From an uncultured Bacilli bacterium (GTDB lineage: Bacteria; Bacillota_I; Bacilli_A; RF39; UBA660): 64,000 nt of DNA. Numbering within the stretch: position 1 is the stretch's first letter; every line of letters begins with the position of its first letter. The notes under the pieces were generated by a model, which worked only from the letters and a program-made list of their open reading frames with translations, did no database searches and had not been told where the DNA came from. The stretch covers positions 117,736-181,735 of the forward strand of contig CAKOLG010000001.1 of the NCBI GenBank assembly GCA_934096175.1, written 5' to 3'. Shown here one piece after another: positions 1 through 64,000 of this stretch. The position numbers and the translations under genes were made by a program.

Positions 1-2142
1 CATAAGTTTGTACTGGGTATCTATTTGTTGGTGGAGTATCTATAATAGATAAATCTCTCAAACCACTTAACGCCATTTTTAATGTTCTAGGAATTGGCGT
101 TGCACTTAAAGTAAGTACATTAACATCATTTTTATACTCCTTAATTTTTTCCTTGTGAGTAACACCAAAACGTTGTTCTTCATCAACTATTAATAAACCT
201 AATTTAGAAAACTTAACATCATTAGATAATAATCTATGTGTTCCAAATACTAAATCAATAGTTCCTTTCTCTAATCCATCTAATATCCTTTTTGTTTCTT
301 TTGCACTAGTAAACCTATTAAGTAATGCAATTTCTACTGGATAATTTTTAAATCTTTCTACAGCATTTTCATACTGTTGTTTAGAAAGAATTGTCGTTGG
401 ACATAAATAAAACACTTGTCTATTATTTACTATTGTCTTAAACATCGCCCTAAAAGCAACTTCAGTCTTTCCAAACCCAACATCCCCACACAACAATCGA
501 TCCATTGGGATTTCACTACTTAAATCTTTATCAATATCTTCGATCGCTTTTAATTGATCAGTAGTTTCTTTATAAATAAATTCTGATCCAAAAACCGCTT
601 CTTCAGCATAAGACTTAAAAGGCGTACCTTTTACACTACTACGTGATGCATATAACTTAATCAATTCTTCACTAATATCTTTAATTTTACTACGTAATTC
701 TCTTTTTTTCTTAGCCCAACTAGTACTATTCAATTTATCTAATTTAGGCATTGATCCCTCTTTACCAGCATACTTAAATATTGTACTAATCTTTTCAACT
801 GGAATATAAATTTTATCATTTCCTTGATAATTTAATTGTATATAATCTTTCTTTAAGCCGTTCTTAGTTAACGTAATAACTCCATTATAAATTCCAATTC
901 CATGTTGACTATGTACTACATAATCACCAATTGATAATTGACCGAAATCCTTAATCTTTTTACCTATATGATAAGAATTTTTATAATTAATCACTGCATT
1001 CTTAACTTTTTCAATATCAGATTCTGCTATAACTACATAATCTTCAAAAATAAAACCACTATTTATTCTTTTATATAAAATATTAATCTCCTTGTTGATA
1101 AGTTTATCATTATTAACAACATGATAACTATTTAAAAAAGGCTCTAAACTACGTAATTGATTTTCCTTACTTAAACAAATAACTATTGTCTTTCCACCTA
1201 TTATTTCTTTATCACAATATTTCCCAAGTAACTCAAAATCACTATTAAAATTTTCTATTTCCTGAGATTTAAAATTTAAATATTTCCCAAAACTAACATT
1301 ACTTATATTATTTAAATAAATTACATAGTCACAAGCAATCTCATCAAATTCATACATATATTTCTTAGAAACATTTTCATTTTTATTATATTCGACAATA
1401 TCATTTAATAATTTTTCATAAGCAACATCAATTTGTTCTTTATTAACCATTACTACATAGGGATTATCCATATAATCAAACAAACCGCTTTTACTATCCG
1501 TAACTACTTCCGTATATGGTTTTATTTTAACAGATTGTATTTCCCCTATAGATAATTGTGTATTTTCATCAAAATACCTAATTGAATCAACATCATCACC
1601 AAAAAATTCAATTCTTATAGGATGTTCCTCATCTATTGCAAATAAATCTACAATATAACCTCTTACTGCATACTCGCCCGTAGTTGTTACCAAACTTTCC
1701 CTAACATAACCATATTTTTCTAAAATACTAAGTATTTCATCCCTTTTTAATTTATTTCCCAAACATAAATTAAACTCTAAACTTTTTGCATCATCTTTAC
1801 TTGGTAAATATCTTAAAAAACCTGTCAAATTAGTTACTATAATCTTTTTTTTATCATTTCTAATAATATCTAACGTTTCTAGTCTTTTTATTTTTAAATC
1901 TGGTGATATAGCCACTGCAACACTAGTTAAAAAATCATCCATTGGAAATAAACAAACATCATTAGTATAAGTATGTAATGAATCATAATACATATTTGCT
2001 TCAAATAAAGTGTTTGTTAATATTAAAATATTTCTGTTTTCTTTTTCAAATAAATTAAGCACATAAAAAACATTTAACTCTTTAGTTAAACCAGTGACCG
2101 TCAAACCATTTTCATACTTAAAAAATTTATTCAAAAAATCCA
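1..2142 (-). CDS. mfd: transcription-repair coupling factor Mfd, N-terminal portion (gene runs off window start)
   Basis: Open minus-strand frame from ATG (RC of 2140-2142) to the window edge. Translation starts MDFLNKFFKYENGLTVTGLTKELNVF and contains the helicase Walker-A motif GDVGFGKTEVA (RC around 430-470). It lies directly downstream of pth, as in Bacillus. It is missing from the ORF track because it is truncated by the window. Confidence 0.8.
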
Positions 2143-2153
2143 TAGTACAACCC

Positions 2154-2711
2154 CTATTTTATTCTAGAATTATAAACATTCATAGTTTTATCAATACCAT
2201 CAATTATAAAAGATTCAATTATTTTATTAAAATCCTTTTGCATTTCATTTAATTTATCTATTTCAGCCTTACTAAAGTTACCCAAAACATAATCTTTAGT
2301 ATCTATCGTTCTATCATGCGAAACACCAATCTTAAGTCTAGCAAATTCCTGAGAATTAAGTCTATTTATAATAGATTTTATACCATTATGACCACCAGCA
2401 CTACTATTTTTCTTTAGTTTATACGTAGAAAATTGTAAATCTAAATCATCATGAATGACAAGTATACTATCAATATTAACATTGTAATAGTCAACAAACT
2501 TAACAACAGCATCACCAGATAAATTCATAAAAGTCAAAGGTTTAATAAACAAAACTTTTTCCCCATTTATCCTTGTTTCATGGTATAAAGCATTAAATTT
2601 TTCCTTCCAATCATTTGTATTTAAATAATTATCTATTACAAAAAAACCAACATTATGTCGAGTATTTTTGTAATCTTTACCTGGATTTCCTAGTCCTACT
2701 ATTAATTTCAC
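2154..2711 (-). CDS. pth: peptidyl-tRNA hydrolase
   Basis: The ORF track protein contains VKLIVGLGNPG...HNGIKS (the Pth signature). The likely true start is GTG at 2711, giving MKLIVGLGNPG, 2 nt after the upstream gene's stop. The track's 2762 start would add 17 atypical residues overlapping the upstream gene. Confidence 0.8.
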   Translation of the reverse strand: MKLIVGLGNPGKDYKNTRHNVGFFVIDNYLNTNDWKEKFNALYHETRINGEKVLFIKPLTFMNLSGDAVVKFVDYYNVNIDSILVIHDDLDLQFSTYKLKKNSSAGGHNGIKSIINRLNSQEFARLKIGVSHDRTIDTKDYVLGNFSKAEIDKLNEMQKDFNKIIESFIIDGIDKTMNVYNSRIK

Positions 2712-2712
2712 A

Positions 2713-3435
2713 TTACTCACTCTTTTCAAATATACCTTTATAAGATTTATATTGTAATACATCTATTGGTGGCATTACCTTTAAACTTCCTGTTTTTCCG
2801 TTCTTTGTAGCTTTAATTAATACCATAATTGCTTCCTTATTAAAACCAGCATAAATAAATTGTAATTTTTTTACAGTAAAATTATATTTATTTAAACAAT
2901 CCATTATTTCTTCTAATCTATCACATCTATGTACTAAATATAATGGTGCTTTATTCTTTAAAATATACTTCGCAGATACCATAATATCTTCTAAATTCAT
3001 AGTAATTTCATGTCTAGCAATTGCCTTTTCCTCATCTTCATTAATTAAAGAACTATCTTTTTCATATTTAAAATACGGCGGATTACAAGTAACCGCATCA
3101 ACACTCTCCGGCAAAATATACTCTAACGCTTCTGATAAATTTGCATTAATTATTTTTATTTGAGAATTTAAATTATTTTCTAATACACTTAATTTCGCTA
3201 ATTTATAAATATTCTCTTGCAATTCAAAACCATATATTCGAGCTTTAGTCTTAGTAGATAAAATCAGTGGCACAGGCGCATTTCCTGTACAAAAATCAGT
3301 TATTATCCTTGTATTATTTTTTAATTCAACAAACTCTGCTAGTAATATAGAATCCAAAGAAAACTTAAATTTATCTTCATATTGATATATTTTTAAATTA
3401 TCATAGTCAAACAAATCATTTATTACACTTGCCAC
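2713..3435 (-). CDS. SAM-dependent methyltransferase, YabB/TrmN6-like (tRNA m6A37-type, NPPY motif)
   Basis: The TCNPPYF motif and a small methyltransferase fold pattern. Its position between yaaT and pth resembles B. subtilis yabB. Confidence 0.6.
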   Translation of the reverse strand: MASVINDLFDYDNLKIYQYEDKFKFSLDSILLAEFVELKNNTRIITDFCTGNAPVPLILSTKTKARIYGFELQENIYKLAKLSVLENNLNSQIKIINANLSEALEYILPESVDAVTCNPPYFKYEKDSSLINEDEEKAIARHEITMNLEDIMVSAKYILKNKAPLYLVHRCDRLEEIMDCLNKYNFTVKKLQFIYAGFNKEAIMVLIKATKNGKTGSLKVMPPIDVLQYKSYKGIFEKSE

Positions 3436-4213
3436 AATCTAAAACAACCTCCTTGATTACACCATCACATTCAACCTTATATTTTCGATTTAAAATATCT
3501 ACAGAAACAACTTTACCCATTCCACTATCAGTTTTAATAGTTTGTCCAACATTTGGCAAACCTTTTTGGCAACGTTCATATTCTTCATCTTCGTATGTTA
3601 AACAACATAATAATCTACCACATAAACCATTTATTTTTGAAGGATTTAAAGCAATATTTTGATTTTTAGCCATATTCATCGTCACAGAATCAATATGATT
3701 TAAAAAAGTCGAACAACATAAAGATCTCCCACACTGACCAATACCGCAAACTGTACGAGCTTTATCCCTTGCACCAATTTGACGCAACTCAATCCTAGTT
3801 TTATAAGAAGATGCCAACTTTTTAGCCAATTCTCTAAAATCAACTCGTTCATCAGCAATAAAATTAAATAAAAGTTGTTTCCTATCTAAAGTATAATTAG
3901 CATCCAGGATATTCATCTTTAAACTCATATCCTTAGCTAACTTACGTGCCCTTAAAAGACATTTCTCTGCATCACCCAAATTTTTTAAATATGTACTATA
4001 ATCATCTTCCGTTGCCATATTAATAATTTTCTTTAAATCTTCACGAGGAATCTTAACTTTTTCTTCTATTATTCTACTAGCAACTTTACCAAGCTGTATT
4101 CCTTTTTCTGTTTCTACAATAACGTAATTATCTTTAACGAATTCAAAGTCTTGACCATCAAAATAATAAATTTTTCCTTCATTCTTTAAAGTAACGCCAT
4201 ATATATTACTCAC
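3416..4213 (-). CDS. ricT: PSP1-domain protein RicT/YaaT (stage 0 sporulation / RNase Y regulator)
   Basis: Cys-rich PSP1 C-terminal domain (CGIGQCGRSLCCSTF...CGRLLCC). It lies downstream of holB, as in B. subtilis. Confidence 0.75.
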   Translation of the reverse strand: MSNIYGVTLKNEGKIYYFDGQDFEFVKDNYVIVETEKGIQLGKVASRIIEEKVKIPREDLKKIINMATEDDYSTYLKNLGDAEKCLLRARKLAKDMSLKMNILDANYTLDRKQLLFNFIADERVDFRELAKKLASSYKTRIELRQIGARDKARTVCGIGQCGRSLCCSTFLNHIDSVTMNMAKNQNIALNPSKINGLCGRLLCCLTYEDEEYERCQKGLPNVGQTIKTDSGMGKVVSVDILNRKYKVECDGVIKEVVLDCGKCNK

Positions 4214-5048
4214 AACAATCCCTCATTTCAATTACAAATTTATCTAAAATCATATCTATATTAACATTTGACTTTATATACTTCAAAATTTGTTCTATTA
4301 AACTTATTATTTTAATAGCCTGTTGACTATTAATCTTGTTAATAACTTCTATCTTATCAACACTTTTTTCAAAGTAACAATTCTTTATATAAAACAACAT
4401 CGTTAAAAAAAACATTTCCCATTTTTTTCTATCATCATATAAATTACTCATATTAACTTTATTAAATAAAACCACATCATCATTAGTAAATATATAATTT
4501 AAATACAATTTAACTTGTTCCAAATATTCTTCTTCAATTACAAATCCATTCTCTTCATATTCTGCATTTACTATTTGACATCTACTACGAATTGTTGATA
4601 AAACATTCTCTTTATTATTTGTAATAAAGAAACCAATTATATTATCTTCCGGCTCTTCTAAAAATTTTAAAATTGTATTGGCAGCTGAAGAATTAAATCG
4701 ATCTGCCTGCTTTATTATATAAACATTATATTTAGAAAAAATAGGTTTTGTTGAAAATTTTCTCATTAAGTTTAGTATTTGTTCTTTTTTGATAACCTGT
4801 CCATCCGGTTCAATCACAATAAAACTAGGCAATTGATTATTATTAATAAGATTACATAAATTACAATCTTTATCACAATTTTCTTCATAACTTTGAGGAC
4901 AATTCATCATTTTAATAAAAGTTACAACATCATTATAACATTTCAAATCATTATTTGTTTCAAGCAAAAAAGCATGAGCTAACTTATTCTCATGTAATTT
5001 TTCTAATAATAAATTAATTTGCTTTGCTTCAATCAAAATACCACCCAC
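4206..5048 (-). CDS. holB: DNA polymerase III delta' subunit
   Basis: N-terminal AAA-like region with no intact Walker A (HAFLLE..., IFSKYNVYIIKQADR). Synteny holB-yaaT. Confidence 0.7.
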   Translation of the reverse strand: MGGILIEAKQINLLLEKLHENKLAHAFLLETNNDLKCYNDVVTFIKMMNCPQSYEENCDKDCNLCNLINNNQLPSFIVIEPDGQVIKKEQILNLMRKFSTKPIFSKYNVYIIKQADRFNSSAANTILKFLEEPEDNIIGFFITNNKENVLSTIRSRCQIVNAEYEENGFVIEEEYLEQVKLYLNYIFTNDDVVLFNKVNMSNLYDDRKKWEMFFLTMLFYIKNCYFEKSVDKIEVINKINSQQAIKIISLIEQILKYIKSNVNIDMILDKFVIEMRDCCE

Positions 5049-5053
5049 AAATT

Positions 5054-5236
5054 CTATATTATTAACTTAATAACTAAAATAGCCAAAATCCCACTTATTC
5101 CTAAAAAAGAACTTAACGCAATCGTATAAACATTTATAGGAATAACAATATTTATTAAACTAAATAAAACATTTACACTATAAATACCGAAAATACCTAA
5201 ACAAATTTTCTTCAAAATTTTACCACAAATTTTCAT
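5054..5236 (-). CDS. bofA: BofA-like pro-sigma-K processing inhibitor (small membrane protein)
   Basis: The C-terminus INVYTIALSSFLGISGILAILVIKLII matches the BofA signature (INLVTTAISGVLGIPGIAALVVIK). It lies downstream of recR, as in B. subtilis. Confidence 0.6.
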   Translation of the reverse strand: MKICGKILKKICLGIFGIYSVNVLFSLINIVIPINVYTIALSSFLGISGILAILVIKLII

Positions 5237-5273
5237 AAAATCACCTACATAATATTATGTTATACAACAATTA

Positions 5274-5873
5274 TTATGATATTTTTTTTCGGTCATTTAA
5301 GGCTCGATCTAATGTTATTTCATCTAAATAATCAATCTCTGCTCCCATCGGAATTCCATAAGATAGTCTAGATATTACCACATCTTTTCCTTCCAATATT
5401 TTTTGTAAATATAAAGTTGTAGTATCCCCCTCAATTGTCGATTTCAAAGCAATAATAATTTCTGGTTTTTCCAACTTTTCTATTCGTGATAACAAACCAG
5501 CTATATTAATATCATCTGGTGTAATGTCATCAATCGGGGAAATTAAACCATTTAAAACGTGATAAACACCATTATAATTACCAGCTTTTTCAAAAGCAAA
5601 TACACTCTTATAATCCTCTAAAACACATATAACATTTTTATTACGATAATCACTAGCACAAATATCGCATATATCCTTATCCGTGATATGACCACATATG
5701 CTACATTGTTTTAAATTTTTTTTGGAAGCAAGCATTGCAGATGCAAAATGTTCTACATCTTCATTACTCAAATCTAATAATGATAAAGCATGCCTTTCAG
5801 CACTCTTTTCACCTACACCAGGTAACTTTTTAAAATAATTTATAAGCTCCGCTAAAACTGCAGGATACGCCAT
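5274..5873 (-). CDS. recR: recombination protein RecR
   Basis: HhH motif (LPGVGEKSAERHA), C4 zinc finger (CSICGHITDKDICDIC) and Toprim domain. Confidence 0.9.
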   Translation of the reverse strand: MAYPAVLAELINYFKKLPGVGEKSAERHALSLLDLSNEDVEHFASAMLASKKNLKQCSICGHITDKDICDICASDYRNKNVICVLEDYKSVFAFEKAGNYNGVYHVLNGLISPIDDITPDDINIAGLLSRIEKLEKPEIIIALKSTIEGDTTTLYLQKILEGKDVVISRLSYGIPMGAEIDYLDEITLDRALNDRKKIS

Positions 5874-6169
5874 TACATTAACCCATTAAGTTGACTTCCA
5901 TATGCACCTAACATACTCTCAGTCTCTTTATCAATTTTCTTCATTGCATCATTTACAGCAATTACAAACATATCTTGTAATATTTCTTTATCACTATCAT
6001 CTAATCCATCTTGTTTAATTGTTGTAGAAACAATCTTTTTATCACCCGTAAAAACAACTTCTACTAACTCTGAAATACCAACAAAAGTCTTTTTATTTAA
6101 CTCATCCTTTTTCTTAGTTATATCTCTTTGCATTTTTTGTGCTTGTTGCATTAATGCTTGCATATTCAT
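5873..6169 (-). CDS. ybaB: nucleoid-associated protein YbaB/EbfC
   Basis: ~98 aa protein between dnaX and recR. The terminal GLM(GL)..GMM-like tail is typical of the family. Confidence 0.85.
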   Translation of the reverse strand: MNMQALMQQAQKMQRDITKKKDELNKKTFVGISELVEVVFTGDKKIVSTTIKQDGLDDSDKEILQDMFVIAVNDAMKKIDKETESMLGAYGSQLNGLM

Positions 6170-6190
6170 AAAATTTTTCCTTCTTTCCTA

Positions 6191-7831
6191 TCATTCAGTT
6201 TCATATGTACCAAAGATTTCCTTAGCCACATCTTCAATATTATCGGTCTTTGACTCAGAAATTTCAACTTTTTCAGTGTCTTCGACATTATCTTCTTCCA
6301 TATAACTATATTTTATTTTATTCTTCAAATTAATTCTATACTTTTCTACTTCTTTTAACCACAAATTTTCATTTAATGCACAAAACAATAAATTATTACC
6401 AGAAAATTCAGCATATTTTTTTTCTAAATTTTTAATATCGGCATTAATCAAATCATTAGTAGAAGCTATTGTGCTTTCTATCAAAACATACTTATTTGAA
6501 GCAGCCAATATAACTGTATCTGCTAATATAGAAACCAATTGCCTATCTGCCTTCATCAAATAATTCATAAAATCAACCCATGAGCTTGTAACTAAACTTT
6601 TTTGTTCCTTAGAAGCATCTACAAAACAATTATTTATCCTTACATCAATATTAAAAGTAATCTCACTCTTGTTGATAACTTTATTTCCCAAATCTTTTTT
6701 TAAAGTAACAAAATCTTCTCTTGAACTTGTTTTTTTATTTCCCGTATCATTCGCATTATTTCCCGTACCCTGTTTATAGTTTTCAATATATTTTTGTTTA
6801 TTTCCCGCTTTATTTATATACTTCAATAGCACAATTTCAATCAATACATATGGATCAACATTGATATTTACGTTACATAAGCATTCATTTAAATCAAATA
6901 TCATCCCATAAATATCATCAAAACAAAAATCATGCTTTACCTCTCCTGACTTTAAGGATATAGCAACTTTTCTTAACTCAAAAATCATTTTCTCTACAAA
7001 AACAGAATAATTTGTGCCAGATTCTTTTATCTTTTTTAAAATATCCAGTAACTTTTCAATATTCCCCTCTTCAATACTTGTTAATAACTCATCAATTTTC
7101 TCGGTTGAAATACTACCAAAATAATTAGATACAATATCTAAAGTTATTTCCCGATCATCCGATGAGAGCTGATCCAACATACCTAAAGCATCACGCATTC
7201 CGCCAGCTGACAATAAAGCAATCTCATTTAAAGCATCATCCGTACACTTAATATTTTCTAAATCACAAATATAACCCAAACGTTTAACAATAGCAGCCTT
7301 ACTAATCGGTTTAAAATCAAACCTTTGACACCTAGATAAAATAGTTATTGGAACATCTTGAATATCAGTAGTCGCTAAAATAAAAACAACATGAGAAGGT
7401 GGTTCTTCCAAAGTAAGCAAAAGTGCATTAAAAGCACTAGCAGTCAGCATATGAACCTCATCAATAATATAAACCTTATATTTGGAAGACGTAGGAACCA
7501 ATTTTACATTGTTGATAAGTTCCCTTATTTCATCTACACCATTATTAGAAGCAGCATCTATCTCTATAATATCAGGATTTTCCTTAAAACTAAGGCAAGA
7601 ACTACAACAATTACATGGATTTCCATTCAATGGATTTTCACAATTCAGCGCCTTAGCAAACAACTTAGCTGAACTAGTTTTACCAGTTCCCCTAGGTCCA
7701 GTAAAAATATAAGCATGAGAATGCTTTCCACTTATAATAGATTTCTTTAACATATCAATTGTATAATCTTGTCCCACCACATTATCAAAATCATCCGGAC
7801 GATATTTTCTATACAAAACCTTATATCCCAT
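6191..7831 (-). CDS. dnaX: DNA polymerase III subunit gamma/tau
   Basis: Walker A GPRGTGKTS, zinc module CNCCSSC, and the SRC sensor motif (ILSRCQRF). Confidence 0.9.
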   Translation of the reverse strand: MGYKVLYRKYRPDDFDNVVGQDYTIDMLKKSIISGKHSHAYIFTGPRGTGKTSSAKLFAKALNCENPLNGNPCNCCSSCLSFKENPDIIEIDAASNNGVDEIRELINNVKLVPTSSKYKVYIIDEVHMLTASAFNALLLTLEEPPSHVVFILATTDIQDVPITILSRCQRFDFKPISKAAIVKRLGYICDLENIKCTDDALNEIALLSAGGMRDALGMLDQLSSDDREITLDIVSNYFGSISTEKIDELLTSIEEGNIEKLLDILKKIKESGTNYSVFVEKMIFELRKVAISLKSGEVKHDFCFDDIYGMIFDLNECLCNVNINVDPYVLIEIVLLKYINKAGNKQKYIENYKQGTGNNANDTGNKKTSSREDFVTLKKDLGNKVINKSEITFNIDVRINNCFVDASKEQKSLVTSSWVDFMNYLMKADRQLVSILADTVILAASNKYVLIESTIASTNDLINADIKNLEKKYAEFSGNNLLFCALNENLWLKEVEKYRINLKNKIKYSYMEEDNVEDTEKVEISESKTDNIEDVAKEIFGTYETE

Positions 7832-7877
7832 ATTAAAAACCTCCTGTTGATAATTATAGCATAAAAAAAGAGGTTTT

Positions 7878-8303
7878 TTACCTCATATTATCAAAAAAAT
7901 CTGTTAATAAATTTTTCAGCTCCGATTTTTCTTTTTCATAACCCTCAACTTCACAAAAAAAATCATTACTACTACTGTGATTAACACCACTTTTCAAAAA
8001 ATAATATACTCGTTTAATTCGACATTCCTCAATAATCGCCTTACACATTTTACAAGGCTCCAAAGAAACAACCATATAACAATCATTCAAACGCCAATCC
8101 TTAACCTTCTTCTCAGCCTTTAAAACACTGATAACCTCTGCATGACCCAAAACATTTCTTTTCCCTTGCCTATTATTAAAACCAGAACTAACAATACAAC
8201 CATTACAATCAAAAACAACTGCGCTAACAGGAACTTCTCCTTTCCTTAATGCTTTTTTAGCATTACTAACTAACAGATTTAACACTTTCTTATTAAACTC
8301 CAT
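7878..8303 (-). CDS. tadA: tRNA-specific adenosine deaminase
   Basis: CDA motifs HAEVISV and PCKMC. The likely ATG start at 8303 (MEFNKKVL) is used rather than the track's GTG at 8327. Confidence 0.8.
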   Translation of the reverse strand: MEFNKKVLNLLVSNAKKALRKGEVPVSAVVFDCNGCIVSSGFNNRQGKRNVLGHAEVISVLKAEKKVKDWRLNDCYMVVSLEPCKMCKAIIEECRIKRVYYFLKSGVNHSSSNDFFCEVEGYEKEKSELKNLLTDFFDNMR

Positions 8304-8315
8304 AAAATCACCATT

Positions 8316-8400
8316 AAAAAAGTGCACACAAACAGTGACTGATATGGCTGCTATCTTCCGATCCTGACCAAGTTACAATATATTTGTTGCACAAACATAT
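8316..8400 (-). ncRNA. ffs: signal recognition particle RNA (small 4.5S/scRNA-type), candidate
   Basis: The minus-strand sequence ACUUGGUCAGGAUCGGAAGAUAGCAGCCAUAUCAG matches the universal SRP domain IV motif (GGUCAGGNCCGGAAGGNAGCAGCCA), including a GGAA tetraloop. The closing stem is GUGCAACAAA...UUUGUGUGCAC, followed by a U-run. It sits next to tadA/dnaX, as scr does in B. subtilis. Confidence 0.65.
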
Positions 8401-8431
8401 ATTACAAAAATATTAATAAAATGTCAACATA

Positions 8432-8447
8432 TGTTTCACGTGAAACA
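8432..8447. promoter_or_regulatory. parS centromere-like site (TGTTTCACGTGAAACA), copy 1
   Basis: Perfect 16-bp palindrome identical to the Firmicutes parS consensus tGTTNCACGTGAAACa. It is origin-proximal. Confidence 0.7.
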
Positions 8448-8654
8448 TTAATCACATTTCAAAAAAATTTTCACATAATTTCTCGTCATAAAAAAGGAGC
8501 AATTTTAGGAATCGAAATGATTAACATATCAGCTTTAACTAATTCGATGCCTAATTTCAAAAACAAGCATATTGATCAAATCCTTTTATTTATTAGCAAA
8601 AATCCATTTTTAGTAGAATAAAAAAAGATATTTTTTCACTATTTTTATCAACAA

Positions 8655-8670
8655 CGTTTCACGTGAAACA
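8655..8670. promoter_or_regulatory. parS-like site (CGTTTCACGTGAAACA), copy 2, one mismatch
   Basis: Same palindrome with one mismatch in the first base. Confidence 0.6.
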
Positions 8671-8710
8671 TAAAAAAAAGAAACTGACAGCAAAATATCA
8701 ATTTCTCCAA

Positions 8711-8726
8711 TGTTTCACGTGAAACA
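8711..8726. promoter_or_regulatory. parS centromere-like site (TGTTTCACGTGAAACA), copy 3
   Basis: Perfect 16-bp palindrome, 12 nt downstream of the gyrA stop. Confidence 0.7.
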
Positions 8727-8738
8727 TATTATCAACAT

Positions 8739-11213
8739 CTACTCTGAAACATCTTGATTAATTACATCAGATGATGAAATTTCAACATTTTCCAAATTAG
8801 CTTCTTCTTTTTCTTTCTCAACCAAACTTATAGTAGCAACAGTATGATCATCCTTTAAATTAATTAACCTTACACCTTGAGTAACTCTTCCTAAAACAGA
8901 TATTTGCTCTAAAGGCATTCTCATAACCATACCAGCATCTGTAATAATAACAATATCAGAATTAGGTTTAGCTATCTTAAACGATGCAATATCACCATTC
9001 TTTTCAGTAATACTTAAAGCCTTAACACCTTTACTTCCTCTATTTGTTTGTCTATACTCACAAACATTTGTTTGTTTACCGTAACCTTTCTTAGTTACAA
9101 TCATCACTACATCATCATCTGAAGCTATTTCAGCCCCAATACAAGACGAATCATCTAAATCAATACCTTTTACACCAGAAGCTGTTCTTCCCATTATACG
9201 GACGTCTTTTTCATTAAATTTAACCATTCGGCCATTACTTGACCCAAGCAATACAAAATCATTTCCAGATGTCTTTCTAACAGCAATTAACTCATCATCT
9301 TCCCTTAAAGTTATACAAATTTTTCCACCAGATCTTATAGAATCAAATTCAGCAACTGCCGTCCTCTTAACAAGACCTGACTTAGTAACAAATAATAAAT
9401 TACTAACTTCTTCCTCAGGCGAAATCTTAATTATTGAATTAACCATTTCATCCTTTTCAATTTGCAATAAATTCACAACTGGCAATCCTTTAGACTGTCT
9501 ACTAAATTCAGGTATTTCATAACCCTTTAACCTATAAACCTTACCCTTATTAGTAAAGAATAATACATGATCATGTGTTTGAATATTAATCATATGCTCA
9601 ACAAAATCTTCCTCATTTGTTGCCATACCTTTAATTCCAACACCACCTCTATTTTGAGATTTAAACGTATCTGAAGTCGTTCTCTTAATATAACCCTTAT
9701 GAGTCAACGCAATAATAACATCTTCATTTGGAATTAACGATTCATCTTCTATATAATCAATCGCTGTCATATCAATCTTTGTACGACGTTCATCACCAAA
9801 CTTACTCTTTATTTCTAACATTTCCTCTTTTATTATATTTAATACTTTTGCCTCACTAGCTAGTATAGAACGTAATTCTTCAATTTCTTTCATCAATTCA
9901 GCTAACTCAGCTTCTATTTTATCTCTTTCCAAACCAGTTAATCTACGTAACTTCATTTCTAAAATTGCTTGTGCTTGAATTTCTGTCAAACCAAACTTAG
10001 TCATTAAACCAGTTAAAGCTTCTTGATCACTTTTAGATGCTCTTATTAACTTTACAACCTCATCAATATTATCTAAAGCAATTTTTAAACCTTCTAATAT
10101 ATGTGCTCTTTTTTCTGCCTTATCTAAATTAAATCTAGTTCTTCTAATAATAACCTCTTTTTGATAATCAATATACTTAAGCAAAATACTCTTTAAACCC
10201 AAAGTCTTTGGCGTACCTTGATCCAACATCAAAAATATTATTCCATAATTAGTTTGAAAATCTGTATGTTTATATAATTGATTTAAAATTACCTGTGGAT
10301 TAGCATCCTTTTTTAAAGTAATTGTTATTTTTACGCCGTTTTTTAAATCAGTATGATAATCTGTAATACCATCAATTATCTTATTATGAACCAAATCTGC
10401 TACTTTATTTTTTAATTCCAACGTATTTACGCCATATGGAACCTCATCAACAATTATATAATGTCTTCCATTTTTTTCTTCAATTGTAGCTTTCGCTCTT
10501 ATTGTAATTGAACCTCTTCCTGTTTCATAAGCTCTTTTAATGCCAGAATTTCCAAGAATTATCCCCCCTGTTGGGAAATCTGGTCCAGGAACAAACTTCA
10601 TCAAATCATCTAACTCAATATCAGGATTGTCGATAACTGCAACACAACCATCAATAACTTCACCTAAATTATGCGGTGGAATATTTGTTGCCATACCAAC
10701 CGCAATTCCCATTGTTCCATTAACTAAAATATTAGGAAATCTTGATGGTAATATAGCAGGCTCTCTTTCTGAATCATCAAAATTAGGTATCATATCAACT
10801 GTATCCTTGTTGATATCCCTTAATAATTCCAAAGATATTTTTGAAAGTCTAGACTCAGTGTAACGCATCGCTGCTGCCCCATAACCTTCAATATTACCAA
10901 AATTACCATGTCCATCAACTAACATATATCTATATGAAAAGTCTTGAGCCATTCTAACCATTGCTTCATAAATACTAGAGTCACCATGTGGATGATATTT
11001 ACCCATTACATCTCCGACAATTCTAGCACTTTTCTTATGTGGTTTATCTGGAGTATATCCAGACTCATACATCGAATACAAAATTCTTCTATGAACTGGC
11101 TTCAAACCATCTCTTAAATCTGGTAATGCACGTGCAACTATTACACTCATCGAATAATCCAAAAAAGAATCTTTAACTTCTTTAACAATATTATTTTGTT
11201 CTAATCTGTCCAC
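8739..11213 (-). CDS. gyrA: DNA gyrase subunit A
   Basis: AAAMRYTE catalytic-Tyr motif, QRGG-like box and C-terminal beta-pinwheel repeats. Adjacent to gyrB. Confidence 0.95.
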
Positions 11214-11226
11214 AACAATTCACCTC

Positions 11227-13140
11227 CTACGCATCCAAATTTTGTACAAAGCCAGCATTTTGTTCAATAAATTGACGTCTAGGTTCAACCTCATCGCCCA
11301 TCAATTTAGAGAATACTTCATCTGCAGCTCTTGCATCATCTAATGTAATTTGTCTTAAAACTCTTTTTTCAATATCCATTGTTGTTTCATTTAACTCTTC
11401 TGCGTCCATTTCGCCTAAACCTTTCATACGTAATATATCTTTTTTAGTTTCAGGCTTTAATGTTGCCAAATATTCATCTCTTTCTTCATCATTAAGAACA
11501 TATTTAATTGTTTGGCCATGTTTTATACAATAAAGAGGTGGCTGTGCTGCATAAACATGTCCTGCTTCAACAATAGGTTTAAAAAATCTATAAAATAAAG
11601 TTAATAATAATACTCTAATATGAGCTCCATCAACATCAGCATCTGTCATTATAATAATTTTATTATATCTTAATTTAGATAAATCAAACTCATCACCTAT
11701 TCCCGTACCAAAAGCTGTAATAATAGTTCTAATTTCTTCATTACCTAAAGCACGGTCAAGTCTTGCTTTTTCAACATTTAATATTTTACCTCTTAAAGGA
11801 AGAATAGCTTGAGTCATACTATTTCTACCCTTTATTGCTGAACCACCAGCTGAATCTCCTTCGACAATAAATATTTCACATTCTGAAGGATCTTTACTTT
11901 TACAATCTGACAACTTACCATAAAAATTAGTTATATCAAGATCACCTTTACGACGAGTTAATTCTCTGGCTTTTTTCGCAGCTAATCTAGCACGAGATGC
12001 AGTCATTGACTTTTCAACAATTCTCTTAGATTGTTCTGGATTTTCTAGCAAAAATCTTTCTAAACCGTTACTAAAAACATCATCGGCAATTTTTCTCACC
12101 TCAGCATTACCAAGTTTAGTTTTTGTTTGACCCTCAAACTGTGGATCAGGATGCTTACAAGAAATTATCATTGTTAAACCTTCTCTTACATCATCACCAG
12201 TTAATGCATCATCATTATCCTTCAAAATTTTAGCACTTTTAGCATAATTATTAATAATTCTTGTTAATGCTCTTTTAACACCATCCTCATGAGTTCCACC
12301 TTCATAAGTATTAATATTATTTGTAAAAGAATATATTTGAGAATTATAATCTTCATTATATTGGAAAGCTACTTCTAAAGATATACCATCTTCTTGACCT
12401 TCAACATATACTACTTCATCATGAATAGGCTTTTTATTTTTATTAAGTTTTTTTACAAACTCAATAATTCCACCATTATACACAAATTCATCTTTTTTCT
12501 CATCTTCTCTTAAATCTTGCAAAATAATTCTCAAACCTTTATTTAAGAAAGCCAATTCCTCTAGTCTTGTTGCTAATGTATCATAATCATAAACTGTTGT
12601 TTCTTTGAATATAGTAGGATCTGCCGCAAATGTTACAGTTGTACCAGTTCTCTCAGGATCACAATCAGCAATTACTTTTAATGGTTCTACAGCATGTCCA
12701 CCATTTTCAAATCTTTGAAAATAAACATGTCCATCACGATAAACTCTAACTTCTAACCAACTTGATAAGGCATTAACTACTGATGCTCCTACGCCATGTA
12801 ATCCACCAGATACCTTATATCCGCCGCCACCGAATTTACCACCTGCATGTAAAACAGTAAATATTGTTTCTATTGTCGACAACCCTGTTTTACTATTAAT
12901 TCCTGTTGGCATACCACGACCATCATCTTTTACTGTAATAACATTATTTTTTTCAATAATAACTTCGATATCATCACAATAACCTGCTAATGATTCATCA
13001 ACAGCATTATCTACTATTTCCCACACAAGATGATGTAAACCTCTAGAACTTGTAGTTCCAATATACATACCAGGTCTTTTTCTAACTGCTTCAAGTCCTT
13101 CTAATACTTGAATATCACTATCTCCATATTCTTGTTTCAT
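11227..13140 (-). CDS. gyrB: DNA gyrase subunit B
   Basis: GHKL ATPase ([16 protein letters not shown]), Toprim EGDSAGG, and [12 protein letters not shown]. Confidence 0.95.
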
Positions 13141-13141
13141 A

Positions 13142-14230
13142 TTAATCCACCCTCACTTCTCCATCTGAAACTTTAAATAATCTACTATTATCTAATATAT
13201 ACTGATTAATTTTATCAATCTCTGTAGTAGTTATAAAAGTTTGAATGTTTTTATTTATTAAATTAAGTATATTATTAATTTTTTCTTTATCAAGTTCACT
13301 AAACAAGTCATCTAGTATCAAAATAGGATAACTTTTTCTTATTTCAAAAAATATTTCTAATTCACACAACTTATACGCTATAATTGCATTTTTTTGTTGA
13401 CCTTCTGAGCCATAATCTCTAATACTAGAACTGCCTAATTTAAACTTAATATCATCATGATGAATACCAAAAGTTGTTTTTCCCAAAATAATATCCCTAT
13501 TTAAATCTGTATTATATTTTTTTATAATCTTTTCTTTATCAAAATCTTTATAGTCTGAACTATATTCAAGTTGCAAATCAGACAAACCACATATTTTATA
13601 ATAAAAATTAGAAATCTTACTATTAATCATTTCAATATATTTTTTTCTTGCATTAAATATTTTTTCGCCTACATCAACCAATTTACTAGTTAAAATATTT
13701 AAATAATCGTAAGACGAATTAGCATTAATATTTAAAGCTTTTAAATATACATTTCTTTGTTTTAACAATTTATTATAAACATTAAGATTTTTTAAATAAG
13801 CATTATTAATTTGTGATATTTCTAAATTAATTGCATTTCTCCTAATACTAGGAGAATCTTTAATAAATCTAAGATCATCAGGATTAAAGAGTACAATACT
13901 AATCTTTGATATATAATCACTTAACTTTTCTATACTCGTATTATTAACTTTTACCTTTTTTTCCCCATCTTTTATAATTATTTTATATTTTGTTTCGCCA
14001 CTATCTTCAATATTCCCTTCAACTCTACACACTTCTTCGTTGTGCATAATTAATACTTTATTAACAGTATTCCTAAAAGATTTAGTAAGCGCTAGTACAT
14101 AAATAGCTTCTACAAGATTTGTCTTTCCTGAGCCATTATTTCCATAAATAATATTATACTTATCAGAAAAAGTTAGGTCTATTTTTTTATAATTTCGAAA
14201 ATTTAATAATTTCATTTGATGTATTTTCAT
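13142..14230 (-). CDS. recF: DNA replication and repair protein RecF
   Basis: Walker [10 protein letters not shown] and ABC signature. The preferred start is ATG 14230 ([14 protein letters not shown]) with RBS AAGAGG. The track's 14299 start adds 23 atypical residues. Confidence 0.85.
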
Positions 14231-14336
14231 TTTTAAGCCTCTTTTACGACCATAGATTAAAAAAAAGTATTTTTTAGTACTCCCATACCACAATACCATT
14301 ATAACACAAAAAAACTACCTTAGAGTAGCTTTTTTA

Positions 14337-14786
14337 CTATTTTTTATCAATTTTTCTTAATTGTAGAGCTTCTTTTAATCTTGAACATCTGTATAATTGA
14401 TTATCAATAATTGCTGATGATACATCAACAAGAATCTTTTTCCCATTTTTAAGTTCTATAATTGTTTTATCCTTAAATTTATCTGGTTTAAAAATATGAG
14501 AATAACTCAACCAAGAACATTCTTCATTTTTAGGTGATAATGTTGGAAAAAAAATCAAATCAAAGCTTTCCTCTACAATAATTGGTACCTTATGCGTAAA
14601 ACCGATTATCTTCGATGTCCCCACCTGTCTTCCTTCTAATGAACTACCAAAGTATTCACAACTTTCTTCAACTATTTGTAATGGTGTTTTATCAACAACA
14701 AAAGAATTATCCTCCTCATAAACAATAGTTTTTTTATCTTTTGGAACTAACGCAATCGTATTTTTATTAATTTCATATGATTCCAT
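14337..14786 (-). CDS. comK: competence transcription factor ComK-family protein
   Basis: From the ATG at 14786 (strong RBS GGGAGG): MESYEINKNTIALVP...TPLQIVEESCEYFGSSLEGRQVGT...VPIIVEESFDLIFFPTLS. This aligns closely with B. subtilis ComK (ESYEVNGATIAVLP...KPLQIVDRSCRFFGSSYAGRKAGT...PPIMVDPSNQIFLFPTLS). Confidence 0.7.
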   Translation of the reverse strand: MESYEINKNTIALVPKDKKTIVYEEDNSFVVDKTPLQIVEESCEYFGSSLEGRQVGTSKIIGFTHKVPIIVEESFDLIFFPTLSPKNEECSWLSYSHIFKPDKFKDKTIIELKNGKKILVDVSSAIIDNQLYRCSRLKEALQLRKIDKK

Positions 14787-14913
14787 TTTAAAACCTCCCT
14801 TTCTTCCAAAATTTACCAACCTTTTAACAAATTTTATTGTCGAAAAAAATCGTTTTAAGTCGATAAAACGACAAAAAAGCAAAAAAATCGACAAAAATAA
14901 AAAAAATTACAGC

Positions 14914-14941
14914 CAAAAAAAAACCACTTTTCGCGGTTTTT
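14914..14941 (-). terminator. rho-independent terminator downstream of dnaN (bidirectional hairpin)
   Basis: Minus-strand ACCGCgaaaaGUGGU stem (one G-U pair) followed by a U9 run, directly after the dnaN stop. Confidence 0.45.
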
Positions 14942-14947
14942 AAATTT

Positions 14948-16066
14948 TTAATAAGTTTTAATTGGTAAAATTAATTGTATCAAAGATTCATCTGATATTG
15001 ATTTAATTACAATTGGTTTAACCTCACCATTTAATAATATTAATATCTCTTCATCTTTCATTGTTTTAAGTGCATCTAACATATATTTTGCACTAAATGA
15101 AATATCTATATTAGCATCTGTACTTGTTTCTATATCTAACTTTTCTTCTACTTTTCCTATTTCAGATGCATATGAATTAATAATCATTTGATTATTTTTA
15201 ATTTTCATTTTTACTATATTTTTATCTTTACTTTGTGTAAGTAAAGCTGCTCTATCAATAGCTGAATAATAATTATCTAATTTAGTATTAACAATTATCG
15301 AAAAATCTGTAGGTATTAAATTTGATGTATTAGGATACGTCCCAGATAATAAATTACTTTGAAAAATAATGTTTTTATACTTAAATAAAATTTTATTTGA
15401 AAATACATGCATTTCAACATTTTCATCTTCTGTAATAATTTTGTCTAATTCTATAATATTTTTACCAGGAATAACAATATTTATATCTTCTTCTGAAGGA
15501 GTTTGTAACTTAATATTTTTTTTAGCTAATCTGTAAGAATCTGTAGCAATACATTCTAACAAATCTCCAACTATCTTAAAATTAAGTCCTGTCAATAATG
15601 GTCTTAACTCTTGCGTAGAAATAGCAAAAGCAGTTTGACTAATTATTGTTTTAAAAGTATTACCACCTATTATAATTGGATTATTACGTTCTTCTAATTT
15701 TAAAGATGGATATTCTTTAGGATCTAAACAATTTAAATCATATTGACTATTATCAGAATATATTTTAATTTTTAAACCATCCATTAATTCAAAATTTATC
15801 AAATCAGATGGCATCTTTCTTATAATATCTAAAATATATTTACTTTGTATTATAATAGATCCTTCACTTTCTATATTCTTTATAGCTTTTTTTTCAATGA
15901 AAGATCTAATTGTTAACTCACTATCACTAGCTGTTAAGAATAAACCTTCATCATTTAAATCAAATTTTACTCCATTTAATATAGGTATAATATTTTTTGT
16001 CGAAATAGCTTTAACAACATTTGATAAATTTTCTAATAGTATATTTTTTTCAATTGTAAATTTCAT
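14948..16066 (-). CDS. dnaN: DNA polymerase III beta sliding clamp
   Basis: 372 aa three-domain clamp. Canonical position between dnaA and recF. Confidence 0.9.
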   Translation of the reverse strand: MKFTIEKNILLENLSNVVKAISTKNIIPILNGVKFDLNDEGLFLTASDSELTIRSFIEKKAIKNIESEGSIIIQSKYILDIIRKMPSDLINFELMDGLKIKIYSDNSQYDLNCLDPKEYPSLKLEERNNPIIIGGNTFKTIISQTAFAISTQELRPLLTGLNFKIVGDLLECIATDSYRLAKKNIKLQTPSEEDINIVIPGKNIIELDKIITEDENVEMHVFSNKILFKYKNIIFQSNLLSGTYPNTSNLIPTDFSIIVNTKLDNYYSAIDRAALLTQSKDKNIVKMKIKNNQMIINSYASEIGKVEEKLDIETSTDANIDISFSAKYMLDALKTMKDEEILILLNGEVKPIVIKSISDESLIQLILPIKTY

Positions 16067-16219
16067 TTTTTTTCCTTCTTTCTTATTTCTTTTATAAATT
16101 TTTTATTATTATTATAAAGTGAATAATGTTGATAACTTATTTTTTATCCACAAATATCGTCATTTTTTTAAAAATTAACTTGTTAATAAACCATAAAATA
16201 TTAACAATTAATTAACAAT
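16067..16219. promoter_or_regulatory. dnaA-dnaN intergenic AT-rich region with DnaA boxes (part of bipartite oriC)
   Basis: Perfect DnaA box TTATCCACA at 16144-16152 and a one-mismatch box (tgttgataa) at ~16128-16136. The region is very AT-rich, consistent with a DUE. Confidence 0.55.
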
Positions 16220-17593
16220 TTATAATTTTGCTTTAATTTCATTAATAATTTCTTTTAATTGAGAGTTACTTTTTAAATCTTCTTCAATTTTATCACATGC
16301 GTGAATAACAGTTGAATGGTCCCTACCCCCAAATTCTAAGCCAATTCGTGGAAAAGACTGATCTGTTAAAATTCTACATAGATACATAGCTAACATTCTC
16401 GGATAAGCAATATTAGCGCTTCTTTTTTTACCTTTTAAAACTTCAACCGTTAACTTGTAATAATCAGCAACTGCTTTTTGAATACTTACTATATCATTCA
16501 TTATATATGGATTTTTTGTTATATAATCTTTTAAAGCCTCATTTGTAAAATCCAAATCTATTTTTTCTGGCACACACATCGCCGTATATGCTACAAGCCT
16601 ATTAATTGCACCTTCCAAGCTTCTAACATCTGTATCACAATTATTAGCAATAAATTCTATCGCTTCATCAGTCATTTTATCCCCTATATTTAAATGTTTG
16701 ATCTTATCCTTTATAATTCTGCACCTTAAATCAAAATCAGGTGGATATATATCAACCGGTAATCCCCAAGCAAACCTACTTCTTAGACGTTCCTCTAAAA
16801 GCTTTAAATCTTCAGGAGATCTATCTGAACTTATAATAATTTGCTTATTTCTTCCATGTAAATCATTAAAAGTATGAAAGAATTCTTCTTGAGTTTTTTC
16901 TGCTCCAACTAAATATTGAATATCATCAATTATTAATACATCAATATTTCTATATTTATTTTTAAATTCATTTGCATAATCTAAAGAATTTTCATTAGAA
17001 TTGGCAATTCCTGTATAATCTTTTCTAAAATCATCACTAGTAGTATAGAGCACTTTTAAATTAGCATTATTTTCTGCAATATAATTACCTATTGCATGCA
17101 TTAAGTGAGTTTTGCCAAGTCCACTCTTTCCATATATAAATAATGGATTATATTGTACTCCAGGATTTTGCGCAACTGCAAACGCAGCTGTTCTTGCAAA
17201 TTTATTTGTATCTCCGACTACGAAGTTATCAAAATTTAATGATTTATTAAGGTTACTTTCATAAGGTTTAATCTCTTGTTTGTTGATAACTATTTCTTTA
17301 TCAACAACCTGATTAATTATTTGGTCTACATTTGATTTTATTTCATCTTCTAGTAAACACTCAATTTCTCTTTCGATACCTGTAACCTTTATAAAAGCAT
17401 CATTAATTAATTCATAATAATTTGATAAAAGCATACGTTTATGTAAAGACATAGGTACTTGTAAAATGATTTTTTTATCATTTATCTCATGTAATTTAGT
17501 TTCACCAAACCATGTACTAAATGATACAGGATGCAGTTCTTTTTTTATAATTTCGAGAACATTACTCCAAATATCATTTGAATTCAAAACCAT
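16220..17593 (-). CDS. dnaA: chromosomal replication initiator DnaA
   Basis: AAA+ Walker A GKSGLGKTHL and C-terminal DnaA-box-binding domain. The preferred ATG at 17593 (MVLNSNDIWSNVLEI) is used rather than the track start at 17656. Confidence 0.9.
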   Translation of the reverse strand: MVLNSNDIWSNVLEIIKKELHPVSFSTWFGETKLHEINDKKIILQVPMSLHKRMLLSNYYELINDAFIKVTGIEREIECLLEDEIKSNVDQIINQVVDKEIVINKQEIKPYESNLNKSLNFDNFVVGDTNKFARTAAFAVAQNPGVQYNPLFIYGKSGLGKTHLMHAIGNYIAENNANLKVLYTTSDDFRKDYTGIANSNENSLDYANEFKNKYRNIDVLIIDDIQYLVGAEKTQEEFFHTFNDLHGRNKQIIISSDRSPEDLKLLEERLRSRFAWGLPVDIYPPDFDLRCRIIKDKIKHLNIGDKMTDEAIEFIANNCDTDVRSLEGAINRLVAYTAMCVPEKIDLDFTNEALKDYITKNPYIMNDIVSIQKAVADYYKLTVEVLKGKKRSANIAYPRMLAMYLCRILTDQSFPRIGLEFGGRDHSTVIHACDKIEEDLKSNSQLKEIINEIKAKL

Positions 17594-17897
17594 CACCCCA
17601 CTTCGCACCAATTTGTACAAATATTTTAACGCAAGCTGTGGAAAAATAAAAGCCATAAATTATCTTTTTTTAGTAATTAACAGCTTGTCCACAAAGTTAA
17701 TAACAAAAATAATTCGTAAAATATTAGAAATAATATAGTTATTAACATTGTTAACAATTTTTAATTAACAAGTGAAAAAAGTTATCCACATATCCACAGG
17801 TAACTGTTGATAAAAAAATAAAAAATAGATTTTCTTGACAATTTTAATTCGTTAATATTATAATAAGGAAGCTTATTTAGATGTGGAGGTGTAATAT
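17594..17897. promoter_or_regulatory. oriC / dnaA upstream region with DnaA boxes and rpmH promoter
   Basis: DnaA boxes TTATCCACA at 17782-17790, TATCCACAG at 17791-17799 and TTGTCCACA at 17685-17693. There is a TTTTCCACA-like box on the other strand at ~17637-17646. The region lies between divergent dnaA and rpmH. Confidence 0.7.
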
Positions 17898-18023
17898 ATG
17901 AAAAGAACTTATCAACCAAATAATAGAAAAAGAGCAAAAAAACACGGTTTTTTCGCTAGAAAAGAGTCTAATATTTTAAATCAAAGAAGAAGTAAAGGAC
18001 GCAAAAGAATAGTTGTAAAATAA
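17898..18023 (+). CDS. rpmH: 50S ribosomal protein L34
   Basis: 41-aa [44 protein letters not shown]. It is absent from the ORF track (<60 aa) and has a GGAGG RBS upstream. Confidence 0.95.
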
Positions 18024-18048
18024 GCCACTGATAAAGTGGCTTTTTCTG
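18024..18048 (+). terminator. hairpin + T-run after rpmH (partial terminator/attenuator before rnpA)
   Basis: GCCACTgataaAGTGGC stem followed by TTTTTCTG. Confidence 0.5.
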
Positions 18049-18061
18049 TAATAAGGGTGAA

Positions 18062-18385
18062 ATGATGAAAAGAGCAGAAACAATTAAATCAAAAGTAGAT
18101 TTTAATAGAATAATAAAAAATGGTCAATATTTTAAAAATGAATATTATGTTATATATAAGGAAAAAAATGAAAATAATGAAGAATTGTATGGCATAGCAA
18201 TCAGCAAAAAGGTAGGAAAAGCTTTTTTGAGAAATAAACTAAAACGCCAAACTAGAGCAATTATAGATAAAAACAGAAAAACATTTAAAAAAGGTTACAA
18301 TTATATTATAATGATAAGGAAGAACTGCGCTAATGCAAATTATAATCAATTAGATTTTGCATTAAGTAGTTTAATAGAAAAATAG
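18062..18385 (+). CDS. rnpA: ribonuclease P protein component
   Basis: Basic ~107-aa protein following rpmH. It contains an RNR-like motif (KLKRQTRAI). Confidence 0.85.
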   Translation: MMKRAETIKSKVDFNRIIKNGQYFKNEYYVIYKEKNENNEELYGIAISKKVGKAFLRNKLKRQTRAIIDKNRKTFKKGYNYIIMIRKNCANANYNQLDFALSSLIEK

Positions 18386-18393
18386 GTGAAAAA

Positions 18394-19332
18394 GTGAAGA
18401 AAAAAATAAAAATAGTACTTGTAGCAATATTATTAATTTTATGTACAGGTTGTACTAAAACGTTAAAAGATGGAAAAACGAGTGTAACCAACGAAAAAAC
18501 TGGACAAACTTTAACATCAAATATATTATGTCAACCAACAGATGCTGACTTATATGAAAAATATCAAGAATATGATGAAAGTTTGCAAGTAAGTTTAGAA
18601 GAACTCCCAACATGTGAATCATTTACTCCAAGAAAATTAAAATATAAAAGCTTATGGGAATCGATTTTTATAAAACCATTGGCATGGCTAATTTTAAAAT
18701 TAGGATATTTGATAAAAAATATGGGTGTATCAGTAATGATAATAGGATTATTGATTAGAATAATAATTTTACCAATTCAGATAAAATCAGTTATTCAATC
18801 AGATAATATGAAAAAAGCCCAACCAGAAATAGCCAAAATAGAAAAGAAATATAAAAATAGAACAGATAATGAATCATTAATGGCGAAAAGTCAAGAAACA
18901 ATGATGGTATATAAAAAATATAAAATAAACCCTATTAGCGGATGTTTAATGGCGTTTATTCAATTGCCTTTGTTCTTTGCTTTCCTAGAAGCAATTAACA
19001 GAGTACCAGCAATATTCGAAGGAACATTCCTAGGAATGAATTTAGGAATGACTCCAGTGACAGGAATTTCTCAACACAAATACATTTATATAATTTTGAT
19101 AATCTTGATAATATTAACGACATATTTATCATTCAAAAACTCTATGAAAAACCAAGAACAAAGTTCCGAAATGGGCGAACAAATGAAAATGATGTTTATT
19201 TTTATGATAGTAATGGTATCTGTAGCGTCTTTGAGTTTGCCTACAGCAATCGCTTTATACTGGATTGTTACTAATGGTTTTGCGGTAATTCAAAATTTAA
19301 TCATAAAAAAAGTAATTGAAAAGAGGAAGTAA
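18394..19332 (+). CDS. yidC: membrane protein insertase YidC/SpoIIIJ (lipoprotein-type)
   Basis: Lipobox LILCTGC, multiple TM helices and conserved position after rnpA. GTG start. Confidence 0.85.
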   Translation: MKKKIKIVLVAILLILCTGCTKTLKDGKTSVTNEKTGQTLTSNILCQPTDADLYEKYQEYDESLQVSLEELPTCESFTPRKLKYKSLWESIFIKPLAWLILKLGYLIKNMGVSVMIIGLLIRIIILPIQIKSVIQSDNMKKAQPEIAKIEKKYKNRTDNESLMAKSQETMMVYKKYKINPISGCLMAFIQLPLFFAFLEAINRVPAIFEGTFLGMNLGMTPVTGISQHKYIYIILIILIILTTYLSFKNSMKNQEQSSEMGEQMKMMFIFMIVMVSVASLSLPTAIALYWIVTNGFAVIQNLIIKKVIEKRK

Positions 19333-19334
19333 AA

Positions 19335-19946
19335 ATGAAGTTTGAAATTTTTGAAGGAAAAACAATTGAAGATGCAAAAAATGCAGCCTTATCTCAAATG
19401 AATGTTTCTGAAAGTGAAATATTATTTAAAACTGAAGAAAAAAAGGGAAAATTATTTAAGGCAACAACCTATATCTTTAAAGCAATAAAGATTTCAGATA
19501 TTCAAAATTTCTTAAAAACAAAGACAACAGAATTATTAAATAACATGGGAATAGATGTAAAAATTGAAAGTAGCATCAGAGATGATCAAATCAATTTAAA
19601 ACTATATTCAGATAAAAATAATATATTAATTGGTAAAAATGGTCAAACGCTACTAGCAATCCAAACAATATTACGTCAAATAGTTTATAATCAATTAGGT
19701 ATTTATCCATATATCTTAATTGACGTCGAAAATTACAAAGAAAAAAAGATTTCTAATTTAGAAAGAAATGCTAAAAAAATTGCCAAAGAAGTTTTAAAAA
19801 CTAAAATAGACGTAACACTAGATGATATGAATTCATACGAAAGAAGAATAGTTCACAATGCACTTTCGGAATTTAAAAATATTACAACAACGAGCGAAGG
19901 CGAAGAGCCAAACAGACATGTAGTTATCAAATATAAAGAAGATTAA
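19335..19946 (+). CDS. khpB: Jag/KhpB RNA-binding protein (KH + R3H domains)
   Basis: C-terminal R3H motif (YERRIVHNAL). Canonical position after yidC. Confidence 0.8.
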   Translation: MKFEIFEGKTIEDAKNAALSQMNVSESEILFKTEEKKGKLFKATTYIFKAIKISDIQNFLKTKTTELLNNMGIDVKIESSIRDDQINLKLYSDKNNILIGKNGQTLLAIQTILRQIVYNQLGIYPYILIDVENYKEKKISNLERNAKKIAKEVLKTKIDVTLDDMNSYERRIVHNALSEFKNITTTSEGEEPNRHVVIKYKED

Positions 19947-19957
19947 TCTTCTTTTTT

Positions 19958-19973
19958 TATTTCCCGGGAAATA
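19958..19973. promoter_or_regulatory. Noc-binding-site-like palindrome TATTTCCCGGGAAATA
   Basis: Contains a perfect 14-bp ATTTCCCGGGAAAT, identical to the B. subtilis NBS consensus. It lies 12 nt after the jag stop. The hairpin could also act as a weak terminator. Confidence 0.55.
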
Positions 19974-20060
19974 ATTTTTGATATACTATATATAACATAA
20001 TAAAAATATTTCCCAAGTACATAAATTGTGCTATAATACGAGCCAAAAGGAGTGAAGGCG

Positions 20061-21425
20061 ATGAATGATACTATATGTGCTATTGCAACTAGCCAAGGTG
20101 TAGGAGCAATTGCAATAATAAGAGTAAGTGGTGAAGACGCGGTTGCCATAGTTTCTAAAATATTTAAAGGAAAAGATTTAAAAACGGTCGATTCTCATAC
20201 AATTAACTACGGTCACATAATTGATAAATCGGGAAATATTATAGATGAGGTTTTAGTTTCCGTAATGCTAGCTCCTCGAACTTTTACCGCTGAAAATACT
20301 GTTGAAATAAATACCCACGGTGGTATAGCTGCTACAAACAAGGTTTTGGAATTACTTTTAACCAGTGGTTGTCGTCTAGCTGAACCAGGTGAGTTTACAA
20401 AAAGAGCTTTTTTAAACGGCAGAATAGATTTAATAGAAGCAGAAGCCGTTATGGATATGATTAATGCAAAAACAAACACTCAAAGAGAACTTGCTATAAA
20501 CCAAATAACTGGAAAAGTATCAGATCTTATAAATGAATTAAGAGATGACATGGTTCAAATAATTTCAAATATTAACGTAAATATTGATTACCCTGAATAC
20601 GATGACGTTGATATTATGACAGATGAAATTTTAGTTCCTAAAATAAACAAATTAAAAACTAAAATTGAAAAAATTTTACAAGAATCTAGAAATGGTCGTA
20701 TTATTAAAGATGGTATTAAAACATGTATAATAGGTAAACCTAACGTTGGGAAAAGTAGTTTACTAAACGCTCTTTTAGAAGAAGATAAAGCAATTGTTAC
20801 AGATATTGCTGGTACGACACGCGATATTGTTGAAGGCCAAATTAATATTAACGGAATTTTACTAAATATTATAGACACAGCAGGTATAAGAAATACCGAA
20901 GACAAAATTGAAGCTTTAGGAGTTGAAAAGAGTCTTAAAATGATGAATGAATCAGATTTGATTTTATTTGTTTTAAATAATAATGAACCATTAACTGATG
21001 ATTTACGAACTCTATTACACCAGCTTTCTGGTCGTAATTATATAATTATTATAAATAAAATAGACTTACCAACAAAGTTAGATTTAACAGAACTTGATGT
21101 TGATAACTGTGAATTTATTCACATGAGTGTTTTAAATAACCAAGGAATAACAGAATTAAAAAATAAAATAATAAAATTATTTAATATTTCCCAAATTGAA
21201 ACAAGTGATCCAACTTATCTAAGTAACGCTAGAAGTATAAGTATTTTGGAAGATTGTTTAGAATCTATTAAAGAAGTTGAAATAGGTTTGGGAAATAACC
21301 AACCGATAGATATGATAGAATTAGATATTAAAAATATCTGGGAAAAACTTGGTACCATAAATGGTACAACATATGAAGAAGAATTATTGGACGAAATGTT
21401 TAGTCGTTTTTGTCTTGGAAAATAA
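20061..21425 (+). CDS. mnmE: tRNA modification GTPase MnmE
   Basis: G-domain GKPNVGKSS and DTAGIR motifs. The C-terminus ends FCLGK instead of the canonical C(I/L/V)GK. ATG 20061 follows the RBS AAAGGAG. Confidence 0.9.
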   Translation: MNDTICAIATSQGVGAIAIIRVSGEDAVAIVSKIFKGKDLKTVDSHTINYGHIIDKSGNIIDEVLVSVMLAPRTFTAENTVEINTHGGIAATNKVLELLLTSGCRLAEPGEFTKRAFLNGRIDLIEAEAVMDMINAKTNTQRELAINQITGKVSDLINELRDDMVQIISNINVNIDYPEYDDVDIMTDEILVPKINKLKTKIEKILQESRNGRIIKDGIKTCIIGKPNVGKSSLLNALLEEDKAIVTDIAGTTRDIVEGQININGILLNIIDTAGIRNTEDKIEALGVEKSLKMMNESDLILFVLNNNEPLTDDLRTLLHQLSGRNYIIIINKIDLPTKLDLTELDVDNCEFIHMSVLNNQGITELKNKIIKLFNISQIETSDPTYLSNARSISILEDCLESIKEVEIGLGNNQPIDMIELDIKNIWEKLGTINGTTYEEELLDEMFSRFCLGK

Positions 21426-21443
21426 AAGGAAGTGTTAATAACT

Positions 21444-23312
21444 ATGTATGATGTAATAGTTGTAGGTGGCGGTCACGCCGGTTGTGAAGCGGCTCATGCT
21501 TGTGCAAAAAAAGGACATAAAACTCTTTTACTAACAAGTAATATTAAAAATATCGCTGATATGCCATGTAATCCGCACATTGGCGGTAGTGCCAAAGGAA
21601 TAGTAGTACGTGAAATCGATGCATTAGGTGGAATAATGGGACGTATTGCGGATAAAACGCACTTACAAATAAAAATGTTAAATAGTGCCAAAGGTCCAGC
21701 TGTTCAATCCCTAAGAGCTCAAGGAGACAAAATAGCTTACCCTAAAGAAATGTTAAAAACTCTAAAATCATTACCGGATTTAGAAATAAAAGAAGGAATG
21801 GTTGAAGATTTAATAGTAGAAAACAACGAAGTAAAGGGAGTTATCTTAGAAAATGCTACCAAAATTTTCTCTAAAGTTACAATTTTAACAACAGGGACAT
21901 ACTTAAAAGCGGATATTCTTGTTGGAAATACACGTACTAGAAAAGGTCCACACGGTGAAAGACCATCAAATTTCTTAAGCGATAAGTTAAAAGAATATGG
22001 CTTCAAAATAATTAGACTAAAAACAGGTACACCACAAAGGATAGATCGTAAATCAATTGACTTTTCTAAAACCAAACTCGAACCAGGTGATGACAAGTAT
22101 CTAACATTTAGTTACGATTTAGAACCATGCTATAAAATAGAAGATCAAGAACCTTGTTATCTGACATACACTACCGAAAAAACTCACGAAATAATTAGAA
22201 AAAATCTAAACAAATCTAGTATGTATGGTGCATTAGACGATATTAAAGGAATCGGTCCAAGATACTGTCCATCAATTGAAGATAAAGTAGTTAGATTTTC
22301 CGATAAAGAAAGACATCAATTATTTATTGAACCTGAAAGTAGATATTATGACGATATGTATCTTCAAGGTTTTTCAACTTCAATGCCGCCTGAAATTCAG
22401 GAACAAATGGTTCATAGTTTACCAGGATTTGAGAATGCCAAAATTTTAAAATATGGTTATGCTATCGAATATGATGCAATATACCCAACTCAATTAAATG
22501 CCAGCCTTGAAACAAAAATCCTATCTAATTTATTTACAGCCGGTCAAATAAATGGTACAAGTGGCTATGAAGAAGCAGCTTGCCAAGGTTTAATGGCCGG
22601 AATAAATGCTTGCCTTAAACTAGAAGGAAAAGAACCCTTTATCTTAAAACGTTCAGACGCATATATTGGTGTATTAATAGATGATTTAATTACAAAAGGA
22701 ATTAGGGATCCCTACAGATTATTAACAAGTCGAGCTGAATTTAGACTTCTTTTACGTAGTGACAATGCCGATTTACGTTTAAGAAGAAAAGGTTATGAAG
22801 TTGGTCTTATAAATAATGAACAAATAAATAAATTAAATAAAAAAGAAGAAGAAATAAAAGCATTATTAGAATACATGAAAAATACAAAATTAAAAATAAC
22901 TGATGAAATAAAACAATCATTTATAAACAATAATTACCAAGTACCAACAGCTTCATTAAGCTTAGAACAGTTAATAAAAAGACCTGAACTTAATATAGAT
23001 TTTTTAAGCAAACTAATAAATATTCCTTTTAACAAAGATATTCAAGATCAAGTTGAAATCAATTTAAAATATGAAGGATATATTGCCAAAGCTTATAAAG
23101 AAGCCGAAAAAATGCTAAAATTAGAACAAAAACAAATCCCAAATGATATAGATTATGATAAAATTTCAAATATTGCCAGCGAAGCTCGTCAAAAACTAAA
23201 AGAAGTAAGGCCAACTACAATAGCACAAGCTATCCGTATTAGTGGTGTAAATCCAGCTGACATTTCTATATTATCGGTATACTTAAAAAAGGAATATAAC
23301 AAAAATGAATAA
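21444..23312 (+). CDS. mnmG: tRNA uridine 5-carboxymethylaminomethyl modification enzyme MnmG
   Basis: FAD-binding motif VIVVGGGHAGCEAA. Conserved gidA position. Confidence 0.9.
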   Translation: MYDVIVVGGGHAGCEAAHACAKKGHKTLLLTSNIKNIADMPCNPHIGGSAKGIVVREIDALGGIMGRIADKTHLQIKMLNSAKGPAVQSLRAQGDKIAYPKEMLKTLKSLPDLEIKEGMVEDLIVENNEVKGVILENATKIFSKVTILTTGTYLKADILVGNTRTRKGPHGERPSNFLSDKLKEYGFKIIRLKTGTPQRIDRKSIDFSKTKLEPGDDKYLTFSYDLEPCYKIEDQEPCYLTYTTEKTHEIIRKNLNKSSMYGALDDIKGIGPRYCPSIEDKVVRFSDKERHQLFIEPESRYYDDMYLQGFSTSMPPEIQEQMVHSLPGFENAKILKYGYAIEYDAIYPTQLNASLETKILSNLFTAGQINGTSGYEEAACQGLMAGINACLKLEGKEPFILKRSDAYIGVLIDDLITKGIRDPYRLLTSRAEFRLLLRSDNADLRLRRKGYEVGLINNEQINKLNKKEEEIKALLEYMKNTKLKITDEIKQSFINNNYQVPTASLSLEQLIKRPELNIDFLSKLINIPFNKDIQDQVEINLKYEGYIAKAYKEAEKMLKLEQKQIPNDIDYDKISNIASEARQKLKEVRPTTIAQAIRISGVNPADISILSVYLKKEYNKNE

Positions 23313-24024
23313 AGAAGAATTTATAATAAACTTAAAAGAATTAGGTATTATCCCAAGTGATAAACAATTAAAACAACTAGAAATTTATTGCCAATTTCTC
23401 TTAGAATATAATACTCATACAAACTTAACTGCCATAAAAGAAGAAGATCAGGTATATTTAAAACATTTCTATGATTCATTAACTTTTACCAAAGCTATAA
23501 ATTTAACAAAATATAATAATTTGCTTGATGTAGGTACAGGAGCTGGATTCCCTGGAATGGTCTTAAAAATTTTTTATCCAGAACTAGAAATTACTCTTTT
23601 AGATTCTAATAATAAAAAAATAAATTTTTTAAAAGAATTAACCCAAAAATTAGAACTTACTAAAGTTAATTTTTATCACGGGAGAGCTGAAGAGTTTTGT
23701 CAAGAAAACAGAGAAAAGTTTGATATTGTAACAGCTCGTGCAGTAAGTAATTTATCTGTTTTAAGCGAACTTTGCTTACCGCTAACTAAAATAAATGGTT
23801 ACTTTATTCCCTTAAAAGGATCTAACTATGAAGAGTTAACTTCTGCTGATTATTGCATAAAAACATTGGGTGGAAAAATAGAAAACAAAATAACTTTTAC
23901 CTTACCAAAAGAAGAAAGCGTTCGCAATATTTTAATTATAAAAAAAATAATGCCAACACCACAACAATATCCTAGAAGATACGAAAAAATAATTAATAAG
24001 CCATTGAAAAATAATGCTAAATAA
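23305..24024 (+). CDS. rsmG: 16S rRNA m7G527 methyltransferase RsmG
   Basis: GidB family (DVGTGAGFPG). It overlaps the mnmG stop by 8 nt. Confidence 0.9.
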   Translation: MNKEEFIINLKELGIIPSDKQLKQLEIYCQFLLEYNTHTNLTAIKEEDQVYLKHFYDSLTFTKAINLTKYNNLLDVGTGAGFPGMVLKIFYPELEITLLDSNNKKINFLKELTQKLELTKVNFYHGRAEEFCQENREKFDIVTARAVSNLSVLSELCLPLTKINGYFIPLKGSNYEELTSADYCIKTLGGKIENKITFTLPKEESVRNILIIKKIMPTPQQYPRRYEKIINKPLKNNAK

Positions 24025-24066
24025 TGTATTATAAATAATAGGAAAAACTAAAAAGGGGCTGATAAA

Positions 24067-25452
24067 ATGAATTTAGAGTCTGGTGTTCTTCAAGTACATA
24101 TTGAAGATATTATACCTAATAGATTTCAACCAAGATTAAATTTTAATGAACAAGGAATAAAAGAATTAGCAGATTCTATAAAAGAACATGGAATAATTCA
24201 ACCTCTTGTTCTAAGAAAATTAGGCGATAAATATGAAATAATTGCTGGTGAAAGACGTTACAAAGCAGCACAATTAGCTGGACTTTCAACTGTTCCAGCT
24301 GTTATCGCAAATATTGATGATAATAAATCGGCAGAAGTTGCACTAGTAGAAAACGTCCAAAGAAGAGATTTAACTGCAATAGAAGAAGCTAGATCATATC
24401 AAAGTTTACTAAATAAAGGATATTTAACTCAAGAACAATTAGCAAAAAGAATGGGTTTATCTCAACCAGCAATTGCTAATAAACTAAGATTATTAAACCT
24501 TGACGAAGAAGTTCAACAAGCATTATTAGACGAAAAAATATCTGAAAGACACGCAAGAACACTGTTAACAATTGAAGATAAAAACCAACAAAGAGAATGG
24601 TTACATCGTATAATTAATGAAAGGTTAACTGTTCGTCAGTTAGATTTAGAGTTAAAAAAAATGAAAGAAGAAACAAATCCAAATAATGAAACTGATGAGG
24701 AAGAAGTTCCTTTAGTAGAACCAGTACCTAGTATTGAAAATATAATTGCTAATGCTGAAGATATAAACTCACCAAAAAATAAAATGTCTCTAGAAGACTT
24801 AATGAAACCACAACAAGTAGTCAATGAAAACATCGAAACTCTTGATCCGCCAGAGCCACCAGAAAATAAGGTTGAAACTTTTACAAGTGCAACCAAGGTT
24901 CCAGAATTTAATATAGCAACCCCAAACTCTGCTAGCACATTAATATCTGAGGAAGATATCACCAATTTAAATAATGACACCGGAAAATTCTTTAACTTTT
25001 CTGACCAATCAGCAGAACCTAATTTTAAAGAAAATTTACGCACTAATTTCCAAAATGATTTTATTGATATGACTCAAGCATCAGATAATCAACCAACTGA
25101 AGTAGAAGAAACTCCATTAGAACCTACTGATGATATTACTAGCAACACACATACAGATTTTGTACCAAACTCAAATAACAAATTCTTTACTTTAAATAAT
25201 TCTGAAAATATTTCAAACAACCTTCCTCCTAAAAAAGATACATATATTGATCCAATGGATGCAGTAAATAACTTAACTCCAGAAAAGCCAAAACAAGAGG
25301 AAAAAGAAAATGTAACAGATTTAAAAAATGCAATTTTAAGTATTAGAAAATGTATTGAAAATTTGGGCGAAAAAGGATTTTTTATAGATGTTGAAGAGAT
25401 AGATTTCCAAGCAAATTATGAAATAAAAATAGATATTCATAAAGATAATTAA
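24067..25452 (+). CDS. noc: ParB/Noc-family protein with ~180-aa acidic low-complexity insertion/tail
   Basis: N-terminal ParB domain with IIPNRFQPR and GERRYKAA. The HTH region, IANKLRLL...ISERHARTLL, resembles Noc (ITERHAR) more than Spo0J. No soj/spo0J follows it. Confidence 0.7.
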   Translation: MNLESGVLQVHIEDIIPNRFQPRLNFNEQGIKELADSIKEHGIIQPLVLRKLGDKYEIIAGERRYKAAQLAGLSTVPAVIANIDDNKSAEVALVENVQRRDLTAIEEARSYQSLLNKGYLTQEQLAKRMGLSQPAIANKLRLLNLDEEVQQALLDEKISERHARTLLTIEDKNQQREWLHRIINERLTVRQLDLELKKMKEETNPNNETDEEEVPLVEPVPSIENIIANAEDINSPKNKMSLEDLMKPQQVVNENIETLDPPEPPENKVETFTSATKVPEFNIATPNSASTLISEEDITNLNNDTGKFFNFSDQSAEPNFKENLRTNFQNDFIDMTQASDNQPTEVEETPLEPTDDITSNTHTDFVPNSNNKFFTLNNSENISNNLPPKKDTYIDPMDAVNNLTPEKPKQEEKENVTDLKNAILSIRKCIENLGEKGFFIDVEEIDFQANYEIKIDIHKDN

Positions 25453-25475
25453 AAAATTGTAGGAGGCTTTAAAAA

Positions 25476-26156
25476 ATGAAAAAAATAAATACTCTAAAAA
25501 TTTTAATGGCTACAATAATAATTGCTTTAGCTATTATCATTATAGTTGGAGATTTCTTTTCAAAAAAAGAAACAGCTAATAAAGAAAATGCTAAAACTGA
25601 AGAAGTAAAAAAAGAAATGTTTACAGCTACTTTAAAAGAAAATGATGAAATGGTAGTTCCAGTAAATGATAAAAAAATTTCTTTAAAATATAGCGTTGAA
25701 AATTATAGTGAAGACGTTGCTCAATTCCGTACTCATCTATCTGTTAATGAAAGCCAATTTACAAAAGAGGGAAGTGCTTTAAACGGTTATAAAGTTTTTG
25801 TTGTAAAAGGTACAGATGATAAAGAATATTTAACGCTTACAACTTCTTATAATACAGGTGGAACTGGTTTTGACGAATTATTAATATTTAATGATAATGG
25901 TGAGAAAATATACAGTTTTGATTACAGTGATTTTTCTTTTGATAATTGTGCTTTATTAGAATTTAATGGTAAGAGTTCTATACTTATAGAAGACAATAAA
26001 ATAATTTACTACGAAGCAACAGATAGTAATGTTGAATACACAAATGAAAAATATTACGTAAATGTTTCCGAAAAAGAAGTAATAATTAATAATAACACAG
26101 TAACATTAAAAGATAACGGAACAAAAAAAGGTGAGGCAGCACTAACTTGTTACTAA
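25476..26156 (+). CDS. hypothetical membrane-anchored protein
   Basis: N-terminal TM helix (ILMATIIIALAIIIIV) followed by a beta-rich extracellular region. No recognised motif. Confidence 0.5.
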   Translation: MKKINTLKILMATIIIALAIIIIVGDFFSKKETANKENAKTEEVKKEMFTATLKENDEMVVPVNDKKISLKYSVENYSEDVAQFRTHLSVNESQFTKEGSALNGYKVFVVKGTDDKEYLTLTTSYNTGGTGFDELLIFNDNGEKIYSFDYSDFSFDNCALLEFNGKSSILIEDNKIIYYEATDSNVEYTNEKYYVNVSEKEVIINNNTVTLKDNGTKKGEAALTCY

Positions 26157-26160
26157 TGAA

Positions 26161-26188
26161 AAAATAGACATCGTGTCTATTTTTTTAT
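26161..26188. terminator. bidirectional rho-independent terminator between convergent genes
   Basis: AATAGACAtcgTGTCTATT 8-bp stem, flanked by an A-run upstream and a T7 run downstream. Confidence 0.7.
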
Positions 26189-26189
26189 A

Positions 26190-28139
26190 TTAATCTAAAG
26201 ATGTTTTTTCTTTATATACAAATTCTGTATCTTGATTATTATGTTCGCTTCCGTTTACATAATAAAAAATAGTAGTTTTAGAAATGTCATCAGTTTGCTC
26301 TCCTGTAATAGCATTTAAAGGGACTCCAACGACATTATTAGGTGTTTCATACCAATTAGCGTTTATATCAATTTGATTCATTGTTTCTGCCCAAATATTT
26401 TTAGATATAGTTCCATCTTTTACTTGCAAATCTCGGTTATCATCATATCCATTCCAAACCATCATTAATAAATCAGAATTATATCCTACCATCCAACAAT
26501 CTGTTCCAGAAGAACCAGTTTTAACTGCATATTTACTTTTTATTTTTGAAGCTATACTCATAACAGTAGGCGTATTATAATCAATAAATGCACTATTATA
26601 AGTTGATGTCATCATTTCATTTAAAATATAAGTATATGATCCATTTAAGACCATATCTGAGTCATAATTCTTTTGATATAAAACATTACCATTTAAATCC
26701 TCAACTCTATTAATAAAGGTAAGTTCTCTTTTAAAACCGCCAGATGCTAAAGTTGTATAAGCTCTCGCAAAATCTAACATACTTAGTTCACAAGTCCCTA
26801 AAGCCAACGATGGAATAGCTTCTAATTCAGTTTTAATACCCATTCTTTTAGCAGTATTAACTAAAATTTCTTCTCCTAAAAATAAATGTGTTTTAACTGC
26901 ATATATATTATCAGAATAAGCCAAAGCAGCTGCCATAGTTATGTTTTGATTTCCATATTTATTATTATAATTAGCCGGTGAATAAGTCTTGTTAGAAGAA
27001 AAAATAAAAGTTGTAGGTTCACTTAAAAAAGTAGAAGAAGAAACCATTCCATTTTCTAAAGCAGCATAATAAAGAAGAGGTTTAATTGAGGAACCAACCT
27101 GTCTTTTTGAACTTATAGCTCTATTATATTGACTTTTAGCGTAATCAATCCCTCCAGAAAGAGCCATAACACCTCCAGTATTTGGGTTTATAATAATACT
27201 TGCAACTTGTAAATCACTATTATTCATATTATTTAAAATATTTTTTTCCATTATTTCTTGAGCTTCCATATTTAAAGAAGTATATATTTTAATACCACCT
27301 GACTCAATTAAAGAATCAGGAATCTCTGGTAAAGACTCTAACTCATCATAAACCGCATCTTGATAATACATTAACATTTTTAAATCATTTTCATTTCTTT
27401 CACCATAAATTTCAATCTTATTATTAAATAAATTACTATATTCATTTTCCGTAATGTATTCATTATTTAACATAGACTTTGCAATAATTTTAGCTCTATT
27501 TATTGATGCGTCGTAATTTGAAATTGGATTATAATAATTAGGACTTTTCGGTATACCAGCTAAAATAGTTGCTTCTTCTAAAGTTAAATCCTTGGCGCTC
27601 TTATTAAAATAAAATTGACTAGCATTTTCAATCCCATAATTTCCCTGACCAAAATTAATTGTATTAAGATATCCTTCCAAAATTTCATCTTTACTATAGT
27701 GTACTTCTAATCGTATAGTTAACAAAGCTTCTTCAAGTTTTCTTTCCCAAGTTTTCCCAAAATCCAAATACATATTTTTTATATATTGTTGACTAATTGT
27801 CGAAGCTCCTTGAACAATTTTTTTGCTTTTAAAATTTAAAAACAAAGCTTTAGCAATTCTTAAATAATCAAATCCATTGTGTTTGTAAAAATTTTTATCT
27901 TCCGTATTTATTATGGCGTTTATCAAATTTGGTGAAATATCGTTAATAGAAACCCATTCATTATTCCCACTACCTTGGTAAACTAATTCCTCATTATCGT
28001 CATATATATAAAATTGATTAGCGTTTTTTATATCAAGCACTGGGCTAAAATATGCATAAGCATATAATGCACAAATACCTAAAATTCCAATAATTAAAAA
28101 AAATACGCCAATTTTAAAAAGTCTTTTAAAAAATTTCAT
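26190..28139 (-). CDS. class A penicillin-binding protein (glycosyltransferase + transpeptidase)
   Basis: GT51 motifs (INTEDKNFYKHNGFD; RKLEE), transpeptidase SxxK (SSIKP) and KTGS (KTGSSG). N-terminal TM. ATG 28139 with GGGTG RBS. Confidence 0.85.
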   Translation of the reverse strand: MKFFKRLFKIGVFFLIIGILGICALYAYAYFSPVLDIKNANQFYIYDDNEELVYQGSGNNEWVSINDISPNLINAIINTEDKNFYKHNGFDYLRIAKALFLNFKSKKIVQGASTISQQYIKNMYLDFGKTWERKLEEALLTIRLEVHYSKDEILEGYLNTINFGQGNYGIENASQFYFNKSAKDLTLEEATILAGIPKSPNYYNPISNYDASINRAKIIAKSMLNNEYITENEYSNLFNNKIEIYGERNENDLKMLMYYQDAVYDELESLPEIPDSLIESGGIKIYTSLNMEAQEIMEKNILNNMNNSDLQVASIIINPNTGGVMALSGGIDYAKSQYNRAISSKRQVGSSIKPLLYYAALENGMVSSSTFLSEPTTFIFSSNKTYSPANYNNKYGNQNITMAAALAYSDNIYAVKTHLFLGEEILVNTAKRMGIKTELEAIPSLALGTCELSMLDFARAYTTLASGGFKRELTFINRVEDLNGNVLYQKNYDSDMVLNGSYTYILNEMMTSTYNSAFIDYNTPTVMSIASKIKSKYAVKTGSSGTDCWMVGYNSDLLMMVWNGYDDNRDLQVKDGTISKNIWAETMNQIDINANWYETPNNVVGVPLNAITGEQTDDISKTTIFYYVNGSEHNNQDTEFVYKEKTSLD

Positions 28140-28237
28140 AAATAACACCCAATATTATTATGAAATATAAATAAAAAATTATGAGTGCAAATAATACAAT
28201 ATTATGTTATAATCACAACGAAAAAGGGCAATACAAT

Positions 28238-28594
28238 ATGAAAAGAATAATGAAGTTAAAATTATTAAAAAATAATATTTCAGAAAAAGAATATGAAAAA
28301 ATAACTTGTGTAGATAAAGATAACTCTCTAATATTTTCGCTAGAAGATGTCATTACAAAACTTAATTCTGAAACATTTATTAGAGAATCTAAAGAATTTA
28401 AATTTGAATTAGATATTCAAAACAAAAAAGCCCTTTATATATTAAAAGAAAATAATTTGATTTTTAATATAGAAGTTATAGATGTAAGCTATCAAAGAAA
28501 TAAAGATAAAATTAACTTCACATATTTAATTAATACAGATGACGATCCATTTACGTTAGAAATATATTTAGAAAAAGGTGAAAATAATGAGTAG
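28238..28594 (+). CDS. DUF1934-like small protein upstream of argS (YwiB-like), start uncertain
   Basis: The ORF overlaps the argS start by 8 nt. In many Firmicutes a DUF1934 beta-barrel protein precedes argS. No motif confirmation. The alternative track start is 28181. Confidence 0.4.
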   Translation: MKRIMKLKLLKNNISEKEYEKITCVDKDNSLIFSLEDVITKLNSETFIRESKEFKFELDIQNKKALYILKENNLIFNIEVIDVSYQRNKDKINFTYLINTDDDPFTLEIYLEKGENNE

Positions 28595-30335
28595 TTTTAT
28601 AGAAAAAGAAGAAATGTACTTAAAAAATATTATTAAAAATTTAGGTTATGAAATAGATGAAGTAACTTTAAATATTTCATCGCGCCCAGAATTTGGTGAC
28701 TACCAATTCAATGGAGCAATGCAATTGGCTAAAAAATATTCTGCATCACCTCGTGAAATTGCAGATAAAATAGTTCAAAAAATAATAGCTGATAATAAAT
28801 ACAAAGATATAAACATCGCTGGACCTGGTTTTATAAACATAACATTTAAAGATGAAGAACTGATTAATCATTTAAACGAACTAAATGAAAACATAAATCT
28901 AAATTATTATAACGATAATCCTAAAACAATCTTTTTAGACTATGGTGGTGCAAACGTTGCTAAAGCTCTTCACGTTGGCCATTTAAGAAGTGCTAACCTT
29001 GGAGAAGCTTTAAAAAGACTAGCAAGAGCCTTGGGAAATAAAACAATTTGTGATGCGCACTTAGGCGACTGGGGCCGACCAATTGGTTTAGTAATGCTTG
29101 AAATAAAAAAAAGAAATCCTGAATTACCATATTTTAATGATAACTTTACTGGCGAATATCCTAAAGTATCTCCTGTAACTAATGATGACTTAATGATTCT
29201 GTATCCTTTTGCTAGTACTAAAGCAAAAGAAGACGAATCTTACATGGATGAAGCTCGAGAAATGACAGTTAAATTCCAAAATGGAAATAGAGGGTTAACT
29301 GCTTTGTGGAACCATATCATGAATGTCTCTAAAGCAGACATAAAAAGAATATATGACCGTCTAAATACAACTTTTGATATTTGGGAAGGCGAAAGCGATG
29401 GTAATAAATATGTACCAGAAATGACAGAGTATTTGAAAAGTAAAAATCTAATCAAAGAAAGCCAGGGAGCTCAAATTATCGAAGTAAAAGAAGAAAACGA
29501 TGATCATGAAATTCCTCCTTTACTATTATTTAAATCTAATGGCTCAGCTTCATATCAAACAACTGATTTAGCTTGCATTTGGGAAAGAATGAAACTTTTC
29601 CATCCTGATGAAATTTGGTACCTTACAGACGCTCGTCAACAATTACATTTTGAACAAGTTTTTCGTGCTGCTAGAAAAAGTGGAATTGTTCAAAATACAA
29701 AATTAGAATTTATTCCTTTTGGTACAATGAATGGTGCTGATGGTAAGCCATTTAAAACCCGTGATGGAGGAGTAATGTCATTAGAATCATTACTTGATTT
29801 GGCTTATACAGAATGTGAAAAAAAAGTATTACCAAACATTGTTGGTGAAGAAAGAAAACAAATAGCTGAAAAAGTAGCTATTGCAGCAGTAAAATATGCT
29901 GATTTCTTACCATTTAGATTGACCGATTATAATTTTGATCCAATCAAATTTAGTGATTTACAAGGCAAAACCGGCCCTTATTTACTATATTCAACCATTA
30001 GAATGAAATCTTTACTACAAAAAGCCCAAGAAGCAGGAATAAAATATAATAAAATGACTAAAATAAAAGACGAATCAGACAGAAATATTTTAGTAGGAGT
30101 TTTAAATTTAAGAAGTGTTTTAGTTAAAGCATTTAATTTGAAAACATTAAATGATATAGCTGAATATTTATTTAAAATAACTAATTTATATAATAACTTC
30201 TACAGTCAAAATAGAATCCTTACTGAAGAAGATAAAGAATTACAATCTTCATGGTTATTATTAACAAAAGTTATTTATGATAACAATTTAAAATTATTGA
30301 ATATACTAGGAATAGATGTACCAGAAAAAATGTAA
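28587..30335 (+). CDS. argS: arginine--tRNA ligase
   Basis: Class I HIGH motif (HVGHLRS), KMSK-like motif (KTRDGG) and DALR anticodon-binding domain. ATG 28587. Confidence 0.9.
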   Translation: MSSFIEKEEMYLKNIIKNLGYEIDEVTLNISSRPEFGDYQFNGAMQLAKKYSASPREIADKIVQKIIADNKYKDINIAGPGFINITFKDEELINHLNELNENINLNYYNDNPKTIFLDYGGANVAKALHVGHLRSANLGEALKRLARALGNKTICDAHLGDWGRPIGLVMLEIKKRNPELPYFNDNFTGEYPKVSPVTNDDLMILYPFASTKAKEDESYMDEAREMTVKFQNGNRGLTALWNHIMNVSKADIKRIYDRLNTTFDIWEGESDGNKYVPEMTEYLKSKNLIKESQGAQIIEVKEENDDHEIPPLLLFKSNGSASYQTTDLACIWERMKLFHPDEIWYLTDARQQLHFEQVFRAARKSGIVQNTKLEFIPFGTMNGADGKPFKTRDGGVMSLESLLDLAYTECEKKVLPNIVGEERKQIAEKVAIAAVKYADFLPFRLTDYNFDPIKFSDLQGKTGPYLLYSTIRMKSLLQKAQEAGIKYNKMTKIKDESDRNILVGVLNLRSVLVKAFNLKTLNDIAEYLFKITNLYNNFYSQNRILTEEDKELQSSWLLLTKVIYDNNLKLLNILGIDVPEKM

Positions 30336-30421
30336 AATATAAGAAATATATATTTTAAGTATTGTCATATGAGAAAAAATATGTATAATGGTGTCTAGTG
30401 ATTTATTTGGAGGTTATTTTA

Positions 30422-39611: not shown

Positions 39612-40192
39612 AAAGAAATACTATCACTTTACAATTCACAATTAATGGAATATTAATACTAAATAATAAAAAATTAAATGAATATGACTTAAATGATTGT
39701 GTTGATAAATATAAAGTTATAAACAGTCAAATATTCATAAAAAAAATAAAAAATATCTTAGATGAATTAAAAATAAATCAACATTTATTAACTGACAATG
39801 TAGATATTATCATTGATAAAACATATAACCAAATAGATAAAGACATTTTAGAGAGAACTTTTAAAGATCTTTCTTTTAATAAAATAAAATTTCTTAATAT
39901 AACAGATAAACTATTAACATGTAATACAGATGCTATGGTATCTGTTCATCAAAAAGCTTTAAAAATATTTTATTTAAATGAAGTTATCTACATTGATATT
40001 TATTTTAATAAATATAAAGAAATAATAGAAATTTTATTAAAAGAATTAAATACTAAATATAACATTAAAACTATTAAATTGTATGGTGATAATAAAATTA
40101 TTGACGAAATACTTAAATTATATGAAAAAAATAAAAAAGTTCAATTATACAAATTTTCATATCCTAATCAGATTCCAATAAATTTATTATAA
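39608..40192 (+). CDS. hypothetical protein
   Basis: 194-aa Lys/Ile-rich ORF. Its start overlaps the spoIIID stop (ATGA). No recognisable motif. Confidence 0.4.
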   Translation: MKRNTITLQFTINGILILNNKKLNEYDLNDCVDKYKVINSQIFIKKIKNILDELKINQHLLTDNVDIIIDKTYNQIDKDILERTFKDLSFNKIKFLNITDKLLTCNTDAMVSVHQKALKIFYLNEVIYIDIYFNKYKEIIEILLKELNTKYNIKTIKLYGDNKIIDEILKLYEKNKKVQLYKFSYPNQIPINLL

Positions 40193-40247
40193 AATCTTGT
40201 TCATCAGCCTAATAAATGTTATAATCTTACTAGGAAGGATGATGAAT

Positions 40248-40784
40248 ATGAAATTAAATATTCGTGGCGAAAAAATAACAATTACTCAAGCAATGAAATC
40301 ATACATTACGGAAAAACTTACTAAAGTGGATAAGTATTTTGAAAATCCTGAAGAAATTAATGCGAATGTACTTGTAAGAGTAAAAGGATTAGAGCAAATC
40401 ATAGAAGTAACTGCCTTCACAAAAAAATTTACCCTAAGAGCAGAAGAATCAAACGAAGATTTTTATGCTGCAGTAGATCTAGTGGTTTCTAAACTAGAAA
40501 AACAAATTAGAAAAAATAAAGAAAAATTAAACAATAAATATAAAAATATAGAAAAATTGGAATTTAATTTTGACTATGAACTAGATGCTGAAGAAGCTGA
40601 AGAAGAAAAAACAATAGTAAAAAGAAAAAATATTTCAATGAAACCAATGGACGAAGAAGAAGCAACTCTTCAAATAGAATTATTAAATCATGACTTCTTT
40701 GTCTTTAAAAACATCGATGAAGAATGTGTCTCTGTATTATATAAAAGAAAAGATGGAAACTTTGGAATAATAAATATGAAATAA
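40248..40784 (+). CDS. hpf: ribosome hibernation promoting factor (long form)
   Basis: MKLNIRGEKITITQAMKSYITEKL is a RaiA/HPF N-domain. The C-terminal dimerisation extension is typical of Firmicutes long HPF. Confidence 0.85.
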   Translation: MKLNIRGEKITITQAMKSYITEKLTKVDKYFENPEEINANVLVRVKGLEQIIEVTAFTKKFTLRAEESNEDFYAAVDLVVSKLEKQIRKNKEKLNNKYKNIEKLEFNFDYELDAEEAEEEKTIVKRKNISMKPMDEEEATLQIELLNHDFFVFKNIDEECVSVLYKRKDGNFGIINMK

Positions 40785-40808
40785 GGAGGCTTGAACTCCT
40801 TTTTTTGT
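40785..40808 (+). terminator. rho-independent terminator after hpf
   Basis: AGGAGgcttgaaCTCCT stem followed by TTTTTTTG. Confidence 0.7.
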
Positions 40809-40888
40809 TGAAAAACAAGTAAAAAGCAAACTATTAAATTGATATTTAAAAAGTTATTTGCTAAAATATACACTGTGGAGGAATGGAT

Positions 40889-43387
40889 ATGGGATTTTTT
40901 AGAAAATTAATCGATTCAGAATATAAAGAATTAAAAAGGTTTGAAAAAATAGCAAATGAAATAGATGCGCTTAGCGAAGAAATGGCAGCATTAACTGATG
41001 AACAGTTAAAAAATAAAACAACTGAATTTAAAAAAGAATTAGAAAATGGTAAAACTTTAGAAGACTTAGTAGTACCAGCTTTTGCAGTTGTTAGAGAAGC
41101 TGCTTATCGTGTAATTGGAGAAAAGCCATATTTTGTTCAAATTTTAGGTGGACTAGCAATTCATTATGGAAATATTGCTGAAATGAAAACAGGAGAAGGT
41201 AAAACTTTAACAGAAACAATGCCAACATATTTAAATGCATTAACTGGAAAAGGTGTTCATATTATTACTGTTAATGAATTCTTAGCAAAACGTGACTCAG
41301 AGTGGATGGGTAACATTTTTAGATTTTTAGGATTATCAGTTGGTTTAAATATGCGTGAAATGTCTCCTGCCCAAAAAAGAGAAGCTTATAATTGCGATGT
41401 TTTATATTCTACAAACAATGAAATAGGATTCGATTACTTAAGAGACAACATGGTAGTAAGAGCAGTTGATAGAGTTCAACGTCCATTAAACTTTTGTATT
41501 GTCGATGAAGTCGATTCAATATTAATAGATGAAGCAAGAACACCATTAATTATATCAGGTGGAAAATTTGATTCAAAAGATTTATATACACAAGCAGACA
41601 AAGCAGTTAAACGATTATCTGAGGATGATTATACAATCGATGAAAAAACAAAAAGCGTTTCATTGAGCGAATCAGGAGTAGAAAAAATTGAAAAGATGTT
41701 CCATTTAAATAACTTGTATGATATGGAAAATGCAGTTCTAGTCCATCATTTAAATCAATCTTTAAAAGCAAATTATGGTTTTAAACTAGATGTTGATTAT
41801 GTTGTAGAAAATGGTGAAGTTATAATTGTTGACCAATTTACTGGCCGTTTAATGCACGGTCGTCAATTTAGTGATGGTCTTCATCAAGCTATTGAAGCCA
41901 AAGAAGGCGTAAAAATAAACGAAGAAACAAAAACTATGGCTACAATTACATTCCAAAACTTATTTAGAATGTATAATAAACTTTCTGGTATGACAGGAAC
42001 AGCTAAAACAGAAGAAGAAGAATTTAGAGATATTTATAACATGTACGTTATTCAAATCCCTACTAATAAACCAGTTATAAGAAAAGATTACCCAGATTTA
42101 GTTTATGCTACAGAAAAAGGAAAATTTGCAGCAATAGTTAAAAAGATCAAAGAAATTCATGAAACTGGTCAACCAATCTTAGTTGGTACAATTTCAGTTG
42201 AAAATAATGAGAAACTAAGTGCTCTACTAAAAAAAGAAGGATTAAAACACGAAGTTTTAAATGCTAAAAATCATGAAAGAGAAGCTGAAATAGTTGCCAA
42301 AGCTGGTGAAAAAGGTGCTATTACTATTGCTACAAATATGGCTGGTCGTGGAACCGATATAAAACTTGGCGAAGGCGTAAGAGAACTAGGTGGTCTTTGC
42401 GTAATTGGTACAGAAAGACATGAATCTCGTCGTATCGACAACCAATTAAGAGGTCGTTCTGGTCGTCAAGGAGACCCTGGTATGTCTCAATTCTTCGTTT
42501 CATTTGATGATGATTTAATGCGTCGTTTTGGTACAGAAAAAATTCAAGCAATGCTTATTAGTGTTGGCTTTAGTGATGATCAAGCTATAAGATCAAAAAC
42601 ATTTACAAAGAGTATTGAAACCGCTCAAAAAAAGGTTGAAGGAAATAACTATGATACTCGTAAATCTTTACTAGATTATGATAACGTAATGAACGAACAA
42701 AGAGAAATAATTTATGCTAGAAGAAATGAAATATTAGAACAAGAATCAATATCTGAAAGAATTCAAGCAACATTTGATAATAATATAGCTAATCTAGTAG
42801 ATGAACACATAGAACCAGAAGGTTACTTAACAGAATTTGATAAATCAGAAATAATAGAATATTTAAATACAAATTTAATTAAAACAGACAAATTAAAAGT
42901 AGACGAAATTCTTGATATGAAAGACGAACTTGAAATTAAAGAATATCTAACAGAAAAAGTAAGAAAAGATTATCAAGAAAAAACAAAGAGTATTCCAAAA
43001 GAAATAATTAATGAATTCGAAAAAGCAATATCATTAAGAGTAATAGATGAAGCTTGGGTAGATCATATTAGTAATATGGAACATTTAAGAGAAGGTATAG
43101 GTTTACGTGGTTATGGTCAAACAAATCCTTTACAAGCATATACCATGGAAGGCTATGAATTATTTGATAACTTAATGGCTAGTATTGAGTCAAAAATTTC
43201 AATATATTTATTAAAAGCTGAAGTAAGACAAAATACTGAAAGAAAAGAACAAAGATCAAATAAAATAGTACACGACACACACGTTAAAACCAAAGGAACT
43301 CCTATTAAATCAGATAAAAAAGTAGGACGTAATGAACTTTGTCCATGTGGCTCAGGCAAGAAGTATAAACAATGTTGTGGTAAATAA
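40889..43387 (+). CDS. secA: preprotein translocase ATPase SecA
   Basis: DEAD-like motor domains and a C-terminal zinc-binding tail CPCGSGKKYKQCCGK. ATG 40889 with GGAGGA RBS. Confidence 0.95.
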   Translation: MGFFRKLIDSEYKELKRFEKIANEIDALSEEMAALTDEQLKNKTTEFKKELENGKTLEDLVVPAFAVVREAAYRVIGEKPYFVQILGGLAIHYGNIAEMKTGEGKTLTETMPTYLNALTGKGVHIITVNEFLAKRDSEWMGNIFRFLGLSVGLNMREMSPAQKREAYNCDVLYSTNNEIGFDYLRDNMVVRAVDRVQRPLNFCIVDEVDSILIDEARTPLIISGGKFDSKDLYTQADKAVKRLSEDDYTIDEKTKSVSLSESGVEKIEKMFHLNNLYDMENAVLVHHLNQSLKANYGFKLDVDYVVENGEVIIVDQFTGRLMHGRQFSDGLHQAIEAKEGVKINEETKTMATITFQNLFRMYNKLSGMTGTAKTEEEEFRDIYNMYVIQIPTNKPVIRKDYPDLVYATEKGKFAAIVKKIKEIHETGQPILVGTISVENNEKLSALLKKEGLKHEVLNAKNHEREAEIVAKAGEKGAITIATNMAGRGTDIKLGEGVRELGGLCVIGTERHESRRIDNQLRGRSGRQGDPGMSQFFVSFDDDLMRRFGTEKIQAMLISVGFSDDQAIRSKTFTKSIETAQKKVEGNNYDTRKSLLDYDNVMNEQREIIYARRNEILEQESISERIQATFDNNIANLVDEHIEPEGYLTEFDKSEIIEYLNTNLIKTDKLKVDEILDMKDELEIKEYLTEKVRKDYQEKTKSIPKEIINEFEKAISLRVIDEAWVDHISNMEHLREGIGLRGYGQTNPLQAYTMEGYELFDNLMASIESKISIYLLKAEVRQNTERKEQRSNKIVHDTHVKTKGTPIKSDKKVGRNELCPCGSGKKYKQCCGK

Positions 43388-43566
43388 GTTGATTTATAAG
43401 GTGTTGTGCAGTAATGCAGCAGTAAAAAAAGTCAAAAAAATAGACAAAAAACAGCTCAAAACGCACACTTGTGTGCAATTTGTGTGCGTAAAACAAAAAA
43501 TTAATGCACACAATTGATTTAAGCCTTATAAAACAAGGGATTTTTCAATGAACACAAATTCACAAT

Positions 43567-43591
43567 AATCAGCATTCGTGCTGATTTTTTT
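43567..43591 (+). terminator. rho-independent terminator ~180 bp downstream of secA
   Basis: AATCAGCAttcgTGCTGATT stem followed by a T7 run. Confidence 0.6.
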
Positions 43592-43622
43592 CGTTCTCTA
43601 AAGAAATTTAGAGGAGGAAGTT

Positions 43623-44936
43623 ATGGGAAAAGTAAATGTAACAAAAAGAGGGAATCTATATCAATATAGATTTGAAATAGCTCCACAAGGGGGAGTTAGA
43701 AAATTTATTAACAAATCAGGTTTCAAGACAAAACAGGATGCTTATGTTGCTGGGATGAAAGCATTTAATGAATATATGAATACAGGTAAAAAATTTTCTC
43801 CTAATACATGTTCATATTCAGATTTTTTAGATTATTGGATGGCTAATTATTGTCAAATTAATCTAAGATATAATACGATAGAGGCATATAAAAGCATTAT
43901 TAAAAATCATGTTAAACCCAAATTAGGATTTTATAGGCTATCGCAAATAGATACAGCTACATTAAATGATTTTCTTACAGATGTGTTTTTGAATAAAGGA
44001 GTGTCAAAAAACTTTTTAAAAAGTATAATGAAAGTTTTAAAATCTTCATTTGCTTATGCTGAAGATGGTGTTGGATTCATTAAGCATAATCCAGCGTTGA
44101 AAATAAGATTACCAAGATATGATGGTCACGATGAAGATCCAGCTCATATTTTTACACCAGAAGAAATAGAAATGATTTTTAATAGATTTAAAAATAGTCA
44201 TTGTATATATTATGCTTTTTTAACAGCTTATTATACTGGACTGAGAGTTTCAGAAGTATTTGGACTGACATGGGAAGATATTGACTTGAAAAATAAGAAA
44301 TTAACTGTAAATAAAAATATTGTTGAAAAAAATCAAGTAGGTGGAACAAAGCACAGACTTATCAAAGGTCAAAGAACTACTGTTTGGTATTTTGGACCAT
44401 GTAAAACAAAAGCTAGCTATAGAACAATTGATATTGGAGATACATTAGTAGCAGCCTTAAAAGAATTTAAAGAAGAGCAAGAAATATATAAAGAACAATA
44501 TGGGGATTCATATATCAAACATTATGCAAAAGAAGTTTTAAATCAATATACAAATAAACCAGAAACTAAAATAGTTGATTGCAGTGCAGAAATTGATGTT
44601 GCTTTACCTGAAGTACATTTGGTATTTATAAAAAATAATGGGGCATTTGAAGGAAATAATACTTGCAAATATCCATTTAAAGTAATTCACTATGAGTTAG
44701 GAATACCTTGCAGATTTCACGATTTTAGAGATACACACGCAACAAGATTAATTGAAGCAGGAGCAGATATAAAAGCCGTTTCAAAAAGATTAGGACATAG
44801 TACAATTGAAACAACTTATAATATTTATGTAAGAGTTACAATTCAAATGGAAGAAGAAGTAGTTAGTAAATTTGAGGATTATGCAGACTCTTTAGAAATT
44901 ACTATTTCAAGAAAACCTACGGAATCAATTTCGTGA
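43623..44936 (+). CDS. int: tyrosine-type site-specific recombinase/integrase
   Basis: Catalytic domain with R...HDFRDTHATRLIEAGADIKAVSKRLGHSTIETTYNIYVRV (R-H-R-Y residues). N-terminal arm-binding-like domain. First gene of the accessory region. Confidence 0.85.
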   Translation: MGKVNVTKRGNLYQYRFEIAPQGGVRKFINKSGFKTKQDAYVAGMKAFNEYMNTGKKFSPNTCSYSDFLDYWMANYCQINLRYNTIEAYKSIIKNHVKPKLGFYRLSQIDTATLNDFLTDVFLNKGVSKNFLKSIMKVLKSSFAYAEDGVGFIKHNPALKIRLPRYDGHDEDPAHIFTPEEIEMIFNRFKNSHCIYYAFLTAYYTGLRVSEVFGLTWEDIDLKNKKLTVNKNIVEKNQVGGTKHRLIKGQRTTVWYFGPCKTKASYRTIDIGDTLVAALKEFKEEQEIYKEQYGDSYIKHYAKEVLNQYTNKPETKIVDCSAEIDVALPEVHLVFIKNNGAFEGNNTCKYPFKVIHYELGIPCRFHDFRDTHATRLIEAGADIKAVSKRLGHSTIETTYNIYVRVTIQMEEEVVSKFEDYADSLEITISRKPTESIS

Positions 44937-45021
44937 TAACAATAGTTATTATACGAATACGGAACTGAACAATAGTCAGTTCTTTTTTTAATGTTTAAAA
45001 ATAAAAGAAAGGGTGATTATA

Positions 45022-45816
45022 ATGGCAGTATTTAAAATAGAGAAACAAAAGAATTATACAGTTATGAGTAATTATCATTTGCAAGATAGAAATCTTTCTT
45101 ATAAAGCAAAAGGACTATTATCATTCATGTTAAGTTTGCCTGAAGATTGGGATTACTCTATGAAAGGATTAGTAGCAGTTAGTAAAGAAAATATTAAAGC
45201 TATAAGAACTATACTTAATGAACTTAAAGAACATGGCTATTTAGAAATACAACAATCAAGAGGAGATAAAGGATATTATAAGTATGAATATATTATTCGT
45301 GAAATTCCATTAGAGGTTGAAAAACAACATGATAATCCAGATACCCAAAAAGGGAATACCGTTGAAGGAGATGCCGAAAAGGATACCCAAATAAATACTA
45401 ATAAACAAAATACTAAAGAACAAATAGTTAAAAGAGTTAAAGAAAATTTACCATTTGTCGATTTAGATGAATTAAATCCTTTAACTCTTTATTTAATTGA
45501 AAAAAATTATATAGATGAGTATGATACTGATATATATAATTACGACAATCTTTTTGAGGATTTATTGCAACAAGGGCATTTATATAAAGATTTAGTTAAA
45601 ATGACACATTATATTGTACCAATAGTTGTTTCAAGACATTTTATTGATGAGAATGGTAATAAAGTAGAGAATAAGTTTGGGTTCTTTCAAGGAGCAATTA
45701 ATAATTGCATTGAAAGATTAAGAATAAATGATAAATTAGAAATAGATACAGAAACTGGTTGGTTTAAGTACCTTGAAATTGAAGAGGAAAACGACATTTA
45801 TGATAGAGATTATTAA
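45022..45816 (+). CDS. replication initiator-like protein (RepA_N/DnaD-like winged-helix N-terminus)
   Basis: LSYKAKGLLSFMLSLPEDWDYSMKGLVAVSKENIKAIRTILNELKEHGYLEI resembles the Firmicutes plasmid/ICE RepA_N motif. Confidence 0.5.
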   Translation: MAVFKIEKQKNYTVMSNYHLQDRNLSYKAKGLLSFMLSLPEDWDYSMKGLVAVSKENIKAIRTILNELKEHGYLEIQQSRGDKGYYKYEYIIREIPLEVEKQHDNPDTQKGNTVEGDAEKDTQINTNKQNTKEQIVKRVKENLPFVDLDELNPLTLYLIEKNYIDEYDTDIYNYDNLFEDLLQQGHLYKDLVKMTHYIVPIVVSRHFIDENGNKVENKFGFFQGAINNCIERLRINDKLEIDTETGWFKYLEIEEENDIYDRDY

Positions 45817-45832
45817 AAAATAAAAAAATATG

Positions 45833-46234
45833 TTATTTCATATTTTTCAAAACATTATGTAGAATATCTAATTTTTCAGAATCAGAATTCACTATAATAC
45901 TATGTATTACTTCTAAGTCTTCTTTTGATAGATTATATAGTTCATTATTAATTTGAGCTATAAGAATATCAGTATCGTGGTTATAATTGTTGCTATTATT
46001 TTTTTCTTTATACTGTTCAATTAATTTTTGAAAATCAATCATATTCATTTTCATTCCTTTAGCTATTAATTCAGTATAAGTCATGGAAATACCAACTTTG
46101 CCATACTTTTTTTTCATAATTTTACTCATATAGGCTTTACTAATTCCACTTTCTCTTGCAAACTGTGTAGGCGTAATTTTATGAATTTTGCAATAATCAG
46201 AAATTATAAACCTGATGGCTTCTTCTTTAGTCAT
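45833..46234 (-). CDS. XRE-family HTH transcriptional regulator (repressor-like)
   Basis: N-terminal HTH (ITPTQFARESGISKAYMSKI). It is divergent from the rightward island genes and has an operator-like inverted repeat in the shared intergenic region. Confidence 0.65.
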   Translation of the reverse strand: MTKEEAIRFIISDYCKIHKITPTQFARESGISKAYMSKIMKKKYGKVGISMTYTELIAKGMKMNMIDFQKLIEQYKEKNNSNNYNHDTDILIAQINNELYNLSKEDLEVIHSIIVNSDSEKLDILHNVLKNMK

Positions 46235-46292
46235 TTTTATCTCCTTTCGTTATAATCATATCATTAACATTGTACTATTTTTTTATAATATT

Positions 46293-46351
46293 GTCTACCA
46301 TTGTGAACTTAATTCATAAATAAAGCCTTAAAAAAGTTCACGACAGTAGAC
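46293..46351. promoter_or_regulatory. operator-like inverted repeat GTCTACCATTGTGAACTT / AAGTTCACGACAGTAGAC
   Basis: Near-perfect 18-bp arms (46293-46310 and 46334-46351) between the divergent XRE gene and the rightward operon. Confidence 0.55.
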
Positions 46352-46473
46352 ACAAAAAGAAAATAATGATAAAATATTTTATATAGTATTAAACTATATA
46401 TTTGAAGTGGAGGAGTAAAGTAATGAAAATAGTAAGATGGGTGATACTTTCATCCTGACTATTAGAAAGACAG

Positions 46474-46668
46474 GTGAAATTTTTGAATAAGGGGCAGTCT
46501 TCAAAACAGATGAGTTGTATCAAAATTTTAGTTGCAAATAAAAATATAGAATTAAGTACAACAAGCCAATTGGATGATGAATCTGTGATTCAGATCTTGG
46601 AAGTATGTCTAAAGCAGTTGAGGGAGAAGGCATCACAAGAAGCAGTACCAATTGGAAAGGAAAAATAA
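46474..46668 (+). CDS. hypothetical small protein
   Basis: ORF only. Start uncertain. Confidence 0.3.
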   Translation: MKFLNKGQSSKQMSCIKILVANKNIELSTTSQLDDESVIQILEVCLKQLREKASQEAVPIGKEK

Positions 46669-46669
46669 A

Positions 46670-46972
46670 ATGACTAAAGAAGAAAAAAATGCAGTAAAAG
46701 AAGTAGAAGTAGTTTTGGGAGTAAAAATTGGAAAGTATCTTGAAAAAAAGCAAGATATACCTTATGAAGTAATGGAAGAAGTTGTAAAAAAGATTTTGGA
46801 AATTGAAGCAGATTACAATAAAACGAAAAAAGAACTTTTATTTTGTAATTCTTCAGCAGTAAAATTAGAAAGACTATTAGAAATAATTGGTACTGTGAGT
46901 ACAATTTCAGTTGAAGATGAAGAATCCTTAGATAAAACTTTAGATGCTTTAGATAGAATATTAAATTCATAA
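46670..46972 (+). CDS. hypothetical protein (acidic, helical)
   Basis: ATG after RBS GGAAAGGAAAA. No motif recognised. Confidence 0.4.
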   Translation: MTKEEKNAVKEVEVVLGVKIGKYLEKKQDIPYEVMEEVVKKILEIEADYNKTKKELLFCNSSAVKLERLLEIIGTVSTISVEDEESLDKTLDALDRILNS

Positions 46973-47086
46973 AATACTGAAATGTGTACGAACTGTATAG
47001 ATATTCTATACAGTTTTGTTTATAAAAAAAAATAAAAATAAATTATTGACTTTTATTAAATAAAAGGTTATTATTTTAGTATAAAG

Positions 47087-47104
47087 AGTTTACTATCGTG
47101 AACT
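47087..47104 (+). repeat. AGTTTACTATCGTGAACT motif copy (operator half-site-like)
   Basis: Identical 18-mer repeated at 47206-47223. It is closely related to the arms of the 46293-46351 inverted repeat (ACTNTCGTGAACT core). Confidence 0.5.
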
Positions 47105-47205
47105 GCTTTAAATTTGTTGGAGGTGGTAGATGTTATTGTGTTTTGAAAAGTCATTATAAACTTTTCGCATTTAAATGTAGTAATATATTTTATTTTTAAT
47201 CAAAT

Positions 47206-47223
47206 AGTTTACTATCGTGAACT
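47206..47223 (+). repeat. AGTTTACTATCGTGAACT motif copy 2
   Basis: Exact direct repeat of 47087-47104, in a 470-bp ORF-free region. Confidence 0.5.
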
Positions 47224-47445
47224 AAAAGAGAGGTGATTAAATAAACTACAAAGAGAAGGAAAGGTATAAAATATATAATACCTTATCTGATAACCATGGA
47301 TATTTTCTAACTATCATTAAAGTAATAAATAACAAAGTTTATTATTTATTTGATGGGGATGATGAAATAAAATTCTTTGAAGTTGGTAGTCAATTTGAAT
47401 TCGATTTAATAAGGATAATTTAAAAGATTCGAGAGGGGAAACAAA

Positions 47446-47709
47446 ATGAAGTTTTCAAGTGAAAATAGTAAAATCCCTGATTGGATATTGCATCATTTAA
47501 GAAAATATGGCAATTGTTGTTGTGGCAGAGATATAGTCAAGAAAATCGGTAGAGAAAAAATTATAGAAGTTTTGAAACAAGAAGGGTATCCATGTATTCT
47601 TAAAATAATATATGAAAATAAATATAGATATAAGCGAAGAGTAAAATACCCATTAGATGCTTATTATATTTTGGAGATAGAATGTTTGGTAAAAAGTTAT
47701 TATATATGA
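47446..47709 (+). CDS. hypothetical small Cys-rich protein upstream of and overlapping mazF-like gene (possible non-canonical antitoxin)
   Basis: 87 aa. Its 3' end overlaps the toxin start by 4 nt. It contains CCCGRD and is neither a RHH nor an AbrB fold by eye. Confidence 0.35.
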   Translation: MKFSSENSKIPDWILHHLRKYGNCCCGRDIVKKIGREKIIEVLKQEGYPCILKIIYENKYRYKRRVKYPLDAYYILEIECLVKSYYI

Positions 47710-48029
47710 AAAACTTTAAAAAAGGAGATATATTTTTAGCTGAATTAAATGATTCCTACAATCATGTTCAAAACGGAATAAGACCTTGTTTAATTGTTCA
47801 AAACAATCAGGGTAATACTTTTTCGCCAACACTAATTGTTGTACCGTTAACAACAAAAATTAAAAAGACTAATATGCCTGTACATGTTGTGATAACTCCA
47901 TATCAAATGGTTTTGTGTGAATGTATTTTAACTATTTCAAAGAAGCAAATAATTTCTTACATTAAAACATTGGATGAAAAAACTATGAAAAAAGTAGATG
48001 AAGCTTTATCCGTATCATTAGAGATTTAA
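47706..48029 (+). CDS. mazF: MazF/PemK/EndoA-family endoribonuclease toxin
   Basis: KGDIFLAELNDS...GIRPCLIVQNNQGNTFSPTLIVVPLTT...MPVHVVI...MKKVDEALSVSLEI matches B. subtilis EndoA (RPVLVIQNDIGNRFSPTAIV...LPTHVEI...MDKVDEALQISLAL). Confidence 0.75.
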   Translation: MKNFKKGDIFLAELNDSYNHVQNGIRPCLIVQNNQGNTFSPTLIVVPLTTKIKKTNMPVHVVITPYQMVLCECILTISKKQIISYIKTLDEKTMKKVDEALSVSLEI

Positions 48030-48078
48030 AAAGGGAGGAAAAAACATTAAAACAAAGGTAAAGCAGTTTTATGAAGAC

Positions 48079-48636
48079 TTGTTTAGTAGTAGTTCAGGGA
48101 AGTATTGGTGTAATGAAGGTAATAATAAAAGAATGCGTAATTATCATAAGTTATCATTTATTTTAAAAGTAATAGAAAATGTTTTACTATTATCATTTAT
48201 TCTATATTGTTTATGTTTATCTACAAATACTATATTTTATCTATTTGATAGATTAAAGTATTGCAGCGAGGGAATAGCTTTGATGAACATAGATACTTTT
48301 AAAAAGTTTGTCTATGATACTTATATTATAACTTTTATTATGTCGTTGTTTGTAGTTCTATATGTTAGTAGAAAAAGGAAATACTCTTTAAAAAAGATTG
48401 TTTTAATAATGATTAAAGGATTATTATTTTTACCAATCAGCTCACTATTAACTTATAATTTTGTGATGTTAGGCAGTTTAATGAGAAGTTTCTATTTAGC
48501 AGTAATTATTGCAGTATTAGTATTTGCTATTGATTTTTTAATAAAAAGAATTGATAGTTTATATGATTTGGCAGTAGGTAGTACAGATGTTAATAAGAAT
48601 AGAAAAGGAGAAAGCAAAGTATGCAAGAAAAAGTAA
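48079..48636 (+). CDS. hypothetical multi-TM membrane protein
   Basis: Four hydrophobic segments. Start uncertain. Confidence 0.4.
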   Translation: MFSSSSGKYWCNEGNNKRMRNYHKLSFILKVIENVLLLSFILYCLCLSTNTIFYLFDRLKYCSEGIALMNIDTFKKFVYDTYIITFIMSLFVVLYVSRKRKYSLKKIVLIMIKGLLFLPISSLLTYNFVMLGSLMRSFYLAVIIAVLVFAIDFLIKRIDSLYDLAVGSTDVNKNRKGESKVCKKK

Positions 48637-48638
48637 AT

Positions 48639-48878
48639 ATGAAAGGTAATGTTAAGTGGTTTAGTAGTGAGAAAGGATATGGATTTCTCTCATGTAGTGA
48701 AATAGAAAATGATATATATGTACATTTTTCAGATATACAAATGAAAGGATTTAAAACTTTGGATGAGAATGATTCAGTAATTTTTGATTATGACGAAGAA
48801 AAGCAAAAAGCAGTAAATGTTCGCAAAATAACTGAAGAAGAATCCAATGCAGAAGAAGATAATACGGATTCTGAATAA
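48639..48878 (+). CDS. cold-shock domain protein with acidic C-terminal tail
   Basis: MKGNVKWFSSEKGYGFLS...VHFSDI has CSD RNP1/RNP2-like motifs. Confidence 0.7.
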   Translation: MKGNVKWFSSEKGYGFLSCSEIENDIYVHFSDIQMKGFKTLDENDSVIFDYDEEKQKAVNVRKITEEESNAEEDNTDSE

Positions 48879-49339
48879 TGATTAATATTTTTGATAAAGA
48901 AATTATATCAAAAATAGATATGGATAAAACAGTTATAAAAGGAAAGAAAATTTGTGAATTATATCAACCTTTAGTTGAAAAAAGGTTAAGACAACTAAAT
49001 ACTAAAGCTTTTAATTCAGCAAGTATAGTTGTATTCTCTGGAGCTTCCACGGGTTCAACTTCATCTGATAGATTGTTAAAAAGTTTATCTTGGAATGAGG
49101 ATCAGATAGCAAATTATATAAGAAGCATTTTTAGAATTCAAAACGAAGACAGAACAATTAGAGAGTTTTTGAGAATGAAATGTTTATATGGCTATACGGA
49201 TAGAGAAATTTCTGATAAACTTGAAATATCAGAAAGAACACTTAGAAGATATAAAAACAGAGCATATTTCTATTTAGCTGTTTATTCAAATCAAGTGGAA
49301 TTTATTTATGAAAGGACTTATCATTTCTACTGGGATTAA
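48878..49339 (+). CDS. ArpU-family / sigma-70 region-4-like transcriptional regulator
   Basis: C-terminal YTDREISDKLEISERTLRRYKNRA HTH is typical of phage late-gene activators (ArpU/RinA-like). Confidence 0.5.
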   Translation: MINIFDKEIISKIDMDKTVIKGKKICELYQPLVEKRLRQLNTKAFNSASIVVFSGASTGSTSSDRLLKSLSWNEDQIANYIRSIFRIQNEDRTIREFLRMKCLYGYTDREISDKLEISERTLRRYKNRAYFYLAVYSNQVEFIYERTYHFYWD

Positions 49340-49401
49340 ATAGAATTAAATATTGTGGTAATTCATTACCACAAGGACATAGAAGTTTGGAGGAGCAAAT
49401 T

Positions 49402-50427
49402 ATGAAGCGTAGCTTAAAGATAGTAATACCTATTATAATACTAATTATATTTTTAGTAGGATTATTTATTGTATATAAAAATACATATAAAATAGAATTA
49501 AAAAAAGAAGAATTTATTTATGAATTAGGAGAAAAAATTAGTTCTGATGTATCTAATTATTTAAAAGATGCTGATGCTAATAAAAATATAAAAGATTATA
49601 AACTATCTTCAGAATCATTAAAGAAGGATAATGATTTATTTATCATGGATGAATTAGAGTTAGTTCCAGTAGGTGAGTATATAATAACTATTGATTACAA
49701 AAAGAAGAGTGTTGATTTTGTAATTAAAGTAAAAGATACTATTGCACCAGAATTTTCTTCATTTAAAGATACCATAGAAATTGAAGAAACAGAAGATAAA
49801 CTGGATTTAACTACTTATTTTAAAGCAGAAGACTTAACAAAAGTAAAACTTCTAATAGAAGGAGAATATGATCTTAAAAAAGTTGGAGAATATAAATTAA
49901 AAGTTGTAGCTGAAGATGAAAACGATAATATAACTTCAAAAGATTTTATATTAAAAATAAAAAAGAAAATAGAAGAGCGACCAAAAGCACCTGAAAAGAA
50001 ACAAACTACAAATAATTCAAAATCGCCAACACCCCCATCAAATAAACCATCTAACAATATATCTAATAACAATACTTCTGGTTCTCCTAAATATCGTAGA
50101 GATATTTCTAATTCCTTTGCCAACCAGATAAATATATATAGGGAAGAAAATGGTTTATCTGAGTTGCCAATTACTTCTGAAGCTCAATCAGAAGCTGATA
50201 GAAGGTCTAAAGAAATATCAATTAACTATTCTCATGATGGAGCAGGATATGGATTTGGTGAGAATATTGGTTATGGTGGAATAGGATCAGATTTTATTGC
50301 TGCATGGAAAAACAGTCCATCTCATAATGCAACAATGCTTAGAGAACAGAATGTTGCAATGGCAGTAAGTGTATATGAAGCAAACGGAATGTGGTATGCT
50401 GTAACTTCTTTTAGGATGAATTATTAA
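49402..50427 (+). CDS. membrane-anchored CAP (SCP/PR-1-like) domain protein with Ig-like region and Pro/Ser/Asn linker
   Basis: N-terminal TM. The C-terminus YSHDGAGYGFGENIGYGG...AAWKNSPSHNATML...WYAVTSF matches CAP/YkwD motifs. Confidence 0.6.
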   Translation: MKRSLKIVIPIIILIIFLVGLFIVYKNTYKIELKKEEFIYELGEKISSDVSNYLKDADANKNIKDYKLSSESLKKDNDLFIMDELELVPVGEYIITIDYKKKSVDFVIKVKDTIAPEFSSFKDTIEIEETEDKLDLTTYFKAEDLTKVKLLIEGEYDLKKVGEYKLKVVAEDENDNITSKDFILKIKKKIEERPKAPEKKQTTNNSKSPTPPSNKPSNNISNNNTSGSPKYRRDISNSFANQINIYREENGLSELPITSEAQSEADRRSKEISINYSHDGAGYGFGENIGYGGIGSDFIAAWKNSPSHNATMLREQNVAMAVSVYEANGMWYAVTSFRMNY

Positions 50428-50556
50428 CAAATTTATTTATTATTTAATTTTAATAGTAATCTAATAATTCATCAAAAGAATAGTATCTATCTTTTAATAT
50501 TTCTAACATTTTATTTGATTATTTAATTGGAAGAGTATACATTAGGACAATAAAAT

Positions 50557-50586
50557 AACACGATTAACTAACACCGTGTTTTTTTA
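50557..50586 (+). terminator. rho-independent terminator after CAP-domain gene
   Basis: AACACGattaactaacacCGTGTT stem followed by a T7 run, between convergent genes. Confidence 0.5.
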
Positions 50587-50600
50587 TAAGTTAAATATTA

Positions 50601-51671
50601 TTAATTTGTATATAATTTACTTAATATTTTTGTATTTTTAATTTTATAGATCAGGTACAAAGTAATAAATAATATTAATATACATATTGCAATAGATATA
50701 AAATAACTATAGTATATAAAGAAAATTAGATTAACTCCCCATATTAAATTAGCCAATTTAAATAAAATGATAGTTACTATATTATCTATTATAAAAATGG
50801 TATAAGTAAGATAAGTAACAGCTAAAAATACATTCCAAATTATTGACAGATTTGTATAACCAGATAATTTTAGTATAATTATTATTAATATTTTATCATT
50901 AATTAAATCATTTATAAATATGAATAAATTGATTATGAAAAGAAAAATAATTATAAAAATAAATGGTGTTATTATAGATAACAGGCTATTATATTCCTTT
51001 AACTCAGTTTGATAACTATTATCAAAAAGAGTAGCATTGATATTATGGCTTTTAAATATATTTATTAAATCATCAACTTGTTTTTGTTCGCTTACTTTTA
51101 TTAGAAATTCATTTTCACTATTTTGAATGGTTCTAATTATATTATCTGAAATATAAATTTTATTTTGAAGATTAGAATCTCTCTCTTTATAAAAGCCAAC
51201 AATTTTACAAGTTATTTTCTTTTCTTCTATTGATAGAACAATATTAGAATTTAAAATTTCTTTACTTAAATTTTTATATAAAGATTCAGGTATAATAATT
51301 TCATTATTCTTGTTATTAAATTCTTTTCCATTTTGTATACTGATTTCCTCAGTTGGCAAAATCGGAGTGAGCATTATACTTCCTAATTTTTCGTTATATA
51401 TGTTAATGCTTCCTATATAATAGTAAACTTTTTTTATGCCCTTATTTTTTAATATCTCATAAAATTGATCTTCATTTTCTTTGGTACTAAATGATGTATA
51501 AACTATTCTATTTTCAACTCGATTTTGGAGTTTAGGAATCAAATTCTTTGATATTTGAGCATAGGATTGAATAATTACTATTATAGATAAGAACAAACCT
51601 GATAATATAATATATGAAATAATTTGTCTTTTACTTAATTTTATGAATTCTTTTAATAATAGTGAATTCAT
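50601..51671 (-). CDS. ABC transporter permease, FtsX-like
   Basis: N-terminal TM, an extracytoplasmic domain and three C-terminal TM helices. Downstream of the ATPase in the same operon. Confidence 0.6.
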   Translation of the reverse strand: MNSLLLKEFIKLSKRQIISYIILSGLFLSIIVIIQSYAQISKNLIPKLQNRVENRIVYTSFSTKENEDQFYEILKNKGIKKVYYYIGSINIYNEKLGSIMLTPILPTEEISIQNGKEFNNKNNEIIIPESLYKNLSKEILNSNIVLSIEEKKITCKIVGFYKERDSNLQNKIYISDNIIRTIQNSENEFLIKVSEQKQVDDLINIFKSHNINATLFDNSYQTELKEYNSLLSIITPFIFIIIFLFIINLFIFINDLINDKILIIIILKLSGYTNLSIIWNVFLAVTYLTYTIFIIDNIVTIILFKLANLIWGVNLIFFIYYSYFISIAICILILFITLYLIYKIKNTKILSKLYTN

Positions 51672-52889
51672 TTAATTTTTTAGTTCTTCCATAATATTAT
51701 TTTTTTTAAGCTTATTATTAAATATCAGTGATAACAAGACATTTATGATAATGCAGAATGAAATTCCTAGTATTATATTTAATTTTGAAATTGTTAATTT
51801 TAATCCATATAGCATTTCTTCGTTATTCAAATAACAGTTTTGAAAAACAAAAATTAAGAAGAGAGTTATAATTAGTGTTAGAAACAAAGTTACTAATATA
51901 CATAAAAATGATTCAAGGAATTGTAATTTTATAATATCTACTCGATTATACCCAAGTGTTTTTAATATTGCGTATTTTTTATTTCGCTTATATTGATTTT
52001 TTATTGATATTAAGATGATAACTATGATTGAAATAATCCCCACTAGTAAACCTATCGTTGTAATTAAATTCAAAATTTTATTCCCGATTGTGGTATCAAT
52101 TTTTACAACGGGATCTCCATTTGTATAAAAATGATTTTTTTCAAACCTTTTTAAAGTTTCATGAATATCATCTGTGCTTTTAAGTCTAACTACTAGAGGA
52201 TAAATTATTCCTTCTTCTTCTTTAAATGCTTCTGGCTGATAATACAAATTTAAATTTGTTACAATATCTGAATTTGTATAACAAAAATTTTCTTTTCCTT
52301 GTCTCATAGAGGAATCATAAGTTCCAATTAATCTAAAATTTTCTGTTTTAGTATCATCATCAATAAATTTTAAAGAAAATTGCTTTCCTAAAAGATTATT
52401 TAAATTTATTTCTTTTTTTTCTATTTTGTTTTCTTTTTTATATTCATAGAATATATTTTCAGGACATACCATAACTTTATCACTGGAATTATAATTATCA
52501 ATATTTTCCCCATTAGATATTGATATAGTATCTTTTGGTACTCCAAAAAGAAATAAATTGATTTCAGTATCATGATTAAGTCCCTCAAACATTCTCATAT
52601 TTATTATGTAGGAAGTATAAGGAGATATAGATTCAATCGTATTGTATGATTGCAATTCTGCTAATGCTTCTTTTTCTGTTTTCTCATCAGGATCATAATA
52701 TACAAAAAATGTACGATAATCCACCATCTTTTTAACGCTTTGATTCCAATAGTTATTTAAACTGTTGGAAAAAACTAAGCAAAATATTGTGATTGAAACA
52801 GCTATAGAAATAAAAATAATATTAAAATAATTTGCTTTATTTTTGTAAAATTCTTTAATCTCTATTTTTAACATATCAATTAATTTCAT
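51672..52889 (-). CDS. ABC transporter permease, FtsX-like
   Basis: Same architecture as the previous permease. Its stop is adjacent to the next gene's start (ATGA overlap with the ATPase). Confidence 0.6.
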   Translation of the reverse strand: MKLIDMLKIEIKEFYKNKANYFNIIFISIAVSITIFCLVFSNSLNNYWNQSVKKMVDYRTFFVYYDPDEKTEKEALAELQSYNTIESISPYTSYIINMRMFEGLNHDTEINLFLFGVPKDTISISNGENIDNYNSSDKVMVCPENIFYEYKKENKIEKKEINLNNLLGKQFSLKFIDDDTKTENFRLIGTYDSSMRQGKENFCYTNSDIVTNLNLYYQPEAFKEEEGIIYPLVVRLKSTDDIHETLKRFEKNHFYTNGDPVVKIDTTIGNKILNLITTIGLLVGIISIIVIILISIKNQYKRNKKYAILKTLGYNRVDIIKLQFLESFLCILVTLFLTLIITLFLIFVFQNCYLNNEEMLYGLKLTISKLNIILGISFCIIINVLLSLIFNNKLKKNNIMEELKN

Positions 52890-53556
52890 CTATAATCTCC
52901 GTCCTTCCATTTTTTAGGTAAATAATTTCATCAGCATAATCTTTAATGATGTCATCATGACAAATAACGATCACACATTTATCTTGATTTGAGAGTTTTT
53001 TTAATATACTTAAAATTTTAATTGTGTTTTCTTTATCTAAAGAAGCTGTGGGCTCGTCAGCTAATATAATCTCTGGATTATTGCATAGTGCACGAGCAAT
53101 TGCAACTCTTTGTTGTTCTCCACCCGAAAGTTGATTTGGGTAATGCTTATTCCTGTTTTCTATTCCTAATGAATTCAATAAGTTATTGACTCTTTCAACT
53201 TTTTCTTTTTTTGTTAAATTTCTATTAGTATAAAGTGGTAAAATTACATTTTCTGTGACATTCATTGTTGGAATCAAATTAAAAGATTGAAATATATATG
53301 CTAATTTCGTTTTTCTAAGATTAGCTATATTTTTTTCTGATAATTTTGATGTATTATGTCCGTCTATTTTTAATGTTCCGCTTGTTGGTTCTATAAGAAG
53401 CCCAATTATTTGCATTAATGTAGATTTTCCACTTCCAGATTCACCCATAATTCCATACAATTTTCCTTCTTCAAACTTAATATTAATATCATCTAAAGCG
53501 TTTATGCATTTATTTTTAAATGAATATTTTTTTTGTACATTAATTAACTCTATCAC
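52876..53556 (-). CDS. ABC transporter ATP-binding protein (MacB/LolD/antimicrobial-peptide exporter type)
   Basis: Walker A GESGSGKST, signature LSGGEQQRVAIARAL and Walker B ILADEPT. Confidence 0.85.
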   Translation of the reverse strand: MIELINVQKKYSFKNKCINALDDINIKFEEGKLYGIMGESGSGKSTLMQIIGLLIEPTSGTLKIDGHNTSKLSEKNIANLRKTKLAYIFQSFNLIPTMNVTENVILPLYTNRNLTKKEKVERVNNLLNSLGIENRNKHYPNQLSGGEQQRVAIARALCNNPEIILADEPTASLDKENTIKILSILKKLSNQDKCVIVICHDDIIKDYADEIIYLKNGRTEIIDEIN

Positions 53557-53578
53557 TATTTACCTTCTTTCTTTTTAC

Positions 53579-53992
53579 TTAGTTTTGAGTCATAATTACA
53601 CTATTTGATTTAATTCCACAAAATTGTCTTCCACCTGTATAATTTGTAGAGAAACCATATGCATATCGTCCATTTTTAAATTTTCCCATATTAGCTCTAA
53701 CGCATCGGTATAATTCTGTACTCATCATTTTACCAGATACTTGAGTGGTTGGACTGTAGTGTAATGTAACCCATAAAAGTTTTTCTCTATTAGATGTGCA
53801 ATCTGTATGAGCGTCCATAGAAATATCTATGATAAAATTTTTTGTGTCAAACCATCTATAGGAACCGATATGATTTGAATTAGCTGGCATATTTAATGTT
53901 GATTTATATTCAGCAGCAGAAACTTTTGTTGCCCCAAAAAGAGATAAAACAGCTATTCCAAAAACAAATAACGGCATTAATAATTTTTTCAT
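53579..53992 (-). CDS. secreted ~110-aa protein with 4 Cys, first gene of ABC exporter operon (bacteriocin-like candidate)
   Basis: Sec signal peptide MKKLLMPLFVFGIAVLSLFGATKVSA/AE. The mature domain is Cys-containing and beta-rich. The operon structure matches lactococcin-972-type loci. Confidence 0.45.
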   Translation of the reverse strand: MKKLLMPLFVFGIAVLSLFGATKVSAAEYKSTLNMPANSNHIGSYRWFDTKNFIIDISMDAHTDCTSNREKLLWVTLHYSPTTQVSGKMMSTELYRCVRANMGKFKNGRYAYGFSTNYTGGRQFCGIKSNSVIMTQN

Positions 53993-54129
53993 TCTTTCAC
54001 CTCCTACTATATTATATTTATCATTATGAAAAAAAAGTAATGTAAAAGCACGAATAAATGATAATTTTTATGATATAATAAAATAGATAAATTTATTTAC
54101 TTAAATTATATGTGGAAGGTGACAATTTA

Positions 54130-54690
54130 ATGGTAAAAAAATATATATTAATTGTTTTTTTGTTTTTAATTTTATTTTTATCTGGGTGTAGTAAAAAAGA
54201 AACGGGCTATTCTTATCATCCTACATATATAGACTCTAATAATGGCCAGCGTTGGTTGAACTATGCAATTTTGTATGAAAATACTTATACGGGGGTTAAA
54301 GATGGCTCATTAAGCATTTTAAAACAAGGAGAACAAACTGAGGAATATCAATTGTTTTTTTCAATAGATTCATTGTATTATAAAAAAGGAGATATTATAT
54401 TGGGGACTTCAAATTATATATACATCTTTAATCAAGATCAAGAAAAAAATTTTAGAATTATAGGATTTAAATTATCTTCTGAAAAAGAAACACCTGTAAT
54501 AATAGATAATAAAAAAATAAAATCTATTGTTAATGTCCATGGTGCTAACAAAGAAAATATATATGTAAGTTATTTTGATGATAAGAATGAAAGATATCTT
54601 AAAATAAGTGCAGATTTAAGTAAAATATATGAATTAGATAGTTTAGAAAGTGTAGAAGAACAAATGGAATATACTATTTTAAAAAAATAA
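54130..54690 (+). CDS. lipoprotein (hypothetical)
   Basis: Lipobox LFLSGCSKKE. ATG 54130 after GGAAGGTGA. Confidence 0.55.
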   Translation: MVKKYILIVFLFLILFLSGCSKKETGYSYHPTYIDSNNGQRWLNYAILYENTYTGVKDGSLSILKQGEQTEEYQLFFSIDSLYYKKGDIILGTSNYIYIFNQDQEKNFRIIGFKLSSEKETPVIIDNKKIKSIVNVHGANKENIYVSYFDDKNERYLKISADLSKIYELDSLESVEEQMEYTILKK

Positions 54691-54746
54691 TCAAAAATAG
54701 TTAAATATTTATGCTATAATGTATTTGTATAATATAGTGAGGAAAG

Positions 54747-54774
54747 GGTGATTAATAACAGGTGATTAATAACA
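54747..54774 (+). repeat. perfect tandem duplication 2 x GGTGATTAATAACA
   Basis: The 14-bp unit is repeated head-to-tail in the 5' leader of the downstream secreted-protein gene, just after a TGTATAAT extended -10. Confidence 0.6.
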
Positions 54775-54830
54775 ATAGTTTATTTTAATTTATTTATGTA
54801 TTCGGATGTAGAAATGGAGGAATGTTAATT

Positions 54831-55307
54831 ATGAAAAAAGTAGTATTTATAATTTTGTGTATGGCAGTTTTTATGCCGTTTGCAGTTGAAGCTAAGACTT
54901 GTGAGTATGGGATGCCATCACCACCAATATACTATAATGGAAATTGGGCTTATGGACAAGTAATAAATTTTAAGACGTCAGCATCATCATGTCTAGCTGA
55001 TAATATGTATGTTTATTTTAGTAATGGTAATTATTTATCCACTTTTAATTTTACCATAGAGGCTTATTTAATGGAAAAAGATAAAGATCCTAATCCAGAT
55101 GATAAAGCTAAACTATATTTTGGTTACAATTCAGGTTATAGTTTAATGAACTGGACTTTACAACAAAAATTTGATGGTAATTTAGATAGTGCTGGAGATC
55201 AAACTTGTGAGTTGTATATGAAATTTAGATTAAAAGAGCCGTTAGCACATAATAATTTTGAATACCTTGACAGCGATATGTTTAGATATACAATATGCAT
55301 GGATTAA
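54831..55307 (+). CDS. secreted Cys-containing protein, paralog A of a novel family
   Basis: Signal peptide MKKVVFIILCMAVFMPFAVEA. It shares KTCEYG / TSASSC / VYFSNG / YLME / GDQTCELYM blocks with the ORF at 63514. Confidence 0.6.
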   Translation: MKKVVFIILCMAVFMPFAVEAKTCEYGMPSPPIYYNGNWAYGQVINFKTSASSCLADNMYVYFSNGNYLSTFNFTIEAYLMEKDKDPNPDDKAKLYFGYNSGYSLMNWTLQQKFDGNLDSAGDQTCELYMKFRLKEPLAHNNFEYLDSDMFRYTICMD

Positions 55308-55789
55308 AAAAAACTCGAAAAATTTGGATACTATTATCAATTTTATTTTTGATAATAGTATCATCATTAATTGTTTTATTCAAAAAACCAATAAATAAAA
55401 TGGAAAGTAATAACTTGGATACAAATGAAAAATTTAATAAAAAGGAACAAAAAATAGTAGATGCAGCTTATAAAAAAATTGATAGTTCAGATTATTTTGA
55501 CCATTCTAATTTAAAAAAAATTGAACTAGAGAGCTTGCAATTATATGGATATTATAAATCTCAAAGCAATATTCTTTATATAAGGGTTAATTATAATTCA
55601 GAATGTAAAGATGGTACTTATAGTTGTGATAATCTTGCTAAAGATAAATCTTATAGCTTATCAAATAATATTCCATTTTATTTTTTTATTAAAGTAGATA
55701 CAAATAATTATAATCATTTAGAGATAGTTGATGGAATATCAGCCAATATAAATTCTGATTGGATATCAGATTCTAGTAAAATAGAGTAA
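55295..55789 (+). CDS. membrane-anchored hypothetical protein
   Basis: N-terminal TM (IWILLSILFLIIVSSLIVL). It overlaps the preceding gene's end. Confidence 0.45.
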   Translation: MHGLKKTRKIWILLSILFLIIVSSLIVLFKKPINKMESNNLDTNEKFNKKEQKIVDAAYKKIDSSDYFDHSNLKKIELESLQLYGYYKSQSNILYIRVNYNSECKDGTYSCDNLAKDKSYSLSNNIPFYFFIKVDTNNYNHLEIVDGISANINSDWISDSSKIE

Positions 55790-55892
55790 TATCATCAAAT
55801 AAAGCAGCAATAGAAAATAATATATTTCAAAAATTAAATTAAAAAAATATATTGACTAATATTTGATTAAATGTTAATATTATTATGACAAA

Positions 55893-55965
55893 TGAATACG
55901 GTGTATTTTCGGTGTTAATTATATATAGACCTTGGTTGGTTTTTTATAGTTAACACTTTTTTATT
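55893..55965 (+). repeat. conserved inverted-repeat/terminator-like element, copy 1 (TACGGTGTATTTTCGGTGTTAATTA...AGTTAACAC-TTTTTT)
   Basis: The arms GGTGTTAAT / (A)GTTAACAC, with conserved upstream TACGGTnnATTT and a downstream T-run, recur at 57866-57927. Confidence 0.55.
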
Positions 55966-56169
55966 ACCTAATATTTATTTTATATGTCCGGACTATAAAT
56001 AAAATATGGTATTTATATCTATTGTGTTCAATTGTCAATCATTTTATTTGATATTATGATTGAAACGGACTTGAATACGGTATTTTAAATCTTTCTATAT
56101 ATTAGATAAAAAATTTAATATTTAAGCAATTTTTTAATATTCTAACAAAAGCAGCAACAGGAGATCCAT

Positions 56170-56385
56170 ATGTATACAATGTACGAACCTACAGGGAATA
56201 TAATAGGTTATATTCAACCTCATGATTTCTATGTTAGATATCTGGTTAGTAGCCCTAGTATGGATAATGTTCATAGAGTTGTGTTTAATGATGGTAAAGA
56301 TGTTAAAATAGGTTATATAAGAGAACAGTATGTTTTACCTAGTATGACTTTAAATCCTACTGATGATGAAGCAGTAAAAGCATAA
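56170..56385 (+). CDS. hypothetical small protein
   Basis: 71-aa ORF downstream of element copy 1. No signal peptide. Confidence 0.35.
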   Translation: MYTMYEPTGNIIGYIQPHDFYVRYLVSSPSMDNVHRVVFNDGKDVKIGYIREQYVLPSMTLNPTDDEAVKA

Positions 56386-56388
56386 ATA

Positions 56389-56724
56389 TTGGTAGGTTAT
56401 GAACCATTCACTTGTGTAGAATATGATCAAGCTTCTGATGAATATATACTGCATAAATGGAAAGATACACCATCAAGAGAAATCTATATTAATAAACTAG
56501 TCCCTTATTTTAATGCCCAATGGTCTTATGTAGGGATGCTTAATAAAGGTGATTATATAAAAATAAATAGAGGTAATTTTATTAATCCAGGGTACACAAG
56601 ACCATGGACAAATCGTATAGATGGAATTAAGAAAAAAGGTAGTATTTCATTTACTAGTTTTTCTGGTTATGCAATTATTGGAATTGAGTACGCTAGTCAA
56701 GGATATGAAAGAGCTTGGTATTAG
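56389..56724 (+). CDS. hypothetical protein
   Basis: 111-aa ORF, 3 nt after the previous gene. Aromatic-rich, with no signal peptide. Confidence 0.4.
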   Translation: MVGYEPFTCVEYDQASDEYILHKWKDTPSREIYINKLVPYFNAQWSYVGMLNKGDYIKINRGNFINPGYTRPWTNRIDGIKKKGSISFTSFSGYAIIGIEYASQGYERAWY

Positions 56725-56785
56725 AAAACTATCATTAGATATTATCAAGTATAATATAATATGATATAATAGTTTTGGTGATTAA

Positions 56786-57007
56786 GCTGAAAATATAATT
56801 ATACTTTTACTTTTGATATTATGTGTATGTGGATGTGAAAATAACAATCAATATACAGATTTTAAACATTATGATTTAAGGAATTATGATATTACTAATA
56901 AATATTCCTATGTAGATGATGATTATATATATTATAATGGAAGTACTAGTATTTCTAGTTCAATTGAAGTTGTCAAATGTTCTAGAAATAGTTATAAATG
57001 TCAATAA
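56786..57007 (+). pseudogene. small lipoprotein-like ORF lacking an AUG/GUG start (remnant or non-canonical ATA/ATT/TTG initiation)
   Basis: The in-frame sequence AENIIILLLLILCVCGCENNNQ looks like a signal peptide plus lipobox, but no Met lies between the upstream stop (56783-56785) and the lipobox. A GGTGA RBS sits 13 nt upstream of ATA 56795. Confidence 0.25.
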
Positions 57008-57090
57008 TAAAATACCAAACTAAAACTATTATCATGATTAATAAAGAAAATGCTTGATATGCATTTTCTTTATTTTATTTATAGGCGAGG

Positions 57091-57849
57091 ATGGTGATTA
57101 AAATTAAACTTGTAACTAAAATATTTAAAAGAAATGATTGGTATGTAACTTCACCTTTTGGAAGTAGAAATCCAATTAAAACTAAAAAAGGTATAACCAC
57201 CAGCTTTCATAATGGATGCGATTATGGAACTAATGGAGAAAAGTGGGGACAATATGCTTTAGAAAATGGCAAAATTTTATCTTGTGGAATCGCTTCTGAT
57301 GGAGCTAAATATATATGGGTAAATTATCCAAGAATCAATAAAAAAATTTTGCACTACCATTTAGATAGTATTTGTGTAAAAACGGGGCAAGAAGTTCATG
57401 AGGGATTATTACTTGGCTATACAGGTTCAACTGGTATGGCTACAGGAATTCATTTACATTTAGGAATGAAAAATAGTAATGGTGGAGACTATGAAGATCC
57501 ACATAATTATGATTACCAGTTAAATAACATTAATCATTCTGAGACATCTAAAATGGATTTAATAAAAATTGCTTATGAAGTAATTGCAGGGAAATATGGT
57601 AATGGAAAGACTAGAATTGATAAACTTACTAATATGGGATATAATGCAAGTGATGTTCAAAAGATAGTAAATGAAATAAAAAATAAAGAGCTAAAACGGA
57701 CAAATTTTTACATAGTAAAAAAAGATGATACTCTAATAAAAATAGCTAAAAAATTTGGAACAACATGGGAAAAATTATATGAATTAAATAGAGACATTAT
57801 AGGTAATGATCCTGATTTAATTAAAATAGGTCAAATATTGAAATACTAG
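57091..57849 (+). CDS. M23 (LytM) peptidase with C-terminal LysM domain, no signal peptide (endolysin-like)
   Basis: HNGCDYG...GYTGSTGMATGIHLHLGM (HxxxD/HxH zinc site) and LysM YIVKKDDTLIKIAKKFGTTWEKLYELN. The N-terminus is not a signal peptide. Confidence 0.7.
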   Translation: MVIKIKLVTKIFKRNDWYVTSPFGSRNPIKTKKGITTSFHNGCDYGTNGEKWGQYALENGKILSCGIASDGAKYIWVNYPRINKKILHYHLDSICVKTGQEVHEGLLLGYTGSTGMATGIHLHLGMKNSNGGDYEDPHNYDYQLNNINHSETSKMDLIKIAYEVIAGKYGNGKTRIDKLTNMGYNASDVQKIVNEIKNKELKRTNFYIVKKDDTLIKIAKKFGTTWEKLYELNRDIIGNDPDLIKIGQILKY

Positions 57850-57865
57850 TAAAAAAAATTTATAA

Positions 57866-57927
57866 TTACGGTAATTTATTCGGTGTTAATTAGTATATAA
57901 TTTTTTATATTGATTAACACCTTTTTT
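57866..57927 (+). repeat. conserved inverted-repeat/terminator-like element, copy 2 (TACGGTAATTTATTCGGTGTTAATTAGTATATA...TTGATTAACACC-TTTTTT)
   Basis: The 9-bp arms GGTGTTAAT / ATTAACACC with a T6 tail. It sits 55 bp upstream of the holin gene. Confidence 0.55.
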
Positions 57928-57982
57928 ATATTTGTTAAAGAGTAGATGTTTTAAGTCAATTTTATAAAGAGAGGGGAAGAAA

Positions 57983-58417
57983 ATGAAACAAGTTCTTGAT
58001 AAAATAATTAGTTTTTTGTTATATTTTTTGCTTTTTCTATTTGGAAGTTTTGATTTTATGTTAAAAACTTTATTGTCTTTAATGTTTATAGATTATATAA
58101 CAGGTGTAAGTAGAGCATTTATTACAAAAAAGGTTAATAGCAGTATAGGAGGTAAAGGAATTATAAAAAAAGCAGTATACTTATGTGTTGTTGCAGTAGC
58201 AGTAATATTAGACAATTTATTGGAAGTAAACGGAGGTTTAAGAGCTTTAATTATATATTCATTTATTTTTAACGAAATGTTATCAATTTTAGAAAATAGT
58301 AGTGCTATGGGAATCAAAGTTCCTAATATTTTATATAAATCACTTGAAAAATTAAATAAAGATCAAAATGAAAATGATAAAGAAATAGTAAAAAGTGAAG
58401 AATCAAAGCATAAATAA
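57983..58417 (+). CDS. TcdE/UviB-family holin (toxin-secretion/phage-lysis holin, Phage_holin_4_1-like)
   Basis: Three TM helices, MFIDYITGV and the central TKKVNSSIGGKGIIKKAVY. Compare C. difficile TcdE SRKFNSSFGIDGGIRKVAM. Charged C-terminal tail. Confidence 0.7.
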   Translation: MKQVLDKIISFLLYFLLFLFGSFDFMLKTLLSLMFIDYITGVSRAFITKKVNSSIGGKGIIKKAVYLCVVAVAVILDNLLEVNGGLRALIIYSFIFNEMLSILENSSAMGIKVPNILYKSLEKLNKDQNENDKEIVKSEESKHK

Positions 58418-58833
58418 TGTTGCTAATACTTTAGCAGTGTATAAAAAAGTCGAATTTTATTGTATAATATCTATGATAGCAAGGCAAAAATGCCAAGTAT
58501 TTATATTAAGAAATGTGATGGTGAAATAATAATAAAAAGAAACTAGTTAAGTAGTAAGAAGTAAAAAGTAGTATAATACACTTTCTATTCTTACTGTAGA
58601 TACTAGTTTATATATGCAAAAAAATTGTGTAGTATTTATTTTTTGCTTTATATGAATTGCTTTTATGGAGCGATTATTATGGAACTAGAAAAGTATTATA
58701 CATATTTTTTAGTAAGAAAAGATAGTATATTAAATCATAAAAAGACTATATTCTTTGCTCTAAAGGCTAATAAGAAATATAGTCTTTTTCAATTTATAAA
58801 AATACTTTTTCTTAGGGCAAGAAGTCCTCCCGT

Positions 58834-58869
58834 TCCTATCAATTTAATAAAAAATTTAAATTGATAGGA
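58834..58869 (+). promoter_or_regulatory. RBS-occluding hairpin TCCTATCAATTTAA-taaaaaa-TTAAATTGATAGGA upstream of sigma-like regulator gene
   Basis: Perfect 14-bp inverted repeat. The 3' arm includes GATAGGAGG, part of the SD sequence for the ATG at 58880. Confidence 0.5.
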
Positions 58870-58879
58870 GGAAGAAATT

Positions 58880-59356
58880 ATGGGTAAGTTCCCAAAAAGA
58901 AGAAAAAGTAAGGATAATCCGTATACACTTGGATTTGATGAAATAAAAAAGACTTATACTATTTCATTTAAAGATGTGAATAACATTATTCAAGTGATTG
59001 AAATAAATGAATTGTTATATAAAGAGTTCAATAAGTTTGAATTAGAAGATTTATCTGAAATGAATGAATATGATAATCATATTGAGCACTCAGAACTTTA
59101 TGAAGAAACTTTATATAAAAGATCTTTTAATAAAGATATATCAATAGAAGACAATATTGAAACTAAATTAATGGTAGAACTATTAAACATTTTTATAGAA
59201 GAATTACCAACTATACAAAAAAATAGATTAAAAAAGTATTATATAGAACACAAAACATATGAAAAAATAGCAATAGAAGAAGGATGCACAAAAAGAGCAG
59301 TAAAATTTAGTATAGATATTGCAATTCAAAAATTATCAAAAAAATTTAAAAATTAG
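58880..59356 (+). CDS. sigma-70 region-4-like HTH regulator (possible TcdR/UviA- or RinA-like activator)
   Basis: C-terminal LPTIQKNRLKKYYIEHKTYEKIAIEEGCTKRAVKFSIDIAIQKL resembles ECF/sigma region 4. A basic N-terminus. 158 aa. Confidence 0.5.
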   Translation: MGKFPKRRKSKDNPYTLGFDEIKKTYTISFKDVNNIIQVIEINELLYKEFNKFELEDLSEMNEYDNHIEHSELYEETLYKRSFNKDISIEDNIETKLMVELLNIFIEELPTIQKNRLKKYYIEHKTYEKIAIEEGCTKRAVKFSIDIAIQKLSKKFKN

Positions 59357-59477
59357 ACTACACAAAACATATTTAAGTTAGGAAACAAGTGAAAGGGATA
59401 TAATACTCTTTCACTTGCTATCCAAAAATTTTATAAGCTAATTTTAAAAGATTTAGTGTTTAATAGTCAAAATCATA

Positions 59478-59663
59478 ATGAAAAAATTTACAGTAGAAAT
59501 AAATCAACTAAAATCACTTTCTTTTGAAGTAAATGCAAAAAACAAAAAAAGTGCAAGACAAATGATTACCGATTTTATCAATAAAGTAGATTTAAACAAT
59601 TTGAATTTAAATTGCTTAAAAAAAGAAAATGTTAAAGTGGTTGTAAATAGGTTAAGAAAATAA
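59478..59663 (+). CDS. hypothetical small basic protein
   Basis: 61-aa ORF with a GGA-less weak RBS. Low confidence. Confidence 0.3.
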   Translation: MKKFTVEINQLKSLSFEVNAKNKKSARQMITDFINKVDLNNLNLNCLKKENVKVVVNRLRK

Positions 59664-59681
59664 AAGAACGGAGATGAAAAA

Positions 59682-60017
59682 ATGGCATATGTAAAAAGAG
59701 TACCACCAATTAAGTTAATTCTTACAAAGAAAGAATATAACACTCTTATAGGTATTTTAACAAAAAATGTGGATGAAAATAATGATGCAACAGCTAGAGA
59801 ATTATCAATTAATACTAAAGAAAAATTATTAAAATATAGTATACCACATGAATTAAATGAGAACGATGTAGAGATTGATGTAAGATTATATTTAAATGAG
59901 GCAGCAGATATTATAACTGAGTTATTATTATATAATGTAAAAAGAATTAACGAGATAAATTATTATGAAGTTTTGATAAAAGTTAGAGAATCATTTGTAA
60001 ATCATACTGACGATTAA
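59682..60017 (+). CDS. hypothetical protein
   Basis: 111-aa ORF after GGAGATGAAAAAATGG-type RBS (AACGGAGATG). Confidence 0.4.
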   Translation: MAYVKRVPPIKLILTKKEYNTLIGILTKNVDENNDATARELSINTKEKLLKYSIPHELNENDVEIDVRLYLNEAADIITELLLYNVKRINEINYYEVLIKVRESFVNHTDD

Positions 60018-60116
60018 ATTAGTATTAAATCTTTTAAAAATGTAATTAAAAATTTGGAAAGCTTAGATGTACTAAAAATTTGCATTAAAAATTTAATATT
60101 TAAGGAGATGAAAAAA

Positions 60117-62540
60117 ATGGCAAATAATGAAGTAGTAGGAGATCCATATGTATTTTATACACAAAAATGGTTAAATGATACTTATGGAAATGACAGTAGA
60201 TTTAATACTGTTACAGAAAATGGTAAAACAGGATGGGCTACCATTTATGCTTTAACAAGAGCATTACAAATTGAATTAGGAATTCAATCAACAGCTGATA
60301 ATTTTGGAAATGGAACACAAAAAGCATTTAAAACTCAATATCCTAATGGTGTACAGCAACAATCATCAGATGATAAAACAAAGAAGAACATTTATGGAAT
60401 CATCCAAGGAGCACTATTATGCAAAGGATATGCAATAGGTGCTAACACACCTACCTGTAATTTTTACGGAGGAACAGGTGGCGCAATAAAGAAATTAAAA
60501 GCAGATGCAGGATTAACAGATACAAGTTCGACAGTAACATTGAATATAATGAAAGCATTATTATCAATGGATTATTTTTATTCTTATGATACATCAACAA
60601 GAACTCAAAATATTATTAGTATGCAAAGATATCTAAATAGAAATTATGAAGCATATATTGGAATTAGACCTTGTGATGGAGTATATTCTCGTAGAACAAG
60701 TCAAGCATTGATATATGCAATTCAGGCAGAAGAGTGTATGCCTACTTCAGTAGCTAATGGTAACTGTGGACCATCTACAAAGCGTTGTCTACCAACATTA
60801 TCAGTAACTGGATCATCATCAGGAACTAGTTATAAGGGACAAGCATATTCAACTGCTAGTTTAAATAAATTTAAAACTTTAGCAAATATAGCATTATATT
60901 TTAATGGATTTGGTTCAGGAGAATTAACATCTAATTTAGACGAAAATACTATAACAAGTTTTCAAACTAAGTACTCTATTTTAGCGACTGGGAAAATAGA
61001 TTATACAACATGGTTATCTCTATTAATTAGCTGTGGAGATACAGATAGAAGTGCTAGTGCATGTGATTGTGCTACTATTTTAACACCAGCAAAAGCAAAA
61101 ACTTTGTATGATAATGGTTATCTTCGAGTTGGAAGATACTTATCTGGATATATTGCAAGTGGAGCAAGTAAAGCATTAACAAAAAAAGAATTGCAAATTG
61201 CTGCTGACGCAGGATTATATATTTTCCCAATTCATCAATCAAGTGCTAACAAGGTTTCATATTTTACAACTGCAAATGCAGTAAAAGATGTAGACAGTGC
61301 TTTTGAACATGCAAATGCACTAGGTATGCCTAGTGATACTAGTATTTATTTTGCAGTCGATTGTGATCCTTTAGATACAGAAATAACCTCTAATATTATT
61401 CCATATTTTACAACAATAAATAATATAATGAAAAGTAAGTATAATAATAAATACCCTGTTAGTATATATGGAACAAGAAATGTTTGTACGAGAGTTAGTA
61501 ATAAAGGCTTAGCAAAATACAGTTTTGTTAGTGATATGTCAACAGGATTTAGTGGAAATTTAGGATTTCCTATTCCAGATAATTGGGCATTTGACCAATT
61601 TGCAACCGTTACTGTTGGATCTGGAGATGGTAAGATTGAAATTGATAAAGATGCAATGTCTGGTAGGGATCTTGGATTAATAGGTGATTTATATTTAAAG
61701 GATTATGGGAAGGTATATTATAATTTAGTTGATATGTATAATTTAGCATTAGATTATACTAATAACAATGAAGAAAAAAGTAATTTATTAGTTTTACAAT
61801 ATCTCAGAAAGGGACGCTATGGTGATACATCTATTTTTTGTGGTGATTCATTATCGGGAGATGCCTCAATTATTAAGTGGGAAATTGTAGCTGGTACTAT
61901 AGACAAAGGATATTGTAATTTAGTAGACAGCAAATTATATAATTTGAATTTTGATTTTGTGGATTCATCTGTAAATCCTACTACATCACATGATTTACCA
62001 CACTTGGCAGCTACTCTAAATTCGTTGCTATACCAAATTGGAAATGATGATTTAAGAGGTTTCGATGAATTAGTTGATTGTTACTCTGGATGGGCAGGAG
62101 ATACAATTTCGTATGCAGATTCAATTCAAAAAGCCGTGAAAGATGGATTAACTACTGATTATGTTAAATGGGCGAAAGATAATATTTGTACCCCAAACGA
62201 AGCACATTTTAACCTTCAAGATTATATTGATGATATTGATGCATATAATTTATACCATATGATTAAATTTAAAGGGTATACTCTGCCAGAAGCGTTTTAC
62301 TTTTATTATGTTTTATCATCATTAGAAACTCATAAATATGAGTATGAGAAAAGAGCAAGCAGATTTTTAAATTATATGTCAACATCTCATTTCATTGATC
62401 TTTGTGAGTTAATAAATTCTGATGAAACTCCTATAAAACAGTTAAAGAGAACATTAAGTAAAGCTGAACAAAAATATATTGATGCAGCAATAGATGCATT
62501 TAAATCATTTATATTCAAGGAATATGTAGAAGGAAGATAA
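60117..62540 (+). CDS. large modular cell-wall hydrolase-like protein: 3x peptidoglycan-binding (PG_binding_1-like) repeats + DUF1906/GH25-like TIM-barrel + ~290-aa uncharacterised C-terminal domain, no signal peptide
   Basis: PG-binding repeats (GWATIYALTRALQIELGI; IIQGALLCKGYAIG; SMQRYLNRNYEAYIGIRPCDGVYSRRTSQALIYAIQ). DUF1906-like block LRVGRYLSGY...ELQIAADAGLYIFPIHQ...IYFAVDCDP...VSIYGTRNVC. ATG 60117 sits 9 nt after AGGAG. The N-terminus MANNEVVGDPY is not a signal peptide. Confidence 0.65.
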   Translation: MANNEVVGDPYVFYTQKWLNDTYGNDSRFNTVTENGKTGWATIYALTRALQIELGIQSTADNFGNGTQKAFKTQYPNGVQQQSSDDKTKKNIYGIIQGALLCKGYAIGANTPTCNFYGGTGGAIKKLKADAGLTDTSSTVTLNIMKALLSMDYFYSYDTSTRTQNIISMQRYLNRNYEAYIGIRPCDGVYSRRTSQALIYAIQAEECMPTSVANGNCGPSTKRCLPTLSVTGSSSGTSYKGQAYSTASLNKFKTLANIALYFNGFGSGELTSNLDENTITSFQTKYSILATGKIDYTTWLSLLISCGDTDRSASACDCATILTPAKAKTLYDNGYLRVGRYLSGYIASGASKALTKKELQIAADAGLYIFPIHQSSANKVSYFTTANAVKDVDSAFEHANALGMPSDTSIYFAVDCDPLDTEITSNIIPYFTTINNIMKSKYNNKYPVSIYGTRNVCTRVSNKGLAKYSFVSDMSTGFSGNLGFPIPDNWAFDQFATVTVGSGDGKIEIDKDAMSGRDLGLIGDLYLKDYGKVYYNLVDMYNLALDYTNNNEEKSNLLVLQYLRKGRYGDTSIFCGDSLSGDASIIKWEIVAGTIDKGYCNLVDSKLYNLNFDFVDSSVNPTTSHDLPHLAATLNSLLYQIGNDDLRGFDELVDCYSGWAGDTISYADSIQKAVKDGLTTDYVKWAKDNICTPNEAHFNLQDYIDDIDAYNLYHMIKFKGYTLPEAFYFYYVLSSLETHKYEYEKRASRFLNYMSTSHFIDLCELINSDETPIKQLKRTLSKAEQKYIDAAIDAFKSFIFKEYVEGR

Positions 62541-62618
62541 AATATAACTAAGGATAGTTAATTGATTAAATTAATCAATTAACTATTTTTTATGGTATAA
62601 TATTAGTGGTGAGCAATT

Positions 62619-63293
62619 ATGTTAAACTTTTCAAAAAAATATATTGCTGTTATTATATTGAGTATAATTATTTTTCTTACATTATATTTTTGTTGGATAT
62701 TTTTGTTAAAAAAAGAATACAACTATAAAAGTGGGGAAATTAGAATTTATCAATATAATGATAAAATAAAAGTATCTGATTTAGATTCTCTCTTTTTGGA
62801 TTCTTTAAATGTAAATAATAATTATTTGTCTTTTTATGATGATGCGATTATTCAAATAAATAAAAATGACCTTCGTAAGCGTGCCATTGGAGAAGTATCA
62901 GTATTTGCTAAATATGATTCTATAGAAAATTTAGTTCTATTTTTAAAGGAAAATGGAGTAGAAATTCAATCTAATCTAATATTAGAAAATCGAAGAATAA
63001 TTATATATAGCAATGGAAAAACAGTGTGTATTTTATTTTTTGAATCTGATAATAAAGTTAGATTAAATTTTAGGACAGAATTACCATATAAAATATCCAA
63101 TATGTACACAAGTGATGATGAATTTGAAAATTATTTTTTAAAAATAAATGCAAAAACTCACTTATCAATAAAAGAACAATTAAAATATAATTTTATAAAG
63201 ATAGCCATTGTAATAGTTTGCTTTAATTTAATTTGTTTGGTATTTCTTACATTAAAAGAATTAATAATAATAAAAAAGTGTAAAAAAAAGTAA
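62619..63293 (+). CDS. two-TM membrane protein (candidate immunity/accessory protein)
   Basis: TM helices near both termini (IAVIILSIIIFLTLYFCWIFLL; IAIVIVCFNLICLVFLTL). Immediately downstream of the large hydrolase. Confidence 0.4.
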   Translation: MLNFSKKYIAVIILSIIIFLTLYFCWIFLLKKEYNYKSGEIRIYQYNDKIKVSDLDSLFLDSLNVNNNYLSFYDDAIIQINKNDLRKRAIGEVSVFAKYDSIENLVLFLKENGVEIQSNLILENRRIIIYSNGKTVCILFFESDNKVRLNFRTELPYKISNMYTSDDEFENYFLKINAKTHLSIKEQLKYNFIKIAIVIVCFNLICLVFLTLKELIIIKKCKKK

Positions 63294-63513
63294 TAATTTG
63301 TCTATTTGCTATTTTCTTTTATCAGAATATATGATATTATGATGATGAGAAATATAGTGATGAATATGCAGTATCTTTCATCGTTGCAGCGAGTTATTGT
63401 TGTGATTGGAAGCTACTGCTTTTTTATATAATAATATTGTTGCATCTGAAGATTATTAAAGACTATTAATTGCTTATAGCATTGATAGAATATATTAAGA
63501 AGGAGGTGATGAT

Positions 63514-64000
63514 ATGAGAAAAAAGATTATAATGTTTGGTGTTTTTCTAGTTGGACTATTTTTTGCAGGAAATTTTAATGTTTATGCAAGAGAGTGCGAA
63601 TGGGGATTACAAGCTCCTCAAATACCACAAGGTTATGCAGAGAATAGAGGTCATATTGTAAGCTTAAAAACAACAGCAAGTGCCTGTAAAGGAGTCAATA
63701 CTGCCGTTTATTTTTCCAACTTTGGAAGTTTACCAAATTGGTATACACCAAGTTCTGGAACAATTGTACATGGGTATTTGATGGAAGATGATCCTCCAGC
63801 ATATGAACCAGATGAAAGAGTTAAATATTACATTGGTTTTTTTACTGGAAGGGTATTAACAGATTTTCAGCTTAATAAAACAATTACTCCTGGAAATATT
63901 GATAGTGAAGGAGATCAAACTTGTGAATTATATATGAATTTCTCAATTTCTGGAACGACAGGTGGTACTCCTATTCCACAGGGATTATTCTATTATGGAA
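63514..64000 (+). CDS. secreted Cys-containing protein, paralog B (runs off window end)
   Basis: Signal peptide MRKKIIMFGVFLVGLFFAGNFNVYA. Shares RECEWG / TTASAC / VYFSNFG / YLMEDD / GDQTCELYM blocks with 54831-55307. Confidence 0.6.
   Translation, partial: MRKKIIMFGVFLVGLFFAGNFNVYARECEWGLQAPQIPQGYAENRGHIVSLKTTASACKGVNTAVYFSNFGSLPNWYTPSSGTIVHGYLMEDDPPAYEPDERVKYYIGFFTGRVLTDFQLNKTITPGNIDSEGDQTCELYMNFSISGTTGGTPIPQGLFYYG

Follow-up and report, generated by a model that had tools for sequence, protein, structure and literature searches.

Conserved box-plus-terminator units with a predicted gating role precede toxin, transporter and lysis operons of a bacteriocin-like island from uncultured gut Bacilli

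Two box-plus-terminator units in the island

We identified two copies of a conserved unit, in which short G-rich boxes are fused to a terminator hairpin, in the 64-kb stretch of DNA that was analysed (the window). Judged from sequence, there is roughly an even chance (about 0.5) that such units gate the operons of the surrounding island through attenuation or antitermination by an island-encoded factor. The observations behind this reading are the structure of the terminator, its covariation, the architecture of the leader cassette in which copy 1 lies and the recurrence of the unit before the same kinds of operon in relatives. The island is mobile and bacteriocin-like; besides recombinase genes it contains genes for ~800-aa toxins, for an ABC transporter and for an M23 endopeptidase, as well as a TcdE-type holin gene. 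The parts of the two copies are as follows.

55899-55901, plus strand: box 1 of copy 1 (CGG, with the GG invariant), 8-9 nt before box 2 (alignments A3 and A6)
55910-55962, plus strand: copy 1, with box 2 (CGG, 55910-55912), terminator hairpin (55911-55957) and T-run (55957-55962) (fold, covariance model and covariation)
57869-57927, plus strand: copy 2, a solo unit with box 1 (CGG, 57869-57871), box 2 (57881-57883), hairpin (57882-57921) and T6 (57922-57927) (fold and covariance model)

A first-pass annotation had placed two look-alike copies at 55893-55965 and 57866-57927. Both are present, as are the shared sequence, with the exact 14-mer TTCGGTGTTAATTA at 55908 and 57879, and the distal arm followed by a T6 run; 52 of 74 aligned columns are identical between the copies. 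The bare 14-mer match is within chance for a window of 26% G+C. Alone, the 14-mer has 3 matches with at most 2 mismatches versus 1.2 expected, a count equalled in 9 of 100 shuffles, and 251 repeated 14-mers occur in the window versus ~132 in shuffles. The significance of the copies comes instead from the extended match together with the structure, from conservation in other species and from the covariance model, which matched exactly two sites in the window (E = 3.5e-13 and 1.4e-07; 84.9 bits for copy 1 and 55.5 bits for copy 2). The two look-alike elements are thus confirmed as a real observation.

Structure and covariation of the terminator hairpins

Each copy forms a long, almost continuous hairpin followed by T6 on the transcribed strand. 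The 9-bp stem with a ~25-nt loop that had been annotated gives way to much longer hairpins (13+5 bp in copy 1 and 16 bp in copy 2). In copy 1, 55911-55923 pairs with 55945-55957 and an inner 5-bp helix is added (-22.3 kcal/mol, z = -3.6), while the 16-bp stem of copy 2 (57882-57921) reaches -19.1 kcal/mol (z = -5.05), with none of 200 shuffles as good. A covariance model was built from relatives, and its search yielded 22 copies, spread over 12 loci that come from gut metagenomes and from genomes of uncultured Bacilli/'Mollicutes'. The first 14 relatives collected all have the same fold followed by T5-T8, and in a few weaker relatives the T-run is shorter or interrupted, as in L228:2897 with TTTTTGTTTT.

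In the alignment of 14 sequences, 99.5% of the stem cells are paired with 5 compensatory pairs, none of 500 shuffles being as good and slid controls reaching 36-60%. Among 22 sequences (alignment A6) 97.8% of the cells are paired and 8 of 13 pairs show compensatory changes, in 37 cells, again with no equal among 500 shuffles; fitting of this alignment to the model biases its pair counts in favour of structure. G·U pairs outnumber A·C combinations by 31 to 1, which indicates an RNA structure on the coding strand, and the GG/C(C) base of the stem is conserved among relatives. The contigs of the same species (L121-L132) are at least 99.6% identical and hold no informative variation. A stable G·C-based stem-loop, a 3' U run and a conserved structure, the hallmarks of Rho-independent terminators, are all found, and by structure both copies are predicted to be such terminators. 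The earlier description of a terminator-like element with conserved sequence outside the stem holds, since the GG box and the CGG-based stem are kept in relatives, and the check it named, a search for further copies and covariation, gave the 22 copies and compensatory pairs above.

Alignment A3 shows no exception to the GG of box 1, which the 22 sequences of A6 also keep. This GG lies 7-11 nt, mostly 8-9 nt, from the stem in 22 of 22 copies, and this spacing holds in the diverged leaders of ABC operons and in solo units despite changed flank and stem sequences; as the covariance model requires boxes as well as hairpin, their association in these 22 matches is in part a product of the search. 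For box 2 (CGG), its place as the G+C-rich base of an otherwise A+U stem may be the whole reason for its conservation. Box 1 (CGGTAG) presumably resembles the ops element, and GG-N8-CG is a pattern that we take to be similar to the elemental pause consensus. Pairing of box 1 with the 3' arm, as in an antiterminator, or with UACC after the U-tract was considered and rejected, as it is not kept in close relatives. Pairing of the box CGG with the CCGG tip of hairpin P (described below) was rejected too, as it reaches 3 bp at most and shows no covariation.

The leader cassette around copy 1

Copy 1 is part of a cassette of ~280 nt in which a sigma-A-type promoter, TGACAA, the GG box, the CGG-based terminator and a hairpin with GUCCGGAC at its tip are followed by TTGTCA, which pairs with TGACAA, a second (type-B) box pair and a ribosome-binding site. 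The cassette is not in Rfam: in a search of 55700-58100 against Rfam 15 nothing reached the gathering score, and matches with E <= 10 were noise (snoRNA and miRNA models).

55852-55880, plus strand: P1, a sigma-A-type promoter (TTGACT-17-TAATAT, TGn upstream of the -10) (promoter scan and conservation)
55886-55897, plus strand: TGACAAATGAAT, a conserved sequence that opens the P1 transcript and supplies the 5' strand of long-range helix H1 (conserved in 15 leaders)
55892-55918, plus strand: mini-ORF ATG..TAA (MNTVYFRC), ending in the 5' arm of the terminator (read from sequence)
55971-56007, plus strand: hairpin P, with the invariant GUCCGGAC (55986-55993) at its tip (leader alignments)
56026-56037, plus strand: GTTCAATTGTCA, which supplies the 3' strand of H1 and for which a role as -35 of a promoter P2 was weighed (pairs with 55886-55897)
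56055-56128, plus strand: type-B region, TATGATTGAAACGG-N9-ACGGTATTTT..CTTTCTATATATTAGAT..ATTTAATAT, with CGG at 56066-56068 and 56078-56080

A lone promoter match means little, because the promoter scan gave 84 promoter-like sites in the sequence and 85 in shuffles. The -35 and -10 of P1 (TTGACw and TAnnnT) are found at 16-17 nt spacing in all full leaders, with diverged spacers between them, and the terminator of copy 1 follows P1 after ~25 nt. In helix H1, 88.7% of the cells are paired, with 3 compensatory pairs and 18 G·U versus 2 A·C; shuffle support is modest, 20 of 500 shuffles pairing as well. A second promoter P2 (TTGTCA-17-TATGAT) was rejected, as TTGTCA and TATGA are only 12 nt apart in some leaders and up to 19 nt in others. 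Pairing with TGACAA accounts better for TTGTCA than a role as promoter -35.

In hairpin P, TTTATATGTCCGGACTAT is invariant among toxin-type leaders (A1/A4), the leaders of ABC operons keep only the GTCCGGAC core and the leader of the L228 M23 gene keeps TATGTCCGGACTAT. The outer stems differ in sequence between species with their pairing kept, and most leaders can form the hairpin. Individually, 4 of 9 leaders fold better than shuffles (p <= 0.03), one of the four being L228a, which has a different fold without GUCCGGAC at the tip. The type-B region corresponds to what had been described as a half copy: TGAATACGGTATTTT is indeed present at 56072-56086, belonging to a distinct, highly conserved box pair and not to a degenerate copy. 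It is nearly invariant over ~100 nt in 8 leaders, takes a diverged form in the leaders of ABC operons and is decayed in a pseudogenised leader of L135. The type-B boxes occur without a convincing terminator, and their regions resemble those of the type-A boxes, read in the same sense. The downstream proteins are 55-75% identical, and conservation is far stronger in the TGACAA/TTGTCA pair, GTCCGGAC and the type-B region.

A strong conserved promoter followed after ~25 nt by a strong terminator could also represent a small-RNA gene. Its ~75-80 nt RNA would carry the terminator hairpin behind a single-stranded 5' region and act in trans, for instance by titrating a protein whose other targets are the type-B boxes of the mRNA leader; the likeness of type-A and type-B boxes in the same sense would agree with this. 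We regard a small RNA as quite improbable. Solo units such as copy 2 are without a conserved promoter of their own, H1 needs the 5' end and a sequence ~140 nt downstream in one molecule, and no complementary target was found.

The mini-ORF raises ribosome-mediated attenuation, in which a ribosome that has passed the rare Arg codon CGG and reached the stop would melt or mask the 5' arm. All type-A copies indeed carry CGG-NNN-(TAA/TGA/TAG) at the stem base, with a varying middle codon (TGT, TAT, TAC, AAT, GGC or CGT), and an in-frame ATG is found in the window, L133, L135, L139, L140 and L145. However, L137, L227, L229, L230, L228a and copy 2 have no in-frame ATG, GTG or TTG; the mini-ORF is probably not a general leader peptide, because the in-frame start is missing in about half of the leaders. 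Nor is there a Shine-Dalgarno sequence, the 5' leader is only ~5 nt long, and a T-R-R pattern is expected anyway from A/G transitions in a stem. The conserved ORF, start and ribosome-binding site that mark a leader-peptide attenuator were not found together here, and this explanation is very unlikely.

Genes behind the units and their recurrence in relatives

56160-56724, plus strand: toxin-gene remnant, with the opening codons (GGAGATCCATATGTATACAATGTAC) of a gene for an ~800-aa toxin and, behind them, ORFs of 71 aa and 111 aa (comparison with L143 and other strains)
57838-57866, plus strand: promoter-like TTGAAA-17-TATAAT, overlapping the end of the M23 gene (promoter scan)
57983-58417, plus strand: TcdE-type holin gene downstream of copy 2 (Pfam PF05105, E = 3.8e-35; TIGR01593 'toxin secretion/phage lysis holin')

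Copy 1 is not immediately upstream of the 56170 ORF, as had been thought, since ~205 nt lie between them. In L143 an intact toxin gene follows the equivalent leader, and the 71-aa and 111-aa ORFs form a single ORF of 182-184 aa in other strains. As judged by this comparison, the toxin gene behind copy 1 is deleted in the window. A second N-terminal toxin remnant is found in L135 (7740-7825). Copy 2 is located between the stop codon of the M23 gene (57849) and the start of the holin gene (57983). A unit of the copy 2 type occupies the matching place in L143 and L227, with a compensatory change from GGUG/CACC to GGCG/CGCC. Whether the promoter-like sequence at 57838-57866 is a promoter is uncertain; it is weakly kept in L143 and L227.

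The proposal that the element recurs upstream of island operons like a cis-regulatory unit agrees with its distribution in the window and in relatives. The unit precedes genes for ~800-aa, peptidoglycan-hydrolase-like toxins in L133, L135 (two leaders), L137, L139, L140, L143, L145 and L227, ABC-transporter operons in L228, L229 and L230, M23 peptidase genes in L228, L135 and L229, and holin genes in the window, L143 and L227.

This distribution bears on two other explanations. The units could be ordinary terminators without special regulation and with functionless boxes, alike through paralogy and recombination among toxin cassettes. Islands do contain several paralogous toxin genes with near-identical leaders, deletions between repeats have left toxin remnants (at 56160 in the window and at 7740-7825 in L135), the three type-A hairpins of L135 are 100% identical, which suggests gene conversion, and the CGG of box 2 is explicable as a stem base. 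Against this, the spacing of the box 1 GG is kept in 22 of 22 copies though flank and stem sequences have changed, and TGACAA/TTGTCA, GTCCGGAC and the type-B region far exceed the downstream proteins in conservation. We therefore think it unlikely that nothing more than termination is involved. The suggestion in the first-pass annotation that the element is a miniature mobile element did not survive. A short repeat with internal inverted repeats in an island with recombinase genes might recall a MITE, but the 64-kb window holds just two copies, both ahead of island genes, and the copies in relatives, too, lie on the coding strand at homologous leader or intergenic positions ahead of like genes. 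Terminal inverted repeats and target-site duplications are absent, what looks like an inverted repeat is the stem of a terminator with a U-tract behind it, and viral contigs gave no convincing copy, so that a MITE-like origin is hardly credible.

Candidate regulators

58880-60017, plus strand: candidate regulators, namely a sigma region-4-only protein (158 aa), a 61-aa ORF and a 111-aa protein (p111b)

In the predicted model of the 158-aa protein, a sheet of three strands and a long helix accompany a region-4 fold, and region 2 is missing. Its C-terminal 70 residues superpose on ECF sigma region 4, the -35-binding domain, with an rmsd of 1-2 Å. The family comprises at least 770 clusters, mostly in unrelated contexts without boxes. 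As the specific partner of the boxes this protein was rejected: 80 metagenome loci with homologues of 37-58% identity have neither boxes nor module genes, and the link to the boxes is for that reason not specific. The small family of p111b, with 53 clusters, is always found together with the module. Comparison of p111b with known structures gave no significant relatives, only weak KH-like matches (TM <= 0.3), and p111b does not resemble sigma region 2. The island was not found to encode a complete sigma factor (regions 2 and 4), and no ArpU-like protein, a type of regulator that had been suggested, was identified among its proteins.

The presence of a sigma-like protein raises the question whether the boxes act on DNA. 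In that case the GG/CGG boxes (TGAAACGG / TGAATACGG) would be an operator or alternative promoter bound by the sigma-region-4-only HTH protein; factor-dependent transcripts would start inside the hairpin and escape the terminator, and transcripts from P1 or further upstream would be stopped. The boxes resemble ECF -35 elements and are direct repeats with 11-12 bp spacing, about one helical turn. The superposition on region 4 speaks for such a protein, and the invariant 8-bp palindrome GTCCGGAC resembles a site for a dimeric DNA-binding protein. An alternative-sigma promoter of the TcdR/UviA/ECF type would keep its -35 and -10 elements 16-18 nt apart; TAnnnT follows box 1 after 16-17 nt in most type-A copies, and it is also found at a fixed distance from the second type-B box. 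However, in type A it lies within the 5' arm of an A+T-rich stem, where chance hexamers arise. Further points against binding to DNA are the unrelated, box-free loci of the homologues, the lack of a region 2 in the 158-aa protein and of a sigma-2-like p111b, and the near-consensus sigma-A promoter of all leaders, which should need no activator. The excess of G·U over A·C in H1 and the pairing of differing arms around GTCCGGAC point to a constraint on RNA, not DNA. Action of the boxes on DNA is accordingly doubtful. No autoregulatory element was found upstream of the sigma-like genes, and the covariance model detected no cassette upstream of any of the regulator genes, as expected if the regulators are upstream in a cascade.

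Comparison with known regulatory systems

In bgl/sac operons, paired RAT-terminator modules with Rho-independent terminators serve as leader or internal attenuators. The units described here share with them a stem-loop with U-tract, a conserved sequence overlapping the 5' side of the stem, and a position in the leader and again inside the operon. They differ in that the flank forms no RAT-like or conserved hairpin; its two short G-rich single-stranded boxes are nearer to HutP/TRAP-style recognition. No CAT/PRD (BglG-type) protein was found among the island proteins scanned.

Late control in phage lambda consists of the constitutive PR', the promoter-proximal terminator tR' and the Q antiterminator, followed by the lysis genes. 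Likewise, the cassette has a constitutive-looking strong promoter directly followed by a terminator, and terminators would gate holin and lysis genes; a terminator ahead of lysis genes as in Q-type control is found, with the holin gene after copy 2. A -35-like TGACA is conserved at the start of the transcribed region (about +1). Neither a Q homologue nor a conserved -10-like pause element after TGACA was found, and solo units, unlike lambda, have boxes without promoter or TGACA, so that the likeness is functional only. In colicin operons an internal terminator separates toxin and immunity genes from the lysis gene, and lysis protein is made by read-through only. Copy 2 holds that kind of position before the holin gene, but in a Gram-positive host with holin/M23 lysis genes and with a terminator flank that is shared with operon leaders. 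Pyocin P-boxes, at which the activator PrtN acts, are DNA sites upstream of promoters. One short cis element before every bacteriocin or lysis operon and regulator genes without the element are common to both systems; the boxes in the island, in contrast, follow the promoter and form one unit with a terminator.

Leader terminator/antiterminator systems are present on Gram-positive mobile elements, such as conAn of pLS20 (PMC8191782) and canT of Tn916 (PMC11658703). The zipper-type attenuator cATT of pLS20 has three segments with the terminator at the end, and its upstream segment forms an antiterminator by pairing with terminator sequence (PMC13401043). Long structured leaders with embedded terminators, on mobile elements whose host is protected from untimely expression, are a common feature of these systems and the cassette. 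A long-range helix is used here as in cATT, but the terminator stands at the front, enclosed by H1, and its arms take no part in that helix. Processive antiterminator RNAs (conAn2, canT, put and EAR) are structured and located upstream of the terminators that they suppress; here the structured part of the leader lies downstream of the cassette's own terminator and upstream of the solo terminators. Searches of annotated phages and plasmids by blastn gave no match, viral contigs scanned with the 14-mer and the GTCCGGAC block gave chance matches only, and protein-based scans of viral contigs gave nothing useful.

Proposed mechanism

With P1 only ~25 nt before a strong terminator, P1 transcripts should by default stop at the terminator of copy 1, after ~75-80 nt. 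The leader 3' of the terminator shows RNA-type conservation on the same strand, which implies that read-through transcripts must exist and matter. Since the terminator precedes all other structured parts of the leader, the downstream parts cannot decide on termination, and a trans-acting factor would be needed. We propose that an island-encoded factor, for which the module-specific p111b (111 aa) and the sigma-region-4-only protein are candidates, recognises the conserved 5' flank, part of which falls within the 5' arm of the stem, on nascent RNA or paused polymerase. The unit would then act as a promoter-proximal (copy 1) or internal (copy 2) attenuator that is read through on demand. Copy 2 is such a box-plus-terminator unit but lacks the other parts of the leader, and its position between the M23 and holin genes suggests that holin is made only if the terminator is passed. 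Regulated read-through, its manner and its factor are what we infer.

A further step, which we offer tentatively, is that the cassette is an undescribed structured leader RNA that forms, with p111b and possibly the sigma-region-4-only protein, a new antitermination system dedicated to a whole regulon. That regulon would comprise toxin, ABC transporter, M23 peptidase and holin in uncultured gut Bacilli. If true, the cassette would be the cis-acting signature of a regulon that times toxin release by self-lysis in a common uncultured human-gut bacterium, and, as a mark on every operon of the system, would make it simple to locate such islands, with their cargo, in metagenomic data. The switch is a testable one, with a strong promoter, an immediate terminator, conserved boxes and, close by, two candidate regulators that are uncharacterised. 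At the least, the gene picture of the window is corrected, the ORFs after copy 1 lying at the site of a toxin gene that was apparently deleted, and the predicted terminator of copy 2 would insulate the holin gene from the M23 gene.

Two intrinsic terminators in a toxin and lysis island

The first-pass annotation had placed two look-alike elements at 55893-55965 (copy 1) and 57866-57927 (copy 2), and reading of the sequence confirmed both positions as well as the exact 14-mer common to both copies (TTCGGTGTTAATTA, at 55908 and 57879). The copies are identical in 52 of 74 columns of a global alignment. The 14-mer by itself proves little in a window of about 26% G+C, in which 251 repeated 14-mers occur compared to about 132 in shuffles and a search allowing two mismatches gave 3 matches (1.2 expected). 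The pair stands out through structure. The RNA fold of copy 1 is a 13-bp helix (55911-55923/55945-55957) with an inner 5-bp helix (-22.3 kcal/mol, z = -3.6) and that of copy 2 is a 16-bp helix (57882-57921; -19.1 kcal/mol, z = -5.05), and no shuffled sequence folded as well as either copy. These long, stable helices show that the 9-bp stem with a loop of about 25 nt described earlier was an underestimate, the real stems having 13+5 bp and 16 bp. In both copies TTTTTT follows directly 3' of the hairpin. Both are canonical intrinsic terminators, and it is very likely that they function as such. The genes of the island are as follows.

Genes around the two copies
56170-56724: split 71-aa plus 111-aa ORF
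56813-57007: small ORF, followed by a generic terminator at 57040-57074
57091-57849: M23-CW_7-LysM endopeptidase
57983-58417: TcdE-type holin
58880-59356: 158-aa sigma-like protein
After the 158-aa sigma-like gene: 61-aa ORF and 111-aa ORF (p111b, 59682-60017)
60054-62540: 828-aa protein with PG_binding_1, Rv2525c-like glycoside-hydrolase-like and YkzU domains

M23 and holin proteins identical to those of the window are encoded, in the same gene order, on hundreds of contigs from human-gut metagenomes; since these contigs are at least 99.6% identical in DNA, they offer no useful variation. In many of those strains the 71-aa/111-aa pair is a single ORF of 182-184 aa. More distant database loci (handles with L; gut metagenome contigs and genomes of uncultured Bacilli or 'Mollicutes') were reached through M23 homologues of 65-74% identity (L133, L135/L136, L137) and through homologues of the 111-aa protein (L227-L230). 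A scan for the invariant leader block in one genome per species gave eight loci, four of which are true leaders (L139, L140, L143, L145), all in metagenome-assembled genomes of uncultured Bacilli or 'Mollicutes'. The other four, of high G+C, were rejected as chance matches.

Every sufficiently long locus (L133, L135, L227-L230) contains a shared module, which consists of one or more genes for PG_binding/Rv2525c proteins of about 800 aa, each followed by a small ORF, together with an M23 peptidase, a holin, the sigma-like gene and a homologue of the 111-aa protein; the modules of L228-L230 also include an ABC-transporter operon. In L133, L135, L229 and L230 the module is flanked by genes for a serine recombinase or integrase. 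Several paralogues of the ~800-aa protein occur per island (60054-62540 in the window; L133, L135, L143, L227-L230), conserved over the first ~530 residues and variable in the C-terminal part (YkzU or other). This organization resembles that of polymorphic toxins, with the small downstream gene in the place of an immunity gene.

Copy 1 opens a conserved leader cassette

Alignments (A1 and A4, with diverged versions also aligned) showed that copy 1 opens a conserved cassette of about 280 nt. Its parts in the window are listed below; type A denotes the box-plus-terminator region of copies 1 and 2, and type B a second pair of boxes.

Parts of the leader cassette
55852-55880: P1, sigma-A-type promoter, TTGACw-17-TAnnnT, usually with TGn before the -10
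From 55886: conserved transcript start, TGACAA(A/T)T..
55899-55901: box 1, CGG, GG invariant
55910-55912: box 2, CGG, opens the terminator stem
55911-55957: terminator hairpin, then T-run at 55957-55962
55971-56007: hairpin P, with invariant GUCCGGAC as its tip (55986-55993)
56032-56037: TTGTCA, partner of TGACAA
56055-56128: type-B region, TATGATTGAAACGG-N9-ACGGTATTTT..CTTTCTATATATTAAAT..ATTTAATAT
Directly after the type-B region in relatives: ribosome-binding site

The sequence previously noted as a recurring half copy is present, but it belongs to the type-B region of this same cassette. The cassette precedes a ~800-aa toxin-like gene in L133, L135 (two leaders), L137, L139, L140, L143, L145 and L227. 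A diverged, collinear version precedes the ABC-transporter operon in L228, L229 and L230, and L228 has a further version ahead of its M23 gene. The finding is real: in uncultured gut Bacilli, a toxin/transporter/lysis regulon is marked by a conserved leader cassette that had not been described before.

Copy 2 has box 1, box 2, hairpin and T6 but none of the remaining cassette parts; this solo unit lies in the gap that separates the stop codon of M23 (57849) from the start of the holin gene (57983). A solo unit occupies the same M23/holin position in L143 and L227, and comparable units are found ahead of the M23 gene in L135 and, in weaker form, in L229. The M23-holin gap of 21-30 nt in L133 and L135 contains no unit.

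The cassette-bearing ABC operons of L228-L230 have a counterpart in the window, on the opposite strand at 50601-53992 (-), which comprises a 137-aa ORF and genes for an ABC ATPase and two permeases of the FtsX type. The upstream gap of this operon is only 119 nt long, and the covariance model described below found no cassette there. At four further loci (L147:13342, L167:13350, L170:13349 and L172:13367) a distant homologue of the sigma-4-like gene is followed, after about 3.3 kb, by a conserved TATAAT-type promoter and then by GTGAACGGATGTGGACGGTGTCCACAATTTGTCCACAG, which contains two CGG boxes 10 nt apart and a GTCCAC repeat. This may be a comparable box element belonging to another mobile element.

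A toxin gene appears in the relatives at the position where the window has only a remnant. Just before the 56170 ORF the window reads GGAGATCCATATGTATACAATGTAC, the L143 counterpart of which encodes the toxin N-terminal sequence GDPYVYNV, and in L143 the same leader is followed by an intact toxin gene of about 800 aa and then by homologues of the 71-aa/111-aa ORFs. The toxin gene has therefore been deleted in the window strain, in which the leader and the downstream gene, presumably an immunity gene, remain. At 56160-56724 the leader of copy 1 now drives the remnant of the first toxin codons, fused to the 71-aa plus 111-aa pair; this likely immunity gene was later split by a stop codon in this strain. 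Decay is also seen in L135 (7460-7830), where a leader is followed by a decayed toxin N-terminus and the type-B boxes and ribosome-binding site are mutated.

Covariation supports RNA structure in and beyond the terminator

A covariance model built on 14 copies matched exactly two sites in the window (E = 3.5e-13 and 1.4e-07). The expectation that relatives hold further copies with a covarying stem was borne out, as the model found 22 sites from 12 sources at E <= 0.005. A mobile-element origin was considered and is excluded by the distribution of the copies. In the 14 hand-collected copies 99.5% of the stem cells are paired, with compensatory changes in 5 of 13 pairs; none of 500 shuffles paired as well, and slid controls reached 36-60%. 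The 22 model-aligned copies gave 97.8% paired cells, compensatory changes in 8 of 13 pairs (37 cells), 0/500 shuffles and 34-58% in slid controls, although these counts lean towards structure because the alignment was fitted to the model. Depending on the lineage, the stem after CGG is TGT/ACA, TAT/ATA, TAC/GTA, AAT/ATT, GGC/GCT or CGT/ACG. The 31 G·U pairs versus a single A·C mismatch are the signature of an RNA helix on the coding strand, and together with the covariation they make the identification as a terminator solid.

RNAalifold predicted a long-range helix, H1, in which the 12 nt that begin the P1 transcript pair with a 12-nt segment whose end is TTGTCA. H1 is 88.7% paired in 14 leaders, with three compensatory pairs, and its shuffle control is modest (20/500 pair as well). 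Its bias of 18 G·U versus 2 A·C, however, favours a helix formed in RNA over an inverted repeat in DNA. The arms of hairpin P pair in most leaders despite unlike sequences (UUUAUA/UAUAAA versus GGUAUUUAUA/UAUAGAUAUU and UUUAUUUUAA/UUAAAAUAAA). Four of nine leaders beat shuffles (p <= 0.03), including L228a, an exception in that GUCCGGAC is not the tip of its minimum-energy fold; the Fisher combination of the nine values is about 1e-4. The tip is an invariant 8-nt palindrome on arms that vary between species, and could be a protein site or a site of loop-loop (kissing) dimerisation.

Proposed conditional read-through and candidate factors

We favour conditional read-through of the terminator, a statement that as a whole is plausible at a probability of about 0.5. 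P1 looks strong and would need no activator, and the terminator comes within ~25 nt of it. The box-plus-terminator unit is reused inside operons, just ahead of lysis genes, and RNA-type constraints also extend into the leader beyond the terminator. If H1 and hairpin P exist as RNA structures, some P1 transcripts must extend beyond the terminator, which makes it a conditional one; a rival reading is that the terminator ends a separate small RNA of about 80 nt. Because every other structure of the leader lies downstream of the terminator, the choice between stopping and reading through must be made by a trans-acting factor, whose target would be the 25-nt flank or the polymerase.

The boxes bear on two other rivals. 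Box 2 may be conserved merely as the G+C-rich base of an A+U stem, and the copies might be plain paralogous terminators without special regulation. The GG of box 1, however, lies 7-11 nt (mostly 8-9) upstream in 22 of 22 copies, solo units included, and is not explained by a role as stem base. The other rival is a leader peptide: a mini-ORF in the window (ATG 55892 to TAA 55918, ATG AAT ACG GTG TAT TTT CGG TGT TAA, MNTVYFRC) has its stop codon in the 5' arm of the terminator, and CGG-NNN-stop is found at the stem base in all 22 related copies, yet roughly half of the leaders lack a start codon in frame.

The 158-aa sigma-like protein and p111b are candidates for this factor. Their genes are encoded together, and the covariance-model search found no cassette at them. 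The 158-aa protein has only weak Sigma70_r4 matches. In its predicted structure (pLDDT 77) a three-strand sheet and a long helix precede a C-terminal domain, which can be superposed on ECF sigma region 4 at 1-2 Å; the model contains no region 2. This domain bears on a further rival, in which the boxes would act as DNA sites for this region-4 protein, possibly in a factor-dependent promoter with its -10 in the stem and with transcripts escaping termination. The family comprises at least 770 clusters, nearly all of exactly 158 aa, and occurs across many unrelated mobile-element-like loci, high-G+C Firmicutes contigs among them; module genes and boxes were absent at 80 metagenome loci with homologues (37-58% identity). 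The 158-aa protein is probably a general mobile-element regulator, with a putative tie to this element. The p111b family (53 clusters) was found only in this toxin/lysis module, mostly right after the sigma-like gene or the 61-aa ORF and, in L135, upstream of the sigma-like gene. Its confident model (pLDDT 90) is beta-alpha-alpha-beta-beta-alpha-alpha, without significant match in Pfam, PDB sequences or Foldseek/PDB, where KH domains reached TM <= 0.3 only.

Relation to known systems

Gathering and permissive Rfam scans gave no match to the element. Functionally closest are attenuators of the bgl/sac style, which have a recognition flank in common and sit both in leaders and inside operons; the PR'-tR'-Q arrangement of lambda, which precedes lysis genes; the terminator upstream of colicin lysis genes; and recently described terminator/antiterminator systems embedded in leaders of Gram-positive mobile elements (PMC8191782, PMC11658703, PMC13401043). 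[quoted passage not shown] Intrinsic terminator is the only known class whose defining features were found in the element, and its likeness to the other systems is functional.

Other elements in the window

At 34662-35146 (+) the window contains an OLE (ornate large extremophilic) RNA of full length (233.5 bits), followed by an L31 ribosomal-protein leader at 35764-35794. The host of this OLE RNA appears to belong to a common human-gut lineage labelled as uncultured Bacilli/'Mollicutes'. An SRP RNA gene lies at 8306-8400 (-). Beside it, a stretch of less than 300 nt contains three occurrences of the palindrome TTTCACGTGAAA, which can be extended to GTTTCACGTGAAAC (8434-8445, 8657-8668, 8713-8724); one more, with one mismatch, is at 47453-47464, giving 4 matches versus 0.23 expected. 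This arrangement looks like a clustered operator site.

Follow-up and report, generated by a model that had tools for sequence, protein, structure and literature searches.

An integrase island at the secA 3′ end of an uncultured gut bacterium carries a probable Bac41-like, holin-associated bacteriocin locus

The integrase island

The 64,000-nucleotide stretch of DNA analysed here (the window) comes from an uncultured low-GC gut bacterium and contains a holin/effector module that rides on a chromosomal integrase island, the insertion point of which is the 3′ end of secA. All genes and hairpins described below are on the + strand. The secA stop at 43388 is the island junction, as secA-identical strains without the island diverge exactly at this point; comparison of these strains showed that the locus varies between them and that empty sites are present. 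The left end of the island carries a tyrosine integrase gene (43623..44936; Phage_integrase, E = 6e-25; phrog_1, E = 5e-73), and the island also encodes a replication initiator, a repressor-like HTH protein and an activator. An earlier note on this DNA overlooked the island; the five ORFs that it described were all found where it had placed them. The sporulation genes SpoIID, SpoIIID and SpoIIR are located near the locus in this host.

The phage-type genes of the island would fit a lysis cassette of a decaying prophage or satellite that has no current role in competition, with the large protein being a phage-derived wall hydrolase. However, genes for capsid, tail or terminase proteins were found neither in the 19 kb 5′ of the module (PHROGs search) nor in the 10 kb past the end of the window, the sequence of which was taken from identical contigs. 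The adjacent structural or packaging genes of a prophage lysis cassette are missing from 43.6–64 kb and from these 10 kb, as the earlier note had claimed for the vicinity of the module.

Genes of the module

The first gene (57091..57849) encodes an M23 endopeptidase with CW_7 and LysM domains (Pfam) that matches PHROG endolysin/metallo-endopeptidase families and retains the HxxxD (FHNGCD) and HxH (IHLHLG) motifs; the M23 and LysM domains had been recognized before and the CW_7 repeat is an addition. It is separated from the holin gene by a terminator-like hairpin (57882..57921; 16-bp stem and T-run, fold z-score −4.04), which is related to a terminator-like leader hairpin (55911..55965; z-score −4.35) located 5′ of a remnant effector gene. 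The two hairpins have common arms (GGTGTTAATTA/TTAACAC), a T-run and an exact 14-mer, TTCGGTGTTAATTA.

The holin (57983..58417, 144 aa) belongs to the TcdE family according to both Pfam (Phage_holin_4_1, E = 3.8e-35) and NCBIfam (TIGR01593, 'toxin secretion/phage lysis holin', E = 8.5e-31). Its former description as a 'TcdE/UviB type' protein thus holds for TcdE but not for UviB, a 64-aa BhlA-family peptide (PMC9527704) that represents a separate family with no similarity to it. The next gene (58880..59356) codes for a presumed positive regulator of 158 aa, which is predicted to consist of an N-terminal three-stranded β-sheet, a long helix and a C-terminal sigma-70 region-4 HTH. In this model the region-4 fold is present, as proposed previously, but region 2 is absent, which, along with an hhalign value of 4% against UviA, rules out a group-5 sigma factor of the TcdR/UviA type. 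UviA and the Clostridium baratii sigma factor produced no tblastn matches to the regulator, and no shared promoter motif was found for it. The interval between the regulator and effector genes holds a conserved 111-aa ORF (59682..60017) that occupies the equivalent position in three other loci (L012, L018 and L021) and has no family matches in Pfam, NCBIfam or PHROGs.

The effector gene (60117..62540) encodes a protein of 807 aa. Its start is assigned to the ATG at 60117, which is preceded by AAGGAG and agrees with the N-termini of the homologues; the 828 aa reported earlier would require a TTG start at 60054. Weak peptidoglycan (PG)-binding repeats (60117–61100) are followed by an Rv2525c/GH25-like TIM barrel (61101–61655; Rv2525c_GlyHyd-like, DUF1906, Pfam E = 8.6e-46), which confirms the barrel seen before, and by a C-terminal domain (61677..62537) assigned to Pfam PF27189 ('YkzU'). 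The three repeats of the earlier note are weakly supported for the protein as a whole (PG_binding_1, 25.6 bits against a cutoff of 23) but are not significant one by one. The phrog_15213 profile matches the protein at full length (E = 8.5e-176), and a BLASTP comparison with BacA of the enterococcal bacteriocin Bac41 (NZ_CP124940) showed 43.5% identity over 526 aa (E = 1e-115), with no homology to the BacA C-terminus. Prediction showed no N-terminal hydrophobic segment in either the effector or the M23 protein, which agrees with the earlier view that both lack signal peptides; BacL1 and BacA of Bac41 are likewise predicted to have none.

The effector gene is followed by a terminator hairpin (62550..62592; z-score −6.75), the 3′ edge of which coincides with a modular junction at 62588: in the L002 strain, a prophage occupies the island's place and the match to the window begins at 62588. 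The gene for a 224-aa protein (62619..63293) starts 79 bp 3′ of the effector gene. As had been suggested, it is a two-TM protein, with predicted segments at 11–29 and 192–210 enclosing an extracytoplasmic domain of ∼160 aa. Its family is tiny (17 proteins), and homologues are found directly 3′ of TelC-type effectors in L016, L017 and L020, where they are 25–36% identical, as against 47–58% for the effectors; such fast divergence is expected for immunity proteins. Given this conserved synteny and its TipC-like topology, the 224-aa protein is a candidate immunity protein, with no sequence similarity to TipC and no homology to BacI. Its gene lies outside the junction and is retained in the strain whose island is replaced by the prophage, so that its inheritance is not strictly tied to that of the effector.

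The window formerly held a second effector/lipoprotein pair, overlooked in the earlier note, that is now reduced to remnants. A BacA-family pseudogene with a different tip, CT2, was detected by tblastn at 56153..56724. It joins ∼9 codons from the N-terminus (TGDPYVYNV, 56153–56182) to the final ∼181 codons in a different frame, lacks both a start codon and an RBS and contains an in-frame TAA at 56386; residues 572–752 of P0043 are 92% identical to the product of 56179–56721. The 5′ ends of the paralogues share 73% identity (repeat D1), and the intact counterpart in L012 and L013 has 752 aa. Next to it is a 64-aa remnant (56813..57007) of a ∼178-aa lipoprotein, presumably the CT2 immunity gene, which in comparison with L012:12322-12858 (BLASTP) has residues 48–147 deleted and flanks that are 86–94% identical. 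A lipoprotein is encoded directly 3′ of CT2-type effectors in 10 cases out of 11.

The TelC-type domain of the effector

The C-terminal domain of ∼290 aa, previously left unassigned, is by profile comparison a homologue of TelC, a Ca-dependent phosphatase of lipid II, the toxicity of which is confined to the outside of the membrane (PMC5555719). The profile of the effector tip (A5) matched TelC (5UKH_A) with E = 1.3e-11, pairing DDllaDiDAvnI with DDYKADLDSVNI. Conserved residues include His629 (62001–62003), GWAGD (658–662), Arg746 and the Asp-rich motif D702-Y-I-D-D706-I-D708-A-Y-N (62220–62249); H629, D702, D706 and D708 are strictly or almost strictly conserved. The TelC signature, comprising a His and an Asp-rich Ca-binding motif with an Asp six residues past the active-site Asp (PMC5555719; Lipocone survey, PMC12419801), is present in the profile alignment. 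The domain also has the TelC fold, with a weak Foldseek score to TelC itself (E = 0.11, TM 0.37). Cleavage of lipid II is thus the predicted activity.

TelC is an LXG toxin of the Streptococcus intermedius T7SS, and the locus resembles the TelC/TipC pair in having a TelC homologue in which the His, GW-GD and Asp-rich motifs are present and a candidate immunity protein with an N-terminal TM segment and an extracytoplasmic domain (PMC6193138). Unlike TelC, this effector would be delivered as a diffusible wall-binding protein that is released with the holin: its N-terminus consists of PG-binding repeats and Rv2525c, and we saw no LXG domain or T7SS genes in the locus. Purified TelC supplied externally does no harm, and TipC is a surface protein with an N-terminal anchor (PMC6193138), which offers a reason for fusing the toxin to wall-binding domains and for pairing it with an M23 enzyme.

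The identical architecture, with PGBD, Rv2525c TIM barrel and prok-TelC, is already on record in the Lipocone survey (PMC12419801), which also reads such proteins as parts of conflict systems with rapidly evolving neighbours. The operon partners given in its available text are from Actinomycetota only (a secreted Ig-domain protein, or a 3-TM protein with a VanY peptidase). A term search of that text returned no mention of BacA/Bac41, holins or bacteriocins, and M23 partners, sigma-4 regulators and tip swapping within the family are not reported in it.

Comparison with known systems

Judging from the sequence comparisons, the nearest known system, which the earlier note overlooked, is Bac41, a two-component bacteriolysin of Enterococcus faecalis pYI14-type plasmids, rather than the PaLoc or UviAB/BCN5, and the locus is very probably a bacteriocin locus. 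Bac41 has the order bacL1-bacL2-holin ORF-ORF-bacA-bacI; its secreted effectors are BacL1 and BacA, with BacL2 as an activator and BacI as the immunity protein (bioRxiv 10.1101/2020.11.20.391417; PMC7476776). The holin ORF is unmentioned throughout the accessible Bac41 literature. No PG-degrading activity of BacA was detected (bioRxiv 10.1101/2020.11.20.391417), and BacA itself is not known to have any enzymatic activity.

The two loci share, in co-directional genes, an effector homologous over the PG-binding and Rv2525c region, a Phage_holin_4_1 holin (31% identical, E = 1.7e-8), a second signal-less PG endopeptidase with wall-binding repeats, an upstream small positive regulator (presumed in the window) and a small membrane protein directly 3′ of the effector. 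They differ in the effector C-terminus, which is TelC-type here and in BacA an unrelated region bearing a TM tail; in the partner enzyme, which is M23-CW_7-LysM here and amidase/NlpC-P60 with SH3 in BacL1, with no BLASTP similarity between the two, so that the M23 protein could only be a functional analogue; in the immunity candidate; and in the regulator, which is not homologous to BacL2 (hhalign probability 0.4%, no match to the NCBIfam BacL2 model). The setting is a chromosomal integrase island here and a pheromone plasmid there.

Both UviA-UviB-BCN5 (pIP404) and the PaLoc (TcdR-TcdE-TcdL-TcdA/B) likewise combine a sigma-type regulator, a holin, an endolysin or its remnant and a large signal-less cargo, and in a pIP404-type C. 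baratii plasmid a BacA-family gene occupies the bcn position, next to a UviA-like sigma factor and a BhlA/UviB holin. However, the holin in the window is of the TcdE rather than the BhlA/UviB family, and its cargo, unlike that of the PaLoc, would be aimed at bacteria rather than host cells. The analogy previously drawn with BCN5 does not extend to homology: tblastn of the holin and the effector against rotated pIP404 gave no matches at E ≤ 1. The core of the earlier proposal, a regulator, a holin and a signal-less wall-targeting bacteriolysin with immunity, gains support from BacA homology, the TelC domain, recurring holins and sigma-type regulators, and synteny, but its TcdR/UviA, UviB and BCN5 details do not.

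Distribution of the BacA family

We surveyed the neighbourhoods of BacA-family genes in 80 genomes, counting holins within 3.5 kb. ECF sigma factors flank 18 loci, and 14 neighbour proteins are holins of five unrelated Pfam families. About 66 of the 80 loci have no recognizable holin within this distance, and many copies on Lactobacillus plantarum and Enterococcus faecium plasmids are solitary; holins are therefore not obligatory for the family. BacL2-like genes adjoin family members in L062, L072, L082 and L092. The gene 3′ of the effector nearly always encodes a small TM protein or lipoprotein that varies in step with the C-terminal type, so that each tip pairs with its own downstream gene. 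BacA-family proteins thus behave as polymorphic toxins that combine a conserved N-terminal wall-targeting module with swappable C-terminal tips.

These data bear on the prophage reading. In its favour, some family members reside in Gardnerella/Bifidobacterium prophages, near terminase, HNH and SNF2 genes, the module has matches to PHROG holin and endolysin families, the large protein matches phrog_15213, and the locus is already partly pseudogenized. However, family members are frequent on small plasmids, their tips have cognate downstream genes, and the homologues of the cargo include a proven bacteriocin component and a proven antibacterial toxin. Moreover, the five-gene module is intact and is kept across lineages in rearranged order: the M23 protein co-occurs with the holin, the regulator and a BacA homologue in L012, L016, L021 and L033, and the last of these retains all four despite rearrangement and an effector identity of 40%. 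We consider a decaying lysis cassette improbable.

A housekeeping autolysin, involved in wall remodelling during, for example, sporulation or cell separation, with the TelC-like domain recycling the cell's own lipid-linked precursors, appears even less credible, and very improbable overall. The nearby sporulation genes, the family members on B. subtilis-group chromosomes (L044, L061 and L081) and the negative PG-degradation result for BacA could be taken to support it, but the locus is missing from secA-identical strains, is carried on an integrase island and comprises rapidly diverging immunity-like genes and a pseudogenized paralogue.

Release and proposed action of the effector

We therefore regard the locus as probably a Bac41-like holin-associated bacteriocin (bacteriolysin) locus. 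By analogy, its M23 protein may be a partner enzyme resembling an endolysin, or else a second effector, the counterpart of BacL1; together with the holin it is equally a canonical lysis pair. Strictly non-lytic, TcdE-like export, in which the producer survives while the holin moves the effector in folded form, perhaps along with the M23 enzyme, is possible but the less favoured mode: it agrees with the family of the holin and with the dedicated immunity-like gene, but the M23-CW_7-LysM protein is a complete, motif-intact enzyme of the endolysin type rather than a TcdL-like remnant, and nothing obvious in the locus protects the producer wall from it. In addition, the two terminator-like hairpins and the dedicated regulator suggest tightly gated, costly expression. 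We lean slightly towards at least partly lytic release in a subpopulation of producers.

In the Bac41-like bacteriocin locus that we favour, the sigma-region-4 protein would turn the module on and the holin would open the membrane for the two signal-less proteins, the M23 enzyme and the effector. The latter would anchor on peptidoglycan via its N-terminal repeats and barrel, and the M23 enzyme would cut cross-links, helping it carry the TelC-type tip to the external surface of a rival's membrane. There, as its homology suggests, the tip would hydrolyse lipid II and block wall synthesis, with the 224-aa membrane protein shielding the producer and its kin. The effector locus is thus a likely weapon against rival bacteria.

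Gene content of the module

All open reading frames (ORFs) named in an earlier note on this DNA are present, and together they make up a real and coherent system, best described as a Bac41-type bacteriolysin locus bearing a TelC-type tip. The holin (57983–58417) is recognized by the profiles Phage_holin_4_1 (E 3.8e-35) and TIGR01593, 'toxin secretion/phage lysis holin' (E 8.5e-31). Its previous description as 'TcdE/UviB-type' is right as to the TcdE family and wrong as to UviB, which belongs to the separate BhlA family (PMC9527704). The M23 enzyme (57091–57849) combines Peptidase_M23, CW_7 and LysM domains, and the large protein (60117–62540) carries an Rv2525c_GlyHyd-like (DUF1906) domain (E 8.6e-46) and weak PG_binding_1 matches. 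The latter protein had been given as 828 aa; it has 807 aa, counted from an ATG at 60117 that is preceded by AAGGAG. Neither of the two hydrolases has a hydrophobic N-terminus, in agreement with the claim that they lack signal peptides, and two transmembrane (TM) segments are predicted, as had been proposed, in the 224-aa protein encoded just downstream (62619–63293). Phage and Pfam domain scans (PHROG and Pfam) detected no capsid, tail or terminase genes in any ORF from 43.6 kb onward, and the next 10 kb past the window, available from 100%-identical contigs, contain no phage structural genes; they encode small secreted proteins and two large surface proteins. Nearby phage structural genes, signal peptides on the hydrolases and a holin that fails profile searches had been named as marks of an ordinary prophage lysis cassette, and in each case the opposite was found.

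The 158-aa regulator (58880–59356) shows a weak match to sigma-70 region 4 and has 770 homologues, nearly all of them exactly 158 aa long. Its structural model consists of a three-stranded sheet (residues 15–42), a long helix and a confident four-helix domain (residues 89–157). Kinship with UviA/TcdR, which had been named as analogues, and with BacL2 was rejected, as there was no BLAST match and hhalign gave 4% (UviA) and 0.4% (BacL2). A full sigma factor was likewise considered: hhalign gave 74% to a neighbouring ECF sigma factor, but the N-terminus is a beta-sheet and the match is confined to region 4, so we do not term this protein a sigma factor. The model indicates a DNA-binding protein of the sigma-region-4 kind that lacks region 2; the region-4 part of the earlier assignment thus stands.

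No Rfam families were found in 55.5–63.4 kb, the promoter scan was uninformative (63 sites found, 65.8 expected) and no shared alternative-sigma promoter motif could be established. Two related terminator-like hairpins (55895–55985 and 57850–57935) have common arms, GGTGTTAATTA...TTAACAC, followed by a T-run, and a similar 5' flank, ACGGT..ATTT.TTC. The hairpins proper, at 55911–55965 and 57882–57921, are located in the leaders of a remnant effector gene and of the holin gene, respectively, and may be conditional terminators.

Relationship to Bac41

The large protein belongs to the BacA family, which has > 2,700 homologues in Bacillota and Actinomycetota, many of them plasmid-borne; in tblastn searches, 565 plasmids, mostly of Enterococcus and Lactiplantibacillus, carried relatives, either full-length or N-terminal. 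Its best genome match (93%) is in a gut metagenome-assembled genome (MAG) labelled 'uncultured Mollicutes', the other near relatives coming from 'Bacilli' MAGs. These matches point to an uncultured low-GC member of the Bacillota as host, one not demonstrably a Clostridium. Bac41 of Enterococcus faecalis is the closest known system to the module. The annotated Bac41 locus on one E. faecalis plasmid encodes the peptidoglycan amidohydrolase BacL1, BacL2, a 'phage holin family protein', a 175-aa ORF, the 726-aa glycoside-hydrolase-domain protein BacA and a 180-aa multi-TM protein. A 526-residue alignment of the window protein with BacA has 43.5% identity (E 1e-115), and that of the two holins 31% (E 1.7e-8); signal peptides are absent from BacL1 and BacA, too. 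In Bac41, both BacL1 and BacA are secreted effectors; BacL1 acts as a D-isoGlu-L-Lys endopeptidase, a step described as 'essential but not sufficient', the activity of BacA is undefined, regulation by BacL2 is positive and immunity comes from BacI (bioRxiv 10.1101/2020.11.20.391417; PMC7476776; PMC13532309). No mention of the holin ORF was found in the accessible Bac41 literature. A faint Sigma70_r2 match (E 0.0019) in a BacL2-family relative (BacL2, 3336–3971 of locus L010; L092, 4207–4800) hints that the Bac41 activator may be a very divergent sigma-like protein.

The bacteriocin BCN5, which had been offered as an analogue, shows no homology to the 807-aa protein: tblastn against pIP404, rotated to restore bcn, gave no match. 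A Clostridium baratii plasmid of the same replicon type as pIP404 does carry a BacA-family gene, in divergent orientation to genes for a sigma factor like UviA and a holin-like peptide of the BhlA/UviB type.

In a survey of 80 BacA-family loci, the commonest neighbour was a bona fide ECF sigma factor (18 loci); BacL2-like genes adjoin four. Among the 115 small membrane proteins encoded within 3.5 kb, the top Pfam families were holins, of five unrelated families: 4_1 (seven proteins), holin_1 (four), BhlA, 5_2 and 6_1 (one each). The set of M23 enzyme, holin, 158-aa-type regulator and effector recurs in three further loci (L012, L016 and L021) and, in inverted gene order and with an effector 40% identical to that of the window, in a Clostridia MAG (L033).

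A TelC-type C-terminal domain

Structure prediction, which the earlier note had advised for the 'unassigned' C-terminal domain, yielded a confident all-helical model for residues 521–807 (pLDDT 91, pTM 0.90). A Foldseek search with this domain ranked the TelC structure 5UKH at the top, albeit weakly (probability 0.85, E 0.11). Against the PDB, the profile of the full-length family missed TelC, whereas one confined to the domain and more varied in its members, 29 diverse relatives drawn from 1.8 billion representatives, matched TelC at E 1.3e-11, the next match being at 0.11. The alignment pairs the motifs DF-H-x-AATLN with DFTHQSITMATHLN, GWAGD with GWEGD, and D-x3-D-x-D-A-x-N with DDYKADLDSVNI; in the window protein these include H629, residues 658–662 and D702/D706/D708, all invariant or nearly so throughout the family. 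According to PMC12419801, TelC families are diagnosed by an Asp located at +6 relative to the first one and by a conserved C-terminal Arg; the window domain has both, the latter as R746. Sequence and model together thus indicate that the C-terminal domain of the 807-aa protein is a TelC-type toxin domain.

The phosphatase TelC depends on calcium and cleaves lipid II at the undecaprenyl phosphoester; its toxicity is confined to the outside of the membrane and is neutralized by TipC (PMC5555719), which is N-terminally anchored and faces the inner wall zone (PMC6193138). Purified TelC is non-toxic when supplied externally (PMC6193138). Fusions of TelC domains to peptidoglycan-binding domains and an Rv2525c-like barrel in Bacillota have been noted previously; a term search of that paper finds no mention of BacA/Bac41, holins or bacteriocins (PMC12419801). 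The TelC-type domain is also found at the end of proteins whose N-termini are ricin-lectin, Big_2 or bare Rv2525c and, in sitting on such varied partners, behaves as a toxin tip.

Polymorphic tips and candidate immunity genes

BacA-family members are of two kinds, those with the TelC-type tip and ~750-aa proteins with a different ~180-aa tip, CT2, for which there was neither a Pfam match nor a sequence match in the PDB. The window retains a degraded effector of the second kind (56153–56724). Two small ORFs (56170–56724) are 92% identical to the CT2 tip of a family member (P0043), and TGDPYVYNV, which belongs to the N-terminus of that protein, is encoded by the bases just 5' of them. About nine N-terminal codons are joined out of frame to the last ~181 codons via the 7-nt microhomology AATGTAC, with residues ~16–570 deleted, the ribosome-binding site and start lost and an extra TAA at 56386; this TAA is missing in some strains, in which the ORF has 184 aa. 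The adjoining 64-aa ORF (56813–57007) is an N-truncated copy of a ~178-aa lipoprotein, with residues 48–147 deleted. Related genomes have the intact arrangement: CT2 effector (752 aa), 178-aa lipoprotein, M23 enzyme, holin, regulator, 111-aa ORF (59682–60017 in the window), TelC-type effector (810 aa) and 223-aa protein.

The gene immediately downstream of the effector nearly always encodes a small TM protein or lipoprotein whose family tracks the C-terminal type, a pattern that looks like that of effector–immunity pairs. In 10 of 11 loci with a CT2-type effector, the next gene encodes the lipoprotein, presumed to be the cognate CT2 immunity gene. Homologues of the 224-aa protein lie directly 3' of TelC-type effectors in L016, L017 and L020 and are 25–36% identical, versus 47–58% for the effectors; the family is tiny (17 proteins), which is consistent with rapid divergence.

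Genomic setting

The window is chromosomal (G+C ~26%), and the contigs identical to it come from human-gut metagenomes. It includes the replication origin region (~16200–18400), with dnaA (16220–17656) and gyrB/gyrA on the minus strand and mnmE/mnmG on the plus strand; the GC skew changes sign near 17.8 kb, between dnaA/gyrB and mnmE. The module lies in an integrase-bearing island (43388–62588) inserted exactly at the stop codon of secA (40889–43387; stop at 43388). A tyrosine integrase gene (43623–44936), 236 bp past secA, is followed by genes for a replication-initiator-like protein, a divergent repressor-like HTH protein, MazF, a cold-shock protein, an activator-like protein, a CAP-domain protein and an FtsX/ABC transporter, and then by the module. 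Six contigs with identical SecA are without the island: they part from the window sequence precisely at 43388, and acetyltransferase genes follow instead. In island-free strains the last ~20 nt of secA carry synonymous differences, and strain L100 has its integrase broken into two ORFs, of 86 and 350 aa. No right end could be located within 10 kb past the window: the search for attachment sites detected no direct repeat shared by the secA junction and 62.5–62.6 kb, and the secA 3' end does not recur in the next 10 kb. When the region was compared by megablast with phage and plasmid collections, there were essentially no DNA matches.

A second break point, at 62588, is marked by a strain variant (L002) in which a prophage end extends to that position, with the same 224-aa gene beyond it. 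At this chromosomal position (1–9969 of L002, to 62587), a tail protein, a reverse transcriptase, possibly of a diversity-generating retroelement, and a CHAP + CW_7 endolysin replace the island. If the 224-aa gene confers immunity, its persistence beside this prophage would make it an orphan immunity gene.

The MazF/PemK toxin gene (47682–48029) overlaps an upstream 87-aa ORF, likely its antitoxin (together 47446–48029); a PrlF/MazF pair adjoins BacA-family genes on Lactiplantibacillus plantarum plasmids too (L008). The cold-shock-domain protein gene abuts that for a 153-aa activator-like protein (sigma-r4/GerE-type HTH; phrog_248 'transcriptional activator'), the two (48621–49339) constituting a second regulator pair on the island. 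The FtsX-type permease pair and ABC ATPase, followed by a 137-aa secreted protein (50601–53992, minus strand), may form a cassette of their own, for a bacteriocin, immunity or export. Secreted Cys-containing paralogues of ~160 aa are encoded inside the island (54822–55307) and downstream of the 224-aa gene (10896–11396 of contig L001); this family occurs near BacA-family genes in 7 of the 80 surveyed loci.

Proposed mechanism and implications

The scheme that we propose starts from established features, namely the homologies, the domain architecture, the absence of signal peptides, the island context and the conserved synteny. The regulator would switch on the module, the holin would release the two signal-less proteins, the M23 enzyme and the wall-binding/GH25-like module would carry the TelC domain to the lipid II of rivals, and kin would be protected by the 224-aa protein. 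The suggestion of a regulator, a holin and a cargo acting together was largely right, although the analogies drawn for it were imprecise. As externally supplied TelC is harmless alone, fusion to a wall-binding module and an endopeptidase partner make sense as a solution, and this arrangement parallels the requirement for BacL1 plus BacA in Bac41. We lean slightly towards release of the effectors by lysis of a subpopulation of producers, as the M23 enzyme is complete and of the endolysin type and the gating seems tight.

Somewhat short of an even chance, in our estimation, is the broader reading that the BacA family constitutes a general T7SS-independent platform for diffusible polymorphic toxins. 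The conserved peptidoglycan-binding and Rv2525c module, with help from a partner endopeptidase, would take swappable C-terminal toxins, the lipid II phosphatase TelC among them, across the thick wall of Gram-positive cells; release would occur via holins of several families under dedicated sigma-type activators. If true, this would account for the long-undefined role of BacA in Bac41 and show a route from an externally harmless toxin to a secreted bacteriocin.

If correctly interpreted, the locus joins three unconnected literatures: those on Bac41, with its undefined BacA activity, on TelC, so far T7SS-delivered and inactive externally, and on holin-dependent secretion of signal-less proteins. 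It would also make testable the ideas that a wall-binding/GH25-like module and an endopeptidase deliver a lipid II-degrading enzyme across the Gram-positive wall, that the holin ORF of Bac41-type loci is the export route, and that C-terminal tips and downstream genes set the specificity of killing and immunity among gut strains. Such proteins are candidate narrow-spectrum antibacterials and probably shape strain competition in the human gut.
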